In this document: positions 1 to 64,000 of the stretch, one piece after another
How the letters are laid out: every line of letters begins with the position of its first letter
Position numbering within the stretch: position 1 is the stretch's first letter
Source of the DNA: Macrostomum hystrix
Lineage: Eukaryota > Animalia > Platyhelminthes
DNA length: 64,000 nucleotides
NCBI GenBank assembly: GCA_950097015.1
Contig: CATNEN010000001.1
Coordinates: 4,030,001-4,094,000, forward strand
Reading direction: 5' to 3'
The notes under the pieces: model-generated
Databases searched by the model: none
What the model was told of the DNA's origin: nothing
What the model saw: the letters and a program-made list of their open reading frames with translations, nothing else
Made by a program: the position numbers and the translations under genes

Positions 1-1309
1 TATCTGCATACCTGTACATCCGAGGTAAAAGCTAAGAGCGATGTCTCGTCGGTACATTTTCTGCCGACCACCTTGCAACACACGTCTCAGGATTTTCTGG
101 AACGGGGAAAACTAAAATTGGAATTTGACAGTATACAGTTTTTGCTTTCGGTTGAAATTTGATCCCTGGTCAACTATGAATTTCAGCTACATTTCAGCAA
201 GCCTTTAAGGGACAGATGCGATAGCCAGCTATTATATCAAGTCATTCTAAGAAGCTAATTGCATGCATGCATCTTAAGTGCATCTTAAACACAAAGCAAG
301 GTGCAATAGCTCAATAAATATGTTTGTTGTCGTGCAAAGCTAAAGCAATTTATAAATACTTAATGCATGCAGTGCATGTAATAAATAAACAAGTGTGAAA
401 TAAATAAAGACACGAAGGCATATATATCCAAAAATGCAGCTTATTAATTGCCGTTGGCGCTTATCTCGATCATATCGTTGGCGCTATAATATCTCATATC
501 ATAGCTATGACCAGAGCATGAAGCACGAAGTCATAGTTGACCAGAGCATGTTATGCTCTGAAAGGCGAAAAGGAGTTTTAAGGCGCAAATGTTATAACTT
601 AAAATACGTAATTGTTATTTGGCATGCAACGCAAATATCATTATTTATTAAAAATATGCAACTTTAATAAATGCTTTATCCAATGGCAACAAGGGCATGC
701 ATCCAACTCTAAGCGAATGCTTGAAGTTGGCTTATGGAATGAGCTGCATGGTTAAACACGAAGTGCGGCACGTACGACAAAAAGACTAACGTTATAGCAT
801 TTAATAACTGTCATATTAAAGGTGAGTGCATTTTATTGCTTTATTGTAATATTGTGTTAGCATTTGTTGTGTGAATTGCAGCATGTTAAACGACGTGTAG
901 CTAATGGCTAGAAAGAGATTTAGTTTTACCACCTAGCACCAATATGAAGCTTTTAAAGGAAAGTAAAACCTGCAAAACCGGGTATATCTTTTTTAGGATG
1001 TTTAAAAGCATATTTAAAGAATTGTTAAAAAACTATCAAGAATTGCGAATAACTATTGGTATAAAATAGCAAAAAGTGGTTTAACAAACCTTTTTACTTT
1101 TTTCCACCGGAAGGTAGGTGCCGGGGCGGGGTGAAGTTGGTAGATGCCCCGGCACCTACCTTCACCTTCCACGTGCCGCCCTGGCCCACCGTGTGTGGCT
1201 CTATAAGCCACGGTGAGCCAGGGCCCTGCTGCTGCGCCTGCGCCTGCTGCTGCGCCTGTGCCTGCTGCTGCTGGTGCTGCTGCTGCTTAATATCCATAAA
1301 TTTCTAGTT

Positions 1310-1418
1310 TCAAGTATCAAGTCGATCAAGTATCAAGTCGATCAAGTATAAAGTCGATTAAGTATCAAGCCGATCAAGTATCAAGTCGATCAAGTATCAA
1401 GTCGATCAAGTCGATCAA
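1310..1418. repeat. 16-bp tandem minisatellite (CAAGTATCAAGTCGAT)n
   Basis: About 6 near-identical copies read directly. Confidence 0.9.
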
Positions 1419-2239
1419 TTTGAAAGCTGAACAAACGAATTTATACCTGAAATTAAGTGGTTTTTATCAAATTCGTATCTTTTTAATCCAGATCGTATGA
1501 ACAGATCTATGTATGATTATCGATTTTTAAGAGCACTCAGCACTGAAATCTCAGGAATCAAATGAGAAGCAATCAAAAGAATCTCGAAGGAATTAAACAA
1601 ATAAAAGAAATTCAAAGACAGACGAAACAAGACTAGGTTTCGGCAAGAGTGTTCTATTAAATAAATTCAGCTGACTGGTGAGTTACTAGTTTTAATTGTA
1701 GCTCGAACATTTTTTATCAGACTAATTTAAATGGCTAATAGTAATAAGTTTTTCAGCTATTAAAATATTCAACATTATTGAACAGGTACTTATCACACTA
1801 GCTGGAATGGTGGCATTTTTGACTGGCTTAAGGCAGTACTACCTATAGCAACTGCTTTCCTTACATCAGTGCATCTGAGAACTGCTGGTCACATAGTAAG
1901 GGCTTGACTAATCATGATCCTTTTGTGAAATACTTAACACCTAACCCACAATTGATAGCTACTTTCAATTGTAACTCAAATTAATTTTGAGCCATTGGTT
2001 TAAATAATACATGTGTACAGGTTCAGTTTGTCTAAAAAGGTACTATGCATGTATTTTTTAACTTAAAAGCTTACTAAACATATATACTACCTCTGTATGT
2101 CAGACCCTAAAGTGTCATAAAAATTATAGCATTCACTAGCTATTGCTAGCTGTTGGTACTAGCTAGGGTTATTTGGTCTGCTGTATTCATGTGAGACAAT
2201 TTGTGTCCTTTAGCAAGACACTTAATTTACTCTGCATTG

Positions 2240-2400
2240 CTTTAGTTCACCCAGCTGTTAAATGGTACCAGCATTCGCTGGGATAATTGAAGGTGGGTGT
2301 GGTGTCCCCCCAGTCCATGGACTGTACAGCTGTACGCAGTCTTCAGATGAGCCGCGCAATAGCTCCGCTGTGCTGTCGGCTGCAAATCTAGCCAGTGACC
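2240..2400 (+). repeat. SINE-like dispersed repeat core
   Basis: Recurs inverted at ~2684-2865 and directly at ~3410-3570 (shared aaatgg(g)tacc / cagtccatggactg / aatagct..gctgtgct blocks). Confidence 0.6.
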
Positions 2401-2921
2401 CCAGTGTATACTTGAGTTATTTGGTCTGGTATTTAGCAGCTAGGGGTCGGCAATGAGCCAGTTGGCCACTTACAGAACCTAAAAGACGACGGCTGTATTA
2501 AATGTAGGAATCTGAGAAAGGGCAGGGATTAGACATAGGATAGATGAGGCAGGGGGGAATTAGGGTGGGGGTTTGATTCCTAACTCTACTGGTACAACTT
2601 ATGCCCTTTGGCAAGAGGCCTAACTTGCTTGCTTCAGTTCACCCTGTTATAAAATTAATAATAATCCATTAACTAATTACAACTGTCACTATGGGCCAGA
2701 TGTGTAGCCGACAGCACAGCTGCAACTATTGTGCGGCGCATCTGAAGACTGTGTACGGCTATGGACTACAGCCAGTACAGTCCATCGACTGGGGATGGCT
2801 ACACCCACTATAAGTTACCACAGCTAATACTGGTACCCATATAATAGCTAGCTGAACTGAAGCAATTCAGAGTTAATTGCCTATCTTAGAGACACAAATT
2901 TCAAATTGTTTCTTAAAGAAA

Positions 2922-2994
2922 CAGGAGTCAGGAATCGAACCATCAACCTTCAAGATGCGAGTCTGACGCTCTAACTGCTGGGCTACAACCCAGC
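2922..2994 (-). pseudogene. degenerate tRNA or tRNA-derived SINE head
   Basis: Reverse complement has A-box (TAGCCCAGCAGTTAGAGC) and B-box/T-loop (GGTTCGATTCC); the stems are imperfect. Confidence 0.55.
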
Positions 2995-2997
2995 TGT

Positions 2998-3391
2998 AAA
3001 ATAATAATAATAATGACACTAGACACAAGGGCCAGTGCAGGTGTTGTGTCAAGCACACTAGCAGGTGGGGACTGCACACCTAATGTACTCCCCGGCCCTC
3101 TCGGACACCGGTTGACAGCCGCGTGTCAGCAATGGAATTTATTTTTTCCAAACATATCGGCAGCATCCAAACCCACTGAATTGCCGCACAGAACTGCTTT
3201 ATTTCACGCCAGCCGGAATTATTATTCCCCGACGAAATATCGGTACTCATTTGCAGCTGAGTAGACTGTGTGCACATCAGGGCAAAGCAGCTTGCCAAAG
3301 GCTGCACGAATAGTTCTAGACTAGGTCGGGAGTTGAACCCAGGACCATCTGATCCAGAGTCCGACACCTTACAGACCGAGCTATCCGCCCC
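2998..3391 (-). mobile_element. tRNA-derived SINE with (TTA)n tail
   Basis: Minus-strand head GGGCGGATAGCTCGGTCTG...GGTTCAACTCCCGACC (A and B boxes) and a 3' (TTA)n tail at 2998-3013. Confidence 0.7.
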
Positions 3392-5821
3392 TCTGTTTAT
3401 CCAAGCTAGCTGTAAAATGGGTACCAATATTAGCTATTTGAACTTAAGGTGGGTCTGGCATCCCTCAGTCCATGGACTGAACAGCCATGTGCAGCCTTTA
3501 GATTCGAGCGTATGCTGCACAATAGCTGTGGCTGTGCTCTTGACCATACTGCACAATTGGCCGGATAGGTATAATAAATTATATTAATTACTTAGCCTAT
3601 ATATTATATATATGCTGTTATTTATTTTTCTGCTCTGTTTAATACATTTAAAACCAACAAGCTAACCAACAACTCTCTTAACCACCTTATCCTTTTCAAA
3701 CAGGTTAAGGAATGGCAAGATTCTCAATCTGCATGTACGAGAGCTTACTGGAACTTCTACTGTATCTGGTGCTTGGCCAACAAGAGCTAGCCTGAATGCT
3801 GCTGCCATCCAAGATTATGAAAGGCATGATTGACTATAGCTCACTGTTAACTGACAGATCTTTGCTTCTTAATGCCTAAGCATGACCAAAACTGCATGCC
3901 ACATACCTAAACCAGCTAATAAGTAATAAAACATTTTTCATGACAATTAGTTCTCATATCATAGCAATATACCAGTTTCTTTCTTTCACTGTTTCAATTA
4001 AATAGCCACTTGTGAAAGCCCAAGAATAAACAGAAGTTAGACTTGAAGTATCTAGAGCAGAAAATAGGAATTGTAACCTAGCTATATAGTATATAGGCAT
4101 TTAAGCCTCACTTGGTACAATTCATTATAATATGTTGCAAAAATATGTATTTTTTGCTAAATAAAAGTAAATATACACTGTGCGCTTTAAAATAACTCTC
4201 TTTTTGTAAAAAATATTCCTGTAGCTTCATAATATATCCTAACTAAGCTACACTGACATTGCTGATCAAATAGACTTTCACTTAATAATTAACTTATATA
4301 GATAAACCACAAGTGATGGCGAGTTTGATATCGGTGTTTATATTCACTTTGTCTTGTCTAATGAATTTCAGTGTCTTACTGTGAACAGTTTTTGAGAATT
4401 CGTTGATCGAATCGAGAATTCTCACGTACATAATAGCTAATTAATTGAGGATCCGGTCAGGTCAAAGTGAAAGTTTGCAGTGCATGCGCTTTCAAAAACT
4501 TTGCTCAGGCTGTGACGATTAAAACACAAAGGACGAAGTCGAAGTCAGAGCAGCGGCAATTGTAAGTTCGGCAATTCAGAGTCAGTAATGTCTGTGATGT
4601 AGCGGTAGCACTTTTATTCTGGGTGCACTGGGACGTCGACAAGCAGGGCGTTATGTAAGGCGTAGGAGCTCGTTAATGGTGATTGTTAGACACGAACAGA
4701 ACCGAATGTAGTGGAGTGTAGTGAGAGAATGGCACAGCACGAAACGTAGAAGGGCGAGAATGCGCGAGCGGAACGGAAAGAATGGCTAGACGGAAGGAAG
4801 GAAAGAACGCCGCACGAAAGGAAAGAAAGAATGTGAGAAAAGAATGAATGACGGCAGAACTAGGAATGACTGACTGAAAGTGCGAACGTGAAGCGCGAGC
4901 GGGCCTGAAGCCCTTGATTAAGTAAACTAGGCTGACTGAAAAACATAGCGATCGATACTTCCGGCCAGCCAGAGCTCGCACGCTCATTGGCCGGGGGAAA
5001 ATACATTAAGATACGCGTATGAAATAGCTAGAATGGCGCGATATGCGTTTATGGTTACTGACAGTAGCGCGCTAATAATTTGACTTAATAATATAAATTA
5101 ACAGAATTGGGTGATATTATACGATGAGTTAAAACGGCCCAAGCTAGTACATAATTAGGAAATTAAGCATGTAAGCAACGCATAGAGTAATATTGCAGGG
5201 GCGCCTTCAACAAGTGACAACGTCACAAGGCCATTATTTCGTTTTTAAGCTGCAATTTGAAACTAAAAAATTGATTCTGACTTCTTATTAAGTTTAGTGC
5301 AACTGGCTTCTTCTGAGACAAAACTTTTTATTGCCTGCGGTCAAATGCATGTGTTTGTTAAATTTTACATTCACGTCGCCTTTTTACGGACTCAAATCGG
5401 ACGGAAAACGGACCATCACAATTATGCGATTTCTACCTATTCTATATACTCCTAAATACATAGCTATTCGAGATGTAATGCAATTAAAGCAGTTGCCGCA
5501 GTATCAATCATTTTATACGGCTATTGAGCGGTTTACTGCAGACGGCCGGAATATGCATGGCCGACCAGAAGATCGAATTGTATACACGCTCAGAATATTT
5601 TGATGATTCCACTATATACTCGTAACATGTTTCACTGATGCACACAAATTTTATTTCCTAGCTCTCACTGATCAGTAAAACAGTAAGTATATGTATAGTA
5701 AATAATTTATATCTAAAAACTAAATATTACGATTATACAAACCAAACATTTAACTTGCTGCACTACTAACGTTTAAATACGAGTAGTATTTCAAGCATGT
5801 TAGGTTCTGTACAGTAGATCA

Positions 5822-6325
5822 AAAAATGACCTTTTGCGGACTGGAATCGGACTGTTGGAATTACACAATTTTTCATCTTTTAAATGCATAAGTAACGGAA
5901 AATAAAGCCTTTTATGACGTTTTCAGCAGCTAACTCAAGAATTTTTTTATGGAACATCGTCCTCCTCGTCGCCCTATTGAGGACTCAAAACGGACCGCGG
6001 ACGCGTCGGCCTTTTGCGGACTAATTTCGGACTGTACGAATTACAAATTTTTTCATCTTTTAAATGCATTTAGAACTGAAATCAATGCCTTTTAAGACGT
6101 TTTTAGCAGCAAACTCACGAGTAATTTTTTTTGGAACATCGTCCTTCTCGTCGGCCTTTTTCGGACTCAAATCGGACCATTTTGGAGCCGGTCGACGCGT
6201 CGGCCATTTTCGGACTAAAATCGGACTGTACGAAGTACACATTTTTTTCATCTTTTAAATGCATTTATAACTGAAATAAAGACCTCTTAAGACGTTTTCA
6301 GCAGCTAACTCGATTTTTTTTAGCT
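5822..6325. repeat. degenerate ~180-200-bp tandem repeat containing CGGACT(C)AAATCGGAC motifs
   Basis: Block 'ttttcatcttttaaatgcat...gacgttttcagcagctaactc' occurs 3 times; the motif also occurs at ~5388. Confidence 0.7.
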
Positions 6326-7366
6326 GAGCTGTCATAGGGTTAGATCGGACCGTAGGCGTCGAAAAGACGTCTTTTCGACGATGCTTTTTACACCGGGATG
6401 TATAATGTATAAGTTAGGGTATAATGCTTAAACGTTGTTGATAACAAAGCCATGTAAAACTCACATTACCAGTGTACACTAAACGTTGCACTATGCTGTG
6501 TACCTTGGTACAAAAAAGGTGAAGCAATGAGTATGCATCGAAAAAAAATTAACAAAAAATGTCCATTAGACAATTTTCACCAGAGAAAAGAATCCGACAA
6601 AATCCATAACCAATTTATTGTGCAGCAATAAAAGCATTCCACGTTATATTTTTGCAACTAGCTTGCTACATACAGTTTGCATATGTTGGACTATTTTTTT
6701 TATTTTCTGCCAACTCTGCTAGCTTCTACTCCTTAAAAGTTGTGAACATGGCTATAGTCAGAAACCTAAACTAAATTAGGGCAAGACAACTTACTGACCA
6801 GAGTTCTTGATTAGACTGGGAATATCTGGTGATACTTTTTGTAATTCTAATTATGTAAGATCATTACTGCACCTCGAAGGCAAAAAATACATAGTTTAGC
6901 TTTTAGCGCAGAAAATTGAAACCCAATAAAAGTTGCTTCTAATGAGACATTTTACAGAAAAAAGCGCATGACAAGTATACTGCAATGCCAGTACAAGTAT
7001 TTACAGGTACATGAGAATGACAAGTACACAACAGATGCTGCATTAATCAGAACGAGTTACCGTAAACGATCGCAGCTGAACATGAGAAAAGTTCGAATAA
7101 ACAACATTCAAACCAAAACAATACAAAAATACGAAGATACAAAAACCAAGAAGACAAAATAGTGCGGGTATGAATTTTTGCAGGGCAAGCTTGCACCAAA
7201 CGTATAGGAGCCACATACTCGGAAGTATAATTCTAAGTTATAAAATCGTTAAGCAGGATGGGCAGTTATAAGTGACCGAATAGGAAAAGTAATTCACTAT
7301 GAAAAATTACAAAGGGCAAAAATGTCAAATGAAACTTGCTGATTCAGGAACGCTTAGCAGAGCAGA

Positions 7367-7930
7367 TCAGCAAAGAAACAAACGGACTTCAGGGACTGGT
7401 ATTAGAGGGTATATTGCGCTTTGGCTGTCCGTAAGGATGGCGGCAGCGGGCGGAGCAGTGGCGGCGATGTCCTCCAGGGCCAGGTGGATAGCGGTCAGCT
7501 CCGCTTCAAAGGAACTGCACCATTTCCCAGCAGCCGCATGGTCCCGACGGATGATAGCGTTGGACGTCGGGTTCAGCAGGATCCAGGCGGCACCACCGTT
7601 CTCAACGCCGCCGGAGACCGAGCCGTCAGTGAAGTAGAGAAGAGCCGCTGGGCAGCGCAGGCAGACGGCGCGGTTCACGGCGTCAATGGCATCTTCACGG
7701 GTGCCAGGAATCGAGGAGAAAAACTCGATCCCCGAGTCGAGAAGCGACTCCCAGGGTGGGAGGTGGGCCCCATGAAAGGGGCGTCTCGGAGCCGGTGTGA
7801 TGTTATTACAGATGGCGCGGGCCTGTTCGCGAAGGCCTTTGTTAGCAGCAAGTCGAACATCGAGGTGGCGCTCGCAGACCGCGCGGAACGGGTCTTCGGC
7901 GGGGTCTTCGGTGACTGCATCCACCTCAAC
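7367..7930 (-). pseudogene. non-LTR retrotransposon RNase H fragment
   Basis: YFTDGS...GGAAW, SSFEAELTAI.LAL and ILTDSQSAI motifs typical of LINE-encoded RNase H; truncated. Confidence 0.8.
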
Positions 7931-7934
7931 ACAA

Positions 7935-9221
7935 TATCCTGTTGACCTGCCGAGCATCGCTGATGCTCAGCGATCAGAAACATTCTCCAAAGCGCCTAAC
8001 ATTCAGCCGTACTCCATGGGCAAGGATGTAGTGGTTTGGTGTGAGACATCGACCCCATACCCTAGACCAATCATTCCACTGTCCCTCCGTGACGGAGTTA
8101 TTGCTTCCTTCCATCGACTTGGTCACTTCGGATACCGCAAGACTGCTAAGCTCATCAGTGACCGTTACTACTGGCCCGGAATGCGCGATTCAATCAAGGA
8201 ATACTGCTGGAATTGTCAGGACTGTCAACGAAGTAAAACAACTCGTCATACCGTTTCCCCACAGCAGGCTTTTGCTCTTCCGTCGAATCGCTTTGAGGCG
8301 GTTCACATCGACCTTGTGGGACCTCTTCCGGCGCCTACTGCGATTACTTTTGGCCACCCATCTGCCCGTTACCTTCTCACGATGGTCGACCGCTCGACTG
8401 GTTGGCTTGAAGCCACACCACTAGACTCCATCACCGCAGAAGTAGTCGCTAATGCATTCATCTCGTCCTGGATCTCACGTTTTGGTGTGCCACTGTACGT
8501 CATCACGGATCGCGGCCGCCAGTTCGAGTCAGAATTTTTTCACTTGGTCTCGTCGTCAATTGGTTTTCATCGGCTGCGCACTACAGCGTACCACCCACAA
8601 ACCAATGGCAAGATCGAGCGAGCCCATCGAACTCTAAAGGCGATTCTACGCTCCAGAGGCCAAGACTGGTTGACTGACTTACCTGTGGCTCTGCTCGCGA
8701 TGCACGTCGCGCCGGACGAGCAGGGAATTTCACCGTTCACCAGGGTCACCGGCGAGCTCCCGATGGTTCCGCGAATACTCACTGCAGAACCACTCGCCCC
8801 TACTGACATCCGGACTCGGCTGCACGATATGCTGACTGAGACGCCTACTCCACATGCATCGGCTCGCACACCTCGGAGTTACAAACCCAAGGATCTGACC
8901 ACGGCTGACTTTGTCTGGGTTCGAATAGATCGTGTGCGTTCTCCACTTGAAGCCCCGTACTCAGGGCCGTACCGGGTGCAGCAACGCTTCGCCAAGTTCT
9001 TCATAGTCACCCTACCATCGGGCGAAACCGAGTCCATTTCTATCGATCGGCTCAAGCCACCACGTTTCTCTCTCCCGAAACCTGCCATTCAGCCCACCGG
9101 GAGCCCTCCGCAAAACACAACCGCCAAACCAGTGGAGCCGGTTGAACCTCCGCCTCCACAGGTGACCTCCCGCGGGCGCCGCGTCCGGTTTCGCCAACAA
9201 GATGACTATATTTACTATTGA
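7935..9221 (+). CDS. Ty3/Gypsy integrase (3' fragment of pol)
   Basis: H..GH...C..C zinc motif, HIDLVGPLP, ITDRGRQFES, TTAYHPQTNGKIER.HR and GPY/F domain (PYSGPY). Confidence 0.92.
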   Translation, partial: YPVDLPSIADAQRSETFSKAPNIQPYSMGKDVVVWCETSTPYPRPIIPLSLRDGVIASFHRLGHFGYRKTAKLISDRYYWPGMRDSIKEYCWNCQDCQRSKTTRHTVSPQQAFALPSNRFEAVHIDLVGPLPAPTAITFGHPSARYLLTMVDRSTGWLEATPLDSITAEVVANAFISSWISRFGVPLYVITDRGRQFESEFFHLVSSSIGFHRLRTTAYHPQTNGKIERAHRTLKAILRSRGQDWLTDLPVALLAMHVAPDEQGISPFTRVTGELPMVPRILTAEPLAPTDIRTRLHDMLTETPTPHASARTPRSYKPKDLTTADFVWVRIDRVRSPLEAPYSGPYRVQQRFAKFFIVTLPSGETESISIDRLKPPRFSLPKPAIQPTGSPPQNTTAKPVEPVEPPPPQVTSRGRRVRFRQQDDYIYY

Positions 9222-9339
9222 CATCCATGCGATTCTGTTCGAACTCGTAATCAACACAGTTAACTTCCACTTCTGATTCTTAACCTTTTATTAGCCCAAT
9301 TCGATTTTGTTCATCACTTTTCATTTGCGCTCCACTATT

Positions 9340-9537
9340 TGGAGGGGGAGCCGTATGAGATCAATTCTTCGTACTTTAATGTGACCCCAGTTGGATTGTT
9401 ACTGCCATAAACTAATTTACCGTTACAGTTCTTGCCTCGAAGATTCTCAAGTGCCCCACGCAGACCCATGCTTTCTTTTCACCCTCGAGAAATAAAGCGA
9501 CTAAGAAAGGAACTGACTTAATCATAGTTCGCTACAG
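9340..9537 (+). mobile_element. polypurine tract and putative short 3' LTR of the Gypsy fragment
   Basis: GGAGGGGGAG directly after the integrase 3' UTR; AATAAA at ~9491; ends ...GCTACA. No partner LTR is visible. Confidence 0.5.
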
Positions 9538-12224
9538 CACTATACCGTAATCACTAGGGGCGCCACCATTCTATACTCATGCACCAATCTATTTATAGTA
9601 TCCGTACGTACGTACGCACTAGGATTCTTCTCTAGCGGAATTCTTCTTAGGGTTCTGTACCGTATTTTGTAGTTAATTTATCCCCTCGATTCTCGAGACA
9701 CCGCTACTACTGTCAGTAGGCACGTAAGTGTCTTACGTGAAAGTGAGCGAAGGTGGAGTGATGTGGAGTGTGCTGCGGGAATCGAGTGGGAATGTGAGCC
9801 AGCAGAATTTTTCATTTTTAGGCAATAATAATCGCGACCCACATAGCAGCTGGCCGCAAAACAAGATCATTAATCTTAGGGCCGGGTTTGGGGCGGCGGT
9901 GAATTGAGTAGCCACCGAATCCCTTCTCCCTGGATCTGTCTAGACCCTCATAGGAATGACTGATCGCGGGCCATAACTCTACTATATGAGCTAGTCTAGG
10001 TCATAATTCTCCTCCAAACCGCGATCAGATATTGGGAATCACTCGGGCATTATGAGTGATCATTAATTCTTCATGTCCCCACTTCTTTACAGTATTCGAG
10101 CCTAGCTCGACTTTATGACCTTCCTCCTTTTAGATACATGTAAATGTCACTGTAGGCAGGTCGGCGCCTGCGCTTCCCATTGTCCTGGCGGAGTAACAAT
10201 TGCTGGCCGACTGCCGGCGGCTGTTCGCGCAGAACATCTGTCGTTTCCCGCCGCCGGTTCATTGGGTGATCAGGGCGGCCTATCGCTGCCCCGATCCCTC
10301 GTTGACAGGCTGGCGCGAATGTGGGCTGCTTTTGATGGATGTCGAGGTTGGCGTGCTGCAGGACTATTTAAGCAAGCGCGCTGCGCTGCTCCCTCTAGAA
10401 CCGTTACCGTCCGGACCTTTTCCTTCGGGAAACTCACCTTCCCACCGGACCCAGGAGTTACTCCGGACCCAATTCCCCCACATAGGGTTTAGACCCTAGA
10501 GCTATCCGCTCAGCTAAGCGTCCACAGGCACATCGCCTGATCCAATCCTTTAACAGTTCAAGCCACCTCTTTAGGTGAGCTCTCAAATTGAGCCTTAGCG
10601 CTCCACTAGTGTGTTGGCCCCTGCCAGCTCATCCTTTCTCTGCCTCTGCTATTTTGCCCTGCCCTTCCTCGAGAACGACAGGCCTGCGGCACGCAACCGG
10701 CACACTGATAAGTAACCCGCGCAGCGGTTTTCTAATTGCTATTCCTAAGGGACTGTTCTCTAACTAGGCGGCACTTTAGTGGGAAAGGGCACTAGTACTT
10801 TTGGCTTAATAAACATTACAACTCTAGCCAATCATTTCACAGTAGGCAAACTTTAATCACAATTTAAACCTTTTCATTCTGTGTCCGCCTCCATGTTCAT
10901 TTTATCTAGTAGACAGCCCTCAGCTATGAGTGGCTAATCTCCTAGGGGGTGGGCTCTGGTGATGCCGAGCTGAAGGCTGCTGCAGGAAGGCTTTGCAGGC
11001 TTTGAAGGATTTGCAGGCAAGATGCGCAGTGTAGGACGTGCATTTCTTCCCAGGGGGTTGGGGGAATCCTTGGCCGGCTTTCCTTCTCCCTCTTGCGCGG
11101 GCTCAAGGTGTACGTGTCGAACTCCCTTTCCAATGGAGTTTTCCCCTATCCCCCTTTCGCAACTGCGGCCACGGGAGCGAGAGTGATGATCTAATAATCT
11201 TACGCTTGCATAATCACTCAGCCAGTGTTCTGTTTAATCTCTCCAGCCTCTGACTTCCTCAACTCACACAGATTCGGTTTGCCAGTTACTTAATGTGTAG
11301 GCTGCAGTCTAATGGAAAGAATGTGTCTGATGTTTTATGAGTAGGATTCTTGCTATGGCTTTTCATTCGAGTTCTTAGTACCACCTTCCTAGACCCCTGT
11401 AGCGCGAATTCAGGAATCCCCTTTTGAGGCGTGTCTCGATCCATTCTGGGGCTCTCACCCCAGTCTAAAACGGAAGTTGCAGAATGCCCTATTTTTCGGC
11501 TTGTCTAGATCTGCGTGACAAACTAGGAGCTGTGTACTCCGGGGACCCAAGTTCCCAAATGCCTGCGGTGGCAACGTAGGCGCATTGGGTGGTGGCGCTA
11601 CCCTCGATCAACTATCCGCTTTGCCAATAGCCTTTCCGCAGTTCTGTGGCAAGAGCCTAGACCAGTTCGACCACCGCTACCAAAGCTAGGAGTCAGTGGC
11701 GCACCGCACTACTGACGACAGTAGGCTACCTAGCCCTGTCTTGTCCGGTTCCGGGCAATCCGATGCTCCCTTAGACTTTTCGCCGGTTTCGAGCATAGCT
11801 TGGGGTAGGCACGGCAGTCATGCCTGTGGCCTATGGGACGAGTGGGACTGGCCAGCCTGAGGCCAATAGGACCACTCCCTGCATCCATTGTACCTCCTCA
11901 TCCCTCCCTTCATCCCTCCCTTCATCTCATCCCTCTTCTTGCGACAACTCGCGAGCAGCTACGCGATCGACCTCCGACTCTATCGCCGTCCTCCACACTC
12001 CTATCTTTCACGAGGGCGGTCATTGGCTTGCAAAAGACCCAACCATTTCAGCGGCTCGAGTGCCTGAATATAAGCCTGTATGTTTACACACTACGGCACC
12101 CACCCCACTCCATGAACCCACCCCACTCTGAGGGTATATAAGGGGAGTGCTTTAACTGATGCTGGCTGAGTGATGACGGTAGTGAAAGAAAAGAAAAATC
12201 ATCTCTGACTTTTGAATCTCTGCG

Positions 12225-12696
12225 ATGGATCTCTGCGACGGCTTCAAGGTTCAAGTGCAATAATACGAAGGTCATAGATTCACTGCGATATGGTGCTTCT
12301 ACACTGCCGAGGGCGAGCTGAAGCCGGGCATCCCGGGCTTCAATCTGAACCCACATTAGTGGGAAAAGCTGAAGCAACTGAGGCGTCAATTGGTGCACTC
12401 TGCAGTCAACCGGCACAATGTCACCGCCAAGCTGGGCTCTGCTCATCGCCCAGTCGGACAATGCAACTGCGGAGCTGCCTTTGCCGGTCGCATCATCGAC
12501 ACCACCGTCATTCGGTCGCATCCCGCAGCAGGATAGCAACTTGGCCCTGGATCCACTGTGGTACCAGACTCGTGCAGCTACAGGGCTGAGCGGCAGCAGC
12601 AGTCGCAAGCGCAAGCTGCCATGGCCTCTGCGCAGGATGGATCCGATAAAGTTTCCAAAGCTGACCGAAGATGATGACGAAAATGATATTGAGTGA
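12225..12696 (+). pseudogene. PC4/p15-like ssDNA-binding coactivator pseudogene
   Basis: MDLCDGFKVQVQ*YEG...GELKPGIPGFNLNPH*WEKLKQL with stops; C-terminus PQQD..L..DP.WYQ...RKRK...RR.D..K.PKL matches the ORF at 21333. TATATAA upstream at ~12134. Confidence 0.8.
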
Positions 12697-14139
12697 ACTA
12701 AACTGATTATTAATAATGTGACAATGAATTCTGCTTTGAGTTACGTTGAATTTTCTTAGTCGACGAAAATTTGTCATGCTACTGCTTGCAATTGCTTGAC
12801 TCTACAATTTCATTCACATTTATTCAGTTAATTTTTTTATATATAACTGTAGCTTAATAATGTTTCTTAAAAAATCTCCCTGTTCAGTGAGCAGTGCGGC
12901 TGTATTGATTTGCTTCCATCGACAGCGGCGGTGACTGTAACAGCTATATAAGAGATGACCCTAGCTCCATCGACGAGGAGTACAGTGTAAGAAGTGACTC
13001 CAGCACCTTTGACAGAAGCAGCAGCAGCAGCAGCAGTGGCGGCGTCGGCAGCGGCGGCGGCGAACACAGTGTCAGAGACAACTCGAGCTCTATTTACAGC
13101 GGCGATGGTGATGAGCAACTCAACTCCAACTCCAGCTCAATCGACAGTAGCCCTGGTACTGATAATACCGGTGAGTCAACGTATTATTATACAGTTGATT
13201 AACATTAATTTTATACACAAGCTTTTAGTGTGTAGTTGTGCTCCCAAGAAGTTAGTAGGGGATATATGAGTAAGACGGGGAATTATCGGGAAATATCGAA
13301 GTCCTGAAAATAAGGGAAAATTATCATTTTGAAAATTTTAGACGTTCAACGAGTTGCAAGTGTGCACAATGGAACTTTAGAGGTGTACCGAATCACTGTA
13401 CCAAACGATGCAGCTAGTGACCCATTCGAACTCGCACGTAGAAGTAAGGATGCAGTGCAGCGAATCCTAAATGAGAAGATGGCGAATCCGAATCGTGTGG
13501 TGAGAGCACAGCTCAAGATGAGCATTCAGATGCAGAGACTTCAAGCTGGGCAAGTTGTCAATAAAGAGGAAAGATGGGTTAGTACCAGTTTGCAAATCGT
13601 CAATGATGCCAGTTGCTTTGAGGATTGGTGGACTCGGCAAATTGCTGGCTGTGAAGGTATCATTGATAAGATGATCACGAATGGAAGTGGCTGGGTAATT
13701 GTGCGTGTGAATTGTATCGACTTAAGCATTGCGGTTGGACAGAGACTGCGATTCTACACTGGCCACGCCGACAAATTCGAGCTTCCTCGAGTGTTGAAGG
13801 CAAGAAAGCCATCATCAATCCTCCCAGCACAGGTTCAGATTGTTTCCTGTATGCTTGTCTTGCAGTGCTGCATCACGGAGACGGAAATTTGAGAAAGAAT
13901 CTCTATAGACTTTCGACGTACAAAGACTGGCTGTCCGAATTGAATCTAAATGGAGTTTCATTGCCAGTAGGACTAAGTCAGCTCAACCGAATTGAGTCAT
14001 TAAACCCAACTCTGTGCTTTGTTGTTCTTACGTGGTCTAGTGATGAAGTTAGTGTGCTCAGACAACCGCGTGTCGAAGTGGCGTGCAATCGCAAAGTTAT
14101 CCTTCTTCTCCTGCTGAACGAATCAGAAGATGAAAACAG

Positions 14140-15638
14140 GTGCTACCTGTGTGGCACACCCGGAGCATCGATAGAATTAAGAAGCAGAACTAGCGAAGAA
14201 CAGAAGGACCAGGTTATCATGTGTGCAGAGTCGTCCTGAGACGCTCCGAGAATAAATGAAGGTTCCCGATAAGAACTCTGAAGGACGAAACTGAATCTGT
14301 AAATAGTGTATAAAAATGCTTTGTATATAAATTGCGTAAAAAGACAATAAAAAGAATAAAAAGAAATACAAAAAAATGAGGTGCCTGATTGGGAGAACAA
14401 ATACATCACAGAAACACAAACACATACACATACTCATATGCAGTGATGCAGTAAAAGTGAGCAATTGAAAGTGAAAAAGCGGAATAATAAATTGACTTTG
14501 AGAAAGAATTGAGAATTGATGAGAAGAGTTGCGAGAAGTTGTGCAGGAGGTACGCTTAATTGGCCAGCCAGACGGTCTGACCCAGCTACCGAATGCAAAG
14601 AAGTAAAAAATTGGAATGTCAATTGTGCTGCCTAGCCTCATTGAAGGCTCAAGCAAAAAGAGAACATTTCCAAGAAGGAAGTGGAGAAAAGAGATCAAAA
14701 GTGGAGACAGTTAATCTAGTCTGCTCCTGAGATCTAGAGATTCCCCAAAAGTTGAGAAAATGAGAGAAGAAGAAATTTCGAGAAGAATCACTGTTATGTG
14801 ATAGCTATCCAAATTCATTCGTTTAAGGAATCAAGCTATTAAGCACGTCAGATTCCCAAGGGTGATGGATATGCTTGAATTTAAAAGAGAGAAATCGAAG
14901 GAAAAAGAGTAGGAGAGAAATTAATTGTGCATAGAAATAACATTACACCAGTGCCAAACACACAGATCACATTACAATCCGCAGAACAAACAAGAAAGGG
15001 AGATCACAAAACTAGTCACACCACACGGTCAAAAGTTAAGGGAGGTCAGGCCACCTCAAATAAAAATAAACAGAATGTAATTGTCATTAATGAAGAAGAA
15101 GACGAATCCGAAGAAGAAGACAGAATAAGATGGAGAGCTTATATGCCAAATGAAGAATCCGAAGACGAAAACTATGCAGAACAGGAAGCAATCCCTGACA
15201 ATGAAAGCGAAAGGCAAGAAGAAGCGAATGAGTCAGAACAAGAAGAAACAGACAGCGAAATGGACAAGACCGAAGAAATGAACATGAGTGACTCAGAGAT
15301 TGAACATGAAGAAGAAAGAAATGTACATACAGAAGGAGCCCATGGCTATAATCTAAGACCACGAAATGACAGAACTGAGCAATTGAACAGGGGAGAGCCT
15401 ACCCCAGGAAGAGGAGTGTTACGTAACACCCAGCCAGTCACTCACGGCTTCGTGCCTCGGGAGCGATACAGAAGATATCTACCCCAATGATTTCGAGAAC
15501 AATAGAGAACAATGGGAGCCAAGTTGACACAGATTTGCGTTAAAGTCAATGTTAATTGATTAGGATTTAAAAAAAAAAATTTGAAAAGCAAATAAAAAGT
15601 GATCTGAAAAAGATATTGAAAAAGTTAAATAAGACTCA
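14140..15638 (+). mobile_element. LTR-retrotransposon-derived insertion in pPolB-1
   Basis: Interrupts pol between ...ESEDENR and HWCGIVNL. Contains an acidic ORF with GYNLRPR (a common pol C-terminal motif) and a PPT-like AGGAAGAGGAG followed by TGTTACG at ~15417. No TSD seen. Confidence 0.55.
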
Positions 15639-17988
15639 CTGGTGCGGAATCGTGAACCTTGACAGGCTGCTGAACAGCAAGGTTGGCTTGTGTCACAGGA
15701 AGTGGTGTGAACGCTGCTTGACTGCATTCGTCAGTGCTCAGAAGCTTGCAGAGCACAGAGAGCAGTGCTATCGATCTAACGATTTTGCAGCGAAGGAAAA
15801 GATTCCATCTCAGAATCGTTGCACTCTGGCTTTTCAGAATTATTGCAAGACCATTGAAGCTCCTTTCGTTATCTATGCCGATATCGAGACATTCAATTCG
15901 CCGCTCAATTCTAACTTTCCGGGTCGAGAAGGTGTGAATGAAAAAGTCAATACGATCGAATTCAGTGATGGCGACCAATTGGAAGGCAGCAGAGATCGAG
16001 CAGAAACAAAAGACTGTGACGAAAGACCAGCTCGAAGCAGTGGAACAGGCACTACTATGTTCATTACCGAGCATCTGCCTGCGGCAGCCGGGTTTTTAGT
16101 AGTCTCTCGAGATGGTATTAAGGGACCACCGCTCAAAGACGAAGGTCACGTGAAGCTGTTTTCTAGCTCTAGTTCATTTGAGTGCATGGAAAAATTTCTT
16201 CACGAACTGGAAATCGTTGCTCGAGAAGTTCACGAATGGAACCGAGTCCACAGCTACCAGAAGCCAGAAGCAGATCCAGTGTCTAGGCAGATTTTCTGTG
16301 AGTCTACCCGTTGTCACTACTGTGCTCAGCAGTTTGTAAACTCAAGTGACAAGCCCTATGACCACGATCACCTCACTGGGAAGTTCAAAGGTGCTGCCTG
16401 CTCGCGTTGCAACAAGTCTGCAAAGCTTCGCCGAAGATTTTTGCCGATTTTCTTTCATAATCTTAAGAACTATGACATGCACCTCTTGTTTTCAACAGCT
16501 TTGGGAACCATGAAGAATTGGAAGCTGAGCGTCATTCCTCAGACGTCTGAGCGCTACATGTCTCCGAGCAGACTTCCCAGTTGCAGAAGTCAACTTGCCA
16601 CAAGGAAAAAAGAAGACCATTTTCTTCACGCTGCAGTTCCTCGATTCGTTCCAATTTTTGAACGCTGGTCTGGACAGACTGATTCGCAACTTGTCAGTCC
16701 AAGACCGAAAATTCACTCAGCTAATGAAAAGCTGCTTTCCGAATTTGACCGATGAGACACTGTCTGTCAAGGGAGTCTTTCCGTATGATTTTGTTAAGTG
16801 TCCTGCAAGTTTAGCGGTGACAAAATTGCCGAGCAGAGAAGAATTTTTCAATTCACTGACCAAGACACCTTGCAGCGAGGAGAACTATGGTCATGCTCTT
16901 AAAGCCTGGGGCCAGCTGGAGGCAAAAAATTTGCATGACTACATGCTTGCCTATTTGCAGCTCGTCATTCGTCAACTCGCGGACGTCTTCCAAAACTTTC
17001 GCCGCTTGAGTCTCCGCGATGACAGACTTGATCCGGTGCACTATTTTACGACGCCAGGTCTTTGTAATTGTAGAAGATCTACAATTCAGCTTCAATTGCT
17101 CAGTGATGCTGAGCAATATCGTCTTTTTGAGCTTGAAATTCGTGGAGGTATGACCTTGACGAACATTCATCATGTCGCAGCTGGAATTGTCGGCACAAAC
17201 GATGATGCTGCCTTGTCGACTAATGCATTGCTTCCAGTAGATATGAATAACCTCTATGGGCAAGCGCTTTCTGAAAAACTTCCGGTCAGTGATTTTGTCT
17301 GGATTGGTGATGATGATCTGCAAGATTAGAACGAGAAGCGACTGCTTGAATTGGAAGACAATGGACCTGTTGGCTACCTATTTGAAGTGGATTTGGAGTA
17401 TCCTGATGTGATTCATCAGAAGACTCAGGACCAGCCGTTTGCACCGGAGAGCCACACCCCAGTTCGAGGAATTTCCACCATTTATGAAAAGTCTTTGGAG
17501 TGAACTTAATTCACGCGATAAGCCCTATAAGGGCTATTCGAAGCTTCTCCTGGCGTGTCACGACAAGGAGGCTTACATCGTGCACTTCAGAGTGCTGAAG
17601 TTTTACTTGCGCCATGGGATGCGATTAAAAAAGATTCGACGTGCTATTCGCTTTCAGCAGGCAGCAATTTTTCAAGGCTACATCGCCAAGAACAGTGAGA
17701 AGCGGGCAGCAGCTGCCAATGAGTTCGAGAAGGAATTTTACAAACTGAAGAATAACTCCCTCTTCGGGAAAACAATGGAGAACGTGCGCAAGAGACTCAG
17801 TGTTAGAATCTCAAACACTCCGGAGCAGTCAGAAATTTATGCATCCCGACAGAGCCTGAAGGATATTACTATTGTGACAAAGGACCTGGTTGTTTTTCAA
17901 TTTTTTAAGCCTTCTGTCACTCTTGACCGCCCAATCTTCATCGGACAGTGCGTCCTCGATGATTCGAAGCTTGCAATGTACAAGTTAT

Positions 17989-19039
17989 TGTCGTAGGTCT
18001 CTTTACTTATATCTTACAGCTGCCACCAAGTTGTCGTAGGTCTCTTTACTAATATCTTACAGCTGCCACTAAGTTGTCGTAGGCTCTCTCCTCTTTGGGT
18101 TTAAATACCTCAGATACTCTTTTATTTTATATTAACAATTGCTTATTTCACACCTTGACTTAATCCTTGAAATAATTCTTAGTTTCCTTTGTCTATGACT
18201 TAGTTATTCTTCATAGGCTAGCTATGTACCTCTTATTGCATATGCATAAATTATTAAGAAAGTATTATTTAAGGATAGTAGACTCAGCGTTTATTTAGAA
18301 CGGATTTAGAGAAAGATAAAGGGGGTGAGACAATTAGGTAGCTCTGGCGTAGCTCAACAGAAGTTACAGGTACAGTTTGGAAATTTAGCAATCTACCATA
18401 GATATAAAGCTTACTTAGATTCTAGAAAATTCTAGAAGGAAAACTTTAGGATTTACTTACTATTAATAGATGCAGCTATTTTTAAGATAAACGATTACAT
18501 ATTAACAGCTTAAATTGGCCAGATAGGCTGCTTTCCTTCCAAAATTGGTAGCGTTCTCACGAGTGTCCGAGCGGCAAGACACTTCTTCCTCTCCTCTACT
18601 TACTCACAACTGTCTGGCTCTCTGGTTTGTTCCCAGTCTTTCAAGGCTTCCAATGGACTGAAGTTGCCCAACTTTGCACACTGTGCTTTTCCACCAATCG
18701 GGATTTACCCTTCTGCTCTTTAGTTTTTACACTCCACTTATTTTTATGGCTATTCCCTTCTTTATTCTTTCGAATATTCCTGACTTGTGTATTATCACGG
18801 ACCTGCTTTTCTCCTCTGTAAAATAATTGAAAAACACTTTGAGATTTATTCTCCTTTATTGCACTCCGAACTGGGCACGGGGCACCGGTTGGTTTTCTAG
18901 GGCTAAATTGCGGCTATATTTATACAAAAATTGGGGGTGGATGACACGGTGTATTATAACAAAGAATAAAAATCGGGAAAAAGCATTTGGCGGGGATTCA
19001 ACTTTAGAAATATACGTGATAATATTAGGGCCTGCCTCA
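17989..19039 (-). mobile_element. solo LTR (family S) with 4-bp TSD TTAT
   Basis: TG...CA termini with TTAT on both sides; removal restores pPolB MYKLFYDR in frame. Homologous to 43413-44116 and 55690-56320. Confidence 0.9.
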
Positions 19040-19519
19040 TTATTTTACGACAGATTAAAGCCGACATTCGATAATCCTGTTCTCCGGCAAGAAGTTTCTC
19101 TCTGCGGTGGAGACACGGATTCGTTTTTCCTTTGTTTCAAAAACATTGACGTTCAAAGCAGCGTGATTCCTGAACTGATTCGCCAGAGGCTGCTGGACAC
19201 ATCGAACTTCCCGGTTGATCATGAACTGCGATCGGATGAGCTTAAGACAAAGGTGGGCTGCATAAAGGATGCGTCGGCTGGAAATCCCCACAATGAGTGG
19301 ATCCTGTTGAGACCGAAGCTGTACTCGATGAAGGCTGCCATTGGAGGCAAGAAAGCAGCAAAGGGAGTTCAGAAGAGTGTGATGCGGACTGAAATTTCCC
19401 ACGAAGACTACAGGCAGGCCTTTGCTAATCTCAAGGAGTTGATCATCTCTGTGCGTAGGATTGCTAGCCGGAGACACCGTCTCTTCACTCTGGAGCAAAA
19501 GAAACGTGGCGGCGCCGCG

Positions 19520-20771
19520 GCGCTGGTCCTCTCCACGCCATCAGATTGGATTTGGCCCAAGCAGGCGCCAATTCTACCGTCGCTGGAATCGGTGTCGAGG
19601 ACCATTCGCACATTCTCATCGTCAACGAATTCTGGGTAAGCTAACACTTCGGTAGACATCATCCGAGTTTTCAATGACTCAAATGCTTCGTCGTGCACTA
19701 CACTCCATTTTTCTTGGAAGTTTTGGATATTCTTCCGTGTAAGTTGAAACAATGGGTGGGCGACTTCGGCATAATTTTTTACAAAGCGACTATAGTAGTT
19801 GCACAGACCTAGGAGACTTCTTAGTTCCTTTACGTCTTTCGGCTTCGGCCAAGTCTTGATTGCCTCAATCTTGGACTCGTCAGTACGAATTCCTTCAGTG
19901 CTAATCACATGACCTAGATATTTTAGTTCTTGATGAAATAGATTGCACTTTTTCGGTCTCAGCTTAAGTCCTGCTGTAATCAACCGTTGGAAAACTTTCT
20001 TTAAATGTGCCAGATGTTCGGCAAAAGTTTTCGAGTAAGTGACAATATCGTCAATATAGGACATCGCAAATTTATGCTGTATACCCAACAATACTACGAG
20101 TAAATTCATTAATCGCTGAAAAGTGCCCGGAGCATTAGAAAGACCTTGGGCCATATCTTCATACTCGAATTGGCCCCTAGTTAAGGTAGAAAATGAGGTC
20201 ATAAAGTTGTGCTCTTCTTTTATAGGCACTTGCCAATATCCGGAATTTAAATCTAGGCTGCTAAAGTATTGACTACCTGATAGATAAGAGAAAGTTTGGT
20301 GAATATTAGGCAACGGATATGGCACATAATTGACACGTGAATTTAGCACTCGAAAATCGCTGACTATTCTAATTGTTCCATCTTTCTTAGGTACTATTAC
20401 TAAAGGTGTTGAATAGGTAGAATAGCACGGGCGAATTAAATTTTTGGCTAGCATATCGTCAAGCTGAGCATCCACTTGCTTTTGAAGGTGTGGTGGAATT
20501 CTTCTCGTAGGAATTCTCACCGGAGTCTCATCCTTCAGGGATATTTCGTGGGTGACCAAATGAGTCAATCCCATGTCAAGCTCATGCTGAGAAAATGCCT
20601 CTCTGTGCTCTTTGATTAGATCAATTACAGATTTTTTCTGCTCTTCAGACAGATTCGGTCCAAGACTGACCTCTTCTATCCAAGCATCTTTAACAGTCTG
20701 AGTCTGATTAACCTTCACTGTGGGCTCGGATTCAGCTTGTTTTGAACTCTCGAAATAGTCCAATTCCCTAG
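19520..20771 (-). pseudogene. Gypsy-A reverse transcriptase and start of RNase H (3'-truncated)
   Basis: VPKKDG, DFR.LN, LDLNSGYWQ, GLSNAPGTFQ, YIDD, LGLCNYY and LDTDSS. Joins in frame (KARE|LDY) to the segment at 40909 once the Polinton is removed. Confidence 0.93.
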
Positions 20772-21138
20772 AGTAGTAGGGGTTATGTGCACTCTGCCGC
20801 AGGATTTTCCGTGGAAAAGCCACGGGGCTCAGTGTGTAAACATAGGCGCCCATGTAAATGCATTGGTGGATTCTGCCGCAGGGAAAGCCGTGGCAGTTCC
20901 GGGGAGGCCCAGTCGGATTTGCTAAAAATAGAAACAAGGGAAGTGTACATTACTGACCCACTTTACAAAGCATGCCACAAGTATATTCACTGTTCACTGT
21001 TCGCTGCATTACGTTCCGCACAATAATTTTAATGCATAGAGACATGAAATTTCATATCGTGCGTTTCTATGGCTGGAGTAACCTTGGGGTTAGTGAGTGA
21101 AAATGCATTGATGTACTCTGCCGCAGGGAAAGCCGTGG
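20772..21138 (+). repeat. left TIR of Polinton-2
   Basis: Reverse complement of 40531-40908 with scattered substitutions and small indels. Confidence 0.95.
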
Positions 21139-21332
21139 GAGTTCCGGGGGGTGGGGAGGTCCGAGGCTGATTTGTAAAAAAATGTGGGTTAGTGGGAACT
21201 CGCGGACCATGTTTTACTATAGCTGTATGTTTGCGGCAATGGTTTAGTCTATATAAGTACCAAAAAATTGATTGATTCACGTGGAGCCGAAATTTTGTTT
21301 AAACGAGATAATTAATTCTGTTTAAGTTTGTC

Positions 21333-22100
21333 ATGGACATCTGCGAAGGATATATGCTGCAAATACAGGAATATGAAGGAGTGAAATTCATTGCTATCAG
21401 AAAATTTTACCGACATGGCAGCACTGCGAGTTTGAAACCTGGAGTCCCCGGTTTCAATTTGAACATCCGGCAATGGCAGAAGCTCAAGGAACTGAAGAGA
21501 TCGCTTGTCATGGCTGCCTTGGACAACCAGCCGAAAGTTGTACAACTTGGCTTTGATAAATTCATTGAGGTGAAGGACAGCATCATATGGCTAAAGCGAC
21601 TGCCCGAGGACTGCTGCGAAGAGTTTCTTAAGCGGAACACCGTGCCGCTGACACCACCGCTGTGGCGGAAGCTGTGGCAGTACGCGGATTGGATTGACGG
21701 GCAGCTATCGGCTCGACGTGAGATGTCAGATATGTACGAGCTGGGGCCAGGATCTTCCTCGGACAGCATCAAAGGCGAAGACGGTGCTGGTGACAACGCA
21801 GACGAAATCAAACCTGCACTGAAGATGGAAGATTCGGACGGTGCTACTGCTGCTGATGAAGCTGCAATGTCGTCCAATCTGCAAATTGATACGGAGTTCG
21901 CCACTTCAACGCCTTTGCCACTTTCAAAGGCTGTAGCTGGAGCCATTCCTCAGCAAGACACTGATCTACAGGAGGACCCAGTCTGGTACCAATTCCGACC
22001 TCAAGCGGCTGCAGCTGAGAATGCTAGGAAGCGCAAGCAGCCGTCGTTTGCTCTACGTAGATTGGATGCCATGAAGCTGCCCAAACTGCGCTTCGACTGA
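21333..22100 (+). CDS. PC4/p15-like (ssDNA-binding transcriptional coactivator) domain protein
   Basis: IQEYEGVKFIAIRKFY...LKPGVPGFNLNIRQWQKLKE resembles the PC4 core (DIRE.Y...E.KPG.KGISL..EQW..LK). Intact 255 aa; TATATAA at ~21250. Confidence 0.8.
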   Translation: MDICEGYMLQIQEYEGVKFIAIRKFYRHGSTASLKPGVPGFNLNIRQWQKLKELKRSLVMAALDNQPKVVQLGFDKFIEVKDSIIWLKRLPEDCCEEFLKRNTVPLTPPLWRKLWQYADWIDGQLSARREMSDMYELGPGSSSDSIKGEDGAGDNADEIKPALKMEDSDGATAADEAAMSSNLQIDTEFATSTPLPLSKAVAGAIPQQDTDLQEDPVWYQFRPQAAAAENARKRKQPSFALRRLDAMKLPKLRFD

Positions 22101-22212
22101 ATGCGGACCCTCGGACACTAAAAGCAACATTTTTATCCATACTTTTTTTTCAAATTTTTTGAAAAAATATGTGCTGCTTGTGCGTTTCCAACATCTTAAG
22201 AATAAATAAATT

Positions 22213-24662
22213 ATGAAAATGTTTGCCTCATTGTTTCTGAAAATGGAAAAAATTTACTTTAACCCGAATCAGCCAGCGAGTTATTGCAGTTCTTCAAAGC
22301 TTCAACATGAACTGAGAAAAAGAGATGATCACATCGGGGTTAAGGGGATTGAGCAATGGCTAAGTCAGCAGCCAGTGCATACTCTACATAAGCCGGCTAG
22401 AGTTCGATTTCAAAGGGCGCCAATAATAGTAAGAGCCATTGATGATCAGTGGGAGTTGGATCTGGTGGAAATGATTCCGTTTGCCAAATATAATCGCGGG
22501 CATAAATACATTCTTACATGTATAGATGTTTTATCTAAATTCGCTATGGCCAGAGCTCAGGGGCCAATTTCATAATACACTGCTAACGGTTATTTAGCAG
22601 CTGCTAAAGGCGGTTTGGTTTCACGAAGCAGATCTATGTCTGTGTCAATGTGTCAGAGCACTGAGCTTACTAGAGTACATAATGGTAGGCGAGGGATCAA
22701 CAGTGAAGCCCGCCCACTTCTTCCGAGCAATATTTGTCTATGGCCAAGACCACTTGTGCGGAGTCATGGAACCACTGGTAGGTCAGCAGTTAGCAGCTGC
22801 TAAGAAGCAACTGCTATTTAGCTGTTGCGGAAAATCGATTTCACGACGAACTGCTAAGTTGGACAGAAACCTTAGCAGCCGGTTAGTGCCATAGACAAAC
22901 TTAAAAGCGGTAGAGTAAGGAGCTCACATAAAGCTAGAAAGAGACAGAACGATTTTTGCCTGCCTCTGCTTGTCTCCACCAAATTTGTTCGCCTTTTGCG
23001 ATCGATTGAAAGCGGCTGTGGCAGGAGGCAAATTCGCACCGAGTACTGGCGGTATAAGCCAATCAAGGCAAGGAAAGATGCTGTCACCAAGTAAAACTGC
23101 TCCAGGGAATGGACGCCAATTGTCGACTTGAAAGGCTCGATAGAGATTGCTGTTGCGCAGAACCCTAGCGTCGCTGACAGGCCATGATGAGTTGCAGTAA
23201 AAAATGTATGATCAGGACCACACACGAGAAGAACGTTCAAGGAGTGCTGCCCTTTTCGGTCCACAAACAGGTTCTCGTCCACGACAGGTTTTTTAATGGG
23301 AATCAAAGTACCATCAGCGGCTCCGCACACAGACGGCATACCAGCAATGTCGTAGAATCGTTGTGCAAGGCCCTGGGGGTCAGGCCACCTGACCGTCTCA
23401 TGGAACAGCTCCGCGTTAATTGCATTGGCCACGCGTCTCACAACTCGACACACTGTTGACTCCGACGATCCGTGGGCGTCTCGGATCACGTGGTAGAAGC
23501 TGTTGGTCGCAAAAAACCGCAGGGCAGTCAAAGTCTGCTCACGTGAACTCAAGGCGCAGCTTCGGTTGGTATCGTGTTCCAATTGAGGACCAACCCGTTC
23601 CAGTAGCAACTCGACAGTTTCCGCATTCATTCGAAAGCGCTGGCGGAAATCAAGGTCCGCGTCTAAATTTACTGTCTCTAAATTCTCGTGGTCTTCGTTG
23701 GTTAAGTTGGTAGTCAACGAGGTTAAAGTCATCAAGAAAGTCCATCTTAGCCTGTTCCGAGGGATGCTCAAATTTAACCGCGAATTCCTAACCTCTTTAG
23801 CAGACTGCTACTTTCATGAAACCGAAAAACATTTCTGCTGCTAAATCGGGGGTTCATGCCATAGACACTTCACTGGTAACAGTGGTCTCTCCACTCTCTT
23901 CACCCTCCACAGAGCTTTAAAAGCGCAGCAGAAGTGCAATCAGCGTTTGAGAGCATGCTGAAGAGCTCAAAGCGGCAGCCACGCACCGTCCGCACGGATC
24001 AGGGAAAGGAGTTTCTTAACACAATATTTCGCCAGTTCTGCATAGACCGCGGGATTCTGGCGTTTCCAACAAACAGTGAGCACAAAGCTGCTGTAATAGA
24101 AAGATGGAATCGAACTTTAAAAAGCAAGATGTGGCGTTATTTTACTCACAACAGCACTCTACAATGGCTTGATGTGCTACCTAAACTGGTCAAGTCCTAT
24201 AACAATACATTCCACAGAAGCATCAAGACTACACCAATGAATGTTTGCAAAGAAAATGAGACTGACATCTGGATGAATCTTTACGATGGGAAAGCGATTG
24301 AGACAGTTAAGAAGCTGAGAAAACCGAAGTTCAGTGAAAACCAGTCTGTACGAATTTCAAATGCTCCCAGACTCTTCAGAAAGGGATACATGGCTAACTG
24401 GAGTGAAGAAGTGTATACTGTAGTGTCTAGAGCTCCAAAGCATTATCCGTATGTGTACCAGATTCGAGACATGAAGGGTGAAGATATTCGAGGCCTCTTT
24501 CATGAGCATGAGCTGCAAGCTGTTCCGGACTCCCAGCGGCTGTATGTGATTGAAAAGATTCTAAAGACTGAGAAGCGGAAGGGAAAGATTCGCTATCTCG
24601 TAAAGTGGGCCGACTACAACTCGACTGGCTGGGTGGATGAGAAGGACTTAAGAAAGGTATAG
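22213..24662 (+). pseudogene. Polinton retroviral-like integrase with C-terminal chromodomain, interrupted
   Basis: WELDLVEM, YILTCIDVLSKF, RTDQGKEF, KAAVIERWNRTLK and YVIEKIL...YLVKW..Y...W. Split by the insertion at 22558-23909. Confidence 0.93.
22558..23909 (-). mobile_element. PIF/Harbinger transposon remnant with HARBI1-like transposase (ORF 22872-23771)
   Basis: FRQRFRM, LRFFAT.S, GAADGTLIPI and DRKGQHSLNV motifs; frameshifted near 23180. One end starts GGGCCAATTTCATA; flanked by CAGAGCT direct repeats. Confidence 0.85.
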
Positions 24663-24699
24663 ACATCTAAGTTATTCGATATTTTAATATTTTGATTTT

Positions 24700-25511
24700 G
24701 AGGAATCAGCAGCATCGTAATAAACAGTGAGCATGCAGAAGGTTCTTCTAGTGACTTTAATTTTCGCCTGTCTGCACCTATATACTTGGATCGAAATGTG
24801 GACTATGAGGCAGGTCTGGCTGAAATCCATCTGCCTACTGCATGGCTCAATGTTGACGAGCCTTACTGCTTCACAGTCTCAGATGTAAGAGAGCATGAGG
24901 CCCTGGTTCTTCAACCCGGACGCTTTGACAGAGTGGAGGAGCTGGTGGAGCGGTTGAACGAGCTACTAGTCAACTCTGAGTCACTGTTCTTTGATGCCAT
25001 GAGCGATAGAGAGTCTGAGATGGAGGCTGATGAATCGGGCCTGATGGCTCGCAGCAATAAAGATTTTGGGATAAAGTTTGAAATTCAGAATCAAAGAACA
25101 GTAATGCACAACAATACCGCACGAGCAGAGTTGTATCTTCCTCCAAGCAAAATCCTGCAGTGGTTGGGATTTGGAAACCAGTCAATCAAAATCCCACCTG
25201 GGCGCCACGTGTCAAGCTGTTGCATCGGCTGTCCGCCCACCAACCTGGTCAATGTGCGCTGCAGCCTTGTTGAGTCAACAAGCTGCAACTGGGACTCCCT
25301 GCTGCGAACTGTGAACATCAGTTCTAATGCTGAATGGGGCTGCTACTTCAGCAAAGTGTTTAAGAAAACACTGTTCTTCCCAATCCAGAAAACAAATTTT
25401 CTACACAGCATTCGAATTCAACTGCGGGATAAATTTGGTCACCCTCTGACTGCTCAGAGCTGCAGTCCTGTTTTGCTCACGATTCAGATCCGGGAGAAAC
25501 TTATTCGATGA
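24700..25511 (+). CDS. Polinton minor capsid protein (penton)
   Basis: SSDFNFRLSAPIYLD...YEAGLAEIHLP and C-terminal SLLRTV...SIRIQLRD.FG.P patterns, plus position before the hexon. True start unclear and possibly mutated. Confidence 0.8.
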
Positions 25512-25894
25512 ACTATCAGCAGCTGATCCGGCAGTACTCTGGAACTCGAAATGGAAGCGATAAATCTGCGCCCTATGGGTGCGGAAGTTTTCCAGGGATT
25601 ATGACATATCAACCTCCTCCAGCAACTTCACCAGCACATGCATCTCAGTTGGCCTCGGCTGGCAAAAGCGTTAGCAAAAGAAGACAGTTGAATGCTAAAG
25701 TTTCTAGTAAAAAGAGAATACAGAAGACACCTCGCCAAAATGGCAAGAAGGGGAAAAAATCAAGGAAACGGAAAAATGCAGGTAGAAAGAAACCTAAGAA
25801 AGGAGAGAGCAAAGCAAAGGGCAAAACGGTAAGCAAGAGGAAGCGAAAAGTCAGCAGGAAAACGGTGAAGCGCGTGCTGGACTCTTTGTCGTAG
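25508..25894 (+). CDS. small Lys/Arg-rich protein, putative DNA-condensing core protein
   Basis: Very basic C-terminal half; start overlaps the penton stop; lies between penton and hexon. Confidence 0.65.
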   Translation: MNYQQLIRQYSGTRNGSDKSAPYGCGSFPGIMTYQPPPATSPAHASQLASAGKSVSKRRQLNAKVSSKKRIQKTPRQNGKKGKKSRKRKNAGRKKPKKGESKAKGKTVSKRKRKVSRKTVKRVLDSLS

Positions 25895-25896
25895 AC

Positions 25897-27162
25897 ATGG
25901 CTTATGGATTCAACCCAAGGCTCGATTTGTTCAAGGCTCCTGCGCTGCAGACTGCCATTGACAAATCCTCCTATCTCGATATTCACCCCGTGAACTCAAT
26001 TGCTGCAAATGCACCCATCGAATTCGATTGCCACCTATCAGCTGACGAATACACCGATCTATTGAATTCTTTCCTGTACATTCGCTGCCGCCTAGTCCGA
26101 CTGGATGGGGGCTTGCTGAGGGAGAATGTTCTGAACGCTGAAGGAGAGCTGACAGAGCGCCGAGACAGTGATGTGCACCCTGAAAACTTCGTCCTGTCTA
26201 CGCTCTTCTCTGATGTCATTGTGAGCATTAACCAGCGAGTTGTGTCCGGGGGAGACCAACTCTATCCCTATCATGCCTATTTCAAAGCTCTCATGAGTTC
26301 CTCAGACGCCCAGCAGCTGAAGTTCTACCCCGCTGGATTCCTGCAACCTGACTCCGCTGCAGAGGCACACATGGAGAGCCACAGGCAGTCCCGCTGGGTG
26401 GAGTATGCCGGACCGTTGCTCAGCGACATCTTCCAGTGCCCCATGTTGCTGCTGAACAACCTACACCTGCACATCAAGTTGGTGCCCAGCGACGCTGCAT
26501 TTGCCATCAGAACCCCGGTCACAAACAACACAGCCTACCGCATGGAAATCTCCCACTGCATCCTGCATCTCTGCCGAGTCAAGGTGGCTTCTCACATCAG
26601 CCTAGCCCATGAGCAGGGACTGATCAACCAGAATGCGCTCTATCCTATGGAGCGAGCCGAAATTCAGAACTTTATTCTGCCCCAGGGAATCCAGTCGAAG
26701 AACATTGAAGGCTTTACCCACGGAAAACTCCCAAAGTTCATCATGCTGGCTTTCGTGAGCCACCGAGCCTACAACGGGAATCATCACACCAGCCCCTTCG
26801 AGTTCCAGAGCTTCAACCTCAGCCAGCTAGCTCTAAAGAAAGGCGGGGAAACCATGTGCCACGGTGCATTCACACCCGAAAACAACTCATTTGTGCGAGA
26901 GTACTTGCACTACCTGAAAAGCTGCCAGTCTGCCAGCCCCACCAACTCGGTCCCTTGGATCCCCTATCAGATCTTCTCCAACGACAACACCGTGTTAATG
27001 TTCGACCTCACACCCGAGGGAGCAGCCCTGTGGTACGGACAGAAAGAGGGAAACCTGCGGCTGGAGATTCGGTTCCGACAGGCGCTTGACGAGGCCGTGA
27101 CTCTGATTGTCATGTGCCTGTATGACTCTCTGATTGAAGTCACCAAGCATAGGGAAATTTAG
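25897..27162 (+). CDS. Polinton major capsid protein (double jelly-roll hexon)
   Basis: LDLF..P..QT.I...Y.DIHP...PIEF...Y.DL.NSFLY N-terminus, YPY.AY, LP.FIM.AFV...A.NG...SPF.F and G.LRLE.RF; intact 421 aa. Confidence 0.93.
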   Translation: MAYGFNPRLDLFKAPALQTAIDKSSYLDIHPVNSIAANAPIEFDCHLSADEYTDLLNSFLYIRCRLVRLDGGLLRENVLNAEGELTERRDSDVHPENFVLSTLFSDVIVSINQRVVSGGDQLYPYHAYFKALMSSSDAQQLKFYPAGFLQPDSAAEAHMESHRQSRWVEYAGPLLSDIFQCPMLLLNNLHLHIKLVPSDAAFAIRTPVTNNTAYRMEISHCILHLCRVKVASHISLAHEQGLINQNALYPMERAEIQNFILPQGIQSKNIEGFTHGKLPKFIMLAFVSHRAYNGNHHTSPFEFQSFNLSQLALKKGGETMCHGAFTPENNSFVREYLHYLKSCQSASPTNSVPWIPYQIFSNDNTVLMFDLTPEGAALWYGQKEGNLRLEIRFRQALDEAVTLIVMCLYDSLIEVTKHREI

Positions 27163-27182
27163 CTAGATTTTTCATAATAATT

Positions 27183-27698
27183 ATGAAAACTTTTCAGATG
27201 TTTAAACTTGCCAGAAGCTTTTTGCCCCTTAGAAACGTTTTTATAGTGTCTCTAAATTTGAATAGTTCTAATAATGCTGAGTTAGAATTTCATTTGCGGA
27301 GTTACCTGAATGAGAAAACATATAAGAGCAAATTTATTTTCCTTTTGTTGCATCACAGCTCCTTGTCAGGTCACTGGGTGGTTTGCGACGTCAATTACGG
27401 GAATTCTGTGGAGCTTTTTAATTCCCTTGGCTGGGACTCGAAAACTTTAATGATTATTCATGATTTACTGCAAGTAGCCCTGGGTTCCCCGCTTCGTTTG
27501 AGCAGCAATGTGGATCGAATTCAAAGCTGTGACTCTGTCAAATGCGGTCTCTTCTGTCTTTATTTTACTTATCAGAAGTTTCAATTCAAACGGTCATTTA
27601 AGTGGGTTCTGCGACAACTGCATGCAAAGGAAAAGAGCCACCTGAATGACAGAATGCTTCGGCAGTTCGAAGCCAGCCTAAGAAAGAGAAAGTTATGA
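27183..27698 (+). CDS. adenain-like cysteine protease
   Basis: GHWV, FNSLG and IQ...S.KCG.FCLYF catalytic motifs. Confidence 0.88.
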   Translation: MKTFQMFKLARSFLPLRNVFIVSLNLNSSNNAELEFHLRSYLNEKTYKSKFIFLLLHHSSLSGHWVVCDVNYGNSVELFNSLGWDSKTLMIIHDLLQVALGSPLRLSSNVDRIQSCDSVKCGLFCLYFTYQKFQFKRSFKWVLRQLHAKEKSHLNDRMLRQFEASLRKRKL

Positions 27699-28384
27699 AA
27701 GTCAGCTCTACAAATTGGCTAAAGCCGACTAAGGAAACCAGTGCGAATAGAACATGCTATGATGCCCGCCTGCGGCAGGGAAGCTGCATGATTGTCAGCG
27801 GGCCAACCAATGCTGGCAAGACAACCTTCGTGAAGCAGCTAATTCAGTACAGGGATGTCATGTTTGATACGATGCCTGAGAGAGTCCTGTGGTACTATGT
27901 GGTTTCGCAGACAGTGCACTCTGAGCTGAGCAGCCTGGGAGTGCACCTGCAGCAGGGATTCCCCAGCAACATTGAGGCGGCTCTAAGACCCAATGACCTG
28001 ATTGTTTTTGATGATTTGATTGAAGAGACTTCTAGCTCTGCTGCGATGCGAAATGTATTCACCAGAATCGCTCATCACTTACCCTGCTTTCTGGTAATGC
28101 TGACCCAGAATGTATTTTTTAAAGGAAAAGAGTTGCGAACGATGAGTCTGAATGCGATGTACTTTGTCATCATGAAGAACCCCAGAGACCAGCTGCAGAT
28201 TGCAGCACTGGGCAGGCAGTGCTTTGCAGAGAAGCCCGGCTTTCTGCTGTCTGTGTTTAAGCATGTGACCGCTCAAGGCAGGGGAGCTTACCTGCTTCTG
28301 GATTTCCACCCATCCACTCCCGATGAGCTGCGAGTGCGAGCGCGGATCCTGCCCAACCAGCGCCCCCACCTGGTTTATACCTAA
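27695..28384 (+). CDS. FtsK/A32-like DNA packaging ATPase
   Basis: Walker A GPTNAGKT, Walker B LIVFDD, TQN, SLNA.Y and KNPRD..QI..LGRQ. Confidence 0.93.
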   Translation: MKVSSTNWLKPTKETSANRTCYDARLRQGSCMIVSGPTNAGKTTFVKQLIQYRDVMFDTMPERVLWYYVVSQTVHSELSSLGVHLQQGFPSNIEAALRPNDLIVFDDLIEETSSSAAMRNVFTRIAHHLPCFLVMLTQNVFFKGKELRTMSLNAMYFVIMKNPRDQLQIAALGRQCFAEKPGFLLSVFKHVTAQGRGAYLLLDFHPSTPDELRVRARILPNQRPHLVYT

Positions 28385-28423
28385 GAATGGCAAATACGCT
28401 GTTTTCCATATCTATACTCAACA

Positions 28424-28771
28424 ATGGACACGCTTTGTTTTCATGAAAGCATCTTTGCAATTCTTGCATCAGCGAAATACACTGTCAGCTTCAAGCGCTT
28501 GCTAATCAAGCACGGTCCGAAAGAAGTGCGAAAATTCCTTGTTGAAGCCTGTTACAACCTATTGGAAAACAACCTGACTTTCTCTCTTATTGAAAAGGCT
28601 GAGCTGGCAAAGTCCAAGCAGATTATTCGAAAAATCCCAGAACAAAGAAAAGAAGCTGACTTGCTAAATCATAATTTCATAAAAATTCTCCCCACTCTGC
28701 TGAAGCTTGTGCATAGAAGAAAGAAGGAAAATGAACAAGTTCTCCGAGATGGTTCTGATTCCCAAGTCTGA
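28424..28771 (+). CDS. conserved small Polinton protein
   Basis: E.CYNLL.....L...K..L.K.K..IRKI pattern recalled from small ORFs next to Polinton ATPases. Confidence 0.55.
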   Translation: MDTLCFHESIFAILASAKYTVSFKRLLIKHGPKEVRKFLVEACYNLLENNLTFSLIEKAELAKSKQIIRKIPEQRKEADLLNHNFIKILPTLLKLVHRRKKENEQVLRDGSDSQV

Positions 28772-28931
28772 GTATGACATGCTAATGAGTAATGTGAAGC
28801 CCAATGAGTCTGCAGAAGACATTGCGGTAAAGCAGGCACAGATTAAATGTGATGATATATTGTATGCCGACGATTGCCCAGACAATGTAAAGACAGCCAT
28901 GTACCAGAACGCTATGAAAAGTTTTTCATAG
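28731..28931 (+). pseudogene. N-terminal fragment of a conserved Polinton protein
   Basis: MVLIP..EY...IL....PD..K...YQ pattern; stops early. Confidence 0.4.
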
Positions 28932-29281
28932 TTTTTCATCCGAGCTACTCGGACTCAGTCAGGGCTGCCCGTCGCTTCGTGGCTATGCTACATCGCAGAG
29001 TGCCTGCTCAACTGCTGCCTCATCAGTTCATTTGTGTACGAATTAAAACTATTACTGCACATGGAAAGATTGACTTGCCCAACCCCCAATGCTTGACAAG
29101 CCTCCGTGATGTGCTACCGAATGCTAGATATGAGCCAGAGTCCTTTTCTGCTTTGATTTGCAAACTGGACTTCTGTAAGTGCCAGCTTTTTCACAATGGC
29201 TCATTCGTTCTCAGTGGTGCGAAGACAGTGAACATGCTGATTGCCGATTTTTCCAAGCTTCACCGTTTTCTGTGCCAGTAA
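28874..29281 (+). CDS. TATA-binding-protein (TBP)-like domain, single repeat, probably 5'-truncated
   Basis: ARYEPESFSALI...QLFHNGSFVLSGAKT matches the TBP repeat signature YEPE.F.GLI....LIF..GK.V.TGAK. Confidence 0.8.
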   Translation: MPRQCKDSHVPERYEKFFIVFHPSYSDSVRAARRFVAMLHRRVPAQLLPHQFICVRIKTITAHGKIDLPNPQCLTSLRDVLPNARYEPESFSALICKLDFCKCQLFHNGSFVLSGAKTVNMLIADFSKLHRFLCQ

Positions 29282-29661
29282 TAAACTTATGTTTCAACAG
29301 TTAAATAAGAAGACGACGACGGCTGAACAAAGTGTAACGTTTTTCATGCAATCTGCCACTTGTTTAAAAAGTGTGCATTTTAACCAATTTTATTTTGAAA
29401 ATCTGACTTCGATTGGTCTTTCTTGAGCATTTTGCTATGCTTGAGCATAGCAAATTTAAACAGATCACCACTAAAAGCATGGGAAAAGCACACCTACCAC
29501 CACCACCCAGATTATGTACTCCTAAAACAAATAAAACGAACACGAGCAAACAGAAATAAGAAAAGTGAGTATTATTTAGATAATTAATGATAATTAATGG
29601 ATAATGGATAAAAACGAGTAGCAAAATTAGCAAAAAAAGAAAATAACAACTGTCGCTTCAT

Positions 29662-32600
29662 TCATTCTGCATTGCTAAAATAAGGTGCGTTGAAACAAAA
29701 TAGAAAAGCCTGACTAATGTGATGCAACTGATTCCAACATGACTTTGGCAAGTTAGTATTGAAATAGTCTAATAGACTTTTCGGTCTACCCCTGATCGTT
29801 AGCTGAAAGTGGCCGAACGGAAGACTTGTGTTCGAGCCAGTCCACGCTCGCTTGTCCTCCCAGATACTGAGAGCGAGCTTGCGTTGCTCAATGGTGAAAA
29901 CGCGATGTTTCTCACTTCCAATTCGACGAATAGTGAGCGACAGCTTTGAAGCGTCCCTGAAAATCTTTACGTAGTCATCGTGGGAGACTTCATTCTTCAG
30001 CACGCTTCGTTGGATACCTTTTGCTTTTGCTTTGCTAGCCGTCGAGCTTTCGGCGAGGAAAGAATAGAGCTTGGGCCTCAGCAGCACCCACTCAATCTGC
30101 CGCACTCCACCAGCTTCATCTTTAATGCAGCCTAGCCTGGCCTTCAGTTGATTCGAGAAGAGTGGGTGATTAGATAAAAAATTGGATGTGTCCAAGAGGC
30201 CTTCGGCATGCAGGATTGGCAGCACTTCTCTCTGCAAGTTAAGATTATCTAAGCTCAAAAACAGCGAGTCTGTATCGCCACCACAAACACGAACTCTCGC
30301 TCCATCACGGAATTCTAGCATGGGTTTTATTCTGTCGTAGTAAAGTTGATACATGATGATCTTGGAGCGATCTAGAACACACTGCCCCATGAAAAGTGGG
30401 CGATCAAGAGTTACTTCACGCTTTTGAAGCTCGAAGATGCTGAGTGACGGTGTAATGATGGTGAATGATGTGACATTTGGTTGCGAAGAAACAGTCTTGA
30501 CCTTTTTCTTGTCATTGCACACTCTGATGTCTCGCGGCTTGCGTACGTTCTCCATTGTTTTGCCAAACGGAATTATTTTTCAGCTTGTAGAAATCCTTCT
30601 CGAAATCATTTTTCGCCATAGAGCGCTTCTCACTATTCATCTTAATGTAGTCCGCGAAGACAGGTTCTTGCCTGAATTCGATCATCCTTTGGAGCTTGTG
30701 CAACTTCATCCCGTGCGATAGATAGAATCGGAGGGCTGAAGAGTGCAGTACATAGGAAAATTTGTTGTGGCACGTGAGCATTAACTTTTGTACTCCACGG
30801 TAGTGCGCAGCGGTAGGATCTACAGTGGTGTTCGCGTCGGGCTGCTGATGACGATGATAATTGTCGTGCTGAAGCAGTGCCCATAATTCTCGCATGTACT
30901 GTGGAAATTCATCGAAATCCGGACACCTTTTCTCTGGGGCGAATGGAAGATCCTCCGTTGCCGAGTGGATTTCGGCAGGGTAGAGCAAATCCGCTTTGAC
31001 AAGGTAGCCGATTGGAGCATCATCGTCCAGGGCGAGAAAGCGGCGCTCAGACCATGAGTACAGCTCCTCTTGACTGAGCCAGCGAAAGCCACCAACAGGT
31101 AGGGGCATTGTGAGCGCATGACCGTAAAGGTTATTAGCATCAACAGCTAGTAAACTCCTACCTGCTGTTTCATCATCATCATCATCATCATCATCACTGC
31201 TTTCGCTCTGGGCATGATGTACATTGACAAAAGACATTCCGCCCCGAATTCCTTTCTCAAACATTTTGTACATCTCGAGATCGGTTAGCAGTTCAATCTT
31301 GACTTGAGAAGACTTTAGCGCTGAAGCAAATGAGAGGCCTGGGGTTGACACAAAATGCACCGGATCTAGCTTGTCTTCCTGCAAACTCAGCCTTCGAAAC
31401 CCTTCAAAGATATCTGCAAGTTGCCTGATGTCCAGCTCCAAGTAGCATTGCATGTAATCGCGCAATGTTGTGGATTCGAACTCAGTCCATGCCTTCTGCG
31501 CATGCCGATACTCCGCCTCGGTACAGTGGCTGTTGGTGAGTCGATTAAAAAAACTGTCTACTTTTGGTAGTTGGCGATCATCGAGCACATTCAAGTTTGA
31601 GAGATAATCATAAGGGAAAACTCCCTTACTGAGCAGTACATGCCTTGAAAGATTTGGATACTTTGATCGCATCGCATTAGTGATGGGACAGTTGTCCTCC
31701 GGCAAGTTGTCCTCCGGCTCGAAAGTTCTTGATAAGCTGAGAAAGACTACTGTGTAGGAATTGCAGTGAATCGATGAACTGCATCGTGAAGAACAGGGGC
31801 TTCTTCTTACCATCTTTTTCGTACTCATCAATTAGGAATTCCACTCTCATTTAGAGATAAGATTCAGCAGTTTGTGGTATAACACACTTTCCAACCTGGC
31901 ATGTCGCCTAGGGCGCTCGAAAAAATCAGGTGCAGGTCATAACCACGAAGATTATGCATAACGATGGGCAAGAAGCGCCGCCGCAGTTTAGCAAGCTTGT
32001 TGCATGAAGCACAGGCAGCTCCTCTAAAATCTCCGCTCAAATGATCATGATCGCAGTGTTTGTCAGATGATGAGGTAAAAGCTGCACTGCAATAGTGGCA
32101 CTGAACGGATTCAGCAAAGTTGCGCCTATCTTCTTCCATGCTCCTGTCTGCTTTTTGGTGGCTGAACTCCGTATTCCACCCATAGATTCCACGAGCAAGT
32201 TGTTCGAGTGAGGCCAAAAACTGCTTCACGACAGAATTCGGATTGGGACCGCTGCAGAGGAAAACATCCTCACTCGGCCTCCGAATGTCGCTGCTCATAC
32301 CCTCTCTTGGAATAACAATGTAGCCAGCAGCTACAGGCAGATGCTCAGTTAACTTGGTGATACCAACTGCTCTGTCAGGCTCTATTAGTTCACATGGGGT
32401 GTTCAGAGCTTCAAAATCTGCGTAGACAACAAATGGGGGACTGATAGTCTTTTCCCAAGCCATGAATTGCATTGTGTTGCTATTTGCATCAGGCATGCGC
32501 TCCATGATGCTGGGTTTCAGCTGAGGATTGCAGCTGTCTCGATGCTGCTCTAACTCCTCCTGGGATCGAAACGGAGAAATGCACTTCTCACACCATTTGC

Positions 32601-33510
32601 GATTCCTCAGACCTTTTTTGCTGTTCAGGAGCCGGTACAGGTTCGAAACTGCACACCAGTGTCCAGTCCCACAATTCTCAACATCATTATCATCATCATT
32701 AGCATAATCAGAGCATGAGTTGCGAAGCAAGAGTAGAGGAATAACCTTGCGAGAGGCACAAAGCCCAGGAAGTGGCTGGCGAATGACATAGGCCTCATCA
32801 TGCTCCCAGGTAAAAACTGTGAAACAGATTTCGGGATTCTTTTCTTCTATAACTTCTAAATCGGAAATTGCGATTGGTAAACTGATGCCGCTCAGATCGA
32901 TTTCACCCAGCCATCTGCTGTAAGTTGTTAGTCGATGACAGGACTTCATCACACCAGGATCACTGCTGTGCAGGTAAGCAAGACAGGCAAATAGAAAGCA
33001 ATAATTTCCATTGCTCGGTGGGTTCATGATGGCCTTCTTAACTACTAGCCGATTGGGCACAGTAAAATTAGCACATCTTCCTCGATAGTAGCGAATGCGA
33101 TCAGTGAGGGCAGAGCTCAGATCAAAATAGTTGATTTGTTCAACTATCCAACCACTCCCATTTGCATTGTAGGTTGGATCTTGCGTTCCAGCTCAGAAAA
33201 CTGCTGCAGCCACCACAATTCAAAGTCTCTAAGATCAGTAAGAAGCTCGAGACTGCATGCGAACCACTTATCCTCCGCATTAACTACCATTGCTTCTTTG
33301 ATTCTCACCATTCTAATGTTGAACTTAAGCTGCGCTCGAACAGAATTGTTCTCGGATGAATCTCATCTCATCTCAACAGCCTGTAGCACTGCGAACTTAG
33401 TAGATGTTAAAAAGTGAAATGGATCGAGACCTCTTGAGGCTGGAGTGAAGCGTCTTACCTGCAGTATGTCATCATGCGCACTGGCCTGAACAGCCGAGCT
33501 GAATTGAATG
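29662..33510 (-). pseudogene. pPolB of Polinton-2 with Endonuclease VII-like insert, frameshifted
   Basis: ORFs 31864-33060, 30512-31831 and 29662-30555: VYADFE, DHDHLSG..GAAC..CN, HNLRGYD, KGVFPYD, DANNLYG, KLKNNS, GDTDS and RPKLYS. The N-terminal part to ~33510 has stops. Confidence 0.94.
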
Positions 33511-33609
33511 CCTGTGTGAATCGATCATGTTTTTGTTTAATATTCGTGTTTCATTGGACAGTTATAAATAAGTTATTTCCTCTAATTCTATCTCCTCATA
33601 GTGTCAATC

Positions 33610-33757
33610 AACGAAATCGGTGAATCAGGAATCAGTGAATCAGTGATTCGATAATTCGGATTAAGTGAATCGGTGAATCAGGAATCGGTGAATCAGGAAT
33701 AGGTGAATCAAGAATCGGTGAACCGGGAATCAGTGAACCAGGAATCAGTGAATCAGC
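33610..33757. repeat. (GAATCGGT/GAATCAG)n minisatellite upstream of pPolB
   Basis: Repeated GAATC-based 7-8-bp units read directly. Confidence 0.85.
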
Positions 33758-34753
33758 GGATGGGTTTGTTATGACTACTTAGCTTGTACTTTTAGAGGGA
33801 TAAGTCTACTTTGCTGGCTATGCTGAATTCATTTGAACAAATATTGCATGAACTCACCGGTTGGCTCGAGCTCGAAAGTGAAATTGGTGGACTCATGCGA
33901 CAGATCACTTGCTGCTGCTGCTGATGTGGTGGCTGGTGAAGTGTCTCTCGACATTATCTCGGTTCTTTTTACGAGTATTACACAGTTGGAACCATTTTAG
34001 ATCAGATGGGGGAATTTGCTGAAACGCATATTTTGTGATGATTTTATTTGGAAAAGCTAATATCAGTAACATAATTTGTGCATATACGAGTACTAAACAT
34101 TCATATTATCGAAAGTTGCTAATCGGGTCTGGTCGTTACATACTAAAATTTCGGGTCCAAAACTTTTATAGTGTGCATACATTTGTTCTTTCTAAATCAA
34201 TAAATCTAAATTAAATATCTCAAAGCCACGAACTTTTCCTAAATGTAGCGCTTCAGTATTCTTTCAGCATTATTAACTGATACAAAATAGGTATCAGTTT
34301 CTCTTTTTATTAAAAATATGCGATGCGAAAACATTGGAAACAGAAGTTAATTAGAGACGGAGATTATAACAAATAACGCAGAGCCAACCAGAATCAATCC
34401 CAATCCTCATCCTTGCATTAAACACATGACACCCTAGCACAGGTTGATCAATCAGCACTACATAGATGCATAAACTTTAACTTTATAGACATTAGATCGT
34501 TAGATGTTAAAAATTATGAAATTTGAAATTCGCGTTTGAAAATAATTTATGGGTCTTGACTTAATTTACAAAAAATATTTCCAGATACACAATTATTAAC
34601 TCTTACAATCACCATGAGATGCCATCAATCTGCGCTCATAAAGCAATACGTTAATAAAAAATAAGATCCTCCAATCCTCCTAGGTAAAAAGCGCCGTTAG
34701 TATCAGTAAAATCACTCCATTTTCTTCTACTTATTTCAAACTTGGTACTAAAA

Positions 34754-35680
34754 TTAAGAGTTGCTCAGGCGAATGCGGAAAGTCCCCCCCAAGCCAATCC
34801 AATATTCGCCATTAACACTGCTAGGCAGAACCAGCTGGATGCAGATGGGTGCCGGCTGCTGCAGTGCTTCATTAGCGGTCGCGGCCGCAGGCTGAACCTC
34901 AGTCGGTGGTGGTGTTGGTGGTGGTGGTGGAGGCACAGGACCCGACTCAAGCTCGCGGATAACGTCAGGCAGACTGACTTCTGCCAGCATCCTGGCACGC
35001 TCCATATTTTTCCCGGAAACAGGGATTGCATGTTGCTGCTGCTGCTGCTGCTGCTGTTCGATTACTTCGTGCTCATCAAGGTTCTCGAAAAATGCGGTGT
35101 CCAGCTCATGCAGCTCGAAGTTAGGAGTGTCAGCGTCAATAAGGGGAGCTCCGACATCGCCGTCGAGTAGAGCAGCAGCAGCAGAAGCAGCATCAGCATC
35201 AGCATCAGCAGCAGCAGCGGCGGCTGAAAGAACGCCAGGGGTCGAAGAATCTGCTGTTGCAGTAGCGGTGCCGGGCAGAGAGGGAGTGCCGATGTCTATA
35301 GCAGCAGCAGCAGTAGGCTGGGCGTTGAGCCGAACGCCAGTGCTGGTGACTCGACCGCATCAATTAGATATTACTTGACTCAATGAGCTCTCCGGCTCTG
35401 CCGCCTTTTTGCCTTCCTCTTGATGCGCCACTTCCTGAGCAGTAATGCGCGCCCGCTCGTGATCCTCAGCAGAGCTCCAGTTGACAGTAGCATGATTTTT
35501 ATGCCGCTTTATTTGACCTCTAACAGTAAAGAGCTCAACCGACTGGCATTGGTGACATAGTAGCCATCGGGTGACATTGCAGCCTTGTTTCACTACATGA
35601 TGCTTAATTCCACCGAGCATACTAGTGTTGCAGGTTGCACACACTTCATGAACGTAGGATGGGCACCGGGGACGACTCAT
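34754..35680 (-). pseudogene. Cys/His-rich plus acidic/polyQ/polyP protein with one internal TGA
   Basis: ORFs 35360-35680 and 34754-35005 are in frame and joined by 118 open codons after a single TGA. Confidence 0.5.
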
Positions 35681-36011
35681 AGCTTACATGGACTCAACAT
35701 TTATTCAAAGTGACTCTTGTGAAGCTCGCACCGGCGGGACACAATGCCTGTGTGGTATGAGTCAGACCAGGCCTACGGGCTAAGGTCTGCGATGCCTCAC
35801 ACCTGCAGTCGTTTTTTGAGCAGGCTTGGCAGGAAGGAGACCTGTGCCCTCGGGTGCAGGAATCCTCTCCACGTTGTCCCGTCAGCTGACCCATGGGTAC
35901 ACGTCCCGCGAGTGTTCAAGGCTGACCCTAGGGCAGCTGGACAGAATGGGCAACAGCGCTGGACGACCCATCCAGGGCCTCTGGCCAAACTGGGTACCTC
36001 TAGCCCTGGCT

Positions 36012-36635
36012 GGAGGGAAAGGTGTCACCCTTTGACCTTAACAGGGTATGCGGCCAGTCCGCAGCGTTCGTGCACCTGTGCGTGATCAGGTACCTCTGGC
36101 TACGGCTCGGAGGGAAAGGTGTCACCCTTTGACCTTAACAGGGTATGCGGCCAGTCCGCAGCGTTCGTGCACCTGTGCGTGATGAGGTACCTTTGGCTAC
36201 GGCCCTGAGGGAAGGGTGTCACCCTTTGACCTTAACAGGGTATGCGGCCAGTCCGCAGCTTTCGTGCATCTGTGCGTGATCAGGTACCTCTGGCTACGGC
36301 TCGGAGGGAAAGGTGTCACCCTTTGACCTTAACAGGGTATGCGGCCAGTCCGCAGCGTTCGTGCACCTGTGCCTGATCAGGTACCTCTGGCTACGGCTCT
36401 GAGGGAAGGGTGTCACCCTTTGACCTTAACAGGGTATGCGGCCAGTCCGCAGCGTTCGTGCACCTGTGCGTGATCAGGTACCTCTGGCTACGGCTCTGAG
36501 GGAAGGGTGTCACCCTTTGACCTTAACAGGGTATGCGGCCAGTCCGCAGCTTTCGTGCACCTGTGCGTGATCAGGTACCTCTGGCTACGGCTCGGAGGGA
36601 AAGGTGTCACCCTTTGACCCTAACAGGGTACGCAG
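36012..36635 (+). repeat. 97-bp tandem monomers in the LINE 5' region (~6.4 copies)
   Basis: GGTGTCACCC recurs at 36021, 36118, 36215, 36312, 36409, 36506 and 36603. Confidence 0.95.
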
Positions 36636-36819
36636 TTTTGAACTGCGGGTCTGGCGCTGCTTTCTGCCGCCCTCTAAGGCCCAAGGTCTCGCCGTGCCGA
36701 AGGGCGCTTGGCCGGGGAGTAGTCCGGTCTTTAGCGGCTCCTTTTTTATTTCTTTTCTCTATTCTTGTGAGTCACCGCTCACCCTCCTCCCGCTTTAAGG
36801 AGGAGGGTGAGCTTCTTCT

Positions 36820-38375
36820 GCCCAATCTTATAAAGAAATCGAAACCGGGAATCCCCCGGCTGCTCCGGCCGCTACCAACAGCGCCAACGCCGCCCCATCG
36901 GAGGCTACTGGACCCGCTGCCGCCCTGTCTGACGGGAGACCTGCCCCCCGGACCTATAGGCATCCGGTCCCAGGAAGCCCGTCACGGCCGAAACCAGCGC
37001 CGCAACGAGCGGCGTCGGCGTCAGCGCGAAAGGGAGGCCGCGGTTCGGCAATCCGCGGAGGTGGTGCCTCAAGTGGGCGAAGGTGCGGTTGGGCCGAAAG
37101 GAGCCACCGCCACCTCAGCCCCTCGGGAAACTACCTCCGCTGGGTCGCCACCCGCTGAGCCCTCCAGCAACACAAACACCGGAAACGTGGCTGGGCCATC
37201 CGGAGCCGCCACACATGCAACGATGGCCAGCGAGGCCCCGGCCAGCCAACCATCTACCAAGGCCAAGGAGTTCTACGCCTCCAAGGCCAGTGCCATGCTC
37301 CAACCCGCGGTCATCGTTTTTGAGGAAGAGAAAGACCTCACGGCCGAGCAGCTCGACAGTGCCTGGCGCATCATCGACGCTGCGCTCATTGACCAGCTCC
37401 TGGCATGCCGCCCGGTGAGCGTGGTCAAATCGGCCAAAACGGAGCCGTCCGAGTTGCATTTTCATCTGGTGCAACTCGGAGGAAAGCAGCCGAGCTCTAC
37501 GCGAGCTTCTGCCACAGCTAAAGTGGCCTAAGAAGCTCGGCAAGCTCACCTTCGCTAGCGAAGGCCAACGCCTTAAGACCGAGCGCTTCCGCGTTTGGAT
37601 CCCGAATGGCAGTGCCATCAAATCTGGGGATCAGCTTAGGCAGATTCTGCTGAAGCTGCACCCCGACCTTGAGGCCAACGGGCTCCTTCACCATGCCTCC
37701 TCCCGCAAGGAGACGGGGTTCACGGTGATCCTGGGGCTCTCGGATGCGTGGACCAAGCGCCTGCCGCCAAAGTCCATCATTCACCTCGGTCTAACTCAGC
37801 TGACCATCCTCCGCTGCGAGGAGCGGAAAGCTGGGGAAGCCAAAAAAGCCAAAGCTCCTGAGCCCGGATCCGGGGCGCAAGCTCCTCTGGCGAAGAAGCA
37901 GAGGCAAACGGTGGATCCCCACACCGGTAAAGCAGCTCGCGCTGCCGAATCCGGACCTCGCGACCACAGGCCTGCCAGGTCCACCCGGAGATCTGGGCTG
38001 GTCCAGCGTGCGCTGGAACAAGCCAGGACCCTCAGGGCGCACCTCGAGCGGGTCCACAAACCGAACGCTCCACCGAAGCAGCTAGTGGGGCAGGAGCGAC
38101 GAGGAGAGGCGCCGACTGACTCGTTTGATGCTAGCAACCACCAGGCGGATCGCGCCATCCACGTTGACCTGACCGACGAGGCGAGCCTGGGCAGCATCGG
38201 CGTCACGACGCAAAGGGACGGCGAGGGAGACACTCATGCTGGGCATATGTCCGCTGAGGGCTCCTCAGCCACCCTGACCGCCAGGGGCGCCGAGATTCCC
38301 ATGGAGCTATGCGAGCCTTCCATTTCCGAAAAGGAAGAGGAGGAATTGCTACGCGACTCCCCTGCGCGGCCATGA
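36820..38375 (+). pseudogene. LINE ORF1-like region, frameshifted
   Basis: Arg-rich and low-complexity ORFs (36533, 37725) whose stop overlaps the ORF2 ATG at 38372. Confidence 0.6.
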
Positions 38376-40470
38376 TCAGCAGTCCAGGAATTAGCGGCCT
38401 GCAGATTAATCTGCAACACAGCGTCGCAGCTTCGGCTAACCTGATGCGTCAAGCCGAGCTCGACAAGCCGGGTCTCATCCTAGTCCAGGAGCCGTCTCCA
38501 AAGGTAAGCCCCAAAACGTGCCTTCTGGGTATCAACGCCCACCATACCCACTGGGGCAGCACAGGGACAAACCAGAGAGGCGAAGACCTCCTGTCCTATG
38601 TTACCTCTACGACCCTGGAGTTCTGTAACTCCGGGTCTACGCCTACCTTCGACAATGGTCGCTGGTCAGAGGTGATTGACGCCACGCTCGCTTCACCCAA
38701 GCTCTTTCAGAGTATCGGGGAGTGGCGCGTTCTTCCGGAGCCATCCCTCTCTGACCATAAGTTCATTCACTTTCGTGTGGCGAGCGCTCGCAGCCATAAC
38801 CACATCACGTGGAGACGGAACGCCAGAAATACTGATTCGGAAGCCTTCAGGCATGCCTTGGAGGCAACCCATCGGTCTTCGGGCCAACCACCCACTATTT
38901 CGACGTGCCGAGAGGCGGACGAGTGCGCGACTGTTTTAACAGTCCGCTAACCGCCGCCTTCGAGGCTGCCTGTCCCCTAAAAGCCTACAAAGGGAAGACA
39001 TTTGCGCCGTGGTGGAATCCTCAGCTCGGCGAACTCCGTCGCAGAGCGAAGAAATTACACAGAAATTAGACCACACTGAGGGAGGCCAGATGCTGGCTGC
39101 CTCTATCATCACGGAGGACCGCATCGTTAAAGCGGCCACCTCCTTTAAGCCTTTCAAGGCTCCAGGGCCTGATGGCATCGTACCTGCCTTTCTTAGAGAG
39201 GCGGTTAAACGCCCAGGTTTCCTGCGCTCTCTTTGCAGCCTCTATCGAGCCTGCATCACGCTCGGGTACGTCCCGCAGGCATGGACCGAGGCGAAGGTGA
39301 TTTTTATCCCGAAGCCAGGCCGCCCGGACTACCAGTCTATTAAATCCTTCAGACCAATCAGCCTAACCACCTTCCTGGTCAAGCTGATGGAGAGACTAGT
39401 GCTGTGGCGCCTTCTCTCAGTGGAACTGAAGAACGCGCCGCTCAGCGACAACTAGCATGCTTTTCGGGCGGCTCGCTCCACCGAAAGCGCGCTGCACGTT
39501 CTGGTCGACAAATTGGAGAAAGCTGTGCTTGGCACCGGCTTCGCCTTAAGTGTCTTCCTGGACATTGATGGTGCCTTTGACAACGTCCTCTTCGAAGCGT
39601 TCCGCAAAGCCCTTTACGAGAGGCACACTCACTCGTCCCTCACCAGATGGATCATGTATATGATCAGTCATCGCACGGTCACTGCCAACCTGCTGAGCCA
39701 CCAACGGACGGTCCCCGTCCGCAAAGGGAGCCCGCAGGGAGGGGTCCTCTCTCCTATTCTCTGGAACATGGTCATTGACGAGCTCCTCCGAGACGATCAT
39801 CCTGACCCAATCCTGAAGGTGGGGTATGCGGACGATGTCACTGCTGTGGCGTCTGGCCCATCCCCTGACACTCTCAGGGACCTCCTTCAGAATTTCATCC
39901 ACTCTGCTGAACAATGGGCGGGTCGCTGTGGTCTGAAGCTCTCCGAGACCAAGACTGCAGTGATCATGTTCACCAGCAGAAACAAGCGGCAGATACAGCC
40001 GCTTAGGCTTTACGGTAAGGAAATTTCCTTCTGTAAGCAAACCAAATGCCTAGGGATCACCTTGGACCATAGGCTGAACTGGTCTCCCCATGTTCAAACC
40101 AAAACCAAGAGGGCCCTCGCGATCCTCGCGCAGCTGCGGAGGGCCGTTGGCACCACCTGGGGGCTCACCCCCAAGCGCCTCTGGTGGATCTATACTGCAA
40201 TGGTCAGGCCAGCTGTCTCGTACGGCAGCTTGATCTGGGCCAGTGCCCTGCAGATGAAGACCTGCCTGGAGGCACTTAGGAAAACGCAAGGGCGCGCTTG
40301 TCGCATGACCATGAGTGCCCCACCGTCTGCTCCTTACGACGGCCTCAATGCCTTCCTCGACGCTCCCCCGCTGGACATTTTTGTCCGCAGGGAAGCCGCC
40401 AAAACAGCGCGTCGGCTCATTGATGCCGGCGTCCGCTTCACGCCGCAAAGAGCAATGGCAAAGCGCAAAC
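38372..40470 (+). pseudogene. LINE ORF2 (APE endonuclease and RT), with deletions and stops
   Basis: Motifs in ORFs 38309, 39009 and 39513. Confidence 0.9.
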
Positions 40471-40530
40471 AACAAATTTGTAGCTTTTTTATTAAAAAGC
40501 CATATTTTCTTTCTGACCTCCATCGTATTT

Positions 40531-40908
40531 CCATGGCTTTCCCTGCGGCAGAGTACATCAATGCATTTACATAGGCTCCTATGTTCACTCACTAACCCCA
40601 AGGTTACTCCAGCCATAGAAAAGCACGATATGAAATTTCAGGTCTCTATGCATTTCAAATATTTGTGCGGAACGTAATGCAGTGAACAGTGAATATACTT
40701 CTGGCATGCTTTGTAAAAGTGGGTCAGTAATGTACACTACCCTTGTTTCTATTTTTAGCAAATCCGACTGGGCCTCCCCGGAACTGCCACGGCTTTCCCT
40801 GCGGCAGAATCCACCAATGTATTTACATAGGCTCCTATGTTTACACACTGAGCCCCGTGGCTTTTCCACGGAAAATCCTGCGGCAGAGTGCACATAACCC
40901 CTACTACT
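40531..40908 (-). repeat. right TIR of Polinton-2
   Basis: Inverted copy of 20772-21138 ending CTACTACT. Confidence 0.95.
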
Positions 40909-42074
40909 CCCTAGCTTTCATAGGCTTGGCTACACCAGTTAAGGCGGACTTTGCCAGTTTCACATCAACTGGATGCCGATTCACGATTTCGACAACGGCA
41001 GAGCCTTCACGCATAGTAACAAGAGTGGGGACCATTTCTAAAGTCCACTCTTTGGCTCTTACGCCTTCTCCAACTACTTCGATAGTCATCGGTGTACCAT
41101 AGTTACATTCTCAGCCTTTGGCTAGCCTCACAGGAATTCTTAATGCACTGTTAGCTGGAATAACAGTTCTCTCCTGAGTGTACACACTGCAAACTTTCAC
41201 TGGGAGATGCGTAAACTGCATTGGGATACACGATCCTTCATGGAGTACTAACATGCCGTTGGCAATGTTAATGCTCTCACAGTATCCAAGGAAAAACTCC
41301 ATTCCAAGTATATTGTCACATTCGTGACTACATAACAAGAAATCGATTTCTACCTGGATTTCGCCAAATTTCACAAAAATGCAGCATTCTCCTTCTAGTT
41401 GTACTCGTGTGCCATCAAAGGTGGAGACTCTTTTATTAGTGCTTTTGATCTGGTCAGACTTAATCAGCTTTGTCCATACGGACTTACTCAGGTAGCTGTT
41501 TCTTGCTCCCGTGTCAAGGATAAAATTCACATCGGTCTTTTTGATGCTTCCTACTACTACTGCTTCGTAACCTTCGGGTTGCACTAATTCTAGTTTAACA
41601 TTAGAACAAGTTTTAAAAATATTCTCACGTGTCCTTTGATTTTTCTTTGCAGGCCTTCCGACGAGTCTTCGGCTCTAGTTCCTCTGCTGAATCTTCTTCG
41701 GTTGCTTCGTCGATTGCTGACTCTTCGGACACTGAGACTGCTGATAACCTGGGTGCTGGCATGCTGAGTGATGACGCAATAGGTGCTGACGCGATAGGTG
41801 CTGATACTCGGGGTGCTGACGCATTGGGTGCTGATAGTCGAGGTGCTGACGCAATAGGTGCTGATAGTCGAGGTGCTGACGCAATAGGTGCTGATAGTCG
41901 AGGTGCTGACGCATTGGGTGCTGGTGCTGACGCAATAGGTGCATAACGCCTTCCTCTTTGGTAAAAACACTGGGACTTCACGGGATATCGAGATTTCTGG
42001 GAGGTCTGGGTTTCGAACTGGGGTTCACAAGAGGGGCGTGGCCTCGACTGTCGTCCGTCGGCATTCAGTTTCCC
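40909..42074 (-). pseudogene. Gypsy-A pol 5' part (repeat spacer and aspartic protease)
   Basis: FILDTGA and NILGMEF protease motifs (41111-41584); several stops and frameshifts. Confidence 0.85.
41770..41945. repeat. 15/30-bp coding tandem repeat (APIAS/APRLS)
   Basis: GGTGCTGA-based units read directly. Confidence 0.9.
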
Positions 42075-42979
42075 TGATGGGAATTCTGAGGTGCAAACTG
42101 CTTCAGCGGATACTGCCTTGAATTCTGACAGTTCTTCGCGATATGGCCTATTTTTCGGCAATTATAGCAAGTCGGCGGAGGCCTTGACTGCTGATATGGC
42201 TGCTGGAACCTAACCTGCTGCTTCATGAGCGGCTGGGGTTGTCTGTTCTGGCTTTCTGCCTTACTTTTCTCTTGGATGAGAGTCTCAATCATCTTCCTCT
42301 GCTTATTAATTTCCATCTTCTGTTTTTCGATTAGTTCTTCGAGATTTGTCTGCTGTTCATCGCCTAGTTCACCCTTCATTACTCTCAAGCCGTTCTTATG
42401 AGACATGTGCCAGGCGGCTTCTATCCTCCTCAGCATACGTCTGGCTTCTTGCAAACTGGCGGGTTGTGCGAAAATCAGTTTCTCTCGGGTGTCTGCAGGG
42501 ACTCTGGCACCTTTGATAAACTGTTCCACGACTTCCTCCTCACGCTGTTCAGCATTCATGTTAGGGAAGGCGCGGGATGCTAGTTCAATAAGTGCATCCG
42601 CGAATGAGTCAGTCGCTTCATTTCGTCCTTTTATTCGTCCACGAAATTCTTCTCTGAATTCCGATGAACTGCCCAATCGGCCAAATCTTTCCACCAACCT
42701 CTCCTTAAACTCGTCATAGGTCAATTCTTCAGGTAAGTTCAATCGTTGGACTGCCGCAAACGCAGTGGCTAAGTCCAGGTTAGCCAATAGTTCACTGTTT
42801 CTGTGTTCTTCTTGTTCGATCCCTTCGGTGTCACACCTTTGATCGAAGGCAGTCAGCCAAATCCGAATGTCCTGACTCGATGTATATTTTTTAATTTTCA
42901 CGTGCCTCATTGGGCCTAATTCTAACCGATTTCTCAATTCTTCTGCTAGTAGCCCAATGGCATCATTGATTCCTGCCAT
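42065..42979 (-). CDS. gag: Gypsy-A gag
   Basis: Capsid-like region and zinc knuckle CYNCRKIGHIAKNC; ends at a GGGAAAC slippery site; clearly similar to the gag at 51360. Confidence 0.9.
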   Translation of the reverse strand: MAGINDAIGLLAEELRNRLELGPMRHVKIKKYTSSQDIRIWLTAFDQRCDTEGIEQEEHRNSELLANLDLATAFAAVQRLNLPEELTYDEFKERLVERFGRLGSSSEFREEFRGRIKGRNEATDSFADALIELASRAFPNMNAEQREEEVVEQFIKGARVPADTREKLIFAQPASLQEARRMLRRIEAAWHMSHKNGLRVMKGELGDEQQTNLEELIEKQKMEINKQRKMIETLIQEKSKAESQNRQPQPLMKQQVRFQQPYQQSRPPPTCYNCRKIGHIAKNCQNSRQYPLKQFAPQNSHQGN

Positions 42980-43014
42980 AACGGTTTATTATAGTTGTGC
43001 CTGATTGGATTTCC

Positions 43015-43035
43015 AATCCTTCACCGCAGTCACCA
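43015..43035 (-). promoter_or_regulatory. primer-binding site of Gypsy-A
   Basis: TGGTGACTGCGGTGAAGG begins 2 nt inside the LTR end. Confidence 0.65.
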
Positions 43036-43037
43036 GT

Positions 43038-44362
43038 TGTTGTGGGGCCCTTTCTTTATTCTTATTCTTTGTAAATTACTTATAATTATCCACTGCAAAA
43101 AATGCTTAATTAATAGTCAACTTTCGTTATATTTAAAATTGCCCAAATTATAGGGGAGTATAACACTTTAATTAGATATATGTAAATTCAATAACTGTGG
43201 TAGCAAATCATAAGTGCCCGAGCGGTAAGACACTTTAACTGAATAGAATTACTCTTTTTAATATTTATTGGTTACACCCAGTCTTTTAAAAGGCTCCAAT
43301 GGATTGGAGGGTACCAGACAAGCACATGTAGTTATTTCTATCCAAACTGGCTTCTTGCTATCGTCTCGATAATAAACTGCCCTCCAATACGTTTTATGTA
43401 TTTTTAATGTTATGTCGTAGGGCCTCTCTCCTCTTGGTTTATACCACCGATACTCTTTTATTAATATTAAAAATTGCTTATTTCGCACCTTGAATTAACC
43501 TTTGAAATAACTCTTAGATTCCTTTGTCAATGACTTAATTAAACTTCATAGGCTGGCTATGTACCCTTTTATTTCATATGCATATATTGCTTCAATTGGC
43601 CAGATAGGCTGCTTTCCTTCCAAAATTTGGTAGCGTTCGCACGAGTGTCCGAGCGGCAAGACACTTCTTCCTCTCCTTACTTATAAACTATCTGGCTTTC
43701 TGGTTTGTTCCCAGTCTTTCAAGGCTTCCAAATGGACTGAAGTTGCCCAACTTTGCACACAGTGCTATTCCACCAATCGGGATTTACCCTCTGCTCTTTA
43801 GTTATTACACTCTACTGCTTTTTATAACTATCTCCTTCTTTATTCTTTCGAATATTCACCGACTTGTGTATTATCACAGACCTGCTTTTCTCCTTGTCTC
43901 TAAAATAATTGAATTCAAACACTTTGAGATTTATTCTCCTTTATTTCACTCAGAACTGGGCACGGGGCACCGGTTGGAGTTTTTGGGCTAAACTGTGGTT
44001 GTATTTATAGCAATATTTGAGGCGGGTGGTGAAACACATTAAAAAATATAAAATCGGGGAAAAGCATTTGGCGGGAATTCAAGTTATAAATCTACGGTAA
44101 ATTTGGGCCTGCCTCAGTTATTTCCTCTTTATAACAATTTTAATTCAAAGAACGCATGCATTCAGCAAATCTTATTCTTGAACTTGGGTTAAGCTCCCAA
44201 AAGTTAGTTTTTCTCCTTACAGCGCCGTATATTTATAGCAAAAATTGGGGGTGGGTATGCATATTGAAACAAAATTAAAGTGTAGTTAAACAACGGTGAA
44301 TTTCTATAATTTCCTAGAATTAAGCGAAGCTATGGTAAAATACAAAAATATAGCCTATTACA
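43038..44362 (-). mobile_element. 5' LTR of Gypsy-A (contains a nested solo LTR)
   Basis: TGT at 43038 next to the PBS; candidate far end ...GCCTATTACA at 44362. No partner LTR is available to confirm. Confidence 0.6.
43413..44116 (-). mobile_element. solo LTR (family S), TSD GTTA
   Basis: TGTCGTAGG...GGGCCTGCCTCA with GTTA on both sides. Confidence 0.9.
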
Positions 44363-44560
44363 AATATACATTTTATTCCATAATGCATTCACTAGCTTGA
44401 AGGAAGCAATAGATCTTTTCTGTTAATACACGTGCAGGACACTGGCTTAAAAAACACGTATGAAACATTCGCCGACACTTATTCAGACACTTCTACAGAC
44501 ACTTAAGTTTCTGTCGTACGGTTATGAACAAGCATTAGATTTGTCCAGGACACTTCCTAA

Positions 44561-45381
44561 TGTTGTACTCGCGACTTCCCGGAGGGGTGCCCCTAGGAGG
44601 GTCAGAGTACGCGGGCCCGTGCTGGCCTGCGTCAGGGCGCGAGTGTCCGCACGGGACCCTAAGTCTGGGGCGTCAGGACGCACCCAAGTGGCCGGCACAC
44701 GCGTCGGGACGCTGTGATGTCGATCACCCTTCAGCGGGGCGGCAGGGCGCACGAGCTGGCGTCTGAGTACAGCGGGCGTACAGTACAGGGTGACCCCTGG
44801 CTGGCTACCTGGTCTAGTCCCCCTCCTTAGTCGGCGTCAGGACACACGGACGGTCCCCACTACAGCCCCCGAAATGAAGGAGACAAGGCAGCGACTTACT
44901 TCTGGTTCACTCGCACTCGTGCGGGTAGTCAACTTCGTTCAGCGGACTTCTGATTGCGGCTGGCAGACCGGGTGGTCGATATTTATTAGTTATTATTTGT
45001 GCGTGGGGGACGGGTTATGGAAACAGAGTCAGGCGTTGTAGAGCGTGAACACGCGCACGGGGCAGCCACCCGCCCCCGGCCGCGCCTTTATAGGACACGG
45101 CTCACGAAGGGCCGGGGCCCCCTCCCCCGCCCCACCCCCACCCACCACCCCGGCCCAGCTACCCACCGGCCAATCACGGCGCAGCTGGGGGAGGGGCAGC
45201 CTGGGGCGAGGACCAAAAAGGGCGGCCCAGCCAACAAGCGCGCAGCCAACACAATGGCGGCTAAGCGGCTTACACCGCTGAGCCTTTAACGCCAAAACAA
45301 CAATGCCAAAAACAACTGCGAGTGCACTTGTTGCGCAGGGGGGCGAGTGCACTTGAGCAGTGCAAGCGCACGTGCACAACA
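44561..45381 (-). repeat. 3' LTR of Gypsy-J (821 bp)
   Basis: Near-identical to 52510-53330; preceded on the minus strand by PPT GAGAGGCGGGG (45382-45392). Confidence 0.97.
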
Positions 45382-46048
45382 CCCCGCCTCTCAAAAAAAA
45401 GAAAACACAATTATGGACAGAAAACGCGTAGTACAGTAATCACCCGCCACCAAAAAAGATAGTGCTGCTAAACTAAAAAGAATGACGCAAGGCATGACCC
45501 CCAAAAATCAAATGAGAAGACAAAAAAAGGAATTCCAAAAAGGATGATGCAAGGTCTGTCACTCAAAGGGCAACGATGAAAAGGGCCAAACAATGACGCA
45601 AAATCTGAACAGTCACTTCAGGCAGGGCCCACTCGCCTCCCCTGGTGGTGTCAGAGCTCCAGCTGTCTTTTGTAGCGGCGGCATGTCCCCGTCCGGATCC
45701 AGCGTGGCGTCCTCCCCAGCCTCGGGTCCGGGTCTGCGTCGGTCTACGATTTGATCTCCTTTCCGGCGTCGCTGCCCGCGTCTAGAGCCTTCTGCCGCAG
45801 CGCGAGGCCGGTGACCCGCGACCCGCTTGCCAACCTGCGTCGTCGCCTGACGACCCGGCTGGCCGGCACTCCACGGCCGCAGGATCTTCCTCACTCCGCT
45901 CCGGAACCGGCCACCGTCTCGTCCCCATCACCTCGGTTGCCCCCCCTTAACAAACACAGCCCTACTTTCCGGGATCGCGAGCCAACACCACTGACCACCC
46001 TCAAGGGCACCTGCCTGCCACCCGCCCGCACACCCCACACTCCACCCA

Positions 46049-47032
46049 CTAGCACTCGCACGCCACCACCCGCGCACACCAGCGCAGCAGCGCGTGGATT
46101 TGGCCCGCACCTAGCAGCTCGAACCGTGGGATCACCACCTTCCGCATCACTCGCGCTGCTTGCTTAAAACAATCGCTTTTCCAACCGCTCCGGCGACCGC
46201 GTCCCTTGGACCATGTCACTGCCATGTCCCGTCGCAGGAACTTGAGTACTTGAAGCGTCACCGCCGTCAAATAACGCCTCGGCTCTTCCCGCCGCGCCCT
46301 AAACAGGTCAGCCAGCTTCTCATACACGTTCACGATCCCTTCCTCATCGCCCTTCAGCAGTGCCGTTCTCAGACCCCGGCGCAGCTCCGTAAATCTCGCT
46401 GTGATCGGTAACGGTAGCTTCTCCATCTCGACTGTCGTCGCCCCTACCGATACCAGCACCCAAGCCTCGACATCAGGCAGGTCCTCCCCGTCTGTCTCCA
46501 TCTCTTCGGCCTGGTCTGTTTCGTCGTCGCTGATAATGATGCAATAGCCGCTGTCTGGCGCATAGCTTCGCTCGAATGACTGACGGAAACCCTGTTCCTC
46601 TGCCTCCCAGCCGGGTGACCGACTTCCATCGCTGCCGGCAGACTCACTGGCGGTTCCCCCGGGTTCGTCGTCTACACGGGAGGCGTCCGTCTCCGGTTGC
46701 TCGTCCTCACCCGACATGTCTTCCTCTTCCAGCCTGATCGCTTCCAGGATGTCCTCTGGCACGGGGATGTCCCTCGGGAGTTGTGTCTGTCTGGCCAACT
46801 CTACCGCCGCGCTGAACGAGATCGACGCATCCCCGTAGATGTCATACAACCACCGCCGAAATGGGCAACCGAGAATTTCATACGCGACGTTGAGGGCTTT
46901 GCATTTCTCCTCGGCGAATGCCCGGTCTGGGTGCTTGTCTGGGTGATACTTCAGGGCTAGCCGTCGGTAGGCTCTCTTGACTGCGGTAGCCTCCACCCAC
47001 TGGTCGATCTCCAGCTCGTCATACAAGGACAT
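46049..47032 (-). CDS. J-domain (DnaJ/Hsp40-like) protein, retrotransposon ORF3
   Basis: SLYDELEI...VKRAYRRLALKYHPDKHP...AEEKCKALNVAYEILG.P.RR.LYD.YG is a complete J domain with HPD; followed by an acidic linker and a helical/basic C-terminus; intact 327 aa. Confidence 0.92.
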   Translation of the reverse strand: MSLYDELEIDQWVEATAVKRAYRRLALKYHPDKHPDRAFAEEKCKALNVAYEILGCPFRRWLYDIYGDASISFSAAVELARQTQLPRDIPVPEDILEAIRLEEEDMSGEDEQPETDASRVDDEPGGTASESAGSDGSRSPGWEAEEQGFRQSFERSYAPDSGYCIIISDDETDQAEEMETDGEDLPDVEAWVLVSVGATTVEMEKLPLPITARFTELRRGLRTALLKGDEEGIVNVYEKLADLFRARREEPRRYLTAVTLQVLKFLRRDMAVTWSKGRGRRSGWKSDCFKQAARVMRKVVIPRFELLGAGQIHALLRWCARVVACEC

Positions 47033-47148
47033 CTACGGGGTATCATTTCTTGCCGTTACACTCGCATTTCGCTCCTAATTCTGATCCGTGTGCCTGCCGA
47101 CTCATCCACCCGCCACTACCACCTACCCACCGCCGCCCCCGCACCCGT

Positions 47149-50100
47149 TCAGAACCTTAGCCGATCCGGCGGTCGTCGGGGCCGAGTCGGATATCTCCTG
47201 GGGGTGGCAGTCTCCACCGCGGGCTCTTCTGGTCTTGCCCATGCTTCCGAACGGACACTTTGAGGCGACTCCGAGCTTCTCGCGCTACCGCCGACCTCGT
47301 TCTCCTGCCCCGGCTCCACCTCTGCTGGTGGTGGTCGGCCACGTCGGCCTACCTGCTCAGCTTCCTCCTCTTCTTCCTGGCTCTGCCCGTCCTCTTGCAC
47401 CGCACCTCCTTCCTCCTGGCTTGCTTCGTTCGCCGCTGACCTCGACTTCTTAAAAGGCGACAGGTTGTTGAAATGCACTCTTTTGGTCTTCCTTGGATTA
47501 GCCGGATTCTGGACTTCGTACACGGTCTCGGAGATCTTGCGCACTACTTCCACTGGCCCCTTCCAATCGACCCGGAACTTGTTTGGCACCTCCCCAGGCT
47601 TGGCTGGCGCGAAAACAAAGACTAGGTCCCCTGGTTGGTGCGCGGATCCACGGACTTTCCTGTCGTAATAGTCCTTCTGCAACTTCTGGTATGTGCAGGT
47701 CGCTTGTCGCACTGCCTCATGCGCTTGATGGAGGTGCTCCCTCAAACCGGCCACATACGTTGACTTGTCCGTCGGCTCTTGTGGTGTTTTGTAAGCTACA
47801 TCCAGTGGCAATCGCATCTCTTGGCCATGCAGGAGGAAGTACGGCGTGTAGCCAGTGCCGCGATGCACACTTGAACGGTACGCCATCAAGGCTGAGTCGA
47901 TTAGCTCATCCCATTTGTGTGGTTCTGCGCCTTCAGCGATGTAGCTCCGCAGTACCGACTTCAACGTTTGATTGAACTTCTCCACCTGCCCATTTCCGCT
48001 TGGGTGGTAGGCCGTGGTTCTGGTTTTCTTGATTTTCAAAAGAGTACACAGCTCTCGCATTACTTGAGACTCGAAGTTCCGCCCTTGGTCGCTGTGAATC
48101 GAGCTCGGGCAACCATAGATACTAATCCAGTGCCCAAATATGGCCCGCGCTACTGTGGATGCTCGTTGGTTGCGGATCGGGATCGCCGCCGGCCACTTAG
48201 TGAACGCATCCTGCATGGTTAAGATATACTGATGTCCTCTGGCACTCCTTGGCAACGGCCCGACAATGTCCACCATCACCGTCTCAAAGGGTTCGCCCGT
48301 TCGAATCGGCTCCAGTGGGGCTCTAGCCTTCTTCGCTAACTTCGAGCGGCCGCAGGCTTCGCAGCTCCTTACGCACTCGGCAATCTCGCGGCTGATCCCA
48401 GGTCTCCAGAATCGCTCCAGGATCTTCCGCTTGGTCTTGAGCAGTCCAAAGTGACCGCCTGCAGCACCGCTGTGACAATCCGTGATGACTTTCTGCACCA
48501 AGCTCCGCGGCAAGACAATCTGGTCTGTATTTTTCCATCTCCGCACCAAGACCTGGCCAGACGTCTTGAGCAGCTCCCGCTGCGCGCTGAGTGCCCTGCC
48601 GGCTGGGGTCCGCCTAAGCTGTTCAACCACCCCTTCGTTGCCACCGACCAGCTCCTTCATTAACCTGATTTCTTCTTCCAAGTCTTGTGTCGCTGCTAAC
48701 TCTACACGCCCGTCCTCCACTCTTAGCGCGTTTGTCAGCACGGCGTTCAATGGGGCTTGCTCCGAGCATGACGGACACTCCAGGAACCCGACGTGTCGCC
48801 GCGTCTGACGTCTGGACAGCGAGTCTGCGTTTCCGTGAGACAGACCGCTGCGATGCACCACGTAGTAGTCAAATTCTGCCAGTTTCTCAAGCCATCTTGC
48901 ACACTGTCCCTCCGGGTCTTTTAGGTTCTGGATCCATTTCAGATTGTGGTGATCCGTACGCAAGCAAAACTTCTTTGCCGCCAAGTAATAGCGGTACTTG
49001 ACCATGAATGTCACTACAGCCAGCAGCTCCACTCTTGTTGTGCAATAGTTCCGTTCCGCCGATGACAACGACCTCGACCCGTAAGCAATCACCTTCTCGC
49101 TTCCGTCCGACTGTCTTTGCGACAGTACGGCCCCGATGCCAATGGACGAGCTCGCATCGGTGTCCAGCACGAATTCACCGGCGTTTGGTCCGAAGTCCGG
49201 AAACGCCATCACGTCCGTACTGGTCAGCTTCACCTTTAGCTGCTGGAATGCTTCTTCCTGCTCGGGACCCCACTCAAACTCGGCCCCTTTTCGTGTTAGT
49301 CGAAGCAGTGGTTCGGCGACGCTCGAGAAGTGCTGGATGAACCGCCGGTAGTAGCTGCAAAGGCCCATAAAGGACTGTACATCCTTGGTGCTCTTTGGTG
49401 TCGGCCAACTCCTGACGACTTCCACCTTTTCGCTCTCGGTTTCTACTCCGTCCTCTGACACCTGGTGGCCCAGAAATGTTACCTTTTTCAGGAGGAAGTG
49501 GCACTTCTCGGGCTTTAACTTGACGCCGGCCTCCCGCAGCCGCACAAAGACTTCTTCCAACCTTTCCAGGTGCTCCTCAACCGATTTGGACCAAACCAGA
49601 ATGTCATCCAGGTAGATTAAGCAGGTTTTCCAGGCTAACCCGTGCATTGCGACCGTCATGAGGCGTGTGAAAGTGGCTGGGCTGTTGACGAGCCCAAATG
49701 GCATCACTCTCCACATATACTGGCCCCTCTGCGGCACCGAGAACGCTGTCTTGAGCTGGTCTGCCGCATTGACTTTCACCTGCCAGTATCCACTGTGCAG
49801 ATCCATCGAGCTGAACACCTTAGCTCCTGCCAGTTCGTCTAGGGCGTCATCCATCCTCGGCAGCGGAATCGCGTCCCTGGTTGTCACTTTGTTCAATCCG
49901 CGATAATCGACGCACATTCTTAAGCTGCCGTCCTTCTTTCGTACACAAACTATTGGTGCGTTCCAGGGGGACTGCGCCGGCTCAATGCGGCCCTGCTCCT
50001 CCAGCTCGTCGATGAGGGCATGAACCTCCTGCCGCAGGTGCGGGGACAGCCTTCGCGGTGGGATGTTGACCGGTCTGGCGTCCCCGGTCTCGATTTGGTG

Positions 50101-51396
50101 TTCCACCAAAGGTGTCACGCCCAGCTGCGCTGAATCCGTCGCAAAAATGTCCGCGTACGATGTGATCAGACTCTTGAAACCCTGGCGCTGGTCCTCCGTC
50201 GTCGCCGCCCCGCCCCATTCACCGAGCTTTTTGAATACGGTCTCCGCTCGAGGTCGAGATTCTGCTGCTGCTTGACGGGGCTCCGCTGGGTCGTCCTTCA
50301 AGGTCGCTATCTTCAGGCTTCCGAGTTGTAGTGGTCGATACCACCCGACTGTCTCTCCCCGTCGCAGCCGTACTGGCTGCTCCGACACATTGCAGACCCG
50401 CACAGGCATCTCTCCCTTTTCGTCCGGCGTTACTAGTGCTCTTGCCGCAATCACGCCGTCCTCAGTTGTTTGCTTCCTCGGATCCATCATGCCTGCGACT
50501 CGTGCGCTGGTGCCGCCTTTTCTTTCAAGTCGCCCGACGAGTACTGTCTCGTGACCCGGCTCCAATGTCGTGGTCTCCTGCACACGGATCCGGCACACAA
50601 CGGGTCGTTCTCGCTGAAACCGGATCGGCAGTAGCGCATCTCTTAGCTGAAGCACTGCCCTGGCGTAGTCAATCTGGCAGCCATGCCGTTGGAGGAAATC
50701 TGATCCCAACACAAGCTCGTAGCCGATGCCCGCGACGACCAGAACGTCGATTGGGACACGCTCTCCCACTTCCAGATCCAAAGTCGTGACGCCTATTACT
50801 TCAATTGGACTGCCGTTGGCTGTCGTGACCCGGGCGAATGCTCCGCGGAGGAGCTGCGGCCTGCCCCGAAGCCGCAAGAACCTTGCTTCGGACATGACGG
50901 TACAGGACGCTCCTGAATCTAGCAGCGCGGACACTTGACCGCCTCCGGCGAGTTTTAAATCGACATAGACTGATGTTGGGGTGATGCTGATGGACGCCTG
51001 TGGCAACCTCTGGTTGGTGGGGCCGTCGCCACCAACCGATGAGGCCACCGGGTTGGTAGACGCCGACTTGGTCGCTCCCGTTGAAGGCGTGGTCAGATTG
51101 GCCCACGATGCTGTAGTAGGACCAGTTGTTGGTTCGACGGTGTTGACGTGAGGTGAAGCAGTAGGGTAGGTTGATGACGCGATAGTGCTGACAAACGATG
51201 ATGCAGTAGGGGTGGTTGATGACGCGATAGTGTTAACGAACGATGATGCAGTAGGTATGGTATATGACGCAAAGGATGACGCAGTCAAAGATGACTTGAA
51301 TGACGCATGATGACGTTCTCGCAGCTTCGCACCTGGGGGGCCTCCATCGTGTCCGGACCTCACTTCCCCCACCGCGGATCCGGAGTACCGTTTCCC
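47149..51396 (-). CDS. pol: Gypsy-J pol (PR-RT-RH-IN), via -1 frameshift
   Basis: LLDSGAS, YLDD, DTDASS, TDH, H..GH..C..C, DIVGP, SDQGRNFES and GQVEKFN; over 1400 uninterrupted codons. Confidence 0.97.
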   Translation of the reverse strand, partial: GKRYSGSAVGEVRSGHDGGPPGAKLRERHHASFKSSLTASSFASYTIPTASSFVNTIASSTTPTASSFVSTIASSTYPTASPHVNTVEPTTGPTTASWANLTTPSTGATKSASTNPVASSVGGDGPTNQRLPQASISITPTSVYVDLKLAGGGQVSALLDSGASCTVMSEARFLRLRGRPQLLRGAFARVTTANGSPIEVIGVTTLDLEVGERVPIDVLVVAGIGYELVLGSDFLQRHGCQIDYARAVLQLRDALLPIRFQRERPVVCRIRVQETTTLEPGHETVLVGRLERKGGTSARVAGMMDPRKQTTEDGVIAARALVTPDEKGEMPVRVCNVSEQPVRLRRGETVGWYRPLQLGSLKIATLKDDPAEPRQAAAESRPRAETVFKKLGEWGGAATTEDQRQGFKSLITSYADIFATDSAQLGVTPLVEHQIETGDARPVNIPPRRLSPHLRQEVHALIDELEEQGRIEPAQSPWNAPIVCVRKKDGSLRMCVDYRGLNKVTTRDAIPLPRMDDALDELAGAKVFSSMDLHSGYWQVKVNAADQLKTAFSVPQRGQYMWRVMPFGLVNSPATFTRLMTVAMHGLAWKTCLIYLDDILVWSKSVEEHLERLEEVFVRLREAGVKLKPEKCHFLLKKVTFLGHQVSEDGVETESEKVEVVRSWPTPKSTKDVQSFMGLCSYYRRFIQHFSSVAEPLLRLTRKGAEFEWGPEQEEAFQQLKVKLTSTDVMAFPDFGPNAGEFVLDTDASSSIGIGAVLSQRQSDGSEKVIAYGSRSLSSAERNYCTTRVELLAVVTFMVKYRYYLAAKKFCLRTDHHNLKWIQNLKDPEGQCARWLEKLAEFDYYVVHRSGLSHGNADSLSRRQTRRHVGFLECPSCSEQAPLNAVLTNALRVEDGRVELAATQDLEEEIRLMKELVGGNEGVVEQLRRTPAGRALSAQRELLKTSGQVLVRRWKNTDQIVLPRSLVQKVITDCHSGAAGGHFGLLKTKRKILERFWRPGISREIAECVRSCEACGRSKLAKKARAPLEPIRTGEPFETVMVDIVGPLPRSARGHQYILTMQDAFTKWPAAIPIRNQRASTVARAIFGHWISIYGCPSSIHSDQGRNFESQVMRELCTLLKIKKTRTTAYHPSGNGQVEKFNQTLKSVLRSYIAEGAEPHKWDELIDSALMAYRSSVHRGTGYTPYFLLHGQEMRLPLDVAYKTPQEPTDKSTYVAGLREHLHQAHEAVRQATCTYQKLQKDYYDRKVRGSAHQPGDLVFVFAPAKPGEVPNKFRVDWKGPVEVVRKISETVYEVQNPANPRKTKRVHFNNLSPFKKSRSAANEASQEEGGAVQEDGQSQEEEEEAEQVGRRGRPPPAEVEPGQENEVGGSARSSESPQSVRSEAWARPEEPAVETATPRRYPTRPRRPPDRLRF

Positions 51397-52325
51397 TCCG
51401 CACGACAGCTGGCCGCCACATGCCCAGTACTACCGCACCGGTAGCAGCGAACAGCGTGGTAGGCCCTGGCCCTTGGTGGGGGTCCTGCCGCTTTCTTCGG
51501 ACACTCCCTGGCCACGTGACCCTTCTGACGACACGTCCAACACTCGACGCCTCCCTGCGGGACAGCCTTCGACGGCTGACTCGGCCGGTCTTCGATTCCA
51601 CCGGACGATGGTTTGGCCTGTTGCAGCTGCTTCTCCAGCTCCCTGATCCGTGCTCGCAGCGCGCCGACCTGGTCCTCTGATGCCTCTCCTGGGGTGGCTC
51701 CCAGGGCGTTGAACACGGCTGTCTTCCCCTTCGCCGATAGTCCGGCGTGAGCTGCCCGGAGCGCTGCGTCGAGCTGGCGAGCGCTGCGAATTGCGGCGGT
51801 CAGATCGACTGGCTGGCTGAGAAATAGCTTCTCCCGCACGGCCTCTGGTACCCGGGCCCCTTTTAGGAATCGATCCTTGGCCAGCTCCGACCTAGCCTCC
51901 TGGTCGATCGTCGGGTAAGCGTTGCGCACTATCTCGAGCAGAGCGTCGCCATACGCCTCCATCGACTCCTTCGGATCTTGGTCCCGACCGGCCAGCTCCA
52001 ACCTGTAGTCCTGCGGCGTCCGGTATTGACTGAACCTCTGAAGTAGTTGTTCCGTGAATCCCTGGTAGTCCTGATTCTCCTCGAACGACATGTTGTCGAC
52101 CGCTGCATAGGCCGTGCCGAGGTCCAACAGACTCATCAGATGCGGTCGGCGCTCTTCCTCCTCGATTCCACTCGCCTCGCAGAACTCGTTGAAGGTCCTC
52201 AGCCACAGCCGGAAGTTCATACCGGTCACATACTTGGTTGGCTTTGCCACGCGCGGCAGTCCATGGTGCAAATTTTCACGCAACCTCTCCGTCAGCGCAC
52301 CAATCAGGTCGTCGATACCAGCCAT
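51360..52325 (-). CDS. gag: Gypsy-J gag
   Basis: Two zinc knuckles, CWTCRQKGHVAREC and CYRCGSTGHVAASC. Confidence 0.95.
   Translation of the reverse strand: MAGIDDLIGALTERLRENLHHGLPRVAKPTKYVTGMNFRLWLRTFNEFCEASGIEEEERRPHLMSLLDLGTAYAAVDNMSFEENQDYQGFTEQLLQRFSQYRTPQDYRLELAGRDQDPKESMEAYGDALLEIVRNAYPTIDQEARSELAKDRFLKGARVPEAVREKLFLSQPVDLTAAIRSARQLDAALRAAHAGLSAKGKTAVFNALGATPGEASEDQVGALRARIRELEKQLQQAKPSSGGIEDRPSQPSKAVPQGGVECWTCRQKGHVARECPKKAAGPPPRARAYHAVRCYRCGSTGHVAASCRAEGNGTPDPRWGK
51390..51396 (-). promoter_or_regulatory. -1 ribosomal frameshift heptamer G GGA AAC
   Basis: In gag frame; a -1 shift enters the pol frame (KRYSGSAVGEVR); TCCGGA..TCCGGA stem downstream. Confidence 0.8.
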
Positions 52326-52487
52326 GAGTCGCAGTACAGCAGCGCGAGACTTTCCGATACGCGATTGAGAAGCTCAGCTCCGAGTTCGCTTCAGCCCGCA
52401 CAGCAATAACCCCCAGACGATCAATAAACACAATAGACACTACACAATTCAAACAGACACTCGCCTTCACAACTCACAGGCACAGCA

Positions 52488-52506
52488 GGCCCCACATTGG
52501 GCGCCA
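52488..52506 (-). promoter_or_regulatory. PBS complementary to tRNA-Lys 3' end
   Basis: TGGCGCCCAATGTGGGGC, one mismatch from the canonical Lys1,2 PBS TGGCGCCCAACGTGGGGC. Confidence 0.88.
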
Positions 52507-52509
52507 ATT

Positions 52510-53330
52510 TGTTGTACTCGCGACTTCCCGGAGGGGTGCCCCTAGGAGGGTCAGAGTACGCGGGCCCGTGCTGGCCTGCGTCAGGGCGCGAGTGTCCGCA
52601 CGGGACCCTAAGTCTGGGGCGTCAGGACGCACCCAAGTGGCCGGCACACGCGTCGGGACGCTGTGATGTCGATCACCCTTCAGCGGGGCGGCAGGGCGCA
52701 CGAGCTGGCGTCTGAGTACAGCGGGCGTACAGTACAGGGTGACCCCTGGCTGGCTACCTGGTCTAGTCCCCCTCCTTAGTCGGCGTCAGGACACACGGAC
52801 GGTCCCCACTACAGCCCCCGAAATGAAGGAGACAAGGCAGCGACTTACTTCTGGTTCACTCGCACTCGTGCGGGTAGTCAACTTCGTTCAGCGGACTTTT
52901 GATTGCGGCTGGCAGACCGGGTGGTCGATATTTATTAGTTATTATTTGTGCGTGGGGGACGGGTTATGGAAACAGAGTCAGGCGTTGTAGAGCGTGAACA
53001 CGCGCACGGGGCAGCCACCCGCCCCCGGCCGCGCCTTTATAGGACACGGCTCACGAAGGGCCGGGGCCCCCTCCCCCGCCCCACCCCCACCCACCACCCC
53101 GGCCCAGCTACCCACCGGCCAATCACGGCGCAGCTGGGGGAGGGGCAGCCTGGGGCGAGGACCAAAAAGGGCGGCCCAGCCAACCAGCGCGCAGCCAACA
53201 CAATGGCGGCTAAGCGGCTTACACCGCTGAGCCTTTAACGCCAAAACAACAATGCCAAAAACAACTGCGAGTGCACTTGTTGCGCAGGGGGGCGAGTGCA
53301 CTTGAGCAGTGCAAGCGCACGTGCACAACA
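52510..53330 (-). repeat. 5' LTR of Gypsy-J (821 bp)
   Basis: Partner of 44561-45381; followed by the CTAA TSD. Confidence 0.97.
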
Positions 53331-54599
53331 CTAATTTATATTTAATGTAATAAAGCAGTCCATGCATAGTTTTTATTTTGCAATTTTGTTTTTGTGCAGT
53401 CGCTCCAGACTTTTAAATTATGGGCTTTATCGCGTGTACGTACACATGCATCGTACAACGATTAGCTGCAGCGTGCTAAATAGTTCAATGAGGTATTAAA
53501 AGCGTACAAGGAGACGAACCTCAAGTATTTGTACCTTTTAGTTGAAGTTAAAAGTTCAAGCTTTTAGTGAATCATCAGAAAATAAAACTATCCGTTTTAA
53601 ATCGTGCAACATATTGTTTTGTCTCGGACATTTGTGACACTGTCACTTAGGGTTGCAAGGTTTTTTAAAGAGAAGCTTGTTGCTTTTCCAATGCTGAAGT
53701 ATTTGTGTTGTATGGATCAGGGTTTTTCGTCAAAATTTAGATGCATGTATGCATCTAAACATGTATATGCAGATGGAAATATGATAATCAAGATGCAATA
53801 TGTATATTTGCCTACATTTTCCGATTTTGTATAAAATGGAAAATGTTGAAGATTACCCTATGGTATAACTGTTTTCTCTCCATTTTACTATTTCAAAGTT
53901 CCCACGTGAATTTAGATTTAGCATGCCAGCCTTAAAAAATAAAAAATCTGCATAGTGTAGAATTGTATACTCTGTTATTTAAGGCTATAATATATTGCCA
54001 ATATATTTGCTTAGATAAATCAAAAAGTATTTACTTTACTTGAAAAAATAATGTTCACTACAAATTTTTCTGAGTGGAAACCAGGAAACATAAACCTATC
54101 AAGTGTTATATAGAAATAAAGCATAAAGATATGGATATAATATAATAGAGCCATTGTGGGCATTAAATATAAAACAAATGAATCACTAAAATCGAAATTT
54201 GAAAAAAGTGAATTTTTGGCATGTTGCAAGTAAAGAGGCTTATAATTTGAATTATTTTTTATTTTGCTTGACATAAAATATGTATAGATTTATACTTTTG
54301 GGCAAGGTTTATTATCTCTTAAAATTCTGATTGTAAATTTGCAAGTAAGCTTAAAAATTGTTTAAGTTGAAGCTCAAATAAAATCAGTCTTAATTCCGAT
54401 CTGACTTTCCAAAGTAAATCCCTAAATTATTTGTTACAATTGCTTTTAAAAACTTGCCCTTTCATTCATTCATTAATCAAAATTTTGTTCTAGAAATGAT
54501 GCAATAGGTTTTATACATATCAACCTTATATATAAAAGGTTGCACACTGAGATTTAAATAGAGCTTTTAACATGTGTGTCCAGAGGTGAGGTCATGAGG

Positions 54600-55682
54600 C
54601 CAACTGCACACCAACAGTATACCAACTGCATGCCAGCTGCATACCAATTATATTCCAACATGCAAACTCTACACCAACTGTTTGCCAACCCTATACCAAC
54701 TGCATACCAACTCCATACCGACATGCCAACTCTATACCAACTGTATACCAACTGCATACCAGCACCTCATAGGGCTCATACATGCGCAACCTCCCAAATC
54801 TTAGCCGGCCGTGCAACTTAGTTTTTGCTCTCATTTGTTACTTAGTTCGTTTCATTGCTCTATTTACGACTTAGTTTGCTCTCATTTGCTCTCTGTTTTC
54901 TCTCACCTAAGTTGTTGTAGGCTTCTTTTCTTATATACTTTATGAATGTCTTTACTTTATTCGCTTTATGCACTTCTTATTTCAATTCAAATTGGTAACG
55001 TTTATATATTCAATATGATAGTGTTACACTTTCAATATGGCCGGTATCTATCTTTACCTTTTACCTTTGCTTATAACCTTACTGTATAATTTCTATAAGT
55101 AATTATATCAATCTTTATACATATTTATCAGTCTTCATCAGTCTTTATCCGTCTTTATCCGTCTTTATCAATCTTTATCAGTCTTCAGTTCAATCTTCAG
55201 TCCGTCCTTGGGCTTTTCCAGTGGCTCTAGAGTTACAGCTTTTCTTCACTCTATTTAGTTCTCTTTCGCAATGTCTCTTTCTCAAATAACTTCAATATGA
55301 ACACTTCAAGATTCAAGCTTTCTTTACTTTGAACTCCTTTCTCAAACGAGAGCGGGTTGATTCTTCTCCCTCTGTTTCGTGTGTATTTATACTAAAACTT
55401 CTCCTCCTCCTCACCTCCGCGACTTCATTAAAACATTTTATTTTCGGTGCATTTAAACAAATTGGTGCATTTAAACAAATTTGGTGCATTTAAACAAACA
55501 AAATACTAATTTCGCGGGAAAATATTTCTAGGAATAAAAGCGAGGCCTATCTCACAACTGCATACCAACACCATACCGACTGCTTACCAACTGCATGCCA
55601 GCTGCATACCAATTATATTCCAACATGACAACTGCATACCAACTCCATTCCAACTGCAGTCTTCAGTCTTCAACTGCCAACT
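54600..55682. repeat. 11-bp (CCAACTGCATA)-type minisatellite split by an AT-rich LTR-like insert (~54820-55553)
   Basis: Arrays at 54600-54765 and 55554-55682; the intervening sequence has TGTTGTAGG (~54913) and ends GGCCTATCTCA, resembling family S termini. Confidence 0.7.
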
Positions 55683-55689
55683 ATAATAC

Positions 55690-56320
55690 TGTTGTTGGGC
55701 TCTTTTATTAATAACAAAACTCACCTTAAATTGACCCTTTGAAATAATTCTTAATTTCCTTTGTCAATGACTTAATTATACTTGATAGACTGGCTTCTTA
55801 CTTAATATGTATATATAGCTAAATATGGTAGCGCTCGCACGAGTATCCGAGTGGCAAGACACTTCTTCCTCTCCTTACTTACTCAAAAACTATCTGGCTT
55901 TCTGGTTTTTCCCAGTCTTTCAAGTTCCAAATGGACTGAATTTGCCCAACTTTGCACACAGTGCTATTCCACCAATCAGGATTTACCCTCTGCTCTTTTA
56001 GTTATTACGCTATACTGCTTTTGATAATTATCTCCTTCTTTATTCTTTAGAATATTCACCGACTTGTGTGTGACCACAGACCTGCTTTTCTCTCTCTCTC
56101 TCTGAATAAGAACGATTTAAACACTGAGACTTATTCTCCTTTATTCAACACAGGACTGGGTACGGGGCACCGGTTGGAGTTCTAGGGCTAGTTTACGGTT
56201 ATATTTATAGCGAAAATTTGAGGTGGGTGATAAAGCACAGTAAAACAAAAGATAAAATCGGGGAAAAGTGTTTGGCGGGAATTCAAGTTAAAATATACGA
56301 TAAAATTAGGGCCTGCCTCA
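55690..56320 (-). mobile_element. solo LTR (family S), TSD ATAC
   Basis: TGTTG...GGGCCTGCCTCA with ATAC on both sides; homologous to the other two copies. Confidence 0.88.
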
Positions 56321-56398
56321 ATACTTATATTATGCCACACTAAACGAAAACATGGCAAATTCATACCATTAATTGTTTCTTGTTTCAGGCTTCTTTGC

Positions 56399-59300
56399 AT
56401 GGCAGCGAAGAGAAGTGTGAACGACATTTCTGAAGCCATTAGTGGTGACCAGTCAGGTGCTGCTGGTGCACAAGTTTTTTCTGCTGGATGTGTTTTTGTC
56501 GAATCATGCATATCAGCTAATCTCTTCGTGAATCACTTTGATTCAAGAACTTGTAAACTTAAGCCTTCTTGGTTCGATGAAGTCATTTATCCACTGTTTA
56601 GACAGCATGGTGAGTATTGTCAGTTCTCAGTTAATAAGGTTAGACTGCGTGCATTTAAGCGCCATCGGAAGGACTGCAGTTTTCTTTGGATGCGCCTAGT
56701 CTGTGCCGAAGGCTCTGGTTGCAGTATGACATTCGTCGTCACCTTAAACAAGGCGCCGACTGATGGTCAGTCCTCTACACTGACACTACGAAGAATCTCA
56801 GAGCACTCGGGGCATGATGTTCCATCAAGTTGTTCCTCTTATCGCTATCTGTGGCAACGAGGTTCACAAGAGTGCCGTAACTTTGTTTTATCTCAGGCCA
56901 CCAACCCTGCTGCCAACCCAACGCAGACCTATGTGAAAGCAATCGAGCTGTTTGGTAGCGAAGCATGCTCTCTATCTGCTGTCCGTACAACTGTTAGTCG
57001 GACAAAAGCTGCCGACGACAAGTCTCCAGATGACATGCGAGATTTAAGACTCCAAATGAAAGACTGGAAGTTGACTATAAACGAGGATGGAGTCATTAGC
57101 GGCTATATCCAAAAGATTGACGTTGCACCAGTTGGTGTAATTCTCCATACCTCCATGCAGTTGGATTTGCTTCGCGACGTGCTCAAAGGCAATCAGCTTG
57201 CTCCTCTCCACTTAGACGCCACCGGCGGAATTGTGCGACAGACCCAGAACGTGTCGAGCACTGTACTTCTGTGCAGTGCTGTTGTTGCAACCCCGGAAAT
57301 AAAGAGAACAGCTGTATCAGAAAGCATCATGGAGGTCACGCGCTCGGAAAATGTGTCCAGTTGGCTAATGCATTTTTTAGCAGATTTCGCTCGTCACTGC
57401 AACATAGGACTGTGGGAACTACCCAAGAAAGGTCCGCAAATCTACGTGTCTGACTTTAGCTGGGTTTTCATTCATGGTATTCTCCGAGCCGCATGTACGA
57501 CCTGTGTTACAGACTACCTGCGTGTACAGTACAATCGACTTCGGAGTGCTGATCTGAAGCCACCTGAATCTCCTGTTGTGTTTATCTGTAGCTCGCATTT
57601 GCTGCGCGCTGTTGCCAGGACTTTGAAGTCACCAGATAAAATCGATAATGTTACTTATCGCGAGTTCATGCTCTCTTTTGCACTATTAGTGACGTCGAAA
57701 ACTTTGCGTTGCGCCCAAGCTGTTTGGAAGGCAATGGTCGAGGTGTTTACCTCCAGGCGGGTAGGTCCTGCCACTTTGAAGGCTTTACAAATTCTACATG
57801 GTAGGTTCGACTTCGGTTCGTTGGAGATTCCTGATGAAAACCAAGTGGCTGAAGATTCTGCTAATGTCTCAAATGCAGTACAAGAAGACGTCGCATTGGC
57901 TGAATTGGAGACTGGACTACGAGCCTCATCACCTTTTTGCGAAGTACTTCAACGATTTGACAAGCGAAGTGAGAGCAAGCGATGGCAATGGCGTGCTGAA
58001 CAATCTTTTCTACCCTCAGGCTGTTCAGGTTGTATTGCGAAAGTGGATGCCACTGTTTCCTATTTGGAGTGTGGCAGTGTTTGGAGGAAATCGTAGCACA
58101 CACGTGACCAACGCCGCTGTTGAATCATGGTTCAGCTGGTGCAAAAGCGAAGCACTGCCTTCTCAAGTTCTCGGCTCAGGTTACCAAGATTTGTCCGTGC
58201 GCAACTAACAACCGTAAAACTGCAACTGAAGCGGTTGCAGCACGAGCAACACCGTCATGTTCCAGTATATCAAGGTAAAGACTCCATCGACACTTATTTG
58301 AATAATTCAATTACTCGTGACATTCTCTTCATGAACCTAGCACTCTGTAGTAAGTTTTAAAAGATGTATTAGATGTATTAAATAAATTAAATGATGTACT
58401 AAAAGATGTAACAGAAGCAAGACGAATTGGGTTGATAATAACTAACATTGTGTGTAAAGTGTACGCTGCATTACTTCCTACCTTTTCGTTATTTCAGAAA
58501 AAGGCGGACACATTAAAGCAGAATGCCACCCGATTTCGCCTTTCTGAAGCCGGCCTAAATTCTGCATGGCAACAACGCCAGGAACGACTCAATCGCGATT
58601 TGAAAGCGTTTCGTGTTCGTGAGCACCAGAGACTTGTCACAGACGCACTGTCAGAGTTTAAATCGCGTATCAAATTAGAGTTTGCTGCTGAGGAATCCGC
58701 ACTTCACGGCTCTGGAGATTACAATTTGCAGCGAGGATGGACCTCACATCTTGTTGCTAACGAAGACTGGAATCAGCTCTCTGCTGACGAACAGAGTCTT
58801 CATCTAAAACATTTTTTGGCATCGCGAAGTAAGTTATAAGTAGTACACGAACGTGCTTAACTTCTAAAAATATACTATTTTCTTCTTTAATACGCCTGTT
58901 TCATTTGAATGGGCCCCATATAAGCAAAAGTAAAGATTGTATGTGGCCGGGCGAAACAGTCGATGGAATAATCAAAGTTTTGTCAAGTCTATACCGTTAG
59001 CAGCTTTGGCGTCACCTTAATTATTATTCCTTTCAGTTTTGGGAACTAAGGACAACTTAAAATTCTTAAGCGGTTAGCACTGGTTAAACTGGTTAAACGG
59101 GCAATGTCCTGACAATAAAAGAATATTTGCTCATGTCCGTAAAACTGTCGCGAAGTTTATTTAGGATATTTTTTCTTTTTCATGCAGGTACGGCCACTCG
59201 CATTGACCTTCGGCCAGGTGCCGGTGACACACGTGGAAACAAAAATCCTTCTCGTCTGCGCAGGCCGCCAAGGAAGGCTCCAATGGAAACGCCTTTTCCG

Positions 59301-59726
59301 TCAGAAATGGCAAATTTAGAAGAGTGTCGGCCTTGGGAAAATGATCATCCGCTTTTTGTAGCCTTCGCATCGGCCGAATGCCAGGGGCAAGTGTGTCCCG
59401 GGTGCAGCTGCTCCATTGTAACCAAGTCTGCCTTACTGCAGCATCGGTTTGTAGTGGGGCATATGGAACATCATATGACCCCCCAGAGTGCATCCACAGG
59501 AGTCGCAACTTCCTGGAAAGCAACCTCACAGCTGCGCAAAACTTTTTATCATCTGCGAGCGTACTGCCTAGAATCGCGATTCGGTCACGGTTTTTTCGTC
59601 TCTATGGAAATCCGCTTCCGTCCGGACGCTCGAAAGGCTTTTGATGAAGTGAAGGAATTTTTCATATTAACCACCCGGACCTCTGCTAAGAAAATAACTG
59701 TTCGGATTTATAACTCAAAGACATAA
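56399..59726 (+). pseudogene. Mutator/MULE-superfamily transposase-like gene, probably spliced, frameshifted
   Basis: LHLDATGG, YVSDFS, CSSH (CxxH) and TNAAVESWF give a DD-CxxH-E layout. Frameshifts near 57935 and 58165; a phase-compatible GT-AG intron at ~58829-59187. Confidence 0.7.
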
Positions 59727-60387
59727 AATATGTTCTGCCGTTAATCTGAAGATGCCCGAAATTCTTGCGTTTATTAAATTTGTTCTCTTCCCCAAATTAC
59801 TTCACATCGAAAGAGGCAGCTTGAGTAGAAAAAGAGCGACGGAAGGCGCTGGCGAAATAGAGCTGAGTACTGAGAGAAAAATAATGAGTGACACGAGGTT
59901 TGTGGGAAAGAACAAGGCAGATTAGGGCAAGGATTTGAGGAAGGGCGAGATGGAGGTAAGGGGAGCGATGGGCGACAGTGAGACAAATGTACCTACTTTT
60001 TGACATTTAAATAGCTTTCAGACGCTATCGTCTCTGTTTTGTCTGTTGTGTCTTCTTTAAAACTTCTTTTGCACAAGTCTCATTGTAACGTCTTGTGCAT
60101 TTTGAAGTTTTTTTACTGTTTCTTGAACATTTACGTGCGCATTTGACAACCGTGGCATTTTTTCTTAGCTTTTCAAATTAAATAGCTTTTATGCAATAAA
60201 GTCTAATCGTTATTTGACAGTTTTATAACGTAATTTTTTTAATCGTACATTTGCTTCTAAAAAATAAGAATATTTTGACACGTTTTCGCTCATTTATCGC
60301 GTCGTTCTTTGATACAAATTCGTGTCCAGAACATATTCCGGTACTTCTTTTTTTTAATCCAGCTAAGAGATCTAAAAGATCTACCTT

Positions 60388-60942
60388 AGTCTGTCCAAAA
60401 AGTTCTTAGACACCCCTCATATCTCAGCATCTGTTCGACCGATTTTGATGAAAATGTATACAAACATGGGTCTATATTTGATTAATTCAGTGCTAGAGTT
60501 TCAGCTTGGTCGTATAGACAGAACAAAAGCAATCGATCATTTACTGACGAACCTACGAAATTAGCAATACGATTTTTAAACAGCATCGGATCTGGACCTC
60601 ACTCTAAACTGGGAGGTTGTGAAATCGCAGCTTGTTTTTAGAGGAATAAAAGCTTTCGCTGAGTATTAATTAATCATTACTTTCAAGCTGCGAGGGTTTA
60701 GCCATAGACAAAAAGCAGATAGAACGAAGCAGTAGGCAGCATTAGACTGAGTGCGCAGAACGAACGTCAGATTGAAATGCTGAGATGCAGAACCAACCTC
60801 GGACGGTTTAAGAATGGCTAGTGCATATGGCGATAAAGTTTCGCAGCGCCTGATCGTTTTTGCTTTTGCGGACGAAGGCATATCCGTGAACACTATCCAC
60901 CAGAGATTAGTCAGCCGTTTTGGAGATGATGCCTGCGGCTAG
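60388..60942 (+). mobile_element. Tc1/mariner remnant (left end and start of HTH)
   Basis: TAGTCTGTCCAAAAAGT TIR-like start; MASAYGDKVSQRLIVFAFADEG...IHQRLVSRFGDDA resembles a mariner N-terminal HTH. Confidence 0.5.
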
Positions 60943-61212
60943 TAGCAAACAAATGGATTGCTACTAACAGCTTGCTAGGTCTCGTTTCTATCAGAAAAAC
61001 AAACAGAAGACATGGATCACATCTTGTATCCTAGTTTAGTGTCTTAGAAATAAGTTCCTTTCACTTATATTGATATTGCTTCCGTAAACCACTGTTAAAA
61101 GTCTAGGAGATAACTGTTTCTTAAACATTAGTGTCCACAATGCATATTGTTTCTAGTACGGCTAGTGCGGGTTTCACAGATCAAGTGAATCCGTATGGAA
61201 ATTTTAAATAGA

Positions 61213-62037
61213 TCATCTTGCTCGTCCCACACGCCGTTTGCGAAGCACCATCTGAGATTTTACTTGCCGCGATCGCAGCTGCATCGGGACAACCGACTCT
61301 TGCTCGTCTCCGCCCAGCTCCTGCTCGTCGCCGCCCAGCTCCTGCTCGTCGCCGCCCAGCTCCTGCTCGTCGCCGCCCAGCTCCTGCTCGTCGCCGCCCA
61401 GCTCCTGTTCGTCGCCGCCTAGCTCCTGCTCGTCGCCGCCTAGCTCCTGCTCGCCGATGTTTACTTCAAGGTTATTGACTAACTCTTCGTTATAACGGCT
61501 ATGATTGGGATCATTGTTCTGTAACGGAATAGCTGCACAGAGATCAACCACAGAATGAAGCATACGAAGAACGCTGTCATTCCCACGGAGCGCCCACTGG
61601 GTGAGCGAACGTTGAAGTACACGTCGCATGTGTGGTGATGTGCACGGACGAGCAAGGCAAGGTTGGTGAGGTAAATTTACTGTCTGAGACGGTGTAGAAA
61701 GACGACGAAGCCACTCTTTACCATTTTGGTGGTGCTCGCCATGGATTGCTCCACCATATACGCCATGTAGAAATACAGCCACTTTAGGCTCCTCAATGGA
61801 AGTAATAACAGACACTCGGTCTTTACCACATCGCTTGTAGCCATGCCGACTGTAAATGTGAACACAAGACGCAGTCATTCCACGAGTACAAACACAAAGC
61901 CTTTGGCATATACTGCGCAACGGTAGATCTTGTGGGACTGCAAACACCACAATTACAGAACCATCAGGACATGGCAGTGGCGGACCAGGCTGCGGTAAGT
62001 CCACAGTAGGTGTAGTCTGTAGGAGGTTCAGCTGCAA
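61213..62037 (-). CDS. unknown ORF with C-terminal (EQELGGD)n repeat
   Basis: 274 open codons in AT-rich surroundings; no recognised domain and no ATG start. Confidence 0.35.
   Translation of the reverse strand: MQLNLLQTTPTVDLPQPGPPLPCPDGSVIVVFAVPQDLPLRSICQRLCVCTRGMTASCVHIYSRHGYKRCGKDRVSVITSIEEPKVAVFLHGVYGGAIHGEHHQNGKEWLRRLSTPSQTVNLPHQPCLARPCTSPHMRRVLQRSLTQWALRGNDSVLRMLHSVVDLCAAIPLQNNDPNHSRYNEELVNNLEVNIGEQELGGDEQELGGDEQELGGDEQELGGDEQELGGDEQELGGDEQELGGDEQESVVPMQLRSRQVKSQMVLRKRRVGRAR
61305..61456. repeat. 21-bp tandem repeat (CTCCTGCTCGTCGCCGCCCAG), about 7 copies
   Basis: Read directly. Confidence 0.92.
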
Positions 62038-64000
62038 TTTTTATGGGATTTTAGAAGTCTAACATTAGCATCTAAATTGACAGACACTCTGAAAGACTAG
62101 GATCAGGGATAGTAGTACTACAGAGATACTATTTGTGCTTGTCCTATAGTTACTACACTTTACATTTTTGCACCAACCCAATGCAAACTGAAAACTAGTG
62201 TATACTATCTGATACCTTTAATTGTAGTCATAACAGATAAAATGCAAAGTAGGAACAAAATGCTATAATTGTATAAAACTTTTTTAGCAGTCTAATTAGA
62301 AGGCTATGACAAAAAAGTACATATTGCATTTTGTTATTATTCATTCCAAATTTTGTCCAAAAGATATTATAATTAGAAAATGTAATAGGCTATCCTTAAA
62401 ATGTCCTAAAATACTCACTATTTTCAAAATTGAATTTGCACCAAAGTAATTTGTTTTAATGTTCAAATCATATAGTAAACTTTGTTAAAACACTCAAATA
62501 TTCTACATATATTTTATTTAGATGCCTAATTAGAGTACAAAATTAAATTGCTAAAAATATCTTGAAAAATTACTATAAATATATAGGTCGTTAGGCTCAA
62601 AGGAATCATCTTACTAATGAGCAACAAAGAGCAATTAGCTTGAAAGTGAGCAAATCATTGAAGTCTAAATTCAATAAATATTCTAATCATTTAGATTGTG
62701 TAGCCTAATTGCTATGACCCTGTAGATCACAATGCCTAGACTGTAAGAAAGAGTGCCAAGCTGCTTGGGCACAATACCACTACCAAGGAGAGGAAGTTGA
62801 GACAAGAGGAATATTAGTAGTAAAGTGTATGAATAAGTTAGAACCAAGAGAAAGAATAATAGAGAGCTCTAGGGCAAAAATATATAACAAACTAAGTCTA
62901 GTTATCAACTTAAAAGCATTTCCAATTTGCTATTAAATTTATGAGGCCAATAGACAAAGTGAGAAAGCAAATTTTAATGACCCCCATTAGATTATAGTCC
63001 TTTCTAAATTTATTCTTCCTATTGTCAAATTCTATAAGTATAATCAATATCATGGTTTTGTTATTCCCTAAACTTCCTTAAAGTAGAGTAGGATAAAGTA
63101 AAACAGTAACTCTAATTAGATCATGATCCATTCCTAAATATAGAAGTGCTTCACAGCCTGCCACAATATAAGAAGAATCTAAAATGAGTTTTCAGAAACC
63201 TATCAAAAGCCATCCATAGCAATGCCCAATGGCAGTGTCAAACAAGGCATGGCCAAAAATAATTGAGTATACATAGTATTGCGCTTCTGGTATACAAAGC
63301 ATAAATATATAAACTTTTAAAGCACGGCTGGCATATGGTATATGGCATTTCATACTTATACTTTACACAATCTGCTTAATTTTTAATGAATAAATTTAAT
63401 GTTAATCATAAAAAACTTCGACATTGAAATTCACTTTGAATTGAGGCAAAAATATACCGAGCCTCTATTAGAGGTAATTTATTTGCGATACTATGCATCA
63501 ACTAAAAAACGATGCTTTAATATTAGTTTGCACCTTACGCTAGCTTAAAGGGCTACACAATAACTAAGTCAAACGTAAACGAAAATGCCTGTTAAAAATA
63601 CGAAAGCAAAATACAGTAAAACAAATTACCCATTACCCTAACTTTGCTCATACAAGTTAAAACCACTTGATATTACACATTATGGCAGAAGATGTAAAAG
63701 TAAGCTTAACTATTGATTTTCGATTCTCAATGACGGGGGTAGGGGTCGGGTAGTTTTGGGTAGCCTTTTGGAGTAAAACACTACCAACAAAAATAAACGT
63801 GAATTTCATCATAATCTTTCAGTTTTTCACCTAAAAAAATTCCACACTAGAAGCTGCATAGGTTAGGCATATTTTCTGGACGATTTGAAGCGGGTAGACG
63901 CCTAAAATCATCGGGTAGCCTTTTACCCCATTTTTCGGGTATTGTTTTACCCCTTACCGATCTTGGTACTGTTAATACGAGGGTACACGTGCAGAACGCT

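Follow-up and report, generated by a model that had tools for sequence, protein, structure and literature searches.

A decayed Polinton of Macrostomum hystrix with a PC4/MOSUB-like gene and the remnant of a divergent TBP gene

Results

The window, by which we mean the whole stretch of 64,000 nucleotides analysed here (Macrostomum hystrix contig CATNEN010000001.1, positions 4,030,001 to 4,094,000), contains a Polinton that spans 20772-40908 and is nested within a Gypsy element (Table 1). Its inverted repeats start with AGTAGT at 20772 and end with ACTACT at 40908, and such AG...CT-ended repeats, flanked by a 6-bp target duplication, are those of Polinton/Maverick elements. Subtraction of two later insertions (Harbinger and LINE) leaves 13,971 bp, in agreement with the virus-like element of ~14 kb reported in a preliminary description of this DNA. 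The copy is decayed, with integrase, penton, polymerase, right repeat and TBP broken or interrupted, and is not an intact module.

Table 1. Features of the Polinton and of its insertions, in window coordinates.
Feature	Position	Strand	Remarks
Left target-site duplication	20766..20771	.	6 bp, CCCTAG; in Gypsy pol gene
Left terminal inverted repeat	20772..21138	.	Three copies of a ~25-nt repeated motif
TATA box TATATAAG	21250..21257	+	Canonical; 83 nt before PC4 ATG, ~110 nt inside left repeat
PC4/MOSUB-like gene	21333..22100	+	Intact, 255 aa; PF02229 E 6e-6, above cut-off
Integrase, 5' part	22213..22558	+	TAAGA 16 nt ahead of first ATG
Harbinger/PIF-type transposon insertion	22559..23917	-	DDE_Tnp_4; run X1-X3 contigs lack it
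Integrase, 3' part with chromodomain	23918..24662	+	
Probable minor capsid (penton) gene	24690..25511	+	In-frame upstream part without start codon in this copy
Probable core protein	25508..25894	+	Basic; from position and composition
Probable major capsid protein	25897..27162	+	L004 gene at same position 24% identical, E 1e-28
Adenain-type protease	27183..27698	+	Peptidase_C5 PF00770, E 6e-4
Packaging ATPase (P-loop)	27695..28384	+	TAAGA 16 nt ahead of ATG
115-aa ORF, function unassigned	28424..28771	+	3' of ATPase
Short ORF cut at deletion	28731..28931	+	Close contig of run X1 departs from window sequence at 28924
TBP remnant	28943..29281	+	Repeat 2, preceded by last helix of repeat 1; N-terminal ~79 residues of relatives' protein missing
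Probable protein-primed DNA polymerase B (pPolB)	29662..33480	-	At least 4 pieces; motifs read from sequence; start approximate
Acidic/Ala/Gln/Pro-rich frame	34754..35359	-	Best 39-aa stretch: 12 D/E, 0 K/R, 9 W/F/Y/L
Cys/His ORF	35360..35680	-	Two CxxC pairs; in frame of acidic part; 43 nt inside original right repeat
LINE retrotransposon	35724..40530	+	Endonuclease and RT, 97-nt tandem array; at inner edge of right repeat
Right terminal inverted repeat	40531..40908	.	
Right target-site duplication	40909..40914	.	

The integrase, which is split by an insertion, gives rve and chromo matches under the Pfam cut-offs and resembles the integrases of two of the loci described below (E 1e-35 for L004, 1e-27 for L001). 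Packaging ATPase, adenain and capsid genes are all present, the major capsid candidate being identified by homology and position only, with no Pfam match, while the gene at 24690..25511 is probably the penton gene, judged by its position and motif. The pieces of the broken, probable polymerase gene show visible polymerase motifs and match the gene of a neighbouring element, without a Pfam polymerase match. Gene order in L004 is that of the window (ATPase, two small ORFs, TBP); the small ORFs are equated across elements by their position, and pairwise comparison with those of L001 and L004 gave no significant match.

Adintoviruses (equivalent to Polintons/Mavericks; PMC8502044) share with this element the terminal repeats, the 6-bp duplication, the integrase with chromodomain, the ATPase, adenain, capsid and probable pPolB genes, a PC4/Sub1-like gene (MOSUB) next to a terminal repeat and, in the 'Oncoid' place upstream of PolB, a gene with CxxC. 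The PC4/MOSUB gene is already annotated in these viruses: MOSUB stands on a published adintovirus map, and in the figure's entire text layer no TBP label occurs. In the same paper (Starrett et al. 2021) the Fig. 5 legend alone names TBP, without discussion, within a non-animal section on MELD viruses with adintovirus-like PolB. A term search for TBP, TATA or PC4 in PMC11131425, 10.64898/2026.06.19.733378, PMC11161782 and PMC10748475 returned none. In a literature search that lay outside subscription journals and Repbase, we found no paper on Maverick/Polinton elements in Macrostomum and, among the matches listed, none that contained MOSUB or joined Polintons with TAAG.

The PC4 gene near the left repeat, noted before together with its TATA box, is confirmed, and both Pfam and the predicted structure point to a PC4 fold. 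The protein is predicted to hold tandem PC4 repeats (amino acids 1-127), an acidic linker and a conserved basic C-terminal motif, and among viral proteins adintovirus MOSUB matches its structure best (E 9.6e-6, TM 0.71). The tandem PC4/PUR fold, with two PC4-type repeats, is a prediction whose second repeat comes from a single model out of five (pLDDT 80.9, against 40-55 for the remaining four); by sequence, that repeat has a profile score under those of shuffles and an hhalign probability of 0.1%. Aromatic residues occupy the positions that presumably stack on single-stranded DNA; stacking by W89 of PC4 is described in the available part of PMC4350104. The beta-sheet plus helix fold is that of human PC4, with which residues 9-54 align, and the whole domain aligns to repeats I-II of PUR-alpha (PURA; TM 0.53-0.55, E not significant). 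Unlike PC4/Sub1, PUR-alpha and the proposed SSB of phage T5, the protein is predicted to have two repeats per chain; it has no N-terminal regulatory region, and its long tail is acidic but ends in a conserved basic stretch.

At the opposite end, the Cys/His and acidic parts described earlier are both present and form one reading frame, but a stop codon at 35360-35362 splits it, and the acidic patch lacks its own start codon. Searches with the Cys/His ORF found no homologue in Pfam (two matches at E 0.05-0.07), PHROGs or longer proteins, and in the Atlas only unnamed small-protein clusters with low recognition. The CxxC pairs and the position are those of an Oncoid/E1A-like protein, whereas LxCxE and CR1, which define adintovirus Oncoids (PMC8502044), are absent from the Cys/His ORF. 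The designation 'activator' is unsupported.

The TBP-like domain stands as far as similarity is concerned (ORF 28985-29281; PF00352 E 1.4e-8, best PDB match E 2e-13), but the copy retains only the C-terminal 55% of a two-repeat, 193-aa TBP that is whole in close relatives. Indeed, the remnant matches, from 28943, only residues 80-185 of one such relative (P0002; whole, 193 aa, 61% identical). The two-repeat saddle is missing from the window copy, and the model of P0002 is a full TBP saddle (pLDDT 92.7; TM 0.8, E 3e-15 against solved TBPs). Contigs of all four runs depart from the window sequence, on the upstream side, at 28942-28944, and the truncation is therefore particular to the window copy; judged from the sequence, its N-terminal part was lost by deletion. 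A natural single-repeat, homodimerising TBP was considered and rejected, since the relatives have two repeats and the break is a deletion.

Nine metagenome loci were found using an alignment of distant TBP relatives. In five of these (four independent) a whole TBP gene adjoins a Polinton ATPase or integrase gene, and several divergent relatives carry whole TBP genes of 169-193 aa. A word-based search with the remnant gave no candidate, and the remnant, capsid, TBP family, integrase and L002 PC4 likewise matched nothing when scanned against viral_contigs; in the same set the ATPase weakly matched three distant loci, none of which gave TBP or PC4 profile matches. Trees have long branches, and tests of a single origin of Polinton TBPs reject neither a grouping of the window clade with distant Polinton TBPs (p-AU 0.92) nor one with cellular TBP (p-AU 0.74).

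Residue positions are given in yeast numbering. Asn159 is replaced by Thr/Ser in 22/22 Polinton-type TBPs (window's clade 4/4, loci 6/6, their family 12/12), versus Asn in 100 of 102 others (archaeal-like 53/53, cellular eukaryote-like 8/8, other divergent TBPs 39/41), and Val161 is likewise Thr/Ser in the same 22. The acids of the TFIIB stirrup are retained, Glu188 in 22/22 and Glu186 in 20/22, and Phe190, Phe207 and Asn69 are mostly kept across distant elements. The canonical TATA-reading set of both asparagines, four phenylalanines and the specificity proline is incomplete: in addition to Asn159 to Thr, Pro191 is Ser/Thr, Phe116 is Tyr, and the first intercalating phenylalanine (Phe99) is replaced in the window's clade. 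The roles of these asparagine, phenylalanine, proline and acidic residues are as given in the available text of PMC12529657. When compared to cellular TBP (PF00352), Polinton TBPs thus keep the predicted two-repeat saddle (TM ~0.8) with Asn69, Glu186/188, Phe190 and Phe207, but are only 22-27% identical, have no N-terminal tail and are altered at Asn159, Val161, Thr124, Pro191 and Phe99/116.

Upstream of Polinton genes, a TAAGA box appears weakly enriched, lying within 60 nt of 9/25 genes versus 3.5 expected (p 0.003-0.007), or of 7/25 (p 0.046) once two boxes created by stop codons further upstream had been masked. In the window alone it precedes 2/7 genes (p 0.09-0.14) and in L004 only 1/8; in the window, the 60 nt upstream of the capsid, core and protease genes contain none. 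The distance to the ATG ranges from 10 to 47 nt. Ordinary TATA-to-start spacing is 25-31 nt, for which the box at the ATPase, 16 nt ahead of the ATG that the gene needs, is too close. TAAG also occurs upstream of the TBP gene, which lies in the presumed late block, in L001 and L002.

Discussion

We read the locus as a decayed Polinton of a family that encodes a TBP acting as promoter-specificity factor, a PC4-like SSB and an early Cys/His-acidic regulator, a joint reading to which we assign a probability of about 0.5. In whole family members, the divergent two-repeat TBP would likely be a one-protein specificity factor that binds a variant TATA-like box and brings TFIIB and RNA polymerase II of the host to the (presumably late) genes of the element itself. 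The Cys/His-acidic frame is likely an early regulator, and nothing links it to TBP. The window copy is a fossil, itself unable to run such a transcription programme; its decay is general and extends to integrase, penton and polymerase. The earlier proposal of a Polinton-supplied Pol II initiation factor is not supported for this copy, whose TBP is half deleted, and gains support at the family level, because there the TBP is whole, conserved in position and altered on its DNA face. We know of no mechanism described for the switching of capsid genes in animal Polintons, and, for the majority of these elements, of no observed particles; the DNA-face change common to this conserved TBP predicts a variant promoter.

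A close analogy is KSHV ORF24, the viral TBP of beta/gammaherpesviruses, as described in the available text of PMC12529657. Both herpesviruses and Polintons lack an RNA polymerase of their own and encode a TBP fold with a more polar DNA face; the TATTWAA late box of ORF24 is comparable to the variant box proposed ahead of Polinton structural genes. In contrast, ORF24 is large and multi-domain, is without the TFIIB-binding acids, contacts Pol II itself and requires five other viral factors, whereas the Polinton TBP consists of a core of 170-193 aa alone, with these acids retained and no extra domain. The Polinton protein would thus be a natural altered-specificity TBP that retains TFIIB contact, unlike the herpesvirus mimic.

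A more ambitious version of this scheme, which we think rather unlikely, is that animal Polintons across distant lineages use the minimal TBP, with its altered C-terminal repeat (Asn159/Val161 to Thr/Ser), like a sigma factor, to direct host Pol II to a TAAGA-type box, and couple replication to capsid expression together with a dual-use tandem PC4 and the repeat-proximal acidic activator. If true, no smaller viral transcription programme made from general factors would be known. It is likewise rather unlikely that the late-made TBP is instead a decoy or repressor, which would titrate TFIIB, NC2 or Mot1, block canonical TATA promoters (of host genes or of the element's early genes) or travel in the particle. 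The TBP gene lies in the structural block in the same orientation and has TAAG upstream in two loci, an arrangement unexpected of a late activator; several DNA-face residues differ although the stirrup is retained, and the TAAGA spacing at the ATPase is more initiator-like than TATA-like, TAAG being a start-site (initiator) motif in baculoviruses according to the available text of PMC9786725. Against this, the same DNA-face change recurs across distant elements, which is not random decay, and Phe190, Phe207 and Asn69 mostly persist.

The preliminary description had joined the three genes into one module, in which PC4, TBP and the Cys/His-acidic protein would serve as coactivator, TBP and activator of a private Pol II initiation complex at late promoters. 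All three genes do lie in one element, the acidic patch has the composition of acidic activation domains, and both repeat-proximal genes face inward, as do the end-proximal E1A and E4 of adenovirus. A tandem PC4 is directly upstream of TBP in one distant element (L002/L005, a single sequence), an order equally compatible with a link to transcription and with coincidence. We nevertheless consider the module improbable, since the adintovirus map shows MOSUB and no TBP label, PC4 was found in 0/5 TBP-bearing Polinton loci (a weak point, these being partial, 1.3-9.9 kb), the third gene gave no homologue in the collections searched and lacks LxCxE and CR1, and the PC4-like protein starts with the fold and lacks the N-terminal serine/acidic and lysine-rich region to which coactivation by human PC4 is tied in the available text of PMC9226532. 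That TBP is a host-acquired, drifting passenger or relic without a role, as its half-deleted gene in this copy, the long branches and the tree tests might suggest, is very improbable in view of the whole 169-193-aa genes in divergent relatives, their conserved position and common substitutions, and the equally broken integrase, penton and polymerase of the window copy.

Strand-displacement replication should need a single-stranded DNA-binding protein. The preliminary description had offered this role for PC4 as its alternative, and we rank it likelier than that of a coactivator, given the match to MOSUB and the missing coactivator-type N-terminal region. In our preferred reading the tandem PC4-like protein is likely an early protein that would coat the strand displaced in protein-primed replication, any transcriptional effect being secondary; the predicted tandem PC4 fold would make MOSUB a candidate SSB for such replication. 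A PC4-like protein of phage T5 is a proposed SSB in the available text of PMC8545432. A neighbouring Polinton carries a decayed PC4 orthologue behind a TATA box, upstream of pPolB.

Structure and decay of the Polinton

The Polinton is bounded by inverted repeats with AGTAGT at the left terminus and ACTACT at the right, flanked on each side by CCCTAG, and is inserted in the pol gene of a Gypsy-type element. Two later insertions have enlarged it. A 1359-bp Harbinger-type element interrupts the integrase, and contigs from three runs (X1, X2 and X3) pass over this insertion; the right repeat has a LINE at its inner edge, which an X1 contig lacks, position 35723 being fused there straight to repeat sequence. 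After subtraction of both, the element measures 13,971 bp, which bears out the size of about 14 kb first proposed.

The plus strand carries PC4, integrase, probable penton, core, major capsid, protease, ATPase, two small ORFs and TBP, in that order, followed on the minus strand by pPolB and a Cys/His-acidic frame. The integrase, penton, polymerase, TBP and Cys/His-acidic frame are broken, and this copy is therefore a fossil. A motif of about 25 nt occurs three times in each terminal repeat and is a candidate origin or enhancer site. A 15-nt tandem array, with an A/T-rich, TATA-like site beside it, lies just ahead of the polymerase gene.

Positions of features in the window and in two metagenome loci with TBP matches
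Sequence	Feature	Position	Strand	Remarks
Window	Second Polinton fragment	12135-19640		Divergent, decayed
Window	PC4 orthologue of second Polinton	12225-12696		Broken, after a TATA box; C-terminal motif retained
Window	Gypsy-type LTR element	19408-20771 and 40909-42985	-	pol gene hosts the Polinton
Window	Polinton	20772-40908		AGTAGT at 20772, ACTACT at 40908
Window	Inverted repeats of Polinton	20771-21138 paired with 40531-40909		
Window	Terminal-repeat motif, ~25 nt	20793, 20872, 21117; 40542, 40798, 40877		
Window	TBP-like ORF	28985-29281	+	
Window	TATA-like site	33563		
Window	15-nt tandem array	33615-33761		
Window	Young LTR retrotransposon	44561-53331		822-bp LTRs, 99.8% identical
Window	DnaJ-like ORF	46049-47032	-	Domain read by eye
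L001	Region with capsid-start-like fragment	2914-3908		
L002	Double-PC4 gene	215-742		PF02229 in two stretches, E 6e-16
L002	Polinton-type TBP	1387-1767		

The TBP of the window is half a gene

The TBP-like ORF matches PF00352 (E 1.4e-8) as well as solved TBPs, and spans a single repeat. An exhaustive search over 1.84 billion representatives gave 126 matches, among which P0001 (71%) and P0002 (61%) are the best relatives by a wide margin; Macrostomum lignano is the named source of two among the closest, which suggests that the host is a flatworm. P0002 is a whole protein of 193 aa with two repeats, and its model forms a TBP saddle (pLDDT 92.7, TM ~0.8). The window covers only its residues 80-185, the match beginning at 28943, and DNA contigs in all four runs, which come from one study, diverge from the window on the upstream side of 28942-28944; in the 24 of 39 loose-end rows listed, the loose ends measure 77-255 letters. 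A deletion, either in this copy or in its lineage, has therefore removed the first repeat. A near-identical X1 contig departs from the window at 28924, and one X2 contig, which is not independent, equals the window across the junction, reaching 28 letters past 28943, just short of what was counted as bridging. The preliminary description is partly confirmed: the element and its PC4 and TBP similarities stand, with the amendment that TBP retains one repeat only and that the integrase, penton, polymerase and Cys/His-acidic frame are broken too.

In P0001, the Macrostomum lignano gene model fuses an unnamed N-terminal region (residues 1-140) to TBP; this region is possibly a neighbouring Polinton gene joined by the gene caller.

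A Polinton-borne TBP family

Among the 126 matches, viewed in 116 rows after removal of over-long, repetitive and duplicate ones, many are proteins of about 170 aa that consist of little more than the TBP core and are neither archaeal nor canonical. An alignment of six of them, used as query, gave nine metagenome loci (L001-L009). TBP adjoins a Polinton ATPase or integrase in five (L001, L003, L004, and the close relatives L007 and L008), and L004 reads pPolB, ORF, ATPase, two small ORFs, TBP, ORF, integrase, penton, core, capsid, protease. In L002 and L005, which are one sequence, a double-PC4 gene lies immediately upstream of TBP, the L002 contig being too short for hallmark genes to appear; L006 has a TBP without gene context, and the TBP of L009 is cellular. 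In L001 the capsid gene follows a short stretch similar to its own start, as if by partial duplication.

Residues were compared in 124 aligned rows with groups assigned from the tree; positions follow yeast numbering. In the window's clade, the loci and the family of these loci, the second base-reading asparagine (159) has given way to Thr or Ser in 22/22 rows; Asn159 is retained in 100 of the remaining 102. Val161 is replaced by Thr or Ser in the same 22 rows, where Pro191 is mostly absent and the acidic stirrup is retained. In TBP, two asparagines bond bases, four phenylalanines intercalate, the acids make the contact with TFIIB, and the proline gives a preference for T at the first position (PMC12529657, available text). 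A shared alteration of the DNA face with a retained TFIIB contact is what would be expected of an altered-specificity factor acting via host TFIIB.

When constrained trees were compared with a free quick tree (48 rows), uniting the window's clade with distant Polinton TBPs gave 35.6 log units above the free tree and uniting it with cellular TBP gave 18.1. With neither joining rejected, these trees give no proof of a single origin.

The preliminary description had interpreted the element as a transcription-control module of PC4, TBP and an activator-like protein. This interpretation is partly supported. The robust part is that Polintons carry a family of TBPs whose position is conserved and whose DNA face is rewired, the window holding a truncated copy; a three-gene module is improbable. 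Our literature search found no characterisation of this family, only one figure-legend label (PMC8502044, available text).

The PC4-like gene

The PC4 ORF is intact (255 aa), matches PF02229 and aligns with human PC4 over residues 9-54. Three close relatives were found; residues 1-127 and a basic C-terminal motif are conserved, unlike the acidic linker. The best of five models contains two beta-sheet/helix repeats (pLDDT 80.9), the second undetectable at the sequence level, and resembles PC4 and PURA repeats I-II with non-significant E-values. Among at least 500 matches in a viral structure library, the sole significant one is MOSUB, a PC4/Sub1-like protein, of a Branchiostoma lancelet adintovirus (E 9.6e-6, TM 0.71); lower-ranked matches include two insect adintovirus proteins. 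A published adintovirus map places MOSUB beside a terminal repeat and bears no TBP label (PMC8502044, Fig. S2 text layer), so a PC4-like gene is already annotated in adintoviruses and may occur without TBP. In the available text of that source, TBP appears only in the Fig. 5 legend, and sections 3.2 and 3.4 discuss neither gene.

Between coactivator, as first suggested, and the alternative of an SSB, the latter is the better guess: the N-terminal region to which coactivation by human PC4 is linked (PMC9226532, available text) has no similar counterpart here, an SSB function has been proposed for a PC4-like protein of a phage (PMC8545432, available text), and the PC4-like gene of the neighbouring Polinton precedes pPolB. 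A dual role is possible.

The Cys/His-acidic frame

One frame runs through both the Cys/His ORF and the acidic/Q/P ORF, interrupted by a stop between them; it lies 43 nt inward of the original right repeat. It contains two CxxC pairs and a 39-residue patch in which 12 residues are acidic and 9 are large hydrophobes. Its position matches that of the adintovirus Oncoid genes, upstream of PolB (PMC8502044, available text), and the LxCxE and CR1 motifs that define this class are absent from it. Searches of Pfam, PHROGs, longer proteins and the Atlas found no homologue, and we saw no tie to TBP; the 24 ORFs scanned gave no match to TFIIB or to a polymerase subunit. Judged by its anatomy, the frame may plausibly have an early regulatory role.

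The TAAGA box

Of 25 genes taken from the window and six loci, 9 have TAAGA in the 60 nt upstream, compared with 3.5 in shuffles (p 0.003-0.007); the count falls to 7 (p 0.046) once two stop-codon-derived cases are masked. The window alone has 2/7 (p 0.09-0.14), its capsid, core and protease genes lacking the box in this range, and L004 has 1/8. Spacing is not constant, and at the ATPase gene 16 nt separate the box from the needed ATG, which is too near for ordinary TATA geometry. This spacing is nearer that of a start-site motif such as baculovirus TAAG (PMC9786725, available text). Given the weak, uneven enrichment, variable spacing and odd ATPase geometry, the TAAGA box is a lead, not a result.

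Neighbouring elements

In the second Polinton, a broken pPolB, about 45% identical to that of the first, follows PC4 in the same orientation; TBP and structural genes are absent from the part within the window. The Gypsy-type element adjoins this polymerase, giving at least three levels of nesting. The young LTR retrotransposon carries its DnaJ-like extra ORF behind pol.

Follow-up and report, generated by a model that had tools for sequence, protein, structure and literature searches.

For the TATA-box-binding protein (TBP), the contacts to TFIIB are glutamates of the C-lobe, and a change at position N.L5.1 in TBPL1 suggests that this protein reads a different promoter sequence (Ravarani et al., PMC7221094). 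A poxvirus TBP/TFIIB-like pair is reported (PMC12917281), and herpesvirus ORF24 is an experimentally tested TBP mimic (PMC12529657). Among midsize viruses related to Polintons, a TBP-like gene is also indicated for the MELD viruses with adintovirus-like PolB, by the label 'TBP' in the Figure 5 legend of Starrett et al. 2021 (PMC8502044), a legend label without analysis; Macrostomum is not mentioned in the main text of that paper or in the one supplement searched. TBP is likewise absent from the main text of a 2026 PLV framework preprint. Apart from the MELD legend, a literature search that did not extend to figures, subscription papers, or supplements on bioRxiv found no paper analyzing a Polinton TBP.

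Polintons (Mavericks) measure 13–25 kb, with terminal inverted repeats (TIRs) of 100–1500 bp and target site duplications (TSDs) of 5–8 bp (PMC10748475). The window, the whole stretch of 64,000 nucleotides of Macrostomum hystrix DNA analyzed here, contains an element at 20772–40908 whose size (20.1 kb, insertions included), TIRs, and TSDs fall within these ranges. TIR and TSD are present at both ends, and the TIR pair is 91% alike over 386 bases, each arm being about 370–390 bases long. The gene content also is that of a Polinton: PolB and integrase (both broken), packaging ATPase, and adenovirus-like protease. The features are as follows.

20766–20771: left TSD, 6 bases, the same as 40909–40914
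20772–21138: left TIR, AGT repeats at its start, from the inverted-repeat comparison
21333–22100, plus strand: PC4-like gene (Pfam PC4, E 6.1e-6), with a TATA-like word at 21250
22213–24662, plus strand: retroviral-type integrase with chromodomain (Pfam rve and Chromo, both under curated cut-offs; frame map)
22872–23771, minus strand: inserted DDE_Tnp_4 transposase piece (Pfam E 1.4e-4, under cut-off)
24732–25511, plus strand: candidate minor capsid gene, without library match
25508–25894, plus strand: small Lys/Arg-rich basic ORF, possibly a core protein judging by its sequence, without Pfam match
25897–27162, plus strand: candidate major capsid gene, judged by position, size, and resemblance
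27183–27698, plus strand: adenovirus-like cysteine protease (Pfam Peptidase_C5, E 5.9e-4, 20.0 bits against a cut-off of 21.3)
27695–28384, plus strand: packaging ATPase (P-loop matches; 32% identity, E 7e-35, to the ATPase of metagenome locus L001, which itself matches Pox_A32)
28424–28771, plus strand: uncharacterized 115-aa ORF, without library match of weight
28731–28931, plus strand: uncharacterized ORF, 5' part only, truncated at the deletion junction
28920–28941: deletion junction with filler, a 10-base word in tandem at 28920–28939
28942–29281, plus strand: what is left of a TBP-like gene that had two repeats (complete repeat 2, preceded by the last helix of repeat 1)
29280–29285, plus strand: AATAAA, a word like a poly(A) signal, overlapping the TBP stop codon
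29662–33192, minus strand: protein-primed type B DNA polymerase, in three reading frames (frame map)
38309–40574, plus strand: inserted LINE-like retroelement pieces, endonuclease and reverse transcriptase (Pfam Exo_endo_phos_2 and RVT_1)
40531–40908: right TIR, pairing with the left TIR
40909–40914: right TSD, a copy of the left 6 bases

The major and minor capsid labels (25897–27162 and 24732–25511) are our assumption, from general resemblance plus position. Neither candidate found a match in the profile library, the major candidate had no PDB relative, and its single-sequence fold (pLDDT 28.5) gave no usable model. The transposase piece at 22872–23771 is presumably Harbinger-like. The element's polymerase is ~50% identical (tblastx) to a second polymerase in the window, which matches DNA_pol_B_2; its pieces lie on the opposite strand and converge toward the plus-strand block 21333–29281. 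This Polinton copy is decayed: the integrase ORF is split by the inserted DDE-transposase element, the polymerase occupies three frames, and the right arm carries the LINE insertion.

Several other observations concern the element and its surroundings. The PC4-like gene (21333–22100, plus strand) lies just inside the TIR, and the word at 21250 is the sole clear TATA-like word in the block; its product may assist transcription as a cofactor or bind single-stranded DNA during replication. The literature search found no study of a Polinton PC4. Both polymerases in the window contain an Endonuclease VII-like (HNH) segment in their N-terminal part (15616–16755 and 31867–33192). GAATC-rich short tandem repeats lie upstream of the element's polymerase (33600–33770), and the right arm holds a tandem array of ~96-base units (35993–36633) before the LINE-like insertion. 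The full Polinton is itself inserted in a minus-strand LTR retrotransposon, with reverse transcriptase on the left (19408–20853) and protease plus gag on the right (41111–42979). A second, diverged Polinton arm (~12000–19500), cut by this LTR element before the full Polinton inserted into the latter, comprises a broken polymerase and a PC4-like ORF (12084–12614, minus strand) related to the gene at 21333–22100; this incomplete arm contains no TBP piece. Farther along, an apparently intact LTR retrotransposon (46049–47032 and 47149–52325, both minus strand) encodes gag and a 1407-aa pol, the latter with a weak dCTP-deaminase/dUTPase-like match between protease and reverse transcriptase. A DnaJ-domain ORF follows it directly, and a 565-aa ORF at 56399–58096 (plus strand) has no Pfam match.

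The preliminary description of this locus claimed a TBP repeat signature beginning at 28874, at the end of the co-directional virion genes and inside the TIRs, directly after a truncated Polinton ORF (28731–28931). The signature is borne out: the frame 28856–29278 matches Pfam TBP (PF00352) with E 1.4e-8 and 34.8 bits, above the curated cut-off of 22.9, along a single stretch, and also matches solved TBPs (best E 1.2e-12). So is its position. The TBP remnant is the last gene of the plus-strand block, which ends at 29281 and thus within 20772–40908, and the ORF directly upstream is short and stops at the junction. The proposed start has to be moved, because TBP-derived DNA begins only at 28942/28943; codons 1–23 of the listed ORF come from the upstream gene, read out of frame, and from junction filler. 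The description of a single TBP repeat holds insofar as there is one Pfam stretch, but the last helix of repeat 1 is also retained. Within the remnant, an open frame of 98 codons begins at an internal ATG (28985).

Intact forms of the gene are found elsewhere. A protein search returned five close relatives among 16 candidates, the named ones from Macrostomum lignano. Four of the five are stand-alone proteins of 190–202 aa with two Pfam TBP stretches, and the remaining one, a model of 110 aa, covers the first repeat only. The close relatives, known here from proteins alone, score 78–83 bits against the Pfam TBP cut-off of 22.9. Their frames are intact, and identity to the remnant is 62–73% across the family, 62–66% for the closest proteins, and 42% for a more distant one, P0068; each relative begins with its own Met ahead of repeat 1, and none starts like the upstream ORF. 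Thus P0001–P0004 have both repeats of the TBP saddle, whereas the window copy has one TBP stretch. Among the best-supported differences listed between sister contigs and the window in the TBP frame, 12 of 18 fall at third codon positions (p 0.004 versus one third), an excess that fits purifying selection on the family. Four scans of viral contigs, among them those with P0001 and with the packaging ATPase, returned no relative. Three Macrostomum gene models (P0057, P0005, and P0006) have TBP-like pieces cut short or fused to unrelated exons; P0005 carries the name TATA-box-binding protein, which could mislead annotation of the host TBP.

The preliminary description had called for alignment with sister copies, and comparison with public contigs identified a deletion as the cause of the single repeat. 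X5 contig 20 (12,377 bases, from a second study) contains 28746–28918 and then 28942–29059, in order, but with 1268 other letters between them where the window copy has 23. The net loss in the window copy is ~1.25 kb, although its own lineage may have lost a different length, given that upstream likeness to the X5 copy is only ~80%. In X1, X2, and X3, contigs join the window sequence at 28942–28944. These contig ends coincide with the onset of protein likeness to the relatives, all five of which align to the window only from 28943 onward. Short filler with a tandem word, as seen here, is a frequent trace of error-prone end joining. An X2 contig shows 5 differences from the window in 712 bases (99% alike) and diverges after 28924. 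Since the copy is decayed and yet 99% alike to a sister without the junction, the deletion appears to be young. From these alignments, the single repeat is what an internal deletion left of a gene with two repeats, namely its second half. The missing 1268 bases would comprise TBP repeat 1 and the remainder of the upstream ORF, and the window's remnant is likely no longer functional. Longer relatives of the truncated upstream ORF numbered none among 10 candidates, a result of little weight. A Macrostomum gene model, P0006, has an exonuclease-like domain in front of TBP, with a look-alike cluster from Preplasmiviricota; this domain was not found in the window, and the deletion described here may have removed it as well.

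That a two-repeat Polinton TBP-like gene was cut by an internal deletion is, in our judgment, close to certain, and it was among the options first listed for this locus. The others fare poorly against the same evidence. A working half-TBP, translated from the ATG at 28985 and pairing with itself into a saddle, would account for the open 98-codon frame that ends at AATAAA, and single-repeat TBP proteins do exist in archaea (PMC3597702). However, this ATG encodes the internal helix 2 Met present in every full-length relative; protein searches found no relative with the second repeat alone (shorter lengths were not searched separately); and the copy is decayed and has a near-identical sister free of the junction, which makes the loss a young one. 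Both the relatives and the X5 contig place the repeat in a two-repeat setting, not in a stand-alone single-repeat gene. The homodimeric half-TBP is thereby largely refuted, and we consider it very improbable. Even less credit is due to a fusion gene in which the TBP repeat was joined to the upstream ORF until a frameshift broke it. The two frames do abut, with the tandem 10-base repeat at the joint, but the bridging X5 contig separates the parts by 1268 bases, and the relatives' own starts ahead of repeat 1 do not resemble the upstream ORF; this option too is rejected.

A piece of host TBP/TRF pseudogene inserted in one copy, or an assembly error at the joint, deserves hardly more consideration. 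The element does have other insertions, and the sole contig spanning the junction comes from X1 (possibly the source sample) and extends only 30 letters beyond 28942, one letter less than the contig comparison requires. On the other hand, that X1 contig has 0 differences across the filler, the family is only ~24% identical to the human TBP core, and several diverged lineages have the gene. A private insertion of a host pseudogene, named at the outset as a finding that would overturn the claim, is itself refuted by the sister contig, which carries the TBP region. That a Polinton carries a TBP-like gene is upheld: the remnant lies in an element bounded by TIRs and TSDs, and the gene order in X5 is the same.

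The intact family protein is predicted to fold as a TBP saddle. The structure model of P0001 (pLDDT 89.8) superimposes on solved cellular TBPs with TM 0.78–0.83 at 22–27% identity, and on viral TBP models (BFVD) with TM up to 0.73, below the cellular scores.

Residues were audited on alignment A5. The TFIIB-contact glutamates C.L3.2 and C.L3.4 are kept in 5/5 family rows and in the window, as are both C-lobe Phe residues. All five rows also keep the N-lobe Asn. The same five rows agree in three changes: the N-lobe loop Phe is Pro, with Trp beside it (this column could be off by one, giving Trp); the Phe at N.L5.1 is Tyr; and the C-lobe Asn is Thr, a change also seen in three of the four short TBP-like proteins in A5. 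The canonical DNA-face set (four Phe, two Asn) is therefore incomplete, the family rows keeping two Phe, one Tyr, and one Asn. Apart from L5.1 and the TFIIB glutamates, the DNA-face landmarks are in part assumed positions. The Phe-to-Pro, Phe-to-Tyr, and Asn-to-Thr changes suggest an altered DNA-binding specificity of the intact protein, and with one N-lobe Phe and one Asn gone, TATA binding could be weak or absent.

These features suggest a role. The intact TBP-like protein would bind Polinton promoters with altered specificity and, once bound, would recruit host TFIIB by means of the retained glutamate pair and then host Pol II. Use of host TFIIB is proposed because the element contains neither a TFIIB gene nor an RNA polymerase gene. 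On balance, and with some reserve, we favor this role, in which the protein selects promoters for the Polinton and relies on TFIIB and Pol II of the host. For the reading as a whole, a deletion remnant in the window and an intact family protein that acts as a promoter factor using host TFIIB and Pol II, we estimate a probability of about 0.7.

A shared promoter box was sought upstream of the element's genes, by eye and by word count, and none was convincing. The best word, TAAGAA, occurs upstream of 6/9 genes, but it was found after trying two word sizes, and was equalled in 26/1000 shuffles and 22/1000 random window sets. Its enrichment is weak and its spacing scattered (−16 to −147), and it was rejected as a promoter motif. 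The virion genes from 24732 to 29281 abut or overlap (stop-start junctions), with no AATAAA between 25056 and 29280. Macrostomum lignano has operons and trans-splicing (PMC8629364), and the virion block may be one polycistronic transcript with a single promoter, resolved by spliced-leader trans-splicing. If the virion genes do share one transcript, a TBP-like factor would have few promoters to read.

The main rival keeps the same anatomy but gives the protein another role, as a decoy or repressor that soaks up host TFIIB or TBP regulators, or as a DNA bender in replication or packaging. The N-lobe DNA contacts are changed in 5/5 rows, all of which retain a basic N-lobe helix and the TFIIB glutamates; the element offers no clear promoter motif; and the TBP-like gene comes last among the virion genes. 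All three points could be read this way. Yet the C-lobe Phe pair, the N-lobe Asn, an aromatic residue at N.L5.1, and the whole saddle are kept, and the herpesvirus TBP mimics, with altered DNA contacts of their own, are late-promoter factors (PMC12529657). We therefore regard the decoy or bender role as unlikely, and prefer promoter selection. A more elaborate version of the promoter-selection reading can be put forward only tentatively: a private transcription switch of flatworm Polintons, made of a bare TBP with a respecified N-lobe, a non-TATA promoter, a handle for host TFIIB, and a PC4-like cofactor encoded by the element, such TBPs having been gained or rewired by animal Polintons in several separate lineages.

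How widely such genes are spread was surveyed by sequence searches. A search of cluster representatives gave 126 matches, which include many short (165–195 aa), divergent TBP-like proteins. A metagenome scan with six short TBP-like proteins yielded three loci among 75 candidate stretches, and in 3/3 the TBP-like gene adjoins a Pox_A32 ATPase gene or a PC4 gene. At L001 (203–1336 of a 1.3-kb metagenome contig) it lies directly downstream of a Polinton-type Pox_A32 packaging ATPase; at the near-identical L002 and L003 it follows a PC4 gene. A search of phage records gave only distant haloarchaeal virus TBPs (three records, 25–27%). Two trees, a quick one of 122 rows and a careful one of 38 rows, were limited to proteins of 150–300 aa and did not include a named animal TBP or TRF. 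In both, the Macrostomum-type family is one clade (support 99 in the quick tree and 100/100 in the careful tree) on a very long branch (0.97 in the 122-row tree, 2.81 in the 38-row tree). By feature, its likeness is equal to the TBP, TBP2-like, and TBPL1 clusters. The Macrostomum-type TBP-like family is a separate and very divergent lineage, new here, to which neither tree assigns an origin.

An element of 20 kb that lacks an RNA polymerase yet maintains a TBP of its own under selection suggests that it encodes its own promoter switch. The intact relatives are where the interest lies, since the locus in the window is probably a dead remnant; it also serves as a reminder that single-repeat TBP calls within repeats can be deletion products. 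The intact family represents a strongly rewired virus-borne TBP, and Macrostomum is a tractable laboratory animal in which to test it.

The intact relatives share with cellular TBP and its paralogues (PF00352; PDB 1cdw, 1ytb, and 1mp9) the saddle, the TFIIB glutamates, and the C-lobe Phe pair. They differ in being only 22–27% identical, in lacking the N-terminal extension, and in residing on a mobile element; the window copy, in addition, lacks repeat 1.

The TBPs of large DNA viruses, like the Polinton family, are virus-borne and divergent versions of the TBP fold. In those viruses, however, the TFIIB-contact positions have diverged and a viral TFIIB partner is frequent (PMC7221094), whereas the Polinton family retains both glutamates. 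The single repeat and short frame in the window recall the monopartite TBP-domain proteins of Euryarchaea, but the latter are conserved stand-alone genes (PMC3597702), and the window's frame arose by truncation of a gene with two repeats. Herpesvirus ORF24 offers a functional likeness, since this TBP mimic is proposed to bring host Pol II to the promoters of the virus. Yet ORF24 is a large, multidomain protein modeled as incompatible with TFIIB binding (PMC12529657), whereas the Polinton protein is a bare 190-aa saddle with its TFIIB surface in place.

What the first reader, a model, noticed from the sequence alone, without database searches (positions are those of the whole stretch)
46049..47032. 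Young intact Gypsy retrotransposon carries a J-domain (Hsp70 co-chaperone) gene in the env slot
Seen: an intact, intronless 327-aa ORF with a full HPD J-domain sits 116 nt after the pol stop, in sense orientation and inside the LTRs. The LTRs differ at only 2 positions that I noticed of 821, and gag and pol are uninterrupted. Known: HPD J-domains activate Hsp70, and polyomavirus T antigens use one to remodel host complexes; the third ORF of Gypsy elements is normally env. Inference: this is an element-encoded accessory factor that recruits Hsp70 for VLP assembly or RT activation, or to dismantle silencing complexes. I am not aware of a described J-protein-carrying Gypsy family, but could not search.
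Basis: partly seen in the sequence, partly recalled or inferred. Interest (0 to 1): 0.92.

Follow-up and report, generated by a model that had tools for sequence, protein, structure and literature searches.

The report
Retrotransposon clade encodes Hsp70-recruiting adaptor
An intact, recently inserted jumping gene, likely from a flatworm, carries a third gene, shared with its distant relatives, that joins a chaperone-calling J-domain to an otherwise unmatched domain and is predicted to steer the host's Hsp70 machinery, most likely against the complexes that silence transposons.

Summary
Observation confirmed. An intact minus-strand Ty3/Gypsy element (44561-53330; 821-nt LTRs, 2 mismatches; 4-bp TSD) carries a 327-aa ORF3 116 nt after pol. 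ORF3 is a J-domain with HPD, an acidic linker and a basic helical C-domain with no fold match; it is not env. It is old, element-borne cargo, not a one-off capture. Seven relatives share the C-domain and six of them also have the J-domain (HPD in 7 of 7 J-domains, this one included). Two Macrostomum lignano gene models join it to related Gypsy pol, and a third relative probably shares a contig with the closest pol. A C-domain profile found 6 hits in 1.84 billion proteins, none a recognisable host gene. New here is a SUMO-interacting-motif-like stretch (6 of 8 members, strict pattern). Best reading (inferred, about 0.4): a J-protein adaptor that aims Hsp70 at SUMO-marked silencing complexes. 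Main rival: a particle/RNA chaperone (0.3). No expression, dN/dS or binding data. No paper found in six searches; Repbase/Dfam could not be searched. This scan earlier noted J-domain ORF3s in Gypsy elements of another flatworm genome.

The parts
52510..53330 (-). 5' LTR, 821 nt, TG..CA; TATAAA at 53041, AATAAA at 52936; no heat-shock element
52843..52848 (-). candidate splice donor (GTAAGT) in the 5' LTR, no ATG between TATA box and donor; use is inferred
52489..52506 (-). primer-binding site just inside the 5' LTR (looks like a tRNA-Lys PBS; that assignment is recalled, not tested)
51360..52325 (-). gag, 321 aa, two CCHC zinc knuckles
51390..51396 (-). candidate -1 frameshift heptamer GGGAAAC with a downstream predicted stem (-24.2 kcal/mol, no shuffle control)
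47149..51429 (-). pol frame, 1426 codons open: Ser/Thr-rich spacer, protease, weak dUTPase-like segment, RT, RNase H, integrase
47033..47034 (-). AG directly before the ORF3 ATG: candidate splice acceptor; weak pyrimidine tract; inferred
   Evidence: M. lignano model P0236 joins pol to the ORF3 start Met
46049..47032 (-). ORF3, 327 aa, class-C-type J-protein
46823..47032 (-). J-domain (residues 1-70), HPD at 46937-46945
46487..46723 (-). acidic, variable linker (residues 104-182; 25 D/E vs 4 K/R)
46520..46543 (-). SIM-like motif CIIISDDE (residues 164-171)
46052..46420 (-). basic C-domain (residues 205-327; five predicted helices), with conserved GRRxW loop near 46190-46207; no significant fold match
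45382..45400 (-). polypurine tract after a T-run
44561..45381 (-). 3' LTR, 2 differences from the 5' LTR
44557..44560 (.). target-site duplication CTAA (other copy 53331-53334)

Best explanation
ORF3 is a conserved accessory gene of a Gypsy clade, likely of flatworms, encoding a J-protein that is predicted to recruit host Hsp70 and likely aims it, through a SUMO-binding motif, at SUMO-marked silencing complexes on the element's own chromatin or RNA, loosening them so that the element is expressed. Shown: the gene, its architecture, its conservation, and its link to Gypsy pol in relatives. Inferred: expression from a spliced RNA (LTR donor to the AG before the ATG); Hsp70 stimulation (intact HPD); SUMO binding (motif only); the basic C-domain binding nucleic acid or a partner to give specificity; and anti-silencing as the outcome. 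The logic is that of polyomavirus T antigen: a J-domain plus a targeting motif makes Hsp70 take a host complex apart.
For: Conservation pattern: J and C domains are conserved while the linker varies (P0001 vs P0002/P0003: J 36/70 each, C 75/144 and 72/145, linker 16/49 and 17/66 with many gaps). HPD is present in 7 of 7 J-bearing members. ORF3 is joined to related Gypsy pol in M. lignano models P0116 (pol 54% identical; C-domain 12.8 bits, 0 of 5000 shuffles) and P0236 (integrase end 100% identical over 199 aa to P0115, directly followed by the ORF3 Met). P0233 and the nearest pol P0113 are both on a JGI contig of 7008 nt (same contig inferred from length). The C-domain profile gives 6 hits among 1.84 billion proteins. 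A SIM-like motif (strict pattern) is in 6 of 8 members, against 2 of 109 control J-proteins and 15 of 120 pol proteins; linker shuffles give 36, 647 and 874 of 20000. It fits the published SIM definition (PMC12751080, passages). SUMO/SIM scaffolding underlies Piwi-guided silencing in Drosophila (PMC8490990, passage) and ERV silencing in mammals (PMC10144533, passages). No transmembrane segment or N-glycosylation site in ORF3. GC3 matches gag and pol (0.70 vs 0.71 and 0.66; neighbouring gag 0.49).
Against: The SIM pattern was written after seeing four members; among the four members found later, 2 match it strictly, 1 loosely and 1 (partial protein) not at all. The motif does not sit in one alignment column across all members, and SIMs are loose motifs that acidic linkers favour. 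SUMO-dependent silencing is cited from flies and mammals, not flatworms. The ORF3-bearing form is low-copy in run X1 compared with LTR-matching contigs, and an internally deleted relative lacking pol and ORF3 exists, so ORF3 has not produced a visible burst. Nothing here shows nuclear location or a target.
Confidence: 0.4

Rival explanations
1. Particle or RNA chaperone: the basic C-domain binds the element's genomic RNA, Gag or Pol, and the J-domain brings Hsp70 for particle assembly, RT priming, uncoating or export of unspliced RNA (as CERV does for Cer1).
For: The C-domain is basic (27 K/R vs 12 D/E) with a conserved Gly-Arg-Arg-x-Trp loop (7 of 8) and has no recognisable host homologue. 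CERV precedent: PMC10309623 (search listing and start of abstract only).
Against: It does not explain the recurring SIM-like motif. Most Gypsy elements assemble without such a gene (established knowledge).
Confidence: 0.3
2. Integration tether: ORF3 links the integrase complex to SUMO-rich chromatin, with Hsp70 releasing it afterwards.
For: SIM-like motif; this copy sits in a window made of other mobile elements.
Against: No LEDGF-IBD/TFIIS-N chain appeared among the top fold matches, which is inconclusive. One insertion site says little about targeting.
Confidence: 0.12
3. Stress-response lever: ORF3 titrates or redirects Hsp70 so that the heat-shock factor stays active and drives LTR transcription.
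For: Some M. lignano LTR families carry heat-shock elements and are heat-induced (PMC12801592, abstract and first part). Hsp70 disassembles trimeric HSF1 (PMC13254874, passage).
Against: This LTR has no canonical heat-shock element, even allowing one mismatch, and no two-unit GAA/TTC array.
Confidence: 0.08
4. Passive cargo: a host DNAJ mRNA captured recently, with no role for the element.
For: The host genome could not be searched, so a lineage-specific host gene is not formally excluded. The genomic context of P0002, P0003, P0235 and P0237 is unknown.
Against: ORF3 is linked to pol in relatives whose RT-RNase H is only 63% identical; its domains are conserved around a variable linker; HPD is intact throughout; other J-proteins reach at most 53% identity and only over the J-domain; codon composition matches the element.
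Confidence: 0.05

Closest known systems
Non-env ORF3s of bdelloid rotifer LTR retrotransposons (DEDDy exonuclease, GDSL esterase; PMC5408684, passages read)
   Same: A family-specific third ORF after pol, not env, typically expressed from a spliced message; these elements also carry a dUTPase between PR and RT.
   Different: The cargo is an enzyme; 'DnaJ' and 'chaperone' occur 0 times in that paper.
Polyomavirus T-antigen J-domain and phage J-proteins (PMC13254874, passages read)
   Same: A mobile-element-encoded J-domain with HPD that recruits host Hsp70; for T antigen the review's reference list cites disruption of Rb-E2F complexes.
   Different: DNA viruses; no LxCxE motif here; a different C-domain; the review's passages on hijacking name no retrotransposon.
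VANC anti-silencing proteins of VANDAL transposons (PMC6719617, passages read)
   Same: A transposon accessory gene that counters silencing: the function proposed here.
   Different: A plant DNA transposon acting on DNA methylation with an unrelated protein; there the function is shown, here it is inferred.
CERV of C. elegans Cer1 (PMC10309623, listing and start of abstract only)
   Same: An LTR-element accessory protein beyond gag and pol.
   Different: Its role is nuclear export of genomic RNA; homology to ORF3 was not tested.
Errantivirus-type env ORF3 (PMC13524379, passages read)
   Same: Position after pol inside the LTRs.
   Different: No transmembrane segment or glycosylation sites here; 'DnaJ' occurs 0 times in that paper.
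Macrostomum lignano automated gene models PAA81942.1 and UniRef100_A0A1I8G8I7
   Same: The same J + C-domain ORF fused by annotation to related Gypsy pol.
   Different: Database labels only ('hypothetical protein', 'J domain-containing protein'); not described as a retrotransposon gene.

Membership tests
Ty3/Gypsy LTR retrotransposon | Paired LTRs (TG..CA), TSD, PBS and PPT | tested here: met
Ty3/Gypsy LTR retrotransposon | gag, then pol in the order PR-RT-RH-IN | tested here: met
Gmr1/Osvaldo or another named Gypsy clade | RT groups with named reference elements | not tested
   no named references in the tree; the pol nests with four M. lignano and two JGI sequences (100/97)
env-bearing errantivirus type | Third ORF after pol inside the LTRs | tested here: met
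env-bearing errantivirus type | ORF3 is a membrane glycoprotein (hydrophobic signal/TM segment, N-glycan sites, env homology) | tested here: not met
   maximum 19-residue hydropathy 1.07, 0 NxS/T sites; Pfam finds only DnaJ above cut-off
J-domain protein, class C | Complete J-domain with HPD | tested here: met
J-domain protein, class C | No class A/B zinc-finger or DnaJ_C domain; own client domain instead | tested here: met
   orphan C-domain
J-domain protein, class C | Stimulates Hsp70 ATPase | not testable with these tools
   needs a bench assay
SUMO-interacting motif | Four-residue hydrophobic core followed by Ser/acidic residues in a disordered region | tested here: met
   definition in PMC12751080; pattern partly post hoc
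SUMO-interacting motif | Binds SUMO | not testable with these tools
   no host SUMO sequence or assay at hand
Recent retrocopy of a host DNAJ | Near-identity to a host gene over its length | tested here: inconclusive
   no host genome; 109 of 111 hits match only the J-domain at 53% or less; the 6 C-domain hits include no recognisable host gene
DNAJC5/cysteine-string-protein-derived J-domain | J-domain groups with DNAJC5 in a tree | tested here: inconclusive
   top score in PDB (78.6 vs 72.3 bits; 77.2 vs 74.0), but unresolved in the tree
B12-binding cap (MetH/CarH) fold | Significant structural or profile match of the C-domain | tested here: inconclusive
   Z 5.2-6.8, rmsd 2.4-3.1 over about 80 residues; Pfam E 0.12; E. 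coli MetH cap reached by 162 of 2000 and 41 of 3000 shuffles
LEDGF IBD / TFIIS-N fold | Structural match of the C-domain | tested here: inconclusive
   lead recalled from memory

The most novel reading that the evidence does not exclude
A clade of animal LTR retrotransposons encodes a SUMO-guided Hsp70 'disassemblase': a T-antigen-like J-protein that reads the SUMO mark used by piRNA-type silencing and has host Hsp70 strip the silencing complex from the element. That would be a protein-based counter-defence of an animal retrotransposon, built from a captured J-domain and a new helical fold.
Probability: 0.3. Interest if true: 0.93.

Novelty: new variant of a known kind. Interest (0 to 1): 0.72.

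Why it matters
A 2019 review calls the plant VANC proteins perhaps the most convincing case of a transposon-encoded silencing suppressor (PMC6719617); whether animal retrotransposons encode such proteins is an open question (my reading). This gene gives a compact, intact candidate with separable parts (HPD, SIM-like motif, C-domain) and relatives in a laboratory model flatworm with transgenesis, so the question becomes directly testable. Under the rival reading it would still extend J-protein hijacking of Hsp70 from DNA viruses and phages to retrotransposons, and it adds an uncharacterised domain.

Tried and rejected
No whole genome was held, so copy number, host DNAJ set and insertion preference could not be examined. 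No RNA holder was listed; no conclusion on expression. Laying four DNA runs gave only one ORF3 sequence, identical to the window, so no dN/dS; runs X2-X4 have no cover of ORF3, which proves nothing. Empty-site contigs exist in X1 and X3, but the flank is repetitive in those runs, so I do not claim insertion polymorphism. Scans of viral contigs (no relative; 80 loci matching essentially only the J-domain) and of metagenome contigs (none) found no locus with DNA context. ESM Atlas gave only J-domain look-alikes at 0.84 and no usable hit for residues 150-327. The full-length single-sequence model was poor (pLDDT 48). The C-domain model was good (pLDDT 82, pTM 0.79) but had no match at E 0.001 or better in PDB or BFVD and best Z 7.1, within the range of common helical bundles. 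My recalled LEDGF-IBD resemblance was not among the listed matches. The MetH/CarH cap resemblance stays a weak lead. DNAJC5 as donor was not resolved, and P0116's partial J fell outside the six-member ORF3 clade as a long branch. No heat-shock element in the LTR. Literature searches for a J-domain LTR element (listings only) found none. The M. lignano LTR paper has 0 mentions of DnaJ in its text, and the DnaJ rows shown from its supplement are transcript clusters not labelled as LTR elements. Repbase, Dfam, subscription journals, bioRxiv supplements and that group's earlier classification papers were not seen and may bear on novelty.

Full report
Observation. The element lies on the minus strand from 53330 to 44561. 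Its LTRs are 821 nt, begin TG and end CA, differ at 2 positions, and are flanked by the 4-bp duplication CTAA; a primer-binding site and a polypurine tract are in place. gag (321 aa) overlaps an open pol frame of 1426 codons in the -1 frame, with a candidate slippery heptamer at 51390-51396; Pfam gives PR (weak), RT, RNase H and integrase in Gypsy order. ORF3 starts 116 nt after the pol stop, is 327 aa long, and ends 667 nt before the 3' LTR. Pfam DnaJ covers residues 3-64 (E 4e-16). A frame this long appeared in 1 of 2000 shuffles. One 4840-nt contig of DNA run X1 spans pol, ORF3 and the 3' UTR without a difference; X1 may be the window's source, so this excludes misassembly but is not an independent copy.

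Anatomy. ORF3 has a J-domain with HPD, a conserved extension to about residue 103, an acidic linker, and a basic C-domain. Residues 183-327, folded with a three-row alignment, gave pLDDT 82 and pTM 0.79, with five long helices from residue 212 on. No structure matched significantly. There is no transmembrane segment, glycosylation site or LxCxE motif, so this is not env. An AG lies directly before the ATG and a GTAAGT donor lies in the 5' LTR with no upstream ATG; a spliced subgenomic RNA is therefore likely but was not observed.

Relatives. Two protein searches found two full-length relatives, P0002 (47%) and P0003 (44%); the other 109 of 111 hits matched only the J-domain, at 53% or less. 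A C-domain profile against 1.84 billion representatives gave 6 hits: those two plus P0233, P0234 (cluster mate of full-length P0237), P0235 (partial) and P0236. The pol search listed 120 of 2513 hits; the nearest were two JGI proteins (62%, 58%) and three Macrostomum lignano models (54%, 54%, 52%). In an RT-RNase H tree of 47 rows (the 45 best of those 120, this pol and another RT from the window), this pol sits in a supported clade with four M. lignano and two JGI sequences (100/97). The host is therefore likely a related flatworm; this is inference.

Linkage to pol. Of the 120 pol hits, 1 carries a DnaJ annotation: P0116, an M. lignano model joining PR-RT-RNase H to a partial J-domain with HPD and the same C-domain (12.8 bits, 0 of 5000 shuffles; best of 109 control J-proteins 3.2 bits). 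P0236, another M. lignano model, has an integrase end identical over 199 aa to pol P0115, followed at once by the ORF3 methionine. P0233 and the nearest pol, P0113, are each on a JGI contig of 7008 nt, probably the same one. ORF3 identity falls in roughly the same order as pol identity: P0113/P0233 73% RT-RH, C-domain 48/120; P0115/P0236 63%, 41/118; P0116 63%, 25/108. With three pairs, two of them tied on pol, this is suggestive only. These are automated gene models, I could not see their LTRs, and the context of P0002, P0003, P0235 and P0237 is unknown.

Selection. HPD is intact in 7 of 7 J-bearing members, and 20 C-domain columns are conserved in at least 7 of 8 rows while the linker varies in length and sequence. 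Six J-domains form a supported clade (99/96) in a 41-row tree with few columns and an unsettled bootstrap; P0116 is a long branch outside it, and the donor is unresolved, although DNAJC5 scores highest among solved structures. Codon composition matches gag and pol. dN/dS could not be computed. In run X1 the ORF3-bearing interior is a single contig at depth 99, whereas LTR-matching contigs sum to roughly 700-5400 per bin, and a diverged internally deleted relative lacks most of pol and all of ORF3; depth is not a copy number.

Mechanism. The clearest clue beyond the J-domain is a hydrophobic core followed by Ser/acidic residues in the linker. A strict pattern matches 6 of 8 members, 2 of 109 control J-proteins and 15 of 120 pol proteins; shuffled linkers match in 36, 647 and 874 of 20000. 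The pattern was written after seeing four members; of the four found later, 2 match strictly, 1 loosely and 1 (partial) not. It fits the SIM definition (PMC12751080, passages). SUMO-SIM scaffolds hold together Piwi-guided silencing in flies (PMC8490990, one passage) and ERV silencing in mammals (PMC10144533, passages), and J-proteins direct Hsp70 to take complexes apart, as SV40 T antigen does (PMC13254874, passages and a reference title). I therefore favour an adaptor that aims Hsp70 at SUMO-marked silencing complexes (0.4) over a particle/RNA chaperone (0.3), an integration tether (0.12), a heat-shock lever (0.08; no heat-shock element in this LTR, unlike some families in PMC12801592, abstract, first part and supplements searched) and passive cargo (0.05). 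That ORF3 is a selected, element-encoded J-protein I put near 0.9.

Known or new. Non-env third ORFs are known (PMC5408684, passages; PMC6338049, passages), and so are viral J-proteins, so this is a new variant of a known kind. Six searches (listings only) found no paper on a J-domain ORF in an LTR element, and term look-ups for DnaJ gave 0 in PMC5408684, PMC6338049, PMC13524379 and PMC12801592; the J-protein survey PMC10410713 has 0 mentions of retrotransposons. Repbase and Dfam could not be searched. Earlier unchecked notes of this scan report J-domain ORF3s, some HPD-less and fused to a TatD-like domain, in Gypsy elements of another flatworm genome. I did not see those loci; my M. lignano hits agree with the general claim.

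Noticed in passing
window 50340-50730 (-), pol residues about 55-185 of the 47152-50895 frame: Weak dUTPase/dCTP-deaminase-like segment between protease and RT (Pfam E 0.005 and 0.025, below cut-off); a JGI label calls relative P0114 'dUTPase'. PMC5408684 says this domain is rare in retrotransposons.
   Followed up: no
window 50950-51390 (-): About 150 Ser/Thr-rich residues with short imperfect repeats lie between the frameshift site and the protease.
   Followed up: no
window 13300-33200: Broken Polinton/Maverick-like region: two DNA-polymerase-B-like segments and integrase-, capsid-, protease- and ATPase-like ORFs, with other elements nested inside. Read by eye from the ORF list; labels are recalled, not from a family search.
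   Followed up: no
window 42065-42979 (-): A second gag, 34% identical to this element's gag, followed by a 15-nt repeat array (41724-41948); no J-domain ORF elsewhere in the window.
   Followed up: partly
run X1 record of 5294 nt and run X3, joint 45662 to 50058: A diverged (about 91%) internally deleted relative that keeps LTR and 3' UTR sequence but lacks most of pol and all of ORF3: a possible non-autonomous partner.
   Followed up: partly
ORF3 residues 54-63 and 319: The end of the J-domain carries a family signature CP[FY]RR with a cysteine in 5 of 7 members, and C319 is conserved in 7 of 8; role unknown.
   Followed up: no
window 36500-40600 (+): A broken LINE-like element (endonuclease- and RT-like pieces, by eye) preceded by a 97-nt tandem array at 35915-36787.
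   Followed up: no
window 19408-20949 (-), 7776-9221 (+), 22872-23807 (-), 56234-58096 (+): Other Gypsy RT and integrase fragments (41% and 33% to this pol) and two transposase-like ORFs read by eye.
   Followed up: no
P0235 (JGI, 1132-nt contig): A partial protein with the C-domain whose preceding sequence does not resemble the J-domain; possibly a differently built variant.
   Followed up: no
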